DNA of 64,000 nt from Eledone cirrhosa (lineage: Eukaryota), in assembly GCA_964016885.1 (NCBI GenBank), contig OZ024765.1, positions 23,188,001-23,252,000 of the forward strand, written 5' to 3'. Positions 1 to 64,000 of the stretch are shown piece after piece; position 1 is the first letter of the stretch, and each line of letters starts with the position of its first letter. The notes beneath the pieces are model-generated. The model was not told the DNA's origin, made no database searches, and saw only the letters and a program-made list of their open reading frames with translations. Made by a program: the position numbers and the translations under genes.

Positions 1-69
1 GAAATATATTTATTGGAAAATATTTCTATTGGGAAAAACCCACATTATTGCCATCATAACAGCAAACAA

Positions 70-400
70 TGTCTCTGTCTCCCGCTCTCTCCCCCACTCT
101 CACTCTCTGTCTCCCCCTCTCTCTCTCTTACTTCTCTCTCTCTCTCTCTCTCTCTGTGTCTATCTCTGTCTCTCTTACCCCTCTCTCTCTCTCTTTCTCT
201 GTTCCACCCTTTCTCTCTTTCTCCCTCTCTTCCTCTCACCGCTCTCTCTCTCCCCCCTCTCTCTCTCTCCCTCTCCCCATCTCTATCTGACACCCTTCTC
301 CCTCTGTCCCCCCTCTCTCTCTGTATCTCTCCCTCTCTATCTATCTCCCCCTCTTCTCCCCTCACCCCTCTCTCTTTACCTGTCTCTCCCCATCTCCACC
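70..400. repeat. (CT)n-rich degenerate microsatellite
   Basis: Pyrimidine-only ctctctc runs. Confidence 0.9.
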
Positions 401-403
401 TCC

Positions 404-660
404 TCACGACCTCCACCACCACCCCACTACCACCATCATCACCTCCACCATCACCCCAACCACCACCACCACCATCACCACAACCACCACCACCGCCATC
501 TTTACCACAACCGCCACCAACACCACCACCATCACCATCTTTACCACCCCCACCATCACCACCACCGCCACCATCTTTACCACCACCAGCACCATCACCA
601 CCGTCACCACCACCACCATCTTTACCACCACCGTCACCGCCGCCACCGCTACAACTGTCA
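404..660. repeat. (CCA)n degenerate trinucleotide repeat
   Basis: accaccacc/ccatca runs. Confidence 0.9.
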
Positions 661-687
661 ACCATGGTGAAAGTTTGTCAAATACAC

Positions 688-1036
688 CTGTTGTTGTTGT
701 AGTTATTGTTTTTACTACTGCTGTTGTTGTTGTTACTGTTGTTGTTGTAGTTATTGTTTTTACTACTGCTGTTGTTGTTGTTACTGCTGTTGTTGTTGTT
801 ACTGTTGTTGTTGTTGTTACTGTTGTTGTTGTTACTGTTGTTGTTGTAGTTATTGTTTTTACTACTGCTGTTGTTGTTGTTACTGCTGTTGTTGTTACTG
901 TTGTTGCTGTTGCTTCTACAGCTGTCGTCACTACTACTACTACTGTTACTACTACTACTACTGTTACTACTACTACTACTACTACTGCTGTTGTTACTAC
1001 TACTACTACTACTACTACTGTTACTACTACTACTGT

Positions 1037-1067
<31 letters not shown>

Positions 1068-1186
1068 GTTACTACTACTACTGTTACTACTACTACTACT
1101 ACTACTACTGTTACTACTACTACTACTGCTGTTGTTACTACTACTACTACTGCTGCTGTTGTTACTACTACTACTACTACTACTGT

Positions 1187-1223
<37 letters not shown>

Positions 1224-1580
1224 GCTGTTGTTACTACTACTACTACTGTTACTACTACTACTACTACTGCTGTTACTACTACTACTACTACTGCTGTTAC
1301 TACTACTGTTACTACTACTACTACTACTGTTACTACTACTGTTACTACTACTACTACTACTACTGTTACAAGTTACTACTACTACTACTACTACTGCTGT
1401 TACTACTACTACTACTGTTGTTGCTACTACTACTACTGTTGTTACTACTACTACTACTACTGTTGTTACTACTACTACTACTACTGTTGTTACTACTACT
1501 ACTACTGTTACTACTACTACTACTGCTGTTGTTACTACTACTACTACTGTTACTACTACTACTACTACTACTGCTGTTGT

Positions 1581-1611
<31 letters not shown>

Positions 1612-1613
1612 GT

Positions 1614-1644
<31 letters not shown>

Positions 1645-1749
1645 GTTACTGTTACTACTACTACTGTTACTACTACTACTACTACTACTGTTACTGTTAC
1701 TACTACTACTGTTACTACTACTACTACTACTACTACTACTGTTACAAGT

Positions 1750-1780
<31 letters not shown>

Positions 1781-1866
1781 GTTGTTACTACTACTACTAC
1801 TACTACTACTGTTACAACTACTACTACTACTACTACTGCTGTTACTACTACTACTACTACAAGTTA
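688..1866. repeat. (GTT)n grading into (ACT)n compound microsatellite
   Basis: gttgttgtt then actactact with gtt/gct interruptions. Confidence 0.95.
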
Positions 1867-1969
1867 CTCTTTTGTCGGTGAAAATACATGTTTCCTTCCT
1901 TCTCGAAAAACCGAAACTGTGGAGAGTTGAGAGGGAGTGGCGACTTGGGGGAAACTATTCAGGTATTTA

Positions 1970-5870
<3,901 letters not shown>

Positions 5871-7898
5871 CAGGCTTGGAAAGTATGGCGGGATGGGGGA
5901 AGTAGAGTAGACTATCAAGTGGCCAGGAGGGAAGGTAGGAGAGAAGTGTACTTAGCAAGAAGGGAAGCTGAGGAAAGAAAGTTCAAGCATGTTCTACAAC
6001 GCGATGACCAAAAACGTGAGGTGTTCAGGATTGCTAGGCAATGCGTCAAGGAAATCCGTGATATTGTCGGGGAGAAGTGTGTACTTAACGATGATGGCAT
6101 ACTTGCCATCACCGACACTGATAAGAAGGTAGCTTGGAAGTGTCACTATGAAAGGCTACTAAATGAGGAGAATAAATGGGAGAAAGACAGTCTCCCCCAT
6201 ATCGACCCGATAGAGGGACCAGCAGTGTTAGTCAAGGGGAGTATAATAAGTAAGGCAATCAAGGATATGAAGACGGGTAAGGCGGCTGGGCCTTCGGAAA
6301 TAGTTGCTGAGATGCTGAAGGCATCTGGCACGGTGGGACACACCATGGTCACCCGCATAGTTAACCAAGTCATACAGAATGGGGTTGTTCCGAAGGACTG
6401 GCATAGCAGCATCATCGTTAACTGTTATAAGGGTAAAGGAGACGCCCTAGATAGGAGTAACTATAGAGGCATTAAATTAATCGACCAGGTCATGAAGGTC
6501 ACGGAAAAAGTAATAGCGCAACTAATCAGAGAGAGAATTGACCTAGATGAAATGCAGTTCGGGTTTGTGTCAGGCAAAAGCACCACAGACGCCCTTTTCA
6601 TAGTACGACAACTACAGGAGAAGTACCTAGCTAAAGGTAGACCCCTCTACTTAGCTTTTGTCGACCTGGAGAAAGCCTTCGACAGAGTCCCCCGCTCCAT
6701 TATCTGGTGGGCTCTTAGAAAACTAGGCGTTGACGAATGGCTTGTGAGGGCTATACAAGCCATGTATAAAGAAACAGTCAGCAAGGTTAGAATTAACAAC
6801 GAATATAGTGAAGAGTTTAGCGTAAAAGTTGGCGTCCATCAGGGCTCTGTTCTCAGCCCCCTACTATTTATTATTGCCCTTCAGGCTATAACAGAGGAGT
6901 TCAAGACAGGCTGCCCATGGGAACTCCTATACGCAGACGACCTGACACTCATAGCGGAATCAATGGCCGAGCTAGAGAAGAAATTCCAAACATGGAAGCA
7001 CGGCCTAGAGTCAAAAGGACTTAAAATTAACCTGGCTAAGACCAAAGTTCTAGTTTGTAGGAAAGAAAACAAGGCGGCGGTCCCTTCTGGGAAATGGTCG
7101 TGCTCGGTGTGTAGGAAAGGCATAGGTAGAAACTCCATTTTATGTCCTAAATGCAAAGTATGGGTGCATAAAAGATGTAGTGGGATCACAGGTAAGCTAA
7201 CTAAGAACATAGATTTTACATGTGGCCGGTGTTCTGGTGCAATAAGTAGCAGCAAGTGCCCACAAAATACTAGCTCTTTCAATTGCGCAGAGGGTTCTAT
7301 AGAAATAGTGGACAGCTTCCGTTACCTGGGCGATAAAATCAGCAGTGGGGGAGGGTGCTCTGAAAGTACTGTAGCTAGAGTCAGAACTGGTTGGAAAAAG
7401 TTCAGAGAGCTTATACCACTATTAGCTGCTAAAGGGTTCTCCCTAAAAATGAAAGGCAGGTTGTACGATGCCTGCATACGAACAGCAATGTTGCATGGTA
7501 GTGAGACCTGGGCATTGTGTGCAGAGGATATACGCAGACTAGAGAGGAACGAAGCTTGCATGCTCCGCTGGATGTGTAACAGTAATATACGTGAACGGCA
7601 AAGCATAAACGAACTAAGGAAAAAATTAGAGATAAGAGGGATCAGATGTTGTTTACTCGAGAGAAGGCTGCGTTGGTATGGACACGTGATGCGCATGAAA
7701 GTCGATAGCTGTATAACAAAGTGCAGGGCAATAAAGATAGACGGTAGCCACGGAATAGGCAGACCTAGAAAAACATGGGATGAGCTGATAAACTCCGACC
7801 TCACACACTTACACCTCTCCAAGACAATGTCACTGGACCGAGACCTTTGGCGGTACTCAGTAACAGAGAAGACCCGCCTTGCCAGTAGGCATCTCTAA
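5871..7898 (+). CDS. RTE ORF2 remnant: reverse transcriptase with embedded PHD-type finger; endonuclease missing
   Basis: Real coding part of ORF 4641..7898 starts after the microsatellite at QAWKVWRDGG. Confidence 0.88.
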   Translation, partial: QAWKVWRDGGSRVDYQVARREGRREVYLARREAEERKFKHVLQRDDQKREVFRIARQCVKEIRDIVGEKCVLNDDGILAITDTDKKVAWKCHYERLLNEENKWEKDSLPHIDPIEGPAVLVKGSIISKAIKDMKTGKAAGPSEIVAEMLKASGTVGHTMVTRIVNQVIQNGVVPKDWHSSIIVNCYKGKGDALDRSNYRGIKLIDQVMKVTEKVIAQLIRERIDLDEMQFGFVSGKSTTDALFIVRQLQEKYLAKGRPLYLAFVDLEKAFDRVPRSIIWWALRKLGVDEWLVRAIQAMYKETVSKVRINNEYSEEFSVKVGVHQGSVLSPLLFIIALQAITEEFKTGCPWELLYADDLTLIAESMAELEKKFQTWKHGLESKGLKINLAKTKVLVCRKENKAAVPSGKWSCSVCRKGIGRNSILCPKCKVWVHKRCSGITGKLTKNIDFTCGRCSGAISSSKCPQNTSSFNCAEGSIEIVDSFRYLGDKISSGGGCSESTVARVRTGWKKFRELIPLLAAKGFSLKMKGRLYDACIRTAMLHGSETWALCAEDIRRLERNEACMLRWMCNSNIRERQSINELRKKLEIRGIRCCLLERRLRWYGHVMRMKVDSCITKCRAIKIDGSHGIGRPRKTWDELINSDLTHLHLSKTMSLDRDLWRYSVTEKTRLASRHL

Positions 7899-8253
7899 CA
7901 AAATACACCCCGTCCCGCCACCACCCCCACCCCATCCACACCACCCCGTTCTATGTAAAGTTATGTTGGTGCCGCGCCATCCAGGCCGAAACAAATGAGA
8001 TCGTGTAGGTGTCACGACAAAAAAACACACAGTCCACGCTGTAATGTGGCCGTGTAGGCAACACGGTAAAAACCTCCCAGACCCACACTGTAAATGTGGT
8101 TGGTGTTAGGAAGGGCATCCAACTGTAGAAAACCTGCCAGACAGTCCTATGCGAGCAAGACAATCACTCTTGCCTCAAGTGGGACTACCCCCGTCCAAAC
8201 CCATGCAAGCGTGGAACACGGACGTTAAACGTTGATGATGATGATGATGATGA
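5871..8253 (+). mobile_element. RTE-clade LINE, family A, 5'-truncated copy with 3' UTR and (ATG)n tail
   Basis: RT motifs (NYRGIKL, FVDLEKAFDRVPR, GVHQGSVLSPLLF, LLYADD), C-terminal RRLRWYGHVMRM..GRPRKTW, ends ggacgttaaacg(atg)n. Confidence 0.93.
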
Positions 8254-8385
8254 TATATATATATATATATCGTGTGTGTGTATATCTTATATATGTGTGT
8301 GTATATATATATATATCTCGTGTGTGTGTGTGTATATGTGTATATATCTCGTGTGTGTGTGTGTGTGTATATATACATATATCTC

Positions 8386-8417
<32 letters not shown>

Positions 8418-8532
8418 CTCTTGTGTGTGTGTATATATATATATATATCTCATATATGTGTCTATATATATATCTCATATGTGTGTGTTCTATGTATATC
8501 TATATATATATCATATGTGGGTGTATATATTT

Positions 8533-9626
8533 CTAGGGCGGGTAAAATTCCCGAGATCCATGGACGAGTTCTCTCCAGCGGTCTCTGTCCCTCATTATCG
8601 CTGCCATGTCCTACATCTCCAACAGACCAGTGTCTGTCCTTAGGGCATCACCATACGCTAACCTTGGTCTCCCTCTTCTAGTGTGTCCATGTAGGGGCTC
8701 CCACAGGAGCACTGAGTGCAATGTCAACTCTGGATGTCGGTGAGCATGTCCAGCTAACCTCAGTCTCCCTCTTCCAGTGTGTCCATGTAGGGGCTCCCAC
8801 AGGAGCACTGAGTGCAATGTCAACTCTGGATGTCGGTGAGCATGTCCAGCTAACCTCAGTCTCCCTCTTCCAGTGTGTCCATGTAGGGGCTCCCAAAGGA
8901 GCACTGAGTGGAGTGTCAACTCTGGATGTCGGTGAGCATGTCCAGCTAACCTCAGTCTCCCTCTTCCAGTGTGTCCATGTAGGGGCTCCCACAGGAGCAC
9001 TGAGTGCAATGTCAACTCTGGATATCGGTGAGCATGTCCAGTTAACCTCAGTCTCCCTCTTCCAGTGTGTCCATGTAGGGGCTCCCAAAGGAGCACTGAG
9101 TGGAGTGTCAACTCTGGATGTCGGTGAGCATGTCCAGCTAACCTCAGTCTCCCTCTTCTAGTGTGTCCATTTAGGGGCTCCCACAGGAGCACTGAGTGCA
9201 GTGTCAACTCTGGATGTCGGTGAGCATGTCCAGCTAACCTCAGTCTCCCTCTTCCAGTGTGTCCATGTAGGGGCTCTCACAGGAGCACTGAGTGGAGTGT
9301 CAACTCTGGATGTCGGTGAGCATGTCCAGCTAACCTCAGTCTCTTCTGTGTCACTTTTGAGCTGACTTTTGCGGCGTGCCACAGCTTGAGATCGATGTGG
9401 AAGTCGGACCTTCGTAGAGACCTGAAAATCCGCCTCTTCATTGCTGTAGTGGAGTCTGTGCTGCTGTACGGGTCTGAGACTTGGACACTGACCAAGAAAC
9501 TCACTCAGATGGTAGATGGGTGCTACACGAGAATGCTGAGGATGGCTCTGAACATTAATCAGTATACACTGAGGATGAAGAACTCAGAGCTGCATGGGAG
9601 CCTCCCAAAAGTCAGCTCAAAAGTGT
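8533..9626 (-). mobile_element. RTE-like LINE 3' fragment (family C) with 5' inversion and internal tandem amplification
   Basis: Minus strand 9370->8533 reads KVSSKVTQKRLRLAGH..GRPRL..RDRWRELV. Plus strand 9371-9626 reads SVLLYGSETWTLT..LPKVSSKV. Confidence 0.85.
8667..9338. repeat. 96-bp minisatellite, 7 copies
   Basis: gtctccctcttccagtgtgtccatgtagggg.. recurs every 96 bp; encodes RLRLAGHAHRHPELTLHSVLLWEPLHGHTGRG on the minus strand. Confidence 0.95.
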
Positions 9627-9707
9627 GTATATATATATATATATATATCATATATGTGTGTGTGTGTGCAACTTTATATATCTCGTGTGTGTATATCTAT
9701 ATATATC

Positions 9708-9743
<36 letters not shown>

Positions 9744-9906
9744 CAGCACTATGTGTCAATAATTGTCACAAGTGTAGTGTTTGTACCAGAGTTTTCAAGT
9801 CGCTGGCTGGACTAAGAAGTTACACTCGTTCAGCGCATCGGTGGGGGTTCTCCTACATGGATATAAAGTAGTGGCCGTACTCGAAAACGAGTTGGCAGCC
9901 ACCATT
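9744..9906 (+). mobile_element. Extreme 3' end of a BovB-like RTE LINE (C2H2-like finger plus terminal stem-loop)
   Basis: HKCSVCTRVFKSLAGLRSYTRSAH, then gtggc..actcg-aaaa-cgagt..gccac hairpin, then (TA)n. Confidence 0.6.
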
Positions 9907-10067
9907 TATATATATATATATATATATATATATCATATATATCGTGTGTGTCTACATATATATATCAAGTGTGTGTGTATATATACATATCTATATATGT
10001 ATTCATGTATGTATATGTACATATGTATGTATATATGTATGTGTGTGTGTGTGTATATATATATATT

Positions 10068-12233
10068 TATCATCATCAACGTTTAATGTCTATCTTCCAC
10101 GCTAGCATGGGTTTAGACGGGAATTGTCCCACTTGAGGCAAGATTGGTTGTCTTGCTCGTATAGGACTGTCTGGCAGGTTTTCTACAGCTGGATGCCCTT
10201 CCTAACACCAACCACGTTTACAGTGTGGGACTGGGAGGTTTTTACCATGTTACCTACAAGGCCACATTACAGCGTGGACTGTGTATTTTGTCATGACATC
10301 TACACGACCTCATTTATTTAGGACTGGATATTGTGGTACCACCATAACTTTGCAGAGAAAGAGGTGGTGTGGATGGGGTGGGGGTAGTGGGTAGTGGGAG
10401 GGGGTATATATTTGGTTGGGAGGTGCCTACTGACTGTAGGTTAACTTTGTACTTAGGCAAGGCGGGTCTTCTGTATTATTGTCCAGTGACATTGTCCTAG
10501 AGAGGTGTAAGTGTGTGAGGTCGCAATTTATCAGATCGTCCCAGGTTTTTCTGGGTCTGCCTACTCTGTAGCTACCGTCTATTTTGATCGTCCTGCACTT
10601 TTTTATACAGCTGTCGTCTTTCATGCACATCATGTGGCCATACCAACGTAGTCTTCTCTTGAGTGAACAGCATCTGATCCCTCTTATTCCTAATTTCTCA
10701 CTTAGTTCATTTATGCTTTGCCGTTCACGTATATTACTATTACACATCCAATGGAGCATGCATGCTTCATTCCTCTCCAGTCTGCGTAGATCCTCTGCAC
10801 ACAATGCTCAAGTCTCACTGCCATGTAACATTGCTGTTTGTATGCAGGCATCATACATCATACATCATACAGCCTGCCTTTCATTTTTAGAGAGAAACCT
10901 TTAGTGGTCAACAGTGGTATAAGCTCTCTGAACTTTTTCCATCCCATTCTGACTCTGGCTACTGTACTTTCAGAGCACCCTCCCCCACTGCTGATTTTGT
11001 CACCCAGGTAACGGAAGGTGTCCACTATTTCTATAGAACCATCTGGGCAATAGAAGAAGCAAGTATCCTGTGAGCACTTGCTACTTATTGCACCAGAGCA
11101 CCGGCCACATATAAAATCTATGTTCTTAGTTAGCTTACCTGTGATCCCACTACATCTTTTATGCACCCATACTTTGCATTTGTGACATAAAATGGAGTTT
11201 CTGCCTACTCCTTTCCTACACACTGAGCATGGCCATTTCCCAGAGGGGACCAGTGCCCTATTTTCCTTCCTACATACTAGAACTTTAGTCTTAGACAGGT
11301 TAACTTTAAGGCCTTTTGATTCTAGGTCCTGCTTCCATGTTTGGAATTTCTTCTCTAGTTCAGCCATTGATTCAGCTATGAGCGTTAGATCATCTACGTA
11401 TAGGAGTTCCCATGGGCATTCGGTCTTGAACTCCTCTGTTATAGCCTGAAGGGCAATAATAAATAGGAGGGGGCTAAGGACGGAGCCCTGATGAACACCA
11501 ACTTTTACGCTAAATTCTTCACTATATTCGTTGTTAATTCTAACCTTGCTGTCTGTTTCTTTATACATGGCTTGTATAGCTCTCACAAGCCATTCATCAA
11601 CCCCTAGTTTTCTAAGGGCCCACCAGATTATGGCGTGGGGGACTCTGTCAAATGCTTTCTCCAAGTCAACAAAAGCTAATTATAGGGGTTTACTTTTAGC
11701 TAGGTACTTACTTCTCCTGTAATTGTCGTACTATGAAAAGAGCGTCTGTGGTACTTTTACCTGACACAAACCCAAACTGCATTTCATCTAGATCAATTCG
11801 CCTTCTGATTAGTTGCGCTATAACTCTTTCTGTGACCTTCATGACCTGGTCAATTAATTTAATGCCTCTATAGTTTCCCCTATCTAGGGCATCTCCTTTA
11901 CCCTTGTAGCAGTTAATGATAATGCTACTACGCCAGTTATTTGGTATGACCCCATTCTGTATGACTTGGTTTACTATCCGGGTGACCATAGTGTGTCCCA
12001 CCGTTCCAGGTGCTTTCAGCAACTATCTCCAAAGGCCCAGCTGCCTTGCCTGTCTTCATATCTTTGATTGCCTTACTTATTGTACTCCCTTCAACTTGCA
12101 CTGCTGGTCCCTCTATGGAATCGATGTGGGCCAGACTTTGTCCCATTTATTCTCCTCATTTAGTAGCCTCTCGTAGTGACACTTCCAAGCTACCTTCTTA
12201 TCAGCGTCAGTGATGGCAAGTACACCATCATCT
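10068..12233 (-). mobile_element. RTE family A copy, 5'-truncated and frameshifted
   Basis: ORF pieces 11937-12146, 11708-12022, 10858-11664 and 10427-10804 are colinear with the copy at 5871; same 3' UTR. Confidence 0.92.
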
Positions 12234-12372
12234 TATATATATGTATATGCATATATATATGTATGTATATGCATATATGTATGTATATATATGTATATGC
12301 TTATATGTATGTACATATATGTATGTATATATATATATATATGTAGGTATATGCGTATATATATATGTATAT

Positions 12373-12745
12373 ATCATCATCGTCGTTTTTACATCCGCTT
12401 TTCCCTGCTTGCAAGGGTTGGACGGGTACTTCCCAGTACAGCATCCCTCCACACTCTGTGTTCCTTTATCATCTTTTCTGTGAGTTTCAGTAATTTGAGA
12501 TCAGCTCTCACCACCTCTGCCCAGGTCTTCCTTGGTCTTCCTCTACTGTGGCTTCCTTCCACTTGGATTTCCCGGCACTTCTTCACCCAGAGATCATCAT
12601 CCATGTACATCACATGTCGATACCACCGCAGTCTTCTCTCCTGCACACCATCTCGGATTCCCCTTAAACCCAGTTTCTCCTTCAAATCCTCCAAGCTCTG
12701 CCTCTCTCTCACACTACCATGCAGCATCGCAGGTGTCGTACAGTC
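12373..12745 (-). mobile_element. RTE family B 3' fragment
   Basis: [40 protein letters not shown] followed by a (GAT)n tail. Confidence 0.85.
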
Positions 12746-13050
12746 ATCATCATCATTTAATGTTAGCATGGGTTGGACAGGTCTACATTGACCATGTCAG
12801 TACTGAAGTGGGGCTACTCACCTATTGAATAAAATGGTAGAAAATCTGGCAGTTTATTTCTACTGTTTCAAAGATGTACCATGAGTAAAAAAAGTTTGTA
12901 AACCACTGGATTAGGGCCTCTACAAGTGAAGGGTCCAGCAGCCCTAGTCATGACTTCCAGGTGTCCCCATGCTGATATCAACCCAGAACTTCCAGTGAGC
13001 TTCTTACCCATTCCTGTGGAAACAGATTGAAAAATGAAGTATATATGTAT

Positions 13051-13187
13051 AGTGGTTAGAGCATTGGCCTTGCAATCGAAAGGTTGTGAGTTCAATTCTC
13101 GGACCGGGTGATGTGTTGTTTCCTTGAGCAAGACACTTTATTTCACATTGCTCCAGTTTACTCAGCTGTAGAAATGTGATGATAGGA
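13051..13187 (+). mobile_element. tRNA-derived CORE-type SINE, 5' part
   Basis: agtggttagagc..gagttcaattc (A/B boxes) plus ccttgagcaagacacttt..cagctgtagaaatg (CORE-like). Confidence 0.8.
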
Positions 13188-13229
13188 TGGGTTGTCCTGT
13201 TGTGGGCAGTGTCCAGTCGGCTGACCTTG

Positions 13230-13487
13230 TCTTGCTCATACGGGAACTGATTCTGGCTTGATTTCTACAGCTGGATGCCCTTCCTAACACCAACCTCATT
13301 TACAGTGAGTGCTGCGTGCTTTTTTGCCGTGGCACCTCCACGACCACTTTGCAGTGGAATGATAGGGACTCCAGTCCTATCATCACATTTCTACAGTTGA
13401 GTAAACTGGAGCAATGTGAAATAAGGTGTCTTGCTCAAGGAAACAACACATCACCCGGTCCGAGAATTGAACTCACAACCTTTCGAT
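13230..13487 (-). mobile_element. Second copy of the same SINE, inverted
   Basis: Reverse complement of the SINE body seen at 32660-32905. Confidence 0.8.
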
Positions 13488-13584
13488 GCAGATGTAAAAT
13501 GATGATGATATATATAGAGAGAGAGATGGATAGATATATGTATGTGGAAAGATTAGTTAATTCTGAAACCACAATATATGTCAA

Positions 13585-14122
13585 CATCATCATCATCATC
13601 ATCATCGTTTAACGTCCATCTTCCACGCTTGCATGGGTTAGACGGGAGTTTTCCCACTTGAGGCAAGAGTGGTTGTCTTGCTCGCATAGGACTGTCTGGC
13701 GGGTTTTCTACAGCTGGATGCCCTTCCTAACACCAACTACGTTTACAGTGTGGGACTGGGAGGTTTTTACCGTGTTGCCTACACGGCCACATTACAGCAT
13801 GGACTGTGTGTTTTTTTGTCGTGACACCTACATGACCTCATTTGTTTCAGACTGGATGTTGTGACACCAACATAACTTTACATTGAAGGGGTGGTGTGGA
13901 TAGGGTGGGGGTAGTGGGACGGGGTGTATTTTGTTAGAGGTGCCTACTGACTGTAGTAGGTTTCACTTTGTATTTAGGTAAGGCGGGTCTTCTGTATTAC
14001 TGTGTAGCGCCAAAGATCTCGCTCCAGTGACATTGTCTTGGAGAGGTGTAAGTGTGTGAGGTCGGAATTTATCAAGTCGTCCCAGGTTTTTCTGGGTCTG
14101 CCTACTCTGTGGCTACTGTCTA
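13585..14122 (-). mobile_element. RTE family A 3' fragment
   Basis: [20 protein letters not shown], family A 3' UTR and (GAT)n tail. Confidence 0.9.
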
Positions 14123-14137
14123 TGTATATATAAATAT

Positions 14138-14190
<53 letters not shown>

Positions 14191-14207
14191 AATATATATA
14201 AATATAT

Positions 14208-14262
<55 letters not shown>

Positions 14263-14300
14263 ATTAAATAAATGGAAAACTATATTTATAAAACCATATT

Positions 14301-14366
14301 TATTTCATTATATATATTTCGGGGATATCATATTAACAATATGCTATGCCTTCATCAGACAAAATA
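14301..14366 (-). ncRNA. Type I hammerhead ribozyme (inverted pLTR copy)
   Basis: Reverse complement of 17646-17711. Confidence 0.65.
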
Positions 14367-14722
14367 CAATATAAACAGTTTTATAGATAAATATATTCGA
14401 CATACCGTAATAAACTTCAACTTCATTTGAAGAGGTTTACGCTAGCAGTGAAAATACAGAGAGAAAGAAAGAGAGAAAGAAAAGAGGGAAAAACGAAAGA
14501 AAGAAAGACAAAACGAAGAAAAGGAAGAAAAAGAAGAAAAAGAAAAAGAAGAAATGCATGGAACAAAATAGAGAGATGGAAAAATAGATAAAGTGAAGAG
14601 CTTCATGTAAAGAGACAGAAAGATATATATATATAGAGAGAGGAAATAGAGATAGATACATATATATATATAGAAAATTAGGTAGTGGTAGGTCATTTTG
14701 AGTAAGTGTATCAATGATACAT

Positions 14723-14761
<39 letters not shown>

Positions 14762-14952
14762 GCTCAAGTATTAATGTAAGGGAGATATATAGAGAGATAT
14801 AGAGAGAGAAAAAAAAATTTAAAAATATCCAGACATATTCGAGGCGTAGAAAACCCTATGTTTTAATGTATTAGTATTTATAAAACTTACACTACACTGT
14901 AAATATCAGTATTCCTGAATGAAACAAGTATTCACAATGTGTGAAAATTCAT

Positions 14953-16131
14953 GGTACTAACGGAGGTTTATATAGGGATGACATGCTTTTACTTATTAAT
15001 AATAATAACCCTGAACTAAATAGAAAATGTAAACAAATTACAAAATTTTTTAATTACTTTAACCTTAAAATAGAAATTGAGAACAACCATAGAATAGTCA
15101 ATTTCCTAGATATAACATTAAATCTCAACACATGTCTCCACTATCCTTTTCACAAGTTGAATGAAAACTTAAACTATGTCAGCTTTAACTCTAACCACCC
15201 CAGATCTGTCAAAAACACTATAGTAAACTCAGTCCAAAAACGTATCTCTAGGATCTCGTCAAATAGAAAGATTTTTGACGAAAAGGCCCAATACTATAAT
15301 GATGCACTAGCTAGGGCAGGGTATGCTGATAAGATTGTATACATAGATAATGATAGACAAACTAAACAAAGTAACAACTTTTTTAATTACGGCAACAACA
15401 TTAACAACTATAATAGAAAGCATTACAATAATTCCAAAGGACAAAAAAGAAATAGAACTAGGAACATAATTTGGTTTGCCCCCCCTTTCTCACTAAACAT
15501 TAAAACCCACATCGCTAAATTATTTTTCAAAGCTCTTGATAATCGCTTCCCTAGAACACATAGGTATCACTCAATCTTCAATAGGCATACAATTAAATTA
15601 ACCTACTCATCCACCAAAAATTTAGCACAAAATATTAATAGAATAAATAATAGGAACTTAAAACCTACTGATAATAGCATAAATAATATACAAGTTAACA
15701 AATGTAACTGTAGAGATAGATCTAAATGTCCGTTAAATAACAACTGCTTAGTTAAAAATATAGTATACAATTGTAATGTTAATACTGACTCTAATTCTTT
15801 TAACTACGTCGGTTCCACATCGACGGAATTTAAACTTCGCTATAATAACCACAAGAATTCTTTCACAGATCCAAATAAAAAATCTTCAACGGCACTATCA
15901 GGGGTACTCTGGCAACTTAAGCTAGATAACGTTAGATATTCGACGGCTTGGAATATAGTCTCAAGAGGGATTCCTTTTAATTCATCCTCTGAGACATGTG
16001 ACCTCTGCGCAGAGGAGATATTCTTTATACTAAAATCTAAAAATTACCTTAATCTACGGACAAATTTATTCAGTTGTTGCAAACATAGATTAAACTCAAC
16101 GTTTAAATATAAATTTAAATTTAAAATGTAG
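14953..16131 (+). CDS. PLE polyprotein C-terminal part (RT core end/thumb, Cys linker, GIY-YIG endonuclease); probably Naiad-type
   Basis: GLYRDD, VNFLDITL, YVSFNSNHP, IIWFAPPFS, CNCx5Cx5C linker, NIVY..YVGST..FKLRYNNH, CDLC..E, CKH. Confidence 0.85.
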   Translation, partial: GTNGGLYRDDMLLLINNNNPELNRKCKQITKFFNYFNLKIEIENNHRIVNFLDITLNLNTCLHYPFHKLNENLNYVSFNSNHPRSVKNTIVNSVQKRISRISSNRKIFDEKAQYYNDALARAGYADKIVYIDNDRQTKQSNNFFNYGNNINNYNRKHYNNSKGQKRNRTRNIIWFAPPFSLNIKTHIAKLFFKALDNRFPRTHRYHSIFNRHTIKLTYSSTKNLAQNINRINNRNLKPTDNSINNIQVNKCNCRDRSKCPLNNNCLVKNIVYNCNVNTDSNSFNYVGSTSTEFKLRYNNHKNSFTDPNKKSSTALSGVLWQLKLDNVRYSTAWNIVSRGIPFNSSSETCDLCAEEIFFILKSKNYLNLRTNLFSCCKHRLNSTFKYKFKFKM

Positions 16132-17645
16132 TATATTTAGTTTGATTTATATTTATATGAGAACTAGCCGATAAATCTTTTGATTCCTAAATCTTTGATT
16201 CCCTCGTTTTACTCTTTTTATTGTTTATTTTATTTTATTTATTTTTATTTTTTATCTAAACATTCCTCATGAAAAATTAAGCTACCCTAAAAGCCGATGC
16301 TCCAAAAATTTTTTGAATTAACCTTACACTAGATAAACTTCTATATTAAACATAGGAACATATGTAGACATTATTGGACATCATAATCTTTTTTACGATA
16401 TTCTTTGCTAGATGTGATTTGATAGATAATTTTTGCTTTGTCTTGTAGTGAACTTGGCAATATATTGTCAATTAACTTTGAAGGGTTGTTTTTTGTGGTT
16501 TATTTTTATTTTTATTTTTATTTTCATTTTTATTTTTATTTTTACTTTTATTCTTTTAGTATTGTAGTATTCTATAATATTTTTATTTTAATTTTATTTT
16601 TTTAATATTTTTATATATTTTTATATGTAAATTTTTATATGTAAATTTTTATATGTATATTTTTATATGTAAATTTTTATATGTAAATCTTTAACACGTA
16701 ATATTTTTTAATACGTAGTATTTTTAATATGCAATATTTTTATTATGTAATATTCTTTCGTAATATTTTGTTAGTTTTCTATTCTATATTTTTATATATT
16801 TTTACTTATTATTATTATTATTGTTATCTTTGTTTATAATATAATATATATTTTCGATTAGTATATTGAAATCTGCTCTCTATTTCTGCTTGATAGATAA
16901 TCTTGTAGAGTAATCGCAAGAATAATAATACGCTCAAATTTTTATACCACATTGAGAATGTTTTCCGATAACTTAGAGTTTGCGGAGTGAATCAGTTGGA
17001 TTCACATTGAGATTTGTAGCTGTCACATAGACATGTGAATTTTTAAAACTAAACATAAGATAATGAATTTTCACACATTGTGAATACTTGTTTCATTCAG
17101 GAATACTGATATTTACAGTGTAGTGTAAGTTTTATAAATACTAATACATTAAAACATAGGGTTTTCTACGCCTCGAATATGTCTGGATATTTTAAAATTT
17201 TTTTTTTTTCTCTCTCTATATCTCTCTATATCTCTCTATATATCTCCCTTACATTAATACTTGAGCTAAATAAATAAATAAATAAATGTATCATTGATAC
17301 ACTTACTCAAAATGACCTACCACTACCTAATTTTCTATATATATATATGTATCTATCTCTATTTCCTCTCTCTCTATATATATATATATCTTTCTGTCTC
17401 TTTACATGAAGCTCTTCACTTTATCTATTTTTCCATCTCTCTATTTTGTTCCATGCATTTCTTCTTTTTCTTTTTCTTCTTTTTCTTCCTTTTCTTCGTT
17501 TTGTCTTTCTTTCTTTCGTTTTTCCCTCTTTTCTTTCTCTCTTTCTTTCTCTCTGTATTTTCACTGCTAGCGTAAACCTCTTCAAATGAAGTTGAAGTTT
17601 ATTACGGTATGTCGAATATATTTATCTATAAAACTGTTTATATTG

Positions 17646-17711
17646 TATTTTGTCTGATGAAGGCATAGCATATTGTTAATATGATATCCCCGAAATATAT
17701 ATAATGAAATA
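17646..17711 (+). ncRNA. Type I hammerhead ribozyme in PLE pseudo-LTR
   Basis: TATTTTGT-CTGATGA-aGG..catatt/aatatg..CCc-GAAA-TATATA-TA-ATGAAATA; stem I of 8 bp with two GU pairs; palindromic stem III. Confidence 0.7.
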
Positions 17712-17839
17712 AATATGGTTTTATAAATATAGTTTTCCATTTATTTAATATTGCAAATATACTCCAAATATTTGTCGAGTGCTTTTATATCAGTTATAAA
17801 TATTTACTAGTTGTAACCCAACAATTTTAAATATAACTT

Positions 17840-17881
<42 letters not shown>

Positions 17882-18378
17882 CAAACATAAATTATCGAGA
17901 TTCGCATTTCGGCCCACGAAATAACGAAAAACAACCTCCGAGATGTGAGGCAAGTGCTCAATGATTCAGATGAACCAGAGCTATAACAAACGTTAAAGGC
18001 CAAACACACTGAGACGATGGTTAAACGATCATTCGCATAGCCAAAAAAACGATCCAATAATTCGGGTATTGAAAATTTACCCGGACCCCTGGAAGGTTGG
18101 TAAAATCCAGTATATGGGTTTCTGTGGCTCCTATATCAAGTACCGTCCGCTTACATAAATAATGTCAGGCGTCTGGTAAGATGATTGAACAAGGAAGCCA
18201 CTTTCTCAACAGGTTTTAGTTCAATGTTAATACAAGGACTGACTATTGCTGACTACACGTGGGGATCGGCAAGGGAGGCAACCCCTATATCAGGCGAATA
18301 AATTCAGTTGTGTATATTTTTGCAAGAATGCAAAAACATCACAAATTGAATAGAGTTCTCAACAGAAGGGTTAAAATT

Positions 18379-18411
<33 letters not shown>

Positions 18412-18525
18412 ATAAATGGAAAAAATGAAATTTCATTTCTCACTCTTAGTACGGCTGATACTTAAATATAAGTATGTATACGTACATACATATATGTATA
18501 CAGACGTACAGTAGTATGTATAATC

Positions 18526-19370
18526 GGGAAGTGGCCATGCGCAGAGTGTAGGAAAGGCGTAGGTAGAAATTCCATTTTGTGTCCCAAATGCAAAGTTTGG
18601 GTTCATAAAAGATGTAGTGGGATCACAGGTAAGCTAACTAAGAACATAGATTTTACATGTGGCCGGTGTTCTGGGGCAATAAGTAGCGGCAAGTGCCCAC
18701 AAAATACTAGCTCTTTCAACTGCGCAGAGGGTTCTATAGAAATAGTGGACAGCTTCCGTTACCTGGGTGACAAAATCAGCAGTGGGGGAGGGTGCTCTGA
18801 AAGTACAGTAGCTAGAGTCAGAACTGGGTGGAAAAAGTTCAGAGAGCTTATACCGCTATTAGCCGCTAAAGGGTTCTCCCTAAAAATGAAAGGCAGGTTA
18901 TACGATGCCTGCATACGAACAGCAATGTTGCATGGCAGTGAGACCTGGGCATTGTGTGCAGAGGATATACGCAGACTAGAGAGAAACGAAGCTTGCATGC
19001 TCCGCTGGATGTGTAATAGTAATATACGTGAACGACAAAGCATAAACGAACTAAGGAAAAAATTAGAAATAAGAGGGATCAGATGTTGTTTACTAGAGAG
19101 AAGGCTACGTTGGTATGGTCACGTGATGCGCATGAAGGACGATAGCTGTATAACAAAGTGCAGGGCAATAAAGATAGACGGTAGCCACGGAATAGGCAGA
19201 CCCAGAAAAACCTGGGACGAGCTGATAAACTCCGACCTCACGCACTTACACCTCACCAAGACAATGTCACTGGACCGAGACCTTTGGCGGTACTCAGTAA
19301 TAGAGAAGACCCGCCTTACCTAAGTATAAAGTAAAACCTACTACAGTCAGTAGGCATCTCTAACAAAATA
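18526..19370 (+). mobile_element. RTE family A fragment (PHD to stop), 3' UTR replaced
   Basis: ORF 18577..19323 nearly identical to the C-terminal part of 5871-7898. Confidence 0.9.
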
Positions 19371-19446
19371 GCCCGAATTACGCCGTACAGGCAACCATAA
19401 GGAAAGTATATACTTTCAAACGTTCAATCGATTGACAGGAAGGTAT

Positions 19447-19489
19447 ACGGTGCTGATGACAGCTAATAAGCTAGAAACTAGTTCATCGT
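19447..19489 (+). ncRNA. Minimal type I hammerhead ribozyme
   Basis: ACGGTG-CTGATGA-c-AGCT-aata-AGCT-a-GAAAC-ta-GTT-CATCGT; stem I extends through tgaca/tgtca and gttcaat/gttgaac. Confidence 0.75.
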
Positions 19490-19819
19490 TCCTTTGTCAG
19501 TGTTGAACAAAAGGGCAACGATGGTTGCCGAACACTGTATGGCTTAATTCGGGCTATTTGTTTACAAACAAACCGAATATTGTAATAAATGTTCGGTAAA
19601 CCCATACGTACGTACATATATATATATGTGTACATGTATGTATGATTATACATACTACTGTACGTCTGTATACATATATGTATGTACGTATGCATACTTA
19701 TATTTAAGTATCAGCCGTACTAAGAGTGAGAAATGAAATTTCATTTTTCCATTTATCGTTTTTCGGTTCGCCCTGCCGACTGGAAGATGGACGTTAAACA
19801 ATGATGATGATGATGATGA

Positions 19820-27840
<8,021 letters not shown>

Positions 27841-27914
27841 TACATTATGAAGAGAGAAGAAACATTTAGATATAATTAGTAATAAAATGTATCATACCTA
27901 AACTGTTCCTAAAT

Positions 27915-28002
27915 TCCTCGACTACGTAGTTTCGTGGCATAAACAAAAACAATATATCAAAGATATAGAGTCCTTGCGAGGTCTGCCGACTTATCAAGAG
28001 GA
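27915..28002 (-). ncRNA. Type I hammerhead ribozyme, U3-A8 core variant (copy 1)
   Basis: Minus strand: TCCTC-TTGATAA-GTcGGCA..TGCCAC-GAA-ACTACGTAGT-C-GAGGA. Confidence 0.78.
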
Positions 28003-28502
28003 TACCTCATTTTACTAGTCTCAAGAACGCGTCTACACGACGTGAGAAAGAATCCCAAAAGGCGGAGGGGGAGATAGTCACGCGATATAACGGTCGAGAA
28101 ACAGAGCTAAGCCTCTTATAACCACGAAGAAAATACCACGGAGGCGGAGGGGGTATTCATATCGAGGCCGCAGAAGAGGTAGTGAAGAAGGCGAGAAGTA
28201 TGAGTAATGGAAGCTTTCCAGTTGTCCCCACACTTCAAAGATTGCTCGACCAGAGGGAGTTAATATATTTAGAAACACACAGATACATGCGGACACACAC
28301 ATATATACATGAATGCATCCGCACCCAACTGTGAGTTAAGGGTGCCAACTTCACCGATGTTGCTCAATGAATGACTGGGACAGACCAATTCAGTTTGAAC
28401 CGGACTGAACCAGTATCAGAGTTAAAAATACATTATGAAGAGAGAAGAAACATTTAGATATAATTAGTAATAAAATGTATCATACCTAAACTGTTCCTAA
28501 AT

Positions 28503-28590
28503 TCCTCGACTACGTAGTTTCGTGGCATAAACAAAAACAATATATCAAAGATATAGAGTCCTTGCGAGGTCTGCCGACTTATCAAGAGGA
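28503..28590 (-). ncRNA. Type I hammerhead ribozyme, U3-A8 core variant (copy 2)
   Basis: Identical motif 588 bp from copy 1. Confidence 0.78.
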
Positions 28591-29068
28591 TACCTCATTT
28601 TACTAGTCTCAAGAACGCGTCTACACGACGTGAGAAAGAATCCCAAAAGGCGGAGGGGGAGATAGTCACGCGATATAACGGTCGAGAAACAGAGCTAAGC
28701 CTCTTATAACCGCGAAGAAAATACCACGGAGGCGGAGGGGGTATTCATATCGAGGCCGCAGAAGAGGTAGTGAAGAAGGCGAGAAGTATGAGTAATGGAA
28801 GCTTTCCAGTTGTCCCCACACTTCAAAGATTGCTCGACCAGAGGGAGTTAATATATTTAGAAACACACAGATACATGCGGACACACACATATATACATGA
28901 ATGCATCCGCACCCAACTGTGAGTTAAGGGTGCCAACTTCGCCGATGTTGCTCAATGAATGACTGGGACAGACCAATTCAGTTTGAACCGGACCGAACCA
29001 GTATCAGAGTTAAAAATACATTATGAAGAGAGAAGAAACATTTAGATATAATTAGTAATAAAATGTAT

Positions 29069-29135
29069 ATATATATGTATATATGTATATATATATATAT
29101 GTATATATGTATATATATATATATATGTATATATG

Positions 29136-29184
<49 letters not shown>

Positions 29185-29263
29185 ATATATGTATATATAT
29201 ATATATGTATATATATGTATATATATATATATGTATATATGTATATATATATATGTATATATG

Positions 29264-29354
<91 letters not shown>

Positions 29355-29573
29355 ATATATATATGTATATATGTATATATGTATATATATATATGTATAT
29401 ATATATATATGTATATATATAGATATGTATATATATAGATATGTATATATATAGATATGTATATATATATATATGTATATATATATGTATATATATGTAT
29501 ATATGTATATATATATGTATATATGTATATATATATATATATGTATATATGTGTATATATATGTATATATGTG

Positions 29574-29606
<33 letters not shown>

Positions 29607-29637
29607 GTATATATATGTATACATATATATATATGTG

Positions 29638-29686
<49 letters not shown>

Positions 29687-29692
29687 GTATAC

Positions 29693-29736
<44 letters not shown>

Positions 29737-29757
29737 GTATACATATATATATATGTG

Positions 29758-29792
<35 letters not shown>

Positions 29793-29795
29793 GTG

Positions 29796-29831
<36 letters not shown>

Positions 29832-30050
29832 TGTATATATATGTATACATATATATATATGTATATATATATATGTATATATATATGTATACATATATAT
29901 ATATGTGTATATATATATATATATATGTGTATATATATATATATGTGTATATATATATATATATATGTGTATATATATGTATACATATATATATATGTGT
30001 ATATATATATGTATATATATATGTATACATATATATATATGTGTATATAT

Positions 30051-30128
<78 letters not shown>

Positions 30129-30502
30129 GTATATGTATATATATATGTATATATATATATATGTATATATATATGTATACATATATATATATGTGTATAT
30201 ATATATGTGTATATATATATGTATATATATATATATATGTATATATATATGTATACATATATATATATGTGTATATATATATATATATGTATATATATAT
30301 GTATACATATATATATATGTGTATATATATATATATATGTATATGTATATATGTATATGTATATATATGTATATATATGTATACATATATATATATGTAT
30401 ATATATATATATATGTATATGTATATGTATATATATGTATATATATGTATATATATATATATATGTATATGTATATGTATATATATGTATATATATGTAT
30501 AC

Positions 30503-30546
<44 letters not shown>

Positions 30547-30654
30547 GTATACATATATATATATGTATATATATATATATATGTATATATATATGTATAT
30601 ATATATATATATGTATATATATATGTATACATATATATATATGTGTATATATAT

Positions 30655-30704
<50 letters not shown>

Positions 30705-30785
30705 GTATACATATATATATATGTGTGTGTATATATGTATACATATATATGTGTATATATATGTATATATATGTATACATATATA

Positions 30786-30861
<76 letters not shown>
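29069..30861. repeat. (TA)n/(TATG)/(TACA) microsatellite
   Basis: Direct reading. Confidence 0.95.
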
Positions 30862-30862
<1 letters not shown>

Positions 30863-32573
30863 CTTCCACGCTAGCATGGGTCTGGATGGGAATTGTCCCA
30901 CTTGAGGCAAGATTGGTTGTCTTGCTTGTTCAGGACTGTCTGGCGGGTTTTCTACGGCTGGATGCCCTTCCTAACACCAACCACATTTACAGTGTGGGGC
31001 TGGGAGGTTTTTACCGTGTTACCTACACGGCCACATTACAGCGTGGACTGTGTGTTTTTTGTCATGACACCTACACGACCTCATTTGTTTCGGGCTGGAT
31101 GTTGTGGGACCAACATAACTTTACATCGAAAGGGGTGGTGTAGATGGGGATGGGGGTGTATATTTGGTTAAGAGGTGCCTACTGACTGTAGGTTTCGCTT
31201 TGTACTTAGGCAAGTCGGGTGTTCTGTATTACTCCGTAGCGCCAAAGATCTCCGTCCAGTGACATTGTCTTGGAGAGGTGTAAGTGTGTGAGGTCGGAAT
31301 TTATCAAGTCGTCCCGGTTTTTCTGGGTCTGCCTACTCTGTAGCTACCGTCTATTTTGATCGTCCTGCACTTTTTTATACAGCTGTCGTCTTTCATGCGC
31401 ATCACGTGACCATACCAACGTAGTCTTCTCTAGAGTAAACAGCATCTGATCCCGCTTATTCCTAATTTCTCACTTAGTTCATTTATGCTTTGCCGTTCAC
31501 ATATATTTCTATTACACATCCAATGGAGCATGCAAGCTTCATTCCTCTCCAGTCTGCACAGATCCTCTGCGCACAATGCCCAGGTCTCACTGCCATGTAA
31601 CATTGCTGTTCGTATGCAGGCATCATACAGCCTGCCTTTCATTTTTAGAGAGAAACCTTTAGCGTCCAATAGTGGTATAAGCTCTCTGAACTTTTTCCAT
31701 CCCGTTCTGACTCTAGCTACAGCACTTTCAGAGCACCCTCCCCCACTGCTGATTTTGTCACCCAAGTAACGGAAGGTGTCCACTATTTCTATAGAACCAT
31801 CTGGGCAATGGAATGAGCTAGTATTCTGTGGGCATTTGCTGCTACTTATTGCACCTGAGCACCGGCCACATATAAAATCTATATTCTTAGTTAGCTTACC
31901 TGTGATCCCACTACTGTACATCCTTTATGTACCCATAGTTTGCATTTGGGACATAAAATGGAGTTTCTGCCTACTCCTTTCCTACACACTGAGCATAGCC
32001 ATTTCGCAGATGGGACCAGTGCCCTATTTTCCTTCCTACATACTAGAACTTTAGTCTTAGACAAGTTAATTTTAAGGCCTTTTGATTCTAGGCCATGCTT
32101 CCATGTTTGGAATTTCTTCTCTAGTTCAGCCATTGATTCAGCTATGAGCGTTAGATCATCTGCGTATAGGAGTTCCCATGGGAAGCCGGTCTTGAACTCC
32201 TCTGTTATAGCCTGGAGGGCGATAATAAATAGGAGGGGGCTAAGGACAGAGCCCTGATGAACACCAATTTTTACGCTAAACTCTTCACTATATTAGTTGT
32301 TAATTCTAACCTTGCTGACTGTTTCTTTATACATGGCTTGTATAGCTCTCACGAGCCATTCATCAACACCTAGTTTTCTGAGAGCCCACCAGATAATGGG
32401 GCGTGGACTCTGTCAAAGGCTTTCTCCAAGTCAACAAAAGCTAAGTATAGGGGTTTACTTTTAGCTAGGTACTTACTTCTCCCGTAGTTGTCATACAATG
32501 AAAAGAGCGTCTGTGGTACTTTTACCTGACACAAACCCGAACTGCATTTCATCTAGATCAATTCGCTCTCTGA

Positions 32574-32576
<3 letters not shown>
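30862..32576 (-). mobile_element. RTE family A copy, truncated and frameshifted
   Basis: ORF pieces 32370-32552, 31891-32133 and 31430-31921, plus family A 3' UTR. Confidence 0.92.
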
Positions 32577-32615
<39 letters not shown>

Positions 32616-32620
32616 TATAT

Positions 32621-32968
32621 GGAGGCACATAGCTTAGTGGTTAGAGCATTGGCCTTGCAATCGAAAGGTTGTGAGTTCAATTCTCAGACTGGGTGATGTG
32701 TTGTTTCCTTGAGCAAGACACTTTATTTCACATTGCTTCAGTTTACTCAGCTGTAGAAATGAGATGATAGGGACTGGGGTCCCTATCATTCCACTGCAAA
32801 GTGGACGTCTAGGCGCCACGGCAAAAAAGCACCCAGCACTCACTGTAAATGAGGTTGGTGTTAGGAAGGGCATCCAGCTGTAGAACTCAAGCCAGAATCA
32901 GTTCCCGTCCCACCCTTGCAAGCAGGGAAAAGTGGACGTATGATGATGATGATGATGAATGATGATGA
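32621..32968 (+). mobile_element. Full-length tRNA-headed CORE-type SINE with RTE-derived tail
   Basis: A box tagcttagtgg, B box gttcaattc, CORE-like block, tail cccttgcaagcagggaaaagtggacgta(tga)n. Confidence 0.85.
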
Positions 32969-33067
32969 TATATATTCATATATATATATATATATAAGTA
33001 CGTTATTCCGGGTTGAATCGGAGGTAACCACAGTAAGTAAGGTACTCAATACATTGCAGAGTATAAA

Positions 33068-33234
33068 AGTTTTAATATAGATGAGATTCTACAGGACTAG
33101 AACTGTTTCATTCTTTAGAAATCATCAGGAATCTGGGTATCAAAAAATACCATATTTATTTTTTGATACCCAGATTCCTGATGATTTCTAAAGAATGAAA
33201 CAGTTCTAGTCCTGTAGAATCTCATCTATATTAA

Positions 33235-33238
<4 letters not shown>
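33068..33238. repeat. Perfect 82-bp-arm palindrome (7-nt loop) containing mirror-image HHRs; probable PLE pLTR remnant
   Basis: 33068-33149 is the reverse complement of 33157-33238. Confidence 0.9.
33172..33222 (+). ncRNA. Type I hammerhead ribozyme (mirror copy at 33084-33134 on the minus strand)
   Basis: AGATTC-CTGATGA-tTTC-taaa-GAAt-GAA-ACAG-ttctagtc-CTGT-A-GAATCT. Confidence 0.75.
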
Positions 33239-33271
<33 letters not shown>

Positions 33272-33272
<1 letters not shown>

Positions 33273-33573
33273 TTTCTTTCTAATCTACGCAAGTCTTCTA
33301 CAGACAGCGCCCAGGTCTCACTACCATGTAACATTGCTGTTCGTATACACGCATCATACAGTCTGCCTTTCATTTTGAGGGAAAAGCCTTTTGCAGCTAA
33401 CAGTAGCTCCCTGAACTTCTTTGAACCCGTTCTTACCCTAGTTATGCAGACGCTGTCTACTGTTTCTACAGGGTCCTCCCAGAGTTTGGTGGTGCTTATT
33501 TCCTGCTTACTGTCCAGGTGAAACTGCTACATGTAAAACCTACATTGTTAACTAAACTTCCTGAGATCCCACT
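33272..33573 (-). mobile_element. Degraded internal RTE fragment related to family A
   Basis: Minus strand reads KGFSLKMKGRLYDACIRTAMLHGSETWALS. Confidence 0.75.
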
Positions 33574-33613
33574 ATATATATATATATATATATATATAAT
33601 GTGTGTGTGTATG

Positions 33614-33644
<31 letters not shown>

Positions 33645-33647
33645 ATG

Positions 33648-33738
<91 letters not shown>

Positions 33739-33783
33739 ATGTATATATATATATGTGTGTGTGTGTGTATGTATATATATATA

Positions 33784-33816
<33 letters not shown>

Positions 33817-33887
33817 GTATATGTGTGTATGTATATATATATATATATGTGTGTATGTATATATATATATATATGTGTGTGTGTATG

Positions 33888-33920
<33 letters not shown>

Positions 33921-33953
33921 ATGTATATATATATATATGTGTGTGTGTGTATG

Positions 33954-33986
<33 letters not shown>

Positions 33987-33989
33987 ATG

Positions 33990-34022
<33 letters not shown>

Positions 34023-34025
34023 ATG

Positions 34026-34085
<60 letters not shown>

Positions 34086-34103
34086 CGTGTGTTTGTGTGT
34101 ATG

Positions 34104-34172
<69 letters not shown>

Positions 34173-34195
34173 ATATATATATATATATATATATG
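33574..34195. repeat. (TA)n(TG)n compound microsatellite
   Basis: Direct reading. Confidence 0.9.
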
Positions 34196-34197
34196 AT

Positions 34198-34503
34198 GGA
34201 GGTACATGGCTTAGTGGTTAGAGCATTGGGTTTGCAATCGAAAGGTTGTGAATTCAATTCTCAGACCGGGTGATGTGTTGTGTCCTTATCATTCTACTGC
34301 AGAGTGGTCGTGGAGGTGCTACGGCAAAAAAAGCACCCAGCCCACACTGTAAAGTGGACGTGTAGGCGCCACAGAAAGAAAGCACCCAGCACTCACTGTA
34401 AATGAGGTTGGTGTTAGGAAGGGCATCCAGCCGTAGAAATCAAGCCAGAATCAGTTCCCATCCCACCCTTGCAAGCAGGGAAAAGCGGACGTAAAATGAT
34501 GAT
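34198..34503 (+). mobile_element. SINE of the same family with the CORE block deleted
   Basis: Same head and tail as 32621; jumps from gtgtcc to tatcatt. Confidence 0.8.
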
Positions 34504-34859
34504 AAATAATGATATATGAAAAAGATATTAATTTTAACAAAACAATATAAAAAATTGGAAACACAAGTGTAGAAGTTAAAACAGCTCAAAATACAGTAAT
34601 TTATTATAATAAACAGTACAAACGGCTGCTTCAAACTTCCTGGAAAGACTTTTGTCAAACAAGCATGTATACAAAATCCTATTGTGTTAAAAATAATAAT
34701 TACTCATGAAGCAAATTATTCATTAAAGTAATTACCAAATATGTTTTTACATTAAATATTGATTTACAAACTTTTTGTCCCTTATTTGGACTTATATATA
34801 TATAAGAAAGTAAGTTTTTTATAAATTGTCCCACACAGATAAAAATATAAAGAAAAGAA

Positions 34860-35660
34860 ATTGAAAATGCAACTCGAGTCTTTTAACCCTTTAGTATTTA
34901 CATTACTCTATATCTACCATTGTATTTTCACGACAGGCTTTATCTCATAATTATCTCACATAATATCGAATCTATGAGATTTTGATGTTATTTATTTTGA
35001 GAACAATACCTTAACATCAGTATGAGTGGCCGGTTATGGTGACTTTCAATAGGAAGAGGTAAGAGAATTTTGGCCAGATGTGGTTGGTTTAAATGCTAAC
35101 CCTGTGATGGGCTGGTGTCCTGTCCAGGGGGAAGTCTTGTACTATTAGATGTCACAGAAAACATAGAAACGTGGCCCAAGAACTGGTTGGATGAGCGTCC
35201 AGGCTTGCGACAGACTTCTGAGAGAATTCTGGCCGGATACGGTCGGTTTAAATGCTAATGGGTTCAGAATATTTATTTACTTTACCGGCTTCACAGTTCT
35301 TATTATTTTCAAAAGTAAAATTGTGATGGAGGGTTTGTTTCTGTAGTATTTCTCACAATTCTACTTTTGAAAATCATAAGAACTGTGAAGCCGGTAAAGT
35401 AAATAAATATTCTTAATCCTTTAGTATTTAAAGCAGTTACATCTGGCCAAACTTTTCTTACCTCTTTCTGTTCAAACCGGCCATAACGAGAAGATTATAC
35501 TAATGTTAAGGTATTGTTCTCAAAATAAATAATATCATCATCAAAACCTAGTAGATTCAATATTATTTGCGATAAGTATGTGAAATAAAACCTTTACCGC
35601 AAAAATCTAATAGTAAAGCAATGTAAATGCTAAAGGGCTAAAAGACTCCTGTTGCATTAT

Positions 35661-35664
<4 letters not shown>
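34860..35664. mobile_element. Foldback/inverted-repeat structure containing two opposed piggyBac-like MITEs
   Basis: Arms match from attgaaaatgcaac/gttgcattatcaat inward to a central palindrome at 35266-35413; ttaaccctttag..ctaaaggg(c/t)taa termini. Confidence 0.6.
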
Positions 35665-35692
<28 letters not shown>

Positions 35693-35700
<8 letters not shown>

Positions 35701-36032
35701 ATACTTGGGGAGGGTCATATTTGTGTAATATTGCCAGAATTAATAACAGAACACACTCACTGTTTGGTTGGTTTTCGCTTTTTGCTTCTGTGTCTTTTAT
35801 ATCGGTAATCTAATTTATTCGGTCCTCAGTGTTGCCATTGACTGACCAACGGTCAAAAATACAGATATAATATAGACACAAACACATATATATAGTTTAT
35901 CAAAGTTCTTTCGTTGCACATCTGCAACATCGTCAGTGGTTTCCTTGAGGAAACAATAGCACCACTGACGATGTTCTGTTATTAATTCTGGCAAGATTAC
36001 ACAAATATGACCCTCCCCAAGTATAACAATAT
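35693..36032. repeat. ~60-bp inverted repeat enclosing an HHR-like motif; probable PLE pLTR remnant
   Basis: 35693-35752 versus 35972-36032. Confidence 0.7.
35899..35940 (-). ncRNA. HHR-like motif with an extra U after A9
   Basis: Minus strand: acca-CTGACGA-t-GTTGCA-gatg-TGCAAC-GAAAG-aa-CTT-tgat; stem I weak. Confidence 0.45.
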
Positions 36033-36127
36033 TTGTTTCGACACACGATTTCATATCAAAAACCTCGCAAAACTAATTCATCGCCGTTATATATATATAT
36101 ATATTTCTTTATATATAGTTAAGCTAA

Positions 36128-36221
36128 CAGAAGTCTGATGAGCTTTTGATGCCAGAGTCAGGGCCTGATCAATAGAGATGACACCTTAAACTGATCAATT
36201 GCGAAATACACGTCACACCTG
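36128..36221 (+). ncRNA. Degenerate HHR-like motif with long stem II
   Basis: CTGATGA-GCtt-TTGAT..ATCAA-ttGC-GAAA-tacac-GTC; stems I and III imperfect. Confidence 0.35.
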
Positions 36222-36280
36222 AATAAACTTAATGAAAATTTGACACCTCGTCCATACTTATCATATATATATATATATAT

Positions 36281-36954
36281 ATCATCATCATCATCGTTTA
36301 ACGTCCGTGTTCCACGCTTGCATGGGTTTGGACGGGGGTATTCCCACTTGAGGCAAGAGTGATTGTCTTGCTCGCATAGGACTGTCTGGCAGGTTTTCTA
36401 CAGTTGGATGCCCTTCCTAACACCAACCACATTTACAGTGTGAGGCTGGGAGGTTTTTACCGTGTTGCCTACACGGCCACATTACAGCGTGGACTGGGTG
36501 GCGTGTTTTCTACAGCTGGATGCCCTTCCTAACACCAACCACATTTACAGTGTGGGTCTGGGAGGTTTTTACCGTGTTGCCTACACGGCCACATTACAGC
36601 GTGGACTGTCTGGCGTGTTTTCTACAGCTGGATGCCCTTCCTAACACCAACCACATTTACAGTGTGAGGCTGGGAGGTTTTTACCGTGTTGCCTACACGG
36701 CCACATTACAGCGTGGTCTGTGTGTTTTTTTGTCGTGACACCTACACGATCTCATTTGTTTCAGCCTGGATGGCGTGGCACCGACATAACTTTACATAGA
36801 AGGGGGTGGTGTGGGGGTGGTGGGACGGGGTGTATTTTGTTAGAGATGCCTACTGGCTGTAGTAGGTTTTACTATGTATTTAGGTAAGGCGGGTCTTCTC
36901 TGTTACTGAGTACCGCCAAAGGTCTCGGTCCAGTGACATTGTCTTGGAGAGGTG

Positions 36955-36956
<2 letters not shown>
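36281..36956 (-). mobile_element. RTE family A 3' end with a 112-bp segment of the UTR triplicated
   Basis: ttttctacag at 36394, 36506 and 36618. Confidence 0.88.
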
Positions 36957-37002
<46 letters not shown>

Positions 37003-37122
37003 CATATATATATACATATATATATATATCATATATATATACATATATATATATATCATATATATATATATACATATATATATACATATATACATATACA
37101 TATATATATACATATATATATC

Positions 37123-37156
<34 letters not shown>

Positions 37157-37177
37157 ATACATATATATATATATCAT

Positions 37178-37211
<34 letters not shown>

Positions 37212-37227
37212 ATACATATATATATAT

Positions 37228-37267
<40 letters not shown>

Positions 37268-37589
37268 TACATATATATATATATTTATATACATACATAT
37301 ATACATATAAAAAAGAAAATTTCGCTCTACATGGCTGAACACTACATGGCATGTGAACGCCAACACAAGAGCAAGAATGAAGTGTTCATTCTACTGACAT
37401 GGCTATAAAATTGAGGCTTGTTTGCATAATTGCAACAAATCAAATGTTATTATTCGAAAAACTCAGATTACATTTATATATACATACATATATATATCTT
37501 CTTCGCCATCTTATTCCTGAGAGGGTCGTTTTCAGATATTTTTTGTAGAAATACATTGTCATAATTTTGAAATTATAACATTTGTTGTT

Positions 37590-37940
37590 CTTACAGGAAT
37601 ATTACCAGATGTACCAGAAAGTTTTTACTACATCCCTAGGAAAATTTTCGAGACTATTAAGAAATTTGCCCAGATATCCAGCAAACTTTTACCAGATCCT
37701 TAGGAACTTTTTACCAGATCTGCAGGAAATTTTTACCAGATATCCAGAAAATTTTTACCAGATCTGCAGCAAATCTTGACCAGATCTACAGGAAGTTTTT
37801 ACCAGATCTCCAAGAAGTTTTTACAAGACTTTTAGAAAATTTTCCAAAACTTCAAGGAAATTTTCCCAGACTTCCAGGAATTATTTACAAGACAGAGAGG
37901 AAAATTTTGCACACCTTCCAGGAAATTTTACCAGACCAAT
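37590..37940. repeat. Degenerate ~21-22-bp minisatellite (caggaaatttttaccagatct)
   Basis: Recurring ttttaccagat/aggaa motif just upstream of the exon. Confidence 0.75.
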
Positions 37941-37970
37941 GGGCTGTAATACTTTTGCTATTAGTAGGCG

Positions 37971-38230
37971 ATGTCTATCATCAATGCTGCTGAGCATGGT
38001 TACTATGATGTGGTAAAGGACTTGATTGCCAGGGGCTCATCTGTCAATGTGAAGGACAGTAATGGAGCTACAGCACTGTTTAAGGCTGCTTGTAGGGGCA
38101 ATGAAAATATTTGCCACACTCTACTGGGAGCTAATGCTAGCATTGATGAGTGCGTTCTATGGGGATCAACAGCCCTTCATGCTGCAGCAGATGGGGGCCA
38201 CACACAATGCGTACAGTTACTCATTAATCA
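37971..38230 (+). CDS. Ankyrin-repeat protein, first visible coding exon
   Basis: AAEHGYYDVVKDLI, GATALFKAACRG, GSTALHAAADGGHTQCVQLLI; acceptor ttag/tag just upstream, donor CA|GTAAGT (phase 2). Confidence 0.88.
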
Positions 38231-38253
38231 GTAAGTTAACCCTCCTTGATTTA

Positions 38254-38443
38254 TCATCATCATCATCAAATTTTTGATTATGCAGGACACAGTTAATCCC
38301 TAAATAGGGCTGGGTCCTGTCTGACTGGGCTCCTTTGCGTCTTATGTTTCTGTCCACCACTCCCGGGCCCAGCCAAGCCTAGCTTGATCCCGACAGACAT
38401 CCTCCACCCAAGTCCTTTTTGAGCTTCCTGGGCCTCTTCTTTT
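38254..38443 (-). mobile_element. Old RTE-like 3' fragment
   Basis: Minus strand reads KRRGPGSSKRTWVEDVCRD with a (GAT)n tail. Confidence 0.5.
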
Positions 38444-38470
38444 AATTGTTATATTATTAAATTATTAAAG

Positions 38471-38695
38471 GGCAGTAGATTGGTAGTAAAATCGGTAGAG
38501 CATCAGACAACATGCTTTGCAGCATAGAGTTACGGCCCTTTACGTTCTGAGTTCAAATCCTGCACAAAGTTAGCTTTGCCTTTCAGCCTTATGTGGTCGA
38601 TAAAATAAAGTACCAGTAATACACTTGGGTCAATTTAATCAGCCCCCCCCCCCCCCCATCAAATTGCTGACCCTGTGCCAAAAGTAGAAAAAAGA
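38471..38695 (+). mobile_element. tRNA-derived SINE with Nin-like core (octopus OK-like), diverged
   Basis: acgttctgagttcaaatcc B box; ctttgcctttcagcct..ggtcgataaaataaagtaccagt. Confidence 0.65.
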
Positions 38696-39233
38696 AATTT
38701 AGTTATATTACAGAATCCTGGCCAAAACCGGCCCTTGTTCTATGAAATAAAACCACCAATTTTAAAGGGTCCCAATTTAAATTAAAATCTTCCAACATAA
38801 TTTTATATAATGACCTTATGTTAAGTTACTGTCTTAGTACACTTAAAAAACAGGGCCCCTGAAACAGTGTGACCTTAAGTAACATCTTATTCAGCTTATA
38901 GGTAAGACCAGTACTGCTTACTAATGAAATAATTACTAATATTGGTAAAACCCTTAAAATTCTTCATTCACCCTTTAATACAAACCCAGTCAAAACCATC
39001 TCCAGTTCTATGAAACAAACTCACCCAATTTAAAGGTTTCCAATTTGAATTACAATCTTCAAACGTAATTCTATATAAGAACCTTTGTTAAGTTACTGTC
39101 TAAGGAATGAAATATATAATAATTTTAGTAAATCCCTCAAAATTCTTCATTAATTAATTGAAATCCAGGGTTCCTATTTAAATTAAAATCTTCCAACGTA
39201 ATTTTATATAAGAACCTTATCTTAACTTACTAG

Positions 39234-39470
39234 CTTCTTCTTCTCCCACTCATTCCTGAGAGGATCGTGGGTGTAGAGTCCCCAAACTCCTTCCAGCAGG
39301 TCCTGTCAGAAGCAAACGTCTCCAACTGATCCAGTAAGACCAGCCAAGCTCATTGATGTTATTCAACCATCTTGCTCGGGCTCTACACTTGGGTCTCCTA
39401 CCTCTTTCCTGAGACATTCCAACCACATGCCTGTAGTACCAGAGCTGTGGTCTCTCAATTCAGAGATTCT
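39234..39470 (-). mobile_element. RTE (Expander/Rex3-like) 3' end, family D; source of the adjacent satellite
   Basis: Minus strand reads IERPQLWYYRHVVGMSQER-GRRPKCRARARWLNNINELGWS with a (GAA)n tail; the same terminus recurs at ~37497-37530. Confidence 0.75.
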
Positions 39471-42400
39471 TTCCTGAGACATTCTAACCACATGTCTGTA
39501 GTATCAGAGCTGTGGTCTCTCAATCCAGAGATTCTTTCCTGAGACATTCTAACCACATGTCTGTAGTATCAGAGCTGTGGTCTCTCAATTCAGAGATTCT
39601 TTCCTTAGACATTCTAACCACATGTCTGTAGTATCAGAGCTGTGGTCTCTCAATTCAGAGATTCTTTCCTGAGACATTCTAACCACATGTCTGTAGTATC
39701 AGAGCTGTGGTCTCTCAATTCAGAGATTCTTTCCTTAGACATTCTAACCACATGTCTGTAGTATCAGAGCTGTGGTCTCTCAATTCAGAGATTCCTTCCT
39801 TAGACATTCTAACCACATGTCTGTAGTATCAGAGCTGTGGTCTCTCAATTCAGAGATTCTTTCCTCAGACATTCTAACCACATGTCTGTAGTATCACAGC
39901 TGTGGTCTCTCAATTCAGAGATTCTTTCCTGAGACATTCTAACCACATGTCTGTAGTATCAGAGCTGTGGTCTCTCAATTCAGAGATTCTTTCCTCAGAC
40001 ATTCTAACCACATGTCTGTAGTATCAGAGCTGTGGTCTCTCAATTCAGAGATTCTTTCCTGAGACATTCTAACCACATGTCTGTAGTATCAGAGCTGTGG
40101 TCTCTCAATTCAGAGATTCCTTCCTTAGACATTCTAACCACATGTCTGTAGTATCAGAGCTGTGGTCTCTCAATTCAGAGATTCCTTCCTTAGACATTCT
40201 AACCACATGTCTGTAGTATCAGAGCTGTGATCTCTCAATTCAGAGATTCCTTCCTTAGACATTCTAACCACATGTCTGTAGTATCAGAGCTGTGATCTCT
40301 TAATCCAAAGATTCTTTCCTGAGATATTCTAACCACATGTCTGTAGTATCAGAGCTGTGGTCTCTCAATCCAGAGATTCTTTCCTCAGACATTCTAACCA
40401 CATGTCTGTAGTATCAGAGCTGTGATCTCTCAATTCAGAGATTCTTTCCTCAGACATTCTAACCACATGTCTGTAGTATCAGAGCTGTGATCTCTTAATC
40501 CATAGATTCTTTCCTGAGCTATTCTAACCACATGTCTGTAGTATCAGAGCTGTGGTCTCTCAATTCAGAGATTCCTTCCTTAGACATTCTAACCACATGT
40601 CTGTAGTATCAGAGCTGTGGTCTCTCAATTCAGAGATTCTTTCCTGAGACATTCTAACCACATGTCTGTAGTATCAGAGCTGTGGTCTCTCAATTCAGAG
40701 ATTCTTTCCTTAGACATTCTAACCACATGTCTGTAGTATCAGAGCTGTGGTCTCTCAATTCAGAGATTCCTTCCTTAGACATTCTAACCACATGTCTGTA
40801 GTATCAGAGCTGTGGTCTCTCAATTCAGAGATTCTTTCCTCAGACATTCTAACCACATGTCTGTAGTATCACAGCTGTGGTCTCTCAATTCAGAGATTCT
40901 TTCCTGAGACATTCTAACCACATGTCTGTAGTATCAGAGCTGTGGTCTCTCAATTCAGAGATTCTTTCCTCAGACATTCTAACCACATGTCTGTAGTATC
41001 AGAGCTGTGGTCTCTCAATTCAGAGATTCTTTCCTGAGACATTCTAACCACATGTCTGTAGTATCAGAGCTGTGGTCTCTCAATTCAGAGATTCCTTCCT
41101 TAGACATTCTAACCACATGTCTGTAGTATCAGAGCTGTGGTCTCTCAATTCAGAGATTCTTTCCTCAGACATTCTAACCACATGTCTGTAGTATCAGAGC
41201 TGTGGTCTCTCAATTCAGAGATTCCTTCCTTAGACATTCTAACCACATGTCTGTAGTATCAGAGCTGTGATCTCTCAATTCAGAGATTCCTTCCTTAGAC
41301 ATTCTAACCACATGTCTGTAGTATCAGAGCTGTGATCTCTCAATTCAGAGATTCCTTCCTTAGACATTCTAACCACATGTCTGTAGTATCAGAGCTGTGA
41401 TCTCTTAATCCAAAGATTCTTTCCTGAGATATTCTAACCACATGTCTGTAGTATCAGAGCTGTGGTCTCTCAATCCAGAGATTCTTTCCTCAGACATTCT
41501 AACCACATGTCTGTAGTATCAGAGCTGTGATCTCTTAATCCAGAGATTCTTTCCTCAGACATTCTAACCACATGTCTGTAGTATCAGAGCTGTGATCTCT
41601 TAATCCATAGATTCTTTCCTGAGCTATTCTAACCACATGTCTGTAGTATCAGAGCTGTGGTCTCTCAATTCAGAGATTCCTTCCTTAGACATTCTAACCA
41701 CATGTCTGTAGTATCAGAGCTGTGGTCTCTCAATCCAGAGATTCTTTCCTGAGACATTCTAAACACATGTCTGTAGTATCAGAGCTGTGGTCTCTCAAGT
41801 CAGAGATTCTTTCCTGAGACATTCTAACCACATGTCTGTAGTATCAGAGCTGTGATCTCTTAATCCAGAGATTCTTTCCTCAGACATTCTAACCACATGT
41901 CTGTAGTATCAGAGCTGTGGTCTCTCAATTCAGAGATTCTTTCCTGAGACATTCTAACCACATGTCTGTAGTATCAGAGCTGTGGTCTCTCAATTCAGAG
42001 ATTCTTTCCTCAGACATTCTAACCACATGTCTGTAGTATCAGAGCTGTGGTCTCTCAATTCAGAGATTCTTTCCTTAGACATTCTAACCACATGTCTGTA
42101 GTATCACAGCTGTGGTCTCTCAATTCAGAGATTCTTTCCTCAGACATTCTAACCACATGTCTGTAGTATCAGAGCTGTGGTCTCTCAATTCAGAGATTCT
42201 TTCCTGAGACATTCTAACCACATGTCTGTAGTATCAGAGCTGTGGTCTCTCAATTCAGAGATTCCTTCCTTAGACATTCTAACCACATGTCTGTAGTATC
42301 AGAGCTGTGGTCTCTCAATTCAGAGATTCTTTCCTCAGACATTCTAACCACATGTCTGTAGTATCAGAGCTGTGGTCTCTCAATTCAGAGATTCCTTCCT

Positions 42401-45400
42401 TAGACATTCTAACCACATGTCTGTAGTATCAGAGCTGTGATCTCTCAATTCAGAGATTCCTTCCTTAGACATTCTAACCACATGTCTGTAGTATCAGAGC
42501 TGTGATCTCTCAATTCAGAGATTCCTTCCTTAGACATTCTAACCACATGTCTGTAGTATCAGAGCTGTGATCTCTTAATCCAAAGATTCTTTCCTGAGAT
42601 ATTCTAACCACATGTCTGTAGTATCAGAGCTGTGGTCTCTCAATCCAGAGATTCTTTCCTGAGACATTCTAAACACATGTCTGTAGTATCAGAGCTGTGG
42701 TCTCTCAAGTCAGAGATTCTTTCCTGAGACATTCTAACCACATGTCTGTAGTATCAGAGCTGTGATCTCTTAATCCAGAGATTCTTTCCTCAGACATTCT
42801 AACCACATGTCTGTAGTATCAGAGCTGTGGTCTCTCAATCCAGAGATTCTTTCCTGAGACATTCTAAACACATGTCTGTAGTATCAGAGCTGTGGTCTCT
42901 CAAGTCAGAGATTCTTTCCTGAGACATTCTAACCACATGTCTGTAGTATCAGAGCTGTGATCTCTTAATCCAGAGATTCTTTCCTCAGACATTCTAACCA
43001 CATGTCTGTAGTATCAGAGCTGTGATCTCTCAATTCAGAGATTCTTTCCTCAGACATTCTAACCAAATGTCTGTAGTATCAGAGCTGTGATCTCTTAATC
43101 CAGAGATTCTTTCCTGAGACATTCTAACCACATGTCTGTAGTATCAGAGCTGTGATCTCTCAATTCAGAGATTCTTTCCTCAGACATTCTAACCACATGT
43201 CAGTAGTATCAGAGCTGTGATCTCTCAATTCAGAGATTCTTTCCTCAGACGTTCTAACCACATGTCTGTAGTATCAGAGCTGTGATCTCTTAATCCAGAG
43301 ATTCTTTCCTCAGACATTCTAACCACATGTCTGTAGTATCAGAGCTGTGATCTCTCAATTCAGAGATTCTTTCCTGACACATTCTAACCGCATGTCTGTA
43401 GTATCTAAGCTGTGATCTCTTAATCGAGAGATTCTTTCCTGAAACATTCTAACCACATGTCTGTAGTATCAGAGCTGTGATCTCTCAATCCAGAGATTCT
43501 TTCCTGAGACATTCTAACCACATGTCTGTAGTATCAGAGCTGTGCTCTCTCAATTCAGAGATTCTTTCCTCAGATATTCTAACCACATCTCAGTAGTATC
43601 AGAGCTGTGATCTCTCAATTCAGAGATTCTTTCCTGAGTCATTCTAACCCCATGTCTGTAGTATCAGAGCTGTGATCTCTTAATCCAGAGATTCTTTCCT
43701 GAGACATTCTAACCACATGTCTGTAGTATCAGAGCTGTGATATCTTAATCCAGAGATTCTTTCCTGAGACATTCTAACAACATGTCTGTAGTATCAGAGC
43801 TGTGCTCTCTAAATCCAGAGATTCTTTTCTCAGACATTCTAACCACATGTCTGTAGTATCAGAGCTGTGATCTCTTAATCCAGAGATTCTTTCCTGAGAC
43901 ATTCTAACCACATGTCTGTAGTATCAGAGCTGTAATCTCTTAATCCAGAGATTTTTTCGTGAGACATTCTAACCACATGTCTGTAGTATCAGAGCTGTAA
44001 TCTCCCAATTCAGAAATTCTTTCCTGAGACATTCTAAACACATGTCTGTAGTATCAGAGCTGTGATCTCTTAATCCAGAGATTCTTTCCTGAGACATTCT
44101 AACCACATATCTGTAGTATCAGAGCTGTGATCTCTCAATTCAGAGATTCTTTCCTGAGATATTCCAATCACATGTCTGTAGTATCAGAGCTGTGCTCTCT
44201 AAATCCAGAGATTCTTTTCTCAGACATTCTAACCACATGTCTGTAGTATCAGAGCTTGGATCTCTCAATCCAGAGATTCTTTCCTCAGACATTCTAACCA
44301 CATGTCTGTAGTATCAGAGCTGTGATCTCTCAATTCAGAGATTTTTTCCTCAGACATTCTAACCACATGTCTGTAGTATCAGAGCTGTGATCTCTCAATT
44401 CAGAGATTCTTTCCTGACACATTCTAACCGCATGTCTGTAGTATCTAAGCTGTGATCTCTTAATCGAGAGATTTTTTCCTGAGACATTCTAACCACATGT
44501 CTGTAGTATCAGAGCTGTGATCTTTCAATCCAGAGATTCTTTCCTCAGACATTCTAACCACATGTCTGTAGTATCAGAGCTGTGCTCTCTCAATTCAGAG
44601 ATTCTTTCCTCAGATATTCTAACCATATCTCAGTAGTATCAGAGCTGTGATCTCTCAATTCAGAGATTCTTTCCTGAGACATTCTAACCCCATGTCTGTA
44701 GTATCAGAGGTGTGATCTCTTAATCCAGAGATTCTTTCCTGAGACATTCTAACCACATGTCTGTAGTATCAGAGCTGTGATATCTTAATCCAGAGATTCT
44801 TTCCTGAGACATTCTAACCACATGTCTGTAGTATCAGAGCTGTGCTCTCTAAATCCAGAGATTATTTTCTCAGACATTCTAACCACATGTCTGTAGTATC
44901 AGAGCTGTGATCTCTTAATCCAGAGATTCTTTCCTGAGACATTCTAACCACATGTCTGTAGTATCAGAGCTGTAATCTATTAATCCAGAGATTTTTTCGT
45001 GAGACATTCTAACCACATGTCTGTAGTATCAGAGCTGTGATCTCCCAATTCAGAAATTCTTTCCTGAGACATTCTAAACACATGTCTGTAGTATCAGAGC
45101 TGTGATCTCTTAATCCAGAGATTCTTTCCTGAGACATTCTAACCACATATCTGTAGTATCAGAGCTGTGATCTCTCAATTCAGAGATTCTTTCCTGAGAC
45201 ATTCCAATCACATGTCTGTAGTATCAGAGCTGTGATCTCTTAATCCAGAGGTTCTTTTCTGAGACATTCTAACCACATGTCTGTAGTATCAGAGCTGTGA
45301 TCTCTCAATCCAGAGATTCTTTCCTGAGACATTCTAACCACATGTCTGTAGTATCAGAGCTGGGATCTCTCAATTCAGAGATTCTTTCCTGAGTCATTCT

Positions 45401-46839
45401 AACCACATGTCTGTAGTATCAGAGCTTCGATCTTTCAATTCAGAGATTCTTTCCTGAGACATTCTAACCACATGTCTGTAGTATCAGAGCTGTGATCTCT
45501 CAATTCAGAGATTCTTTCCTGAGTCATTCTAACCACATGTCTGTAGTATCAGAGCTGTGATCTCTCAATTCAGAGATTCTTTCCTGACACATTCTAACCA
45601 CATGTCTGTAGTATCAGAGCTGTGATCTCTCAATTCAGAGATTCTTTCCTCAGACATTCTAACCACATGTCTGTAGTATCAGAGCTGTGATCTCTCAATC
45701 CAGAGATTCTTTCCTCAGACATTCTAACCACATGTCTGTAGTATCAGAGCTGTGATCTGTCAATCCAGAGATTCTTTCCTCAGACATTCTAACCACATGT
45801 CTGTAGTGTCAGAGCTGTGATCTCTCAATCCAGAGATTATTTCCTCAGACATTCTAACCACATGTCTGTAGTATCAGAGCTGTGATCTCTCAATCCAGAG
45901 ATTCTTTCCTCAGACATTCTAACCACATGTCTGTAGTATCAGAGCTGTGATCTGTCAATCCAGAGATTCTTTCCTCAGACATTCTAACCACATGTCTGTA
46001 GTATCAGAGCTGTGATCTCTCAATCCAGAGATTCTTTCCTCAGACATTCTAACCACATGTCTGTAGTATCAGAGCTGTGATCTCTCAATTCAGAGATTCT
46101 TTCCTCAGACATTCTAACCACATGTCTGTAGTATCAGAGTTGTGATCTCTCAATCCAGAGATTCTTTCCTCAGACATTCTAACCACATGTCTGTAGTATC
46201 AGAGCTGTGATCTCTCAATCCAGAGATTATTTCCTCAGACATTCTAACCACATGTCTGTAGTATCAGAGCTGTTATCTCTCAATCCAGAGATTCTTTCCT
46301 CAGACATTCTAACCACATGTCTGTAATATCAGAGCTGTGATCTCTCAATTCAGAGATTCTTTCCTCAGACATTCTAACCACATGTCTGTAGTATCAGAGC
46401 TGTGATCTGTCAATCCAGAGATTCTTTCCTCAGACATTCTAACCACATGTCTGTAGTATCAGAGCTGTGATCTCTCAATCCAGAGATTCTTTCCTCAGAC
46501 ATTCTAACCACATGTCTGTAGTATCAGAGCTGTGATCTCTCAATCCAGAGATTCTTTCCTCAGACATTCTAACCACATGTCTGTAGTATCAGAGCTGTGA
46601 TCTCTCAATCCAGAGATTATTTCCTCAGACATTCTAACCACATGTCTGTAGTATCAGAGCTGTGATCTCTCAATCCAGAGATTCTTTCCTCAGACATTCT
46701 AACCACATGTCTGTAGTATCAGAGCTGTGATCTCTCAATTCAGAGATTCTTTCCTCAGACATTCTAACCACATGTCTGTAGTATCAGAGCTGTGATCTGT
46801 CAATCCAGAGATTCTTTCCTCAGACATTCTAACCACATG
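39403..46839. repeat. 65-bp intronic satellite, ~114 copies
   Basis: cagagattctttcctgagacattctaaccacatgtctgtagtatcagagctgtggtctctcaatt; 39461 to 46741 is exactly 112x65. Confidence 0.97.
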
Positions 46840-46902
46840 CCCACATTAAGTTATATTAAGTTACACACATTGTTATTGTTGCTGTTGTTGTTGTTTATCC
46901 AG

Positions 46903-47108
46903 TGGTGCTAATGTAAATGCGCAGAACAAACGTGGTGATACACCACTCCACTATGCCTGTTTCCATAACTACACTGACATCACGTCCTACTTACTCGAAA
47001 ACAAAGCTGACATTTTCCTCGAGAACCAGGATAGCAGGAACCCCTATATGGAGGCCGTTAGTCAGAAATGTCAACCCATTCTCAACATTTTACAGAAACA
47101 TTTACAAA
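46903..47108 (+). CDS. Ankyrin-repeat protein, next coding exon
   Basis: Acceptor tttatccag|T completes CA+T (His); reads GANVNAQNKRGDTPLHYACFHNYTDITSYLLENKADIFLENQDSRNPYMEA..; donor A|GTGAGT. Confidence 0.9.
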
Positions 47109-47133
47109 GTGAGTATTTCATCATCTCGATCAA

Positions 47134-48420
47134 TCTGTCTGTCTGTCCCTATGTCTGTCTGTCCCTATGTCTGTCTGTCTGTATGTCTGTCCCTATGTCT
47201 GTCTGTCTGTCCGTCTGTCTGTCTGTCTGTCTGTCCCTATGTCTGTCTGTCTGTCTGTCCCTATGTATGTCTGTCTGTCCCTATGTCTGTCTGTCTGTCT
47301 GTCCCTATGTCTGTCTGTCTGTCTGTCCCTATGTCTGTCTGTATGTTCCTATGTCTGTCTGTCTGTCCCTATGTCTGTCTGTCTGTCTGTCTGTCCCTAT
47401 GTCTGTCTGTCCGTCTGTCTGTCTGTCCCTATGTCTGTCTGTCTGTCTGTCCCTATGTCTGTCTGTCTGTCTGTCCCTATGTATGTCTGTCTGTCCCTAT
47501 GTCTGTCTGTCTGTCCCTATGTCTGTCTGTCTGTCTGTCCCTATGTCTGTCTGTCTGTCCGTCTGTCTGTCTGTCTGTCCGTCTGTCTGTCTGTCTGTCC
47601 CTATGTCTGTCTGTCTGTCCCTATGCCTGTCTGTCTGTCCCTATGTCTGTCTGTCTGTCCGTCTGTCCGTCTGTCTGTCCCTATGTCTGTCTGTCTGTCC
47701 CTATGTCTGTCTGTCTGTCTGTCTGTCCCTATGTCTGTCTGTCTGTCCCTATGTCTGTCTGTCTGTCCCTATGTCTGTCTGTATGTCCCTATGTCTGTCT
47801 GTCTGTCCCTCTGTCTGTCTGTCCGTCTGTCTGTCTGTCTGTCCCTATGTCTGTCTGTCTGTCCCTATGCCTGTCTGTCTGTCCCTATGTCTGTCTGTAT
47901 GTCCCTATGTCTGTCTGTCCCTATGCCTGTCTGTCTGTCCCTATGTCTGTCTGTCTGTCCCTCTGTCTGTATGTCCCTATGTCTGTCTGTCTGTCCCTAT
48001 GTCTGTCTGTCTGTCCCTATGTCTGTCTGTATGTCCCTATGTCTGTCTGTCTGTCCCTATGCCTGTCTGTCTGTCCCTATGCCTGTCTGTATGTCCCTAT
48101 GTCTGTCTGTCTGTCCCTATGTCTGTCTGTCTGTCCCTATGTCTGTCTGTATGTCCCTATGTCTGTCTGTATGTCCCTATGTCTGTCTGTATGTCCCTAT
48201 GTCTGTCTGTATGTCCCTATGTCTGTCTGTATGTCCCTATGTCTGTCTGTATGTCCCTATGCCTGTCTGTATGTCCCTATGTCTGTCTGTCTGTCCCTAT
48301 GCCTGTCTGTCTGTCCCTATGCCTGTCTGTCTGTCCCTATGTCTGTCTGTCTGTCCGTATGTATGTCTGTCTGTCCGTATGTATGTCTGTCTGTCCCTAT
48401 GTCTGTCTGTCTGTCTGTCT
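47134..48420. repeat. (GTCT)n-GTCCCTAT compound satellite
   Basis: Direct reading; same repeat at 54046-54117 and 57097-58766. Confidence 0.95.
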
Positions 48421-48595
48421 GAGGATAGTAGACGTGTTTCGTATCGCTCCGTGATTTGGATTTTTACCTGCTAATTTTGTGAGTGGATTTTTTTGAATTC
48501 TTTTGTATAATTAACTGTAACCCCTAGTCTGGGACTCTAGAGGTCGGGTAAATATATTTTCACCCCTTTTGGGGTGAAAAATAAATATTTTAGAA

Positions 48596-50359
48596 ATGTT
48601 TATCGATATCGTTGATAACGATATCGTCGAAAACGATATCGCCATATTGGAAGCGAACGCCACGCCGACCAAAAAAACAAGCGGGAAAGAGGGAACAACA
48701 GTTCAAACTGTTGAACGACCCCTCCTCTCCAATGAAAAAAAGAATTTCAATTCAAATGAAAAAATTAATTTTCAAGAAAAAAATAACACCACAAATAAGG
48801 AAACCAACAACATTACAACAACAAACAAAGACAAAATTTCTTTTGCCCAAACACTCAGGAGAGCCACGGAATACAAAGCCATTGACATTACGAATGCCAA
48901 GGAAAATTTGCTAGAGGCTAGAAAATACGTATCTTTTGGGGAGGATGGTTCTTTTACGATCAACTCCCCAGAAGAAGTGCGTGAACAGATTTACAAGAAT
49001 ACCGTAAGCTACAGAACCATAACCAACGAAACAAGAAAGCCAGCGCAATTGACCGAAAGTCAAATCGAGCTGGTTCTGAAAGAAATTAAAAATGACATAC
49101 TCTTTATTCAAAGAGGAAAGCTGTATGCCAGCATTATGGTCCGAATGAAGGACGAAATGCTGGCTCAGAAATATTCGGTGGCACCTATAGTGTCACCACA
49201 TTACACCTTCTTCCCCACATATAAAGGAAGAAGAACACAAAGGATAAGAATGTGGAGCCCTACGCCAGAAATTAACATCTGGTCCGTCCTAACAGGATTT
49301 ACCGACCTAGATAAGGACATACTAATTTCAGCAGGGGAGTCCACCAGTGGACTGTTCGGGGGGAAAAGTCTGGAGGTTCTCTTACAGATGACACCTGAGA
49401 GAATCTCCGGAATACCCGACCGAGTGCTACTGGATGGGCGAACCTACATAAATATCACAGTGGAAGGCAGGAGACCCTCATGTTACCACTGCGCTGGCAG
49501 AGGTCACCTGAGGACGGCCTGCCCTCTACTAACAACAAAAAAACCACTGCTACAAACACCACAACAACAACAAAAACAACCAGCACCACCATCACAAAAA
49601 CAACAAAATACACTACCATCTCCACCAGAACAACAAAAACCAACAACACCACCACCACCACCACCACAACAACAACAACAACAACAACAACATCAACAAC
49701 ATCTCAAGAAAACAACCCAAAACACGGTACCACCCAGCCCCACCCCACAGAACACAAATACAAAAACAGTTCATACACAACCCGGAGATATACCCCTCCC
49801 CTCCAATACGGAAGAGGAGCTCATATCGTCGGAAGACGAGGGGGCTCCCTTCCAAAAAGTGAAAAGAAAAAAACGTACACACACCACACAAACAAAAATA
49901 ACCCCACCTGACAACACAACACAGACAATAAAACGCAAACTCACTCAACAACAAGCAGAAACAAACACAACACAAAAACTCTACACATACATAAACAAAA
50001 ACAATGAAAACCTAACTTTTAAAATAGAAACCAACCCTTCGATACAAACCGAAGGGCCGAATTTCGTAACGGCAATGGGGCTCCCTAACCTGAAAATGGT
50101 GAAAATCCCACTTGACATTTTTAAAACTTTAAAAGACATGTACCCTGAGGACGTGGGCCCACCCTGCACCAGGCCACTCAACCGCGTCCTCCTGAAAGGT
50201 TTTCCCCTCCCCTCCTCAAACACCCACACGACTCCAAAGATCCCAACCCCTCCACACACCAATACCCCCACACCACCACAAACCACCACGCCACCCATCA
50301 ACCCCGCCACCAGCCCCATGGAAACTGAGCGACCCGAACCCCGGGACGCAGAGAGGTAA
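48596..50359 (+). CDS. LINE ORF1p, gag-like with CCHC zinc knuckle
   Basis: 587 aa; CYHCAGRGHLRTAC followed by a P/Q/T-rich region. Confidence 0.88.
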   Translation: MFIDIVDNDIVENDIAILEANATPTKKTSGKEGTTVQTVERPLLSNEKKNFNSNEKINFQEKNNTTNKETNNITTTNKDKISFAQTLRRATEYKAIDITNAKENLLEARKYVSFGEDGSFTINSPEEVREQIYKNTVSYRTITNETRKPAQLTESQIELVLKEIKNDILFIQRGKLYASIMVRMKDEMLAQKYSVAPIVSPHYTFFPTYKGRRTQRIRMWSPTPEINIWSVLTGFTDLDKDILISAGESTSGLFGGKSLEVLLQMTPERISGIPDRVLLDGRTYINITVEGRRPSCYHCAGRGHLRTACPLLTTKKPLLQTPQQQQKQPAPPSQKQQNTLPSPPEQQKPTTPPPPPPQQQQQQQQHQQHLKKTTQNTVPPSPTPQNTNTKTVHTQPGDIPLPSNTEEELISSEDEGAPFQKVKRKKRTHTTQTKITPPDNTTQTIKRKLTQQQAETNTTQKLYTYINKNNENLTFKIETNPSIQTEGPNFVTAMGLPNLKMVKIPLDIFKTLKDMYPEDVGPPCTRPLNRVLLKGFPLPSSNTHTTPKIPTPPHTNTPTPPQTTTPPINPATSPMETERPEPRDAER

Positions 50360-50382
50360 GTGCCTCTTTCTTTGCCACCAAC

Positions 50383-53300
50383 ATGGCTGTCTTAAGAGTA
50401 GGTTGTCTAAATGCGCGTGGCCTGGGCTCACCTTGGAAGCAAGCTAAACTTCTAAGTGACCTCAGGTCACAATGTATAAATGTGATGGTTATTTGCGAGG
50501 CCCGGATCAGCAGCATGCGACAGCTAACCCCCACCTTTGATGACTTTGAGATGCACGCATCTCTCTGTCAGCCTGGAGGTGGGGGTGGGGTTGTCGTTCT
50601 GCTGCAAAAACATCTGGGTCTCGCTACACAGACGGTACACTTGGACCCGGAGGGTCGACTCGTGGTTCTGGACCTTGGCAATGGCGAAGGCGAAGCTTTT
50701 AGGCTTGTCGCCGTATACGCCCCTTTTGGGGCAATGCGGTCGGACTTCTTCCATCGTCTGGAGACTTTTCTAGGGACGTCCCGCTCCTTGCTTTTAGTGG
50801 GGGACTGGAATGGTATCCTAGATGCACGTTGGGACTATGTAGGGGCATGTCCCGATAGAGGGGGGTGTAACAGCCTTAAGGGGTTAATCGGCCGATTCGA
50901 CCTGGCCGATAGATACCGACTAGATTTTCCGACTGTACCAACCTGGACCTGGTCAAATAACAGTGGTCAATCTAGATCGTACCTAGATAGGTTCTTAGTT
51001 AGAATTAAGGATAGGGACTTTTTAAGTTGTCCAGAAATGCTCATGGTGGGCTATTCAGACCAGAAGTTAGTGACCTGCGTAGTCCACCTTGATAGAACGC
51101 ATAGGCAGGGGCCCGGTTACTGGAAGCTCAACTTGTCCTTACCGGCAAGTAGAGCTTACAGGGACCGGATTAGAACCTTAGTTAAGGAGCAGTTGACGGG
51201 CGCCATTGTCAACAGCAGGTGGTGGGGCTCTCTAAAAAGAGAGATTAGAGTAGTTTCAATAGGAGTTAGTAAGGAGTTAGCCTCAGATAGAAATAGGAAG
51301 GAAAGGGAGTTGGTAGTTAATGTTGAAGAGGCAATGAGAAGCGGCAACGTGGCCAGAGTGCAAGCGTCGAGAACGGTCTTGAACCAGTTCTTCGACGCGA
51401 AACACGAAGGCTGCGTTGTCCGAAGCAAAATACGTGCTCTGGGAAACGAGGCGACCAAAGCTGTTAGCTGGGCCCGCGTGACAGAAGCGAAAAGTGGGAT
51501 TAAATCCACTATCCGGTCTTTGCGAGACCAGGATGGACGGCTGATCCTTGAACCTAAGCAAATGTGCGAGGCCTTTCAAAGGCACTTTGCCGAATTGTTC
51601 GGGAGGGGCGGGGAGCCGGTTGGAGATGTGGATTTCGGTCCATACCTCGACGGTCTGCCGCGTCTTTCGGACAGGGAGGCGAGGTCCTGCGAAGGGCCGA
51701 TCTCAGCTGCTGAAATAGGGGACGTGCTGAGCCTATGCGGCAAACGCAAATCTCCAGGACTCGATGGTCTGCCCTACGAACTATATATTAATATGCCGGA
51801 CTTGTTCCCCGATCTCCTCGAGGCGGTCTACTGCAACTGGCAACAGAACGGGAGAATTCCCTGTTCTGTGACCAAGGGCGTAGTCTCGCTAGTGAGGAAG
51901 GACGAGAACAAGGGGGATGACATTAGTAATTTTAGGCCCATAACTCTGCTAAATGCAGAGTTAAAGATTTTGGCGAAGGTGTTAGCGAAGAGGTTGGCGC
52001 TTGTCGTGGGGGGCCTGGTGGGAGATGCGCAGACATGCGCTATCCCGTCCAGGTCCATCCACGACAACCTCCACCTCATGCGATACATCATAGAGAGGGT
52101 TGGGAACGAACCCGGCTTTGGTGGGGCCCTGATAAATTTAGATCAGTCTAAAGCGTTCGATAGGGTGGACCATGGTTACCTGGATGCGGTGCTAGCGGCG
52201 GCTGGGTTCGGACCCGTTTTCAGGGGCTGGATCACTGCCATGCACAGCAGCCGCATCTGCTCTAGAGTCAAGGTGAACGGCTACCTTTCGGAGCCGTTCG
52301 AAATCACCCGCTCCATCCGACAGGGATGCACTCTCTCCTCCCTTCTGTATGTATTGACTCTCGAGCCATTACTGCGGAAGTTGGAGTTGTTGCAGGGCAT
52401 CCCTTTGGAACCGGGATTGCGCAAAGCGGTGTCGGCCTACGCCGATGACGTAACAGTAATGGTGTCGACCACCTCGGAAATCGAGGCAATCGGCACCTTA
52501 CTGGAGGAGTACGAAAGATTGACAGGGGCTAAGCTGAACCGGGACAAGTCAGTCGCTTTGCAACTCGGCGAGTGGAGGGGCAAAGCGATGTCGTGCGACG
52601 GTATCGTCGGACGGTGGACGGAGGGCCCGGTGAAGTTGCTTGGGGTCTGGTTCGGACCTGACCTCCAGGTGGAGAAAAACTGGGGTGAGGTGACGAATAG
52701 GGTGTTTGCACTGACCCAGAAGTGGGCCGAGTGCAAACTATCCCTAAAAGGTCGGGCGGAGGTGGCGAATGCTTACATAGCGTCCGTCATCTATTACCGC
52801 TTGACTGTCGTGCCTTGCCCGGGTGAGATCCTCGCCAAAATGGAGCGCGCCCTCTTTTATTTCCTTTGGAAGAAGAGGTCTCCTCTGGTGAGGAGATCCA
52901 TCTGCTGTCAACACCCTTTGAAAGGAGGGCTGGGGATGCTGTGGCTAAAAATGCGTAAACACGCATTGAGGCTAAGGCACCTCCACGTATTCCTCACCGG
53001 TCAACCGGTGTGGGCCCCGTTTGTGAGGCGAGCCTTCCCGAGGCTTGTCTCGCTCACCGAGCTGCAGTCCTGGGTGAAGCAAAGACCGAGAAAACTGGGC
53101 GACTGGCACACCGAGTGTGCCCAGGCGCTCACGGCTCTCTGGCAGGCGGACCCGGCTATCGACGGAGACTCCACCTCGTCATTCTATAGAGGGCTGGTGG
53201 TTAGCGGGTGCGACGATGCCCTCGGAGAAACCCTAGGCATGGAGGAGGACGAACTGGCCAGTCTATTCGGTAGGACTTTCGGCCCGGGACCTATGGACAA

Positions 53301-53901
53301 CTTCCAGAAGTCCTTGGCCTGGCAGTGCTACCGAGGGGCTCTGCCCGTTCGGGATAAGCTCTACAGACACGGGCGCCCGGGTAGGGACCCCTCGAAAAAG
53401 ATCTGTCCCAGATGCGTGCACGACGAGGAAACCGTCGCGCACGCATTGGTGCATTGCCCGGGCGTTGCCGATCTGTGGGGCTATGTCGAACAACTGCTGT
53501 CACGGGTGGGACCAATTAGGTTGACCACCGAGTCCATTGTAACGATCAAGCCGCCTCCCCCCTTCAAAAATGAAGGAGAGGCGGTCTTCCTCTGTGTAAT
53601 AGCCATGGTAAAAGAGGTTATATGGTGGACGCGTCTGAAAGGGCTGAGGTCGGACACCTTTCTCTACGGCCAACAACTGGTCCTTTTTTTCCGATACCAT
53701 TTCGGAAGAAGGATTAGAATGGAGAGAGAGGTGCTCCACTCCAGCAAGTTTTATGAAAGGTGGGTGAAAGTTACGAGAATGGCCCGTGTGAATGGGCCTT
53801 CTCTCTACCTCAGCCTGTGGGTGGAACAGAAAGAAGGGAGCACCCTCTCTTTGTGCTCCCGTGGAGAAGGGTCGCACACTTTTTTTCGGGGGTGTGTGTG
53901 A
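50383..53901 (+). CDS. LINE ORF2p: APE endonuclease, RT, zf-RVT
   Basis: LNARGL, AVYAP, GDWN, SYLDR, GPGYWKLN, KSPGLDGL, FRPITLLN, LDQSKAFDRV, AYADD, CPRC..ETVAHALVHC. Confidence 0.95.
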   Translation: MAVLRVGCLNARGLGSPWKQAKLLSDLRSQCINVMVICEARISSMRQLTPTFDDFEMHASLCQPGGGGGVVVLLQKHLGLATQTVHLDPEGRLVVLDLGNGEGEAFRLVAVYAPFGAMRSDFFHRLETFLGTSRSLLLVGDWNGILDARWDYVGACPDRGGCNSLKGLIGRFDLADRYRLDFPTVPTWTWSNNSGQSRSYLDRFLVRIKDRDFLSCPEMLMVGYSDQKLVTCVVHLDRTHRQGPGYWKLNLSLPASRAYRDRIRTLVKEQLTGAIVNSRWWGSLKREIRVVSIGVSKELASDRNRKERELVVNVEEAMRSGNVARVQASRTVLNQFFDAKHEGCVVRSKIRALGNEATKAVSWARVTEAKSGIKSTIRSLRDQDGRLILEPKQMCEAFQRHFAELFGRGGEPVGDVDFGPYLDGLPRLSDREARSCEGPISAAEIGDVLSLCGKRKSPGLDGLPYELYINMPDLFPDLLEAVYCNWQQNGRIPCSVTKGVVSLVRKDENKGDDISNFRPITLLNAELKILAKVLAKRLALVVGGLVGDAQTCAIPSRSIHDNLHLMRYIIERVGNEPGFGGALINLDQSKAFDRVDHGYLDAVLAAAGFGPVFRGWITAMHSSRICSRVKVNGYLSEPFEITRSIRQGCTLSSLLYVLTLEPLLRKLELLQGIPLEPGLRKAVSAYADDVTVMVSTTSEIEAIGTLLEEYERLTGAKLNRDKSVALQLGEWRGKAMSCDGIVGRWTEGPVKLLGVWFGPDLQVEKNWGEVTNRVFALTQKWAECKLSLKGRAEVANAYIASVIYYRLTVVPCPGEILAKMERALFYFLWKKRSPLVRRSICCQHPLKGGLGMLWLKMRKHALRLRHLHVFLTGQPVWAPFVRRAFPRLVSLTELQSWVKQRPRKLGDWHTECAQALTALWQADPAIDGDSTSSFYRGLVVSGCDDALGETLGMEEDELASLFGRTFGPGPMDNFQKSLAWQCYRGALPVRDKLYRHGRPGRDPSKKICPRCVHDEETVAHALVHCPGVADLWGYVEQLLSRVGPIRLTTESIVTIKPPPPFKNEGEAVFLCVIAMVKEVIWWTRLKGLRSDTFLYGQQLVLFFRYHFGRRIRMEREVLHSSKFYERWVKVTRMARVNGPSLYLSLWVEQKEGSTLSLCSRGEGSHTFFRGCV

Positions 53902-54117
53902 CCCCAAAACGATTCCTCCCTATTGAAGACCTTCTTGTTATTATTTTGTTTGTTATATTTTTCTTACTCGATTTTTATGTAAACTCCCCCCACCCATGTA
54001 AATGTCCCTTTCTTTTGTGCCCTAGTGGCAAATAAACAGAAATTTGTCTCTCTGTCCCTATGTCTGTCTGTCTGTCTGTCCCTATGTCTGTCTGTCTGTC
54101 CCTATGTCTGTCTGTAT

Positions 54118-57096
54118 GTTAGTGACCTGCGTAGTCCACCTTGATAGAACGCATAGGCAGGGGCCCGGTTACTGGAAGCTCAACTTGTCCTTACCGGCAA
54201 GTAGAGCTTACAGGGACCGGATTAGAACCTTAGTTAAGGAGCAGTTGACGGGCGCCATCGTCAACAACAGGTGGTGGGGCTCTCTAAAAAGAGAGATTAG
54301 AGTAGTTTCAATAGGAGTTAGTAAGGAGTTAGCCTCAGATAGAAATAGGAAGGAAAGGGAGTTGGTAGTTAATGTTGAAGAGGCAATGAGAAGCGGCAAC
54401 GTGGCCAGAGTGCAAGCGTCGAGAACGGTCTTGAACCAGTTCTTCGACGCGAAACACGAAGGCTGCGTTGTCCGAAGCAAAATACGTGCTCTGGGAAACG
54501 AGGGGACCAAAGCTGTTAGCTGGGCCCGCGTGACAGAAGCGAAAAGTGGGATTAAATCCACTATCCGGTCTTTGCGAGACCAGGATGGACGGCTGATCCT
54601 TGAACCTAAGCAAATGTGCGAGGCCTTTCAAAGGCACTTTGCCCAATTGTTCGGGAGGGGCGGGGAGCCGGTTGGAGATGTGGATTTCGGTCCATACCTC
54701 GACGGCCTGCCGCGTCTTTCGGACAGGGAGGCGAGGTCCTGCGACGGGCCGATCTCAGCTGCTGAAATAGGGGACGTGCTGAGCCTATGCGGCAAACGCA
54801 AATCTCCAGGACTCGATGGTCTGCCCTACGAACTATATATTAATATGCCGGACTTGTTCCCCGATCTCCTCGAGGCGGTCTACTGCAACTGGCAACAGAA
54901 CGGGAGAATTCCCTGTTCTGTGACCAAGGGCGTAGTCTCGCTAGTGAGGAAGGACGAGAACAAGGGGGATGACATTAGTAATTTTAGGCCCATAACTCTG
55001 CTAAATGCAGAGCTAAAGATTTTGGCGAAGGTGTTAGCGAAGAGGTTGGCGCTTGTCGTGGGGGGTCTGGTGGGAGATGCGCAGACATGCGCTATCCCGT
55101 CCAGGTCCATCCACGACAACCTCCACCTCATGCGATACATCATAGAGAGGGTTGGGAACGAACCCGGCTTTGGTGGGGCCCTGATAAATTTAGATCAGTC
55201 TAAAGCGTTCGATAGGGTGGACCATGGTTACCTGGATGCGGTGCTAGCGGCGGCTGGGTTCGGACCCGTTTTCAGGGGCTGGATCACTGCCATGCACAGC
55301 AGCCGCATCTGCTCTAGAGTCAAGGTGAACGGCTACCTTTCGGAGCCGTTCGAAATCACCCGCTCCATCCGACAGGGATGCACTCTCTCCTCCCTTCTGT
55401 ATGTATTGACTCTCGAGCCATTACTGCGGAAGTTGGAGTTGTTGCAGGGCATCCCTTTGGAACCGGGATTGCGCAAAGCGGTGTCGGCCTACGCCGATGA
55501 CGTAACAGTAATGGTGTCGACCGCCTCGGAAATCGAGGCGATCGGCACCTTACTAGAGGAGTACGAAAGGTTGACAGGGGCTAAGCTGAATCGGGACAAG
55601 TCAGTCGCTTTGCAACTCGGCGAGTGGAGGGGCAAAGCGATGTTGTGCGACGGTATCGTCGGACGGTGGACGGAGGGCCCGGTGAAGTTGCTTGGGGTCT
55701 GGTTCGGACCGGACCTCCAGGTGGAGAAAAACTGGGGTGAGGTGACGAATAGGGTGTTTGCACTGACCCAGAAGTGGGCCGAGTGCAAACTATCCCTAAA
55801 AGGTCGGGCGGAGGTGGCGAACGCTTACATAGCGTCCGTCATCTATTACCGCTTGACTGTCGTGCCTTGCCCGGGTGAGATCCTCGCCAAAATGGAGCGC
55901 GCCCTCTTTTATTTCCTTTGGAAGAAGAGGTCTGCTCTAGTGAGGAGATCCATCTGCTGTCAACACCCTTTGAAAGGAGGGCTGGGGATGCCGTGGCTAA
56001 AAATGCGTAAACACGCATTGAGGCTAAGGCACCTCCACGTATTCCTCACCGGTCAACCGGTGTGGGCCCCGTTTGTGAGGCGAGCCTTCCCGAGGCTCGT
56101 CTCGCTCACCGAGCTGCAGTCCTGGGTGAAGCAAAGACCGAGAAAACTGGGCGACTGGCACACCGAGTGTGCCCAGGCGCTCACGGCTCTCTGGCAGGCG
56201 GACCCGGCTATCGACGGAGACTCCACCTCGTCATTCTATAGAGGGCTGGTGGTTAGCGGGTGCGACGACGCCCTCGGAGAAGCCCTAGGCATGGAGGAGG
56301 ACGAACTGGCCAGTCTATTCGGTAGGACTTTCGGCCCGGGACCTATGGACAACTTCCAGAAGTCCTTGGCCTGGCAGTGCTACCGAGGGGCTCTGCCCGT
56401 TCGGGATAAGCTCTACAGACATGGGCGTCCGGGTAGGGACCCCTCGAAAAAGATCTGTCCCAGATGCGTGCGCGACGAGGAAACCGTCGCGCACGCATTG
56501 GTGCACTGCCCGGGCGTTGCCGATCTGTGGGGCTATGTCGAACGACTGCTGTCACGGGTGGGACCAATTAGGTTGACCACCGAGTCCATTGTAACGATCA
56601 AGCCGCCTCCCCCCTTCAAAAATGAAGGAGAGGCGGTCTTCCTCTGTGTAATAGCCATGGTAAAAGAGGCTATATGGTGGACGCGTCTGAAAGGGCTGAG
56701 GTCGGACACCTTTCTCTCCGGCCAACAACTGGTCCTTTTCTTCCGATACCATTTCGGAAGAAGGATCAGGATGGAGAGAGAGGTGCTCCACTCCAGCCAG
56801 TTTTATGAAAGGTGGGTGAAAGTTGCGAGAATGGCCCGTGTGAATGGGCCTTCTCTCTACCTCAGCCTGTAGGTGGAACAGAAAGGAGGGAGCACCCTCT
56901 CTTTGTGCTCCCGTGGAGAAGGGTCGCACACTTTTTTCGGGGGTGTGTGTGACCCCAAAACGATCCCTCCCTATTGAGGACCTTCTTGTTATTATTTTGT
57001 TTGTTATATTTTTCTTACTCGATTTTTATGTAAACTCCCCCCACCCATGTACATGTCCCTTTCTTTTGTGCCCTAGTGGCAAATAAACAGAAATTT
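54118..57096 (+). mobile_element. Tx1-type LINE copy 2, 5'-truncated at the end of the endonuclease domain
   Basis: Begins at gttagtgacctgc (equivalent to 51066 of copy 1); ORF open to TAG at 56870-56872; same 3' end. Confidence 0.93.
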
Positions 57097-58766
57097 GTCT
57101 GTCCCTATGTATGTCTGTCTGTCCCTATGTATGTCTGTCTGTCCCTATGTCTGTCTGTCTGTCCCTATGTCTGTCTGTCTGTCCCTATGTCTGTCTGTAT
57201 GTCCCTATGTCTGTCTGTCTGTCCCTGTGTTTGTCTGTCTGTATGTCCCTATGCCTGTCTGTCTGTCTTTATGTCTGTCTGTATGTTCCTATGTCTGTCT
57301 GTCTGTCCCTATGTCTGTCTGTCTGTCTGTCCCTATGTATGTCTGTCTGTCCCTATGTCTGTCTGTCTGTCCCTATGTCTGTCTGTCTGTCCCTATGTCT
57401 GTCTGTATGTCCCTATGTCTGTCTGTCTGTCCCTATGTCTGTCTGTATGTTCCTATGTCTGTCTGTCTGTCCCTATGTCTGTCTGTCTGTCTGTCCCTAT
57501 GTATGTCTGTCTGTCCCTATGTATGTCTGTCTGTCCCTATGTCTGTCTGTCTGTCCCTATGCCTGTCTGTCTGTCCCTATGCCTGTCTGTCTGTCCCTAT
57601 GTATGTCTGTCTGTCCCTATGTATGTCTGTCCCTATGTATGTCTGTCTGTCCCTATGTCTGTCTGTCTGTCCCTATGTCTGTCTGTCTGTCCCTATGTCT
57701 GTCTGTCTGTCCCTATGTCTGTCTGTCTGTCCCTATGTCTGTCTGTCCCTATGTCTGTCTGTCTGTCCCTATGTCTGTCTGTCCCTATGTCTGTCTGTCT
57801 GTCCCTATGTCTGTCTGTCTGTCCCTATGTATGTCTGTCCCTATGTCTGTCTGTCTGTCCCTATGTCTGTCTGTCCCTATGTATGTCTGTCCCTATGTCT
57901 GTCTGTCTGTCCCTATGTATGTCTGTCTGTCCCTGTCTGTCTGTCTGTCCCTATGTCTGTCTGTCTGTCCCTATGTCTGTCTGTCTGTCCCTATGTCTGT
58001 CTGTCTGTCCCTATGTATGTCTGTCTGTCTGTCCCTATGTATGTCTGTCCCTATGTCTGTCTGTCTGTCCCTATGTCTGTCTGTCCCTATGTCTGTCTGT
58101 CCCTATGTCTGTCTGTCTGTCCCTATGTCTGTCTGTCCCTATGTCTGTCTGTCTGTCCCTATGTTTGTCTGTCTGTATGTCCCTATGTCTGTCTGTCTGT
58201 CCCTATGTATGTCTGTCCCTATGTCTGTCTGTCCCTATGTATGTCTGTCCCTATGTCTGTCTGTCTGTCCCTATGTCTGTCTGTCTGTCCCTATGTATGT
58301 CTGTCCCTATGTCTGTCTGTCTGTCCCTATGTATGTCTGTCCCTATGTCTGTCTGTCTGTCCCTATGTCTGTCTGTCTGTCTGTCCCTATGTTTGTCTGT
58401 CTGTCTGTCCCTATGTATGTCTGTCCCTATGTATGTCTGTCCCTATGTCTGTCTGTCTGTCCCTATGTCTGTCTGTCTGTCCCTATGTATGTCTGTCCCT
58501 ATGTCTGTCTGTCTGTCCCTATGTATGTCTGTCCCTATGTCTGTCTGTCTGTCCCTATGTCTGTCTGTCTGTCCCTATGTCTGTCTGTCCCTATGTCTGT
58601 CTGTCTGTCCCTATGTTTGTCTGTCTGTATGTCCCTATGTCTGTCTGTCTGTCCCTATGTATGTCTGTCCCTATGTATGTCTGTCTGTCCTTATGTCTGT
58701 CTGTCCCTATGTCTGTCTGTCTGTCCCTATGTATGTCTGTCCCTATGTCTGTCTGTCTGTCTGTCT
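57097..58766. repeat. (GTCT)n-GTCCCTAT compound satellite
   Basis: Direct reading. Confidence 0.95.
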
Positions 58767-58941
58767 GAGGATAGTAGACGTGTGTCATATCGCTCTGTGA
58801 TTTGGATTTTTACCTGCTAATTTTGTGAGTGGATTTTTTTGAATTATTTTGTATAATTAACTGTAACCCCTAGTCTGGGACTCTAGACGTCGGGTAAATA
58901 TATTTTCACCCCTTTTGGGGTGAAAAATAATTATTTGAGAA

Positions 58942-60690
58942 ATGTTTATCGATATCGTTGATAACGATATCGTCGAAAACGATATCGCCATATTGGAAGC
59001 GAACGCCACGCCGACCAAAAAAACAAGCGGGAAAGAGGGAACAACAGTTCAAACTGTTGAACAACCCCTCCTCTCCAATGAAAAAAAGAATTTCAATTCA
59101 AATGAAAAAATTAATTTTCAAGAAAAAAATAACACCACAAATAAGGAAACCAACAACATTACAACAACAAACAAAGACAAAATTTCTTTTGCCCAAACAC
59201 TCAAGAGAGCCACGGAGTACAAAGCCATTGACATCACGAACGCCAAGGAAAATTTGCTAGAGGCTAGGAAATACGTATCTTTTGGGGAGGATGGTTCTTT
59301 TACGATCAACTCCCCAGAAGAAGTGCGTGAACAGATTTACAAGAATACCGTAAGCTTCAGAACCATAACCAACGAAACGAGAAAGCCAGCGCAATTGACC
59401 GAAAGCCAAATCGAGCTGGTTCTGAAAGAAATTAAAAATGACATACTCTTTATTCAAAGAGGAAAGCTGTATGCCAGCATTATGGTCCGAATGAAGGACG
59501 AAATGCTGGCTCAGAAATATTCGGTGGCACCTATAGTGTCACCACAATACACCTTCTTCCCCACATATAAAGGAAGAAGAACACAAAGGATAAGAATGTG
59601 GAGCCCTACGCCAGAAATTAACATCTGGTCCGTCCTAACAGGATTTACCGACCTAGATAAGGACATACTAATTTCCGCAGGGGAGTCCACCAGTGGACTG
59701 TTCGGGGGGAAAAGTCTGGAGGTTCTCTTACAGATGACACCTGAGAGAATCTCCGGAATACCCGACCGAGTGCTACTGGATGGGCGAACCTACATAAATA
59801 TCACAGTGGAAGGCAGGAGACCCTCATGTTACCACTGCGCTGGCAGAGGTCACCTGAGGACGGCCTGCCCTCTACTAACAACTAAAAAACCACTGCTACA
59901 AACACCACAACAACAACAAAAACAACCAGCACCACCTTCACAAAAACAACAAAATACACTACCATCTCCACCAGAACAACAAAAACCAACAACACCACCA
60001 CCACCACCACCACAACAACATCAACAACAGCTCAAGAAAACAACCCAAAACACGGTCCCACCCAGCCCTAACCCACAGAACACAAATACAAAAACAGTTC
60101 ATACACAACCCGGAGATATACCCCTCCCCTCCAATACGGAAGAGGAGCTCATATCGTCGGAAGACGAGGGGGCTCCCTTCCAAAAAGTGAAAAGAAAAAA
60201 ACGTACACACACCACAACAACAAAAATAACCCCACCTGACAACACAACACAGACAATAAAACGCAAACTCACTCAACAACAACAAGCAAAAACAAACACA
60301 ACACAAAAACTCTACACATACATAAACAAAAACAATGAAAACCTAACTTTTAAAATAGAAACCAACCCTTCGATACAAACCGAAGGGCCGAATTTTGTAA
60401 CGGCAATGGGGCTCCCTAACCTGAAAATGGTGAAAATCCCACTTGACATTTTTAAAACTTTAAAAGACATGTACCCTGAGGACGTGGGCCCACCCTGCAC
60501 CAGGCCACTCAACCGCGTCCTCCTGAAAGGTTTTCCCCTCCCCTCCTCAAACACCCACACAACTCCAAAGATCCCAACCCCTCCACACACCAATACCCCC
60601 ACACCACCACAAACCACCACCCCACCCATCAACCCCGCCACCAGCCCCATGGAAACTGAGCGACCCGAACCCCGGGACGCAGAGAGGTAA
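58942..60690 (+). CDS. LINE ORF1p, copy 3
   Basis: 582 aa; near-identical to copy 1 with polyQ indels. Confidence 0.88.
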   Translation: MFIDIVDNDIVENDIAILEANATPTKKTSGKEGTTVQTVEQPLLSNEKKNFNSNEKINFQEKNNTTNKETNNITTTNKDKISFAQTLKRATEYKAIDITNAKENLLEARKYVSFGEDGSFTINSPEEVREQIYKNTVSFRTITNETRKPAQLTESQIELVLKEIKNDILFIQRGKLYASIMVRMKDEMLAQKYSVAPIVSPQYTFFPTYKGRRTQRIRMWSPTPEINIWSVLTGFTDLDKDILISAGESTSGLFGGKSLEVLLQMTPERISGIPDRVLLDGRTYINITVEGRRPSCYHCAGRGHLRTACPLLTTKKPLLQTPQQQQKQPAPPSQKQQNTLPSPPEQQKPTTPPPPPPQQHQQQLKKTTQNTVPPSPNPQNTNTKTVHTQPGDIPLPSNTEEELISSEDEGAPFQKVKRKKRTHTTTTKITPPDNTTQTIKRKLTQQQQAKTNTTQKLYTYINKNNENLTFKIETNPSIQTEGPNFVTAMGLPNLKMVKIPLDIFKTLKDMYPEDVGPPCTRPLNRVLLKGFPLPSSNTHTTPKIPTPPHTNTPTPPQTTTPPINPATSPMETERPEPRDAER

Positions 60691-60713
60691 GTGCCTCTTT
60701 CTTTGCCACCAAC

Positions 60714-63700
60714 ATGGCTGTCTTAAGAGTAGGTTGTCTAAATGCGCGTGGCCTGGGCTCACCTTGGAAGCAAGCTAAACTTCTAAGTGACCTCAGGTCA
60801 CAATGTGTAAATGTGATGGTTATTTGCGAGGCCCGGATCAGCAGCATGCGACAGCTAGCCCCCACCTTTGATGACTTTGAGATGCACGCATCTCTCTGTC
60901 AGCCTGGAGGTGGGGGTGGGGTTGTCGTTCTGCTGCAAAAACATCTGGGACTCGCTACACAGACGGTACACTTGGACCCGGAGGGTCGACTAGTGGTTCT
61001 GGACCTTGGCAATGGCGAAGGCGAAGCTTTTAGGCTTGTCGCCGTATACGCCCCTTTTGGGGCAATGCGGTCGGACTTCTTCCATCGTCTGGAGACTTTT
61101 CTAGGGACGTCCCGCTCCTTGCTTTTAGTGGGGGACTGGAATGGTATCCTAGATGCACGTTGGGACTATGTAGGGGCATGTCCCGATAGAGGGGGGTGTA
61201 ACAGCCTTAAGGGGTTAATCGGCCGATTCGACCTGGCCGATAGATACCGACTAGATTTTCCGACTGTACCAACCTGGACCTGGTCAAATAACAGTGGTCA
61301 ATCTAGATCGTACCTAGATAGGTTCTTAGTTAGAATTAAGGATAGGGACTTTTTAAGTTGTCCAGAAATGCTCATGGTGGGCTATTCAGACCACAAGTTA
61401 GTGACCTGCGTAGTCCACCTTGATAGAACGCATAGGCAGGGGCCCGGTTACTGGAAGCTCAACTTGTCCTTACCGGCAAGTAGAGCTTACAGGGACCGGA
61501 TTAGAACCTTAGTTAAGGAGCAGTTGACGGGCGCCATCGTCAACAACAGGTGGTGGGGCTCTCTAAAAAGAGAGATTAGAGTAGTTTCAATAGGAGTTAG
61601 TAAGGAGTTAGCCTCAGATAGAAATAGGAAGGAAAGGGAGTTGGTAGTTAATGTTGAAGAGGCAATGAGAAGCGGCAACGTGGCCAGAGTGCAAGCGTCG
61701 AGAACGGTCTTGAACCAGTTCTTCGACGCGAAACACGAAGGCTGCGTTGTCCGAAGCAAAATACGTGCTCTGGGAAACGAGGGGACCAAAGCTGTTAGCT
61801 GGGCCCGCGTGACAGAAGCGAAAAGTGGGATTAAATCCACTATCCGGTCTTTGCGAGACCAGGATGGACGGCTGATCCTTGAACCTAAGCAAATGTGCGA
61901 GGCCTTTCAAAGGCACTTTGCCGAATTGTTCGGGAGGGGCGGGGAGCCGGTTGGAGATGTGGATTTCGGTCCATACCTCGACGGCCTGCCGCGTCTTTCG
62001 GACAGGGAGGCGAGGTCCTGCGACGGGCCGATCTCAGCGGCTGAAATAGGGGACGTGCTGAGCCTATGCGGCAAACGCAAATCTCCAGGACTCGATGGTC
62101 TGCCCTACGAACTATATATTAATATGCCGGACTTGTTCCCCGATCTCCTCGAGGCGGTCTACTGCAACTGGCAACAGAACGGGAGAATTCCCTGTTCTGT
62201 GACCAAGGGCGTAGTCTCGCTAGTGAGGAAGGACGAGAACAAGGGGGATGACATTAGTAATTTTAGGCCCATAACTCTGCTAAATGCAGAGTTAAAGATT
62301 TTGGCGAAGGTGTTAGCGAAGAGGTTGGCGCTTGTCGTGGGGGGCCTGGTGGGAGATGCGCAGACATGCGCTATCCCGTCCAGGTCCATCCACGACAACC
62401 TCCACCTCATGCGATACATCATAGAGAGGGTTGGGAACGAACCCGGCTTTGGTGGGGCCCTGATAAATTTAGATCAGTCTAAAGCGTTCGATAGGGTGGA
62501 CCATGGTTACCTGGATGCGGTGCTAGCGGCGGCTGGGTTCGGACCCGTTTTCAGGGGCTGGATCACTGCCATGCACAGCAGCCGCATCTGCTCTAGAATC
62601 AAGGTGAACGGCTACCTTTCGGAGCCATTCGAAATCACCCGCTCCATCCGACAGGGGTGCCCTCTCTCCTCCCTTCTGTATGTATTGACTCTCGAGCCAT
62701 TACTGCGGAAGTTGGAGTTGTTGCAGGGCATCCCTTTGGAACCGGGATTGCGCAAAGCGGTGTCGGCCTACGCCGATGACGTAACAGTAATGGTGTCGAC
62801 CGCCTCGGAAATCGAGGCGATCGGCACCTTACTAGAGGAGTACGAAAGGTTGACAGGGGCTAAGCTGAACCGGGACAAGTCAGTCGCTTTGCAACTCGGC
62901 GAGTGGAGGGGCAAAGCGATGTCGTGCGACGGTATCGTCGGACGGTGGACGGAGGGCCCGGTGAAGTTGCTTGGGGTCTGGTTCGGACCGGACCTCCAGG
63001 TGGAGAAAAACTGGGGTGAGGTGACGAATAGGGTGTTTGCACTGACCCAGAAGTGGGCCGAGTGCAAACTATCCCTAAAAGGTCGGGCGGAGGTGGCGAA
63101 CGCTTACATAGCGTCCGTCATCTATTACCGCTTGAATGTCGTGCCTTGCCCGGGTGAGATCCTCGCCAAAATGGAGCGCGCCCTCTTTTATTTCCTTTGG
63201 AAGAAGAGGTCTCCTCTAGTGAGGAGATCCATCTGCTGTCAACACCCTTTGAAAGGAGGGCTGGGGATGCCGTGGCTAAAAATGCGTAAACACGCATTGA
63301 GGCTAAGGCACCTCCACGTATTCCTCACCGGTCAACCGGTGTGGGCCCCGTTTGTGAGGCGAGCCTTCCCGAGGCTCGTCTCGCTCACCGAGCTGCAGTC
63401 CTGGGTGAAGCAAAGACCGAGAAAACTGGGCGACTGGCACACCGAGTGTGCCCAGGCGCTCACGGCTCTCTGGCAGGCGGACCCGGCTATCGACGGAGAC
63501 TCCACCTCGTCATTCTATAGAGGGCTGGTGGTTAGCGGGTGCGACGACGCCCTCGGAGAAGCCCTAGGCATGGAGGAGGACGAACTGGCCAGTCTATTCG
63601 GTAGGACTTTCGGCCCGGGACCTATGGACAACTTCCAGAAGTCCTTGGCCTGGCAGTGCTACCGAGGGGCTCTGCCCGTTCGGGATAAGCTCTACAGACA

Positions 63701-64000
63701 CGGGCGCCCGGGTAGGGACCCCTCGAAAAAGATCTGTCCCAGATGCGTGCGCGACGAGGAAACCGTCGCGCACGCATTGGTGCACTGCCCGGGCGTTGCC
63801 GATCTGTGGGGCTATGTTGAACAACTGCTGTCACGGGTGGGACCAATTAGGTTGACCACCGAGTCCATTGTAACGATCAAGCCGCCTCCCCCCTTCAAAA
63901 ATGAAGGAGAGGCGGTCTTCCTCTGTGTAATAGCCATGGTAAAAGAGGCTATATGGTGGACGCGTCTGAAAGGGCTGAGGTCGGACACCTTTCTCTCCGG
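60714..64000 (+). CDS. LINE ORF2p, copy 3 (3'-partial; absent from the ORF track because no stop lies in the window)
   Basis: ATG at 60714; constant 10331-bp offset from copy 1 to the window end; SDH and QGCPLS motifs intact. Confidence 0.9.
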   Translation, partial: MAVLRVGCLNARGLGSPWKQAKLLSDLRSQCVNVMVICEARISSMRQLAPTFDDFEMHASLCQPGGGGGVVVLLQKHLGLATQTVHLDPEGRLVVLDLGNGEGEAFRLVAVYAPFGAMRSDFFHRLETFLGTSRSLLLVGDWNGILDARWDYVGACPDRGGCNSLKGLIGRFDLADRYRLDFPTVPTWTWSNNSGQSRSYLDRFLVRIKDRDFLSCPEMLMVGYSDHKLVTCVVHLDRTHRQGPGYWKLNLSLPASRAYRDRIRTLVKEQLTGAIVNNRWWGSLKREIRVVSIGVSKELASDRNRKERELVVNVEEAMRSGNVARVQASRTVLNQFFDAKHEGCVVRSKIRALGNEGTKAVSWARVTEAKSGIKSTIRSLRDQDGRLILEPKQMCEAFQRHFAELFGRGGEPVGDVDFGPYLDGLPRLSDREARSCDGPISAAEIGDVLSLCGKRKSPGLDGLPYELYINMPDLFPDLLEAVYCNWQQNGRIPCSVTKGVVSLVRKDENKGDDISNFRPITLLNAELKILAKVLAKRLALVVGGLVGDAQTCAIPSRSIHDNLHLMRYIIERVGNEPGFGGALINLDQSKAFDRVDHGYLDAVLAAAGFGPVFRGWITAMHSSRICSRIKVNGYLSEPFEITRSIRQGCPLSSLLYVLTLEPLLRKLELLQGIPLEPGLRKAVSAYADDVTVMVSTASEIEAIGTLLEEYERLTGAKLNRDKSVALQLGEWRGKAMSCDGIVGRWTEGPVKLLGVWFGPDLQVEKNWGEVTNRVFALTQKWAECKLSLKGRAEVANAYIASVIYYRLNVVPCPGEILAKMERALFYFLWKKRSPLVRRSICCQHPLKGGLGMPWLKMRKHALRLRHLHVFLTGQPVWAPFVRRAFPRLVSLTELQSWVKQRPRKLGDWHTECAQALTALWQADPAIDGDSTSSFYRGLVVSGCDDALGEALGMEEDELASLFGRTFGPGPMDNFQKSLAWQCYRGALPVRDKLYRHGRPGRDPSKKICPRCVRDEETVAHALVHCPGVADLWGYVEQLLSRVGPIRLTTESIVTIKPPPPFKNEGEAVFLCVIAMVKEAIWWTRLKGLRSDTFLS

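Follow-up and report, generated by a model that had tools for sequence, protein, structure and literature searches.

What kind of element carries an 88-base motif that resembles a hammerhead ribozyme, how might this motif cut its RNA, and how did the element reach the site where it is found? These questions are raised by a locus on the minus strand of the window, i.e., the entire 64-kb stretch of Eledone cirrhosa DNA that was analyzed. A sequence-only reading of this DNA had described one motif, with a core that is changed at positions 3 and 8 and with a palindromic stem III, and had regarded it as a rare and selected variant. The features discussed below are collected in Table 1.

Table 1. 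Features of the insertion and its surroundings (positions in the window)
Feature	Position	Strand	Description
Whole insertion	27841..29068	minus	1,228 nt = two 588-nt units + 52 nt (2.09 copies)
Monomer	27920..28507	minus	588 nt between two cut sites, predicted
Tail, 3' end	27841..27892	minus	52 nt; also found as 28429-28480 and, at the 5' end, as 29017-29068
Left flank	19820..27840		8-kb TA/TG microsatellite, insertion target
Right flank	29069..30862		1.8-kb TA/TG microsatellite, orientation as left flank
Possible internal promoter	28061..28152	minus	two copies of CCCCTCCGCC around TATAA
Hammerhead copy 1	27915..28002	minus	type I, downstream copy in sense RNA; descriptor scan and folding
Hammerhead copy 2	28503..28590	minus	identical to copy 1, upstream in sense RNA
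Core	27991..27997	minus	UUGAUAA; U3 = 27997, A8 = 27992
Stem I	28002-27998 / 27919-27915	minus	UCCUC/GAGGA, 5 bp
Stem II domain	27934..27990	minus	57 nt, predicted unbranched; folding
Basal stem II	27990-27984 / 27939-27934	minus	GU(C)GGCA/UGCCAC
GAA 3' of stem II	27933-27931	minus	
Stem III	27921..27930	minus	perfect 10-nt palindrome ACUACGUAGU
C17 of GUC cleavage site	27920	minus	predicted cut between 27920 and 27919
Hairpin just 3' of cut	27858..27910	minus	19 bp, +10 to +62; also 28446-28498; folding
Possible pseudoknot	27978..28008	minus	GAGGU (28008-28004) / ACCUC (27982-27978) of stem II internal loop; prediction

The hammerhead motif and its stem II

The core with its double change is present on the minus strand, and the stem I UCCUC/GAGGA, the palindromic stem III and the GUC triplet, all named in the sequence-only reading, were located on the same strand. 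The features that define a type I hammerhead are found together, i.e., the core UUGAUAA with GAAA and with positions 3 and 8 able to pair (U3-A8), stems I-III around this core with the ends in stem I, the pairs G10.1-C11.1 and A15.1-U16.1, and an NUH cleavage site. A type I descriptor that allowed the four possible 3-8 pairs, applied to both strands over 64 kb, returned exactly two motifs, copies 1 and 2, and 5,000 dinucleotide-shuffled versions of the unit gave 2 loose hits, none with a palindromic stem III; the motif is therefore found above chance. No Rfam hammerhead family matched the motif, either at the gathering score or at E up to 10, where an Rfam match is the criterion of a library and not a structural one. 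Judged by sequence and predicted pairing, the 88-base motif is a real hammerhead motif of type I whose core has U3-A8. A pattern scan of viral and metagenome data (palindrome and core, gap 30-60) yielded three loci of one sequence, which have C3 with A8 and no basal stem II and were attributed to chance.

The U3-A8 pair was correctly described as a natural swap that is tolerated, as reported in PMC3088659. That it is rare could not be upheld: PMC4209133 lists about 1,300 U3-A8 motifs in Schistosoma Penelope-like elements, prints the core UUGAUAA in its Fig. S3, gives in the same figure natural cases of U3 with G8, and shows stems III that are 10-nt palindromes in its supplement. The expectation that such a motif escapes standard searches holds, as seen from the Rfam result and from the first descriptor of PMC4209133, which also missed U3-A8. 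The argument from covariation to selection is not supported: there is only one double change relative to the textbook core, and copies 1 and 2 are identical.

In the earlier description stem II consisted of basal pairs, GU(C)GGCA/UGCCAC, enclosing two small hairpins; the basal pairs stand, and the branching is not supported by the folding model. With basal stem II fixed, the two-hairpin form is predicted at -6.2 kcal/mol, i.e., 9.4 kcal/mol worse than an unbranched form at -15.6 kcal/mol, in which GCAAGGAC/GUUUUUGU and then UAUAUC/GAUAUA pair with probabilities of 0.96-1.0, and no branched form is found among the 8 structures within 3 kcal/mol. The unbranched form, which the folding model predicts to be preferred, is composed of 2 bp, a bulged C, 4 bp, a 6x3 internal loop (GACCUC/UUA), an 8-bp helix with many G-U pairs, a 2x2 loop and a 6-bp tip hairpin. 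Two variants near stem II in the public sequencing run X3, an A to G opposite U at 28543 (11%) and a 2-nt insertion in the tip loop (4%), are compatible with the branched and the unbranched form alike. An extension of stem I by GUAUC/GAUAC, suggested in the same reading, cannot form fully beside stem I, with which it shares its UC. Another candidate, a distal stem I made of UAGUAAAAUG/CAUUUUAUUA, was rejected: it forms in a 143-nt fragment but has a probability of 0.00 in the whole monomer.

A tandem unit inserted in a microsatellite

The second hammerhead, the 588-nt tandem unit and the insertion in a microsatellite are all absent from the sequence-only reading. Each unit contains one complete type I hammerhead, so that two units carry two motifs. 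The unit is non-coding, with a longest stop-to-stop frame of 85 codons, and there is no LTR, end repeats being limited to the 52-nt tail. Having no ORF in its unit, the element is not an autonomous Penelope-like element. The sequence pair around TATAA, which we take to be GC-box-like, marks a region that is a possible internal promoter. Further copies of the unit or inverted arms were not found within the 64-kb window, and none of 12 window ORFs that were scanned, reverse transcriptases included, matched a GIY-YIG endonuclease. Because the reverse transcriptases of the window are without such a match, no helper element is in view.

Several other repeats share the window. Tandem copies of a two-ORF non-LTR retrotransposon (endonuclease, RVT_1, zf-RVT), 96-99% identical and with a 20-nt minisatellite between them, occupy 47134-64000, where three retrotransposon stretches fold far beyond shuffles on both strands (z -4 to -8). 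Older non-LTR element copies with RVT_1 and PHD-finger, 84-95% alike, are found in both orientations at 6090-8265, 10054-12232, 18526-19370 and 30585-32575. A tRNA-like head (Rfam tRNA, 31.2 bits) at 32628-32691, directly after an AT repeat and with related copies at 13050-13186 and elsewhere, is probably that of a SINE, and an 800-nt fold-back element at 34860-35664, with arms 76% alike over 250 nt and z scores of -15 and -25 by strand, looks like a miniature inverted-repeat element. A 65-bp satellite with 114 copies (94% matches) lies at 39403-46839 and a 96-bp repeat with 7 copies at 8657-9343; the descriptor scan found no hammerheads in either.

Counted from the predicted cut in the sense RNA, the insertion ends at +28 on the 5' side and at +79 on the 3' side, i.e., insertion ends and cut site do not coincide. 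Because the sense RNA begins at +28 and ends at +79, 52 nt are duplicated at both ends. The sequence ATGTA is found at both junctions, yet it occurs 59-68 times per kb in the flanks. The two ends (27841-27847 and 29062-29068) form a TA/TG-like inverted repeat of 6-7 nt, in which the outer 7 nt of the tail are complementary, and short pairing with the TA/TG target could have primed both junctions.

Units 1 and 2 differ at three positions (28124/28712, 28353/28941 and 28406/28994), at all of which unit 1 has the letter of the public majority. At 28402/28990 the units have in common a letter that is not represented in the X3 depth at this site, and both are without 3 nt that are present in the runs X1, X10 and X13. 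A private letter and an absence of 3 nt that are common to both units are expected from one template lineage. The insertion has four private substitutions (28402/28990 in both units, and 28712, 28941 and 28994 in unit 2), each of which creates a CpG (p ~2 x 10^-4 for random transitions, noticed post hoc). On the sense RNA these are one A to G and three U to C, for which editing of the sense strand alone is insufficient; the CpG changes may derive from an older lineage rich in CpG, from editing that acted on both strands or from an artefact of assembly.

Words of the unit are found in 20 of 24 listed public runs, with organism codes A-Q (17 labels), and the element was aligned against 8 runs, i.e., seven contig runs including X3 and one raw-read run (X22). 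In X3, 1,540 contigs align with the unit, at a summed depth of 1.1-5.5 x 10^5 per bin (a depth, not a copy number), and, in a listing of the top 10 of 103 loose ends, 8 contigs join TA repeats at 28428, i.e., at the 3' end of the window copy. These contigs and TA junctions show a many-copied family with the dispersed copies that characterize retrozymes. Head-to-tail continuity of the unit is seen also in runs other than X3. In X1, X10 and X13 a form that is 3 nt longer is found; in X1 it is a contig of 591+30 letters that closes on itself, as either tandem DNA or a circular molecule would give. The six other contig runs (X1, X10, X13, X15, X16 and X17) contain near-identical pieces at a depth of ~2-13 per contig; in X15, X16 and X17 these are short and are found without diverged relatives, and in X1 the depth of the element is below that of neighbouring unrelated contigs (11-61). 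No reads of X22 fall on the element outside a CA stretch. From this pattern of depth, the pieces in the six runs are probably trace carry-over of a very abundant repeat.

Besides the private letter at 28402, 15 sites of the 588 nt have substitutions at ≥3% in X3. Seven of these are unpaired in the predicted circle; at paired sites all six transitions keep the pair (p ~0.04) and both transversions break it. No variant at ≥3% is found in the core, stem I, stem III or basal stem II, where the chance of missing these 37 positions is 0.38. The sequence-only reading had named random core changes in other copies as evidence against selected activity; none appear at this threshold, which is a weak test, and 3-8 covariation, on which the same reading relied, is not seen within the family. 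Two diverged relatives in X3 (records 10 and 11), ~80-85% alike, align over 28503-28600; for record 10 the alignment is confined to this interval, i.e., to the ribozyme and 10 nt of its 5' flank, and the remainder of the contig is unaligned. In a diverged contig of X10 (record 8, depth 2; relatives overall are ~80-89% alike) 9 changes are listed for the 54 nt that follow the ribozyme, and its 3' half has none listed (p 0.03-0.10); three unlisted changes lie close to the ends of the contig, and the pattern is a hint only.

Predicted folding and cleavage

The 588-nt circle is predicted to fold at -175.5 kcal/mol, with z scores of -7.0 (60 shuffles) and -5.9 (40 shuffles) for the sense strand and -0.8 for the antisense strand. 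Among 14 control stretches (8 shuffles each, six of them rerun with 25), four reach z ≤ -5 on one strand, and these four fold strongly on both strands (other strand at least -4.3). It follows that the strength of the monomer fold is not unique, and that its bias to one strand is. The same bias is found for the region of the 19-bp hairpin just behind the cut (z -4.4 for sense vs +0.1 for antisense).

The proposal that the palindrome favours a double hammerhead is borne out in the folding model. For the palindrome a self-duplex is predicted at -12.9 kcal/mol, compared with +1.5 kcal/mol for a hairpin; stem III of the monomer is limited to 3 bp and a tetraloop, and the stem is stable only as a duplex. 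An unconstrained co-fold of two 88-mers gives the double hammerhead at -57.3 kcal/mol, compared with -41.4 kcal/mol for two active monomers. The hammerheads are predicted to cut as pairs. In the isolated 88-mer the active monomer costs only 1.1 kcal/mol relative to the free fold. For an active hammerhead in the circle this cost is 8 kcal/mol, and for the double hammerhead in the 1,228-nt transcript it is 13.4 kcal/mol, pseudoknots not counted. Active folds are unfavoured in these longer RNAs partly because the CCUC of stem I is taken up in a hairpin with a GAGG that lies just 5' of this stem. The ribozyme is predicted to be silent in the circle.

The predicted hairpin between the flanking GAGG and stem I would be inhibitory. 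An alternative partner of this flank is found in the internal loop of stem II, where GAGGU/ACCUC could form a pseudoknot of 5 bp (-5.4 kcal/mol); at least 5 such pairs occur in 0.5% of random 8-mers, the interval for this comparison having been chosen post hoc. Watson-Crick pseudoknots between the stem I and stem II regions are predicted in ~40% of the hammerhead set of PMC3088659. The present pairing resembles these braces in joining the two regions, and differs from them in being predicted only, in its long stem II internal loop and in the competing inhibitory hairpin. We tentatively propose, as a model that is possible and still doubtful, that the hammerhead is a self-switching ribozyme built of two blocks each of GAGG and CCUC. 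In the off state the GAGG on the 5' side would be held in the hairpin with the CCUC of stem I, and in the on state the GAGG/ACCUC pseudoknot would free stem I and brace the weaker U3-A8 core. Cutting would then be restricted to the tandem precursor and the circle would be spared, and the hairpin that follows the cut site would label the start and end points of a borrowed Penelope enzyme.

Mode of mobilization, related elements and meaning

We consider it probable, with some reservation, that the element is a non-autonomous, non-coding Penelope-type retrozyme, in which the hammerheads would cut as pairs and a borrowed Penelope enzyme would convert the RNA back to DNA. The tandem copies would be transcribed on the minus strand. 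In two neighbouring motifs the palindromes would then form a 10-bp stem III, with the stem I strands swapped and a cut after GUC, and paired cutting would release the 588-nt monomer. A host ligase may close this monomer to a strongly self-paired circle, by analogy with PMC7229834, and the lone hammerhead, predicted to be folded away in the circle, would be spared. A Penelope-like endonuclease/reverse transcriptase would nick (TA)n, and copying would begin at a fixed internal position of the RNA, 79 nt beyond the cut and immediately after the 19-bp hairpin, as suggested by comparison with PMC11167929. Reverse transcription 2.09 times round, ending at +28, would leave the 52-nt tail at both ends.

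The individual parts of this cycle have precedents in the literature, i.e., circle ligation and more-than-unit copying in the retrozyme cycle (PMC7229834), tandem hammerhead repeats linked to Penelope-like elements (10.64898/2026.07.22.740005 and PMC7229834), internal starts of reverse transcription with a tail that is the stretch between two boundaries (PMC11167929), and (TA)n targeting with 4-bp stem III hammerheads in the Hydra clade (PMC8557442). The traits that mark non-autonomous elements mobilized by Penelope, i.e., a partial-tandem structure, a fixed 3' end past the hammerhead, a tail and a microsatellite target, are all present. The (TA)n target and the form of stem III suggest a helper of the Hydra clade, by resemblance only.

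Metazoan non-LTR retrozymes (PMC7229834; 10.64898/2026.07.22.740005) are likewise tandem units that do not code for protein, lack an LTR and have a single type I hammerhead per unit, a GC content under 50% and a predicted self-paired monomer. The unit is within the 51-972 bp range of the preprint (10.64898/2026.07.22.740005) and longer than the 150-450 bp retrozymes of PMC7229834. It differs from the metazoan retrozymes in its U3-A8 core, in its 57-nt stem II domain and in a circle that is predicted to block the hammerhead; for most animal circles the prediction is that the hammerhead remains free (PMC7229834).

The hammerheads of Schistosoma mansoni Cercyon elements (PMC4209133) share with the present motif the U3-A8 pair, a core UUGAUAA that is printed for S. 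mansoni (3), and a palindromic stem III with proposed dimer activity. The Cercyon motifs are minimal: stem III is nearly absent, loop II is short and one additional base separates 9 from 10.1; in contrast, the present motif has a 10-nt palindrome, a long stem II, A9 directly before G10.1 and a bulge after 10.2. Assignment to the minimal hammerhead of PMC4209133 is excluded by the 10-nt stem III and by the lack of an unpaired base between 9 and 10.1.

In Hydra-clade Penelope-like elements (e.g., Penelope-1_SK and Penelope-1_HM; PMC8557442) insertion in (TA)n and a hammerhead near the 3' end are found as well, and their stem III of 4 bp with a 1-2-nt loop, including a perfect 10-nt palindrome in Saccoglossus, is like that of the window motif. 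The Hydra-clade rows of File S2 of that paper, in contrast, all have C3-G8 and short loops II, and the palindrome ACUACGUAGU was not found in its supplement. Furthermore, the present element is without an ORF. The anole Poseidon element PAc (PMC11167929) also ends inside the RNA, downstream of the hammerhead and near a stem-loop, has a tail between two boundaries and inserts in an AT-rich target. PAc is autonomous, with a tail of 30-40 bp and an AC-rich stem-loop, compared with the 52-nt tail that is found here at both ends in direct orientation.

Several observations stand against the retrozyme reading. The three differences between the units are not accounted for if a single circle was copied in one round, the tail, at 52 nt, exceeds the 30-40 in print, no helper element was found in the window, the double hammerhead is 13.4 kcal/mol less favourable than the free fold of the whole transcript, 4 of the 14 control stretches also fold strongly, and both paired-site transversions break their pair. 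A need for cleavage is itself called into question by published data, in that only one of nine Xenopus retrozyme dimers was cleaved in vitro (10.64898/2026.07.22.740005) and the hammerhead of the anole Poseidon element required protein and was dispensable for insertion (PMC11167929). An alternative that we regard as rather unlikely keeps the same element and helper, with an uncut linear multimer as template and a weak or protein-assisted hammerhead that is dispensable for insertion. It would agree with insertion ends away from the cut site, with unit differences as a mixed precursor would give them, with active folds 8-13 kcal/mol above the free fold in long RNA, and with the use of unprocessed RNA as the main in vitro substrate in PMC11167929. 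It agrees less well with the strong fold of the whole unit, which is limited to the sense strand and resembles descriptions of retrozyme circles, and, as a weak test, with a core and stems that are without X3 variants at ≥3%.

A different mode of cutting within the same cycle, which is improbable, would be efficient cleavage by the monomer, where the pseudoknot between the flank and loop II would brace stems I and II and the palindrome would be a back-up only. The 5-bp Watson-Crick match adjoins both stems, similar braces are common in other hammerheads (PMC3088659) and the active form is close to the free fold in the isolated 88-mer, but a stem III of 3 bp and a tetraloop (+1.5 kcal/mol), a dimer that is 16 kcal/mol better and a brace without covariation support point away from such monomers. 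Even less probable is an inactive relic, i.e., a single Penelope terminal-repeat fragment that was duplicated at the DNA level by slippage or unequal exchange. Tandem duplication of DNA would also yield shared private letters, and local amplification from terminal sequences is discussed in 10.64898/2026.07.22.740005; against this stand the youth and high abundance of the family, its one common 3' end, and variants that tend to keep the fold of the sense RNA. Spread of the element between species, as the many runs and organism codes that contain part of it could suggest, is highly improbable, because among the 8 aligned runs the element is deep only in X3.

The retrozyme reading, in its best form, is that of a young, abundant, retrozyme-like element, a fresh example rather than a separate kind. 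U3-A8, the UUGAUAA core and 10-nt palindromes are already published for Penelope-like elements, i.e., the traits that had been singled out are in print, and the motif alone is therefore of modest interest. The combination of U3-A8, a long stem II and a flank-to-loop pseudoknot was not found in the literature searched, in which supplements were partly covered. A very abundant retrozyme family that is invisible to Rfam and to CUGANGA searches implies that such elements are probably undercounted. Should the pseudoknot switch and the fixed ends be confirmed, the 588-591-nt family would be a simple substrate for studies of ribozyme silencing in retrozyme circles, as well as of start-site choice and tail formation by Penelope enzymes. 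The switch, if true, would provide a compact model of how animal retrozyme circles avoid self-cutting, a question left open in PMC7229834.
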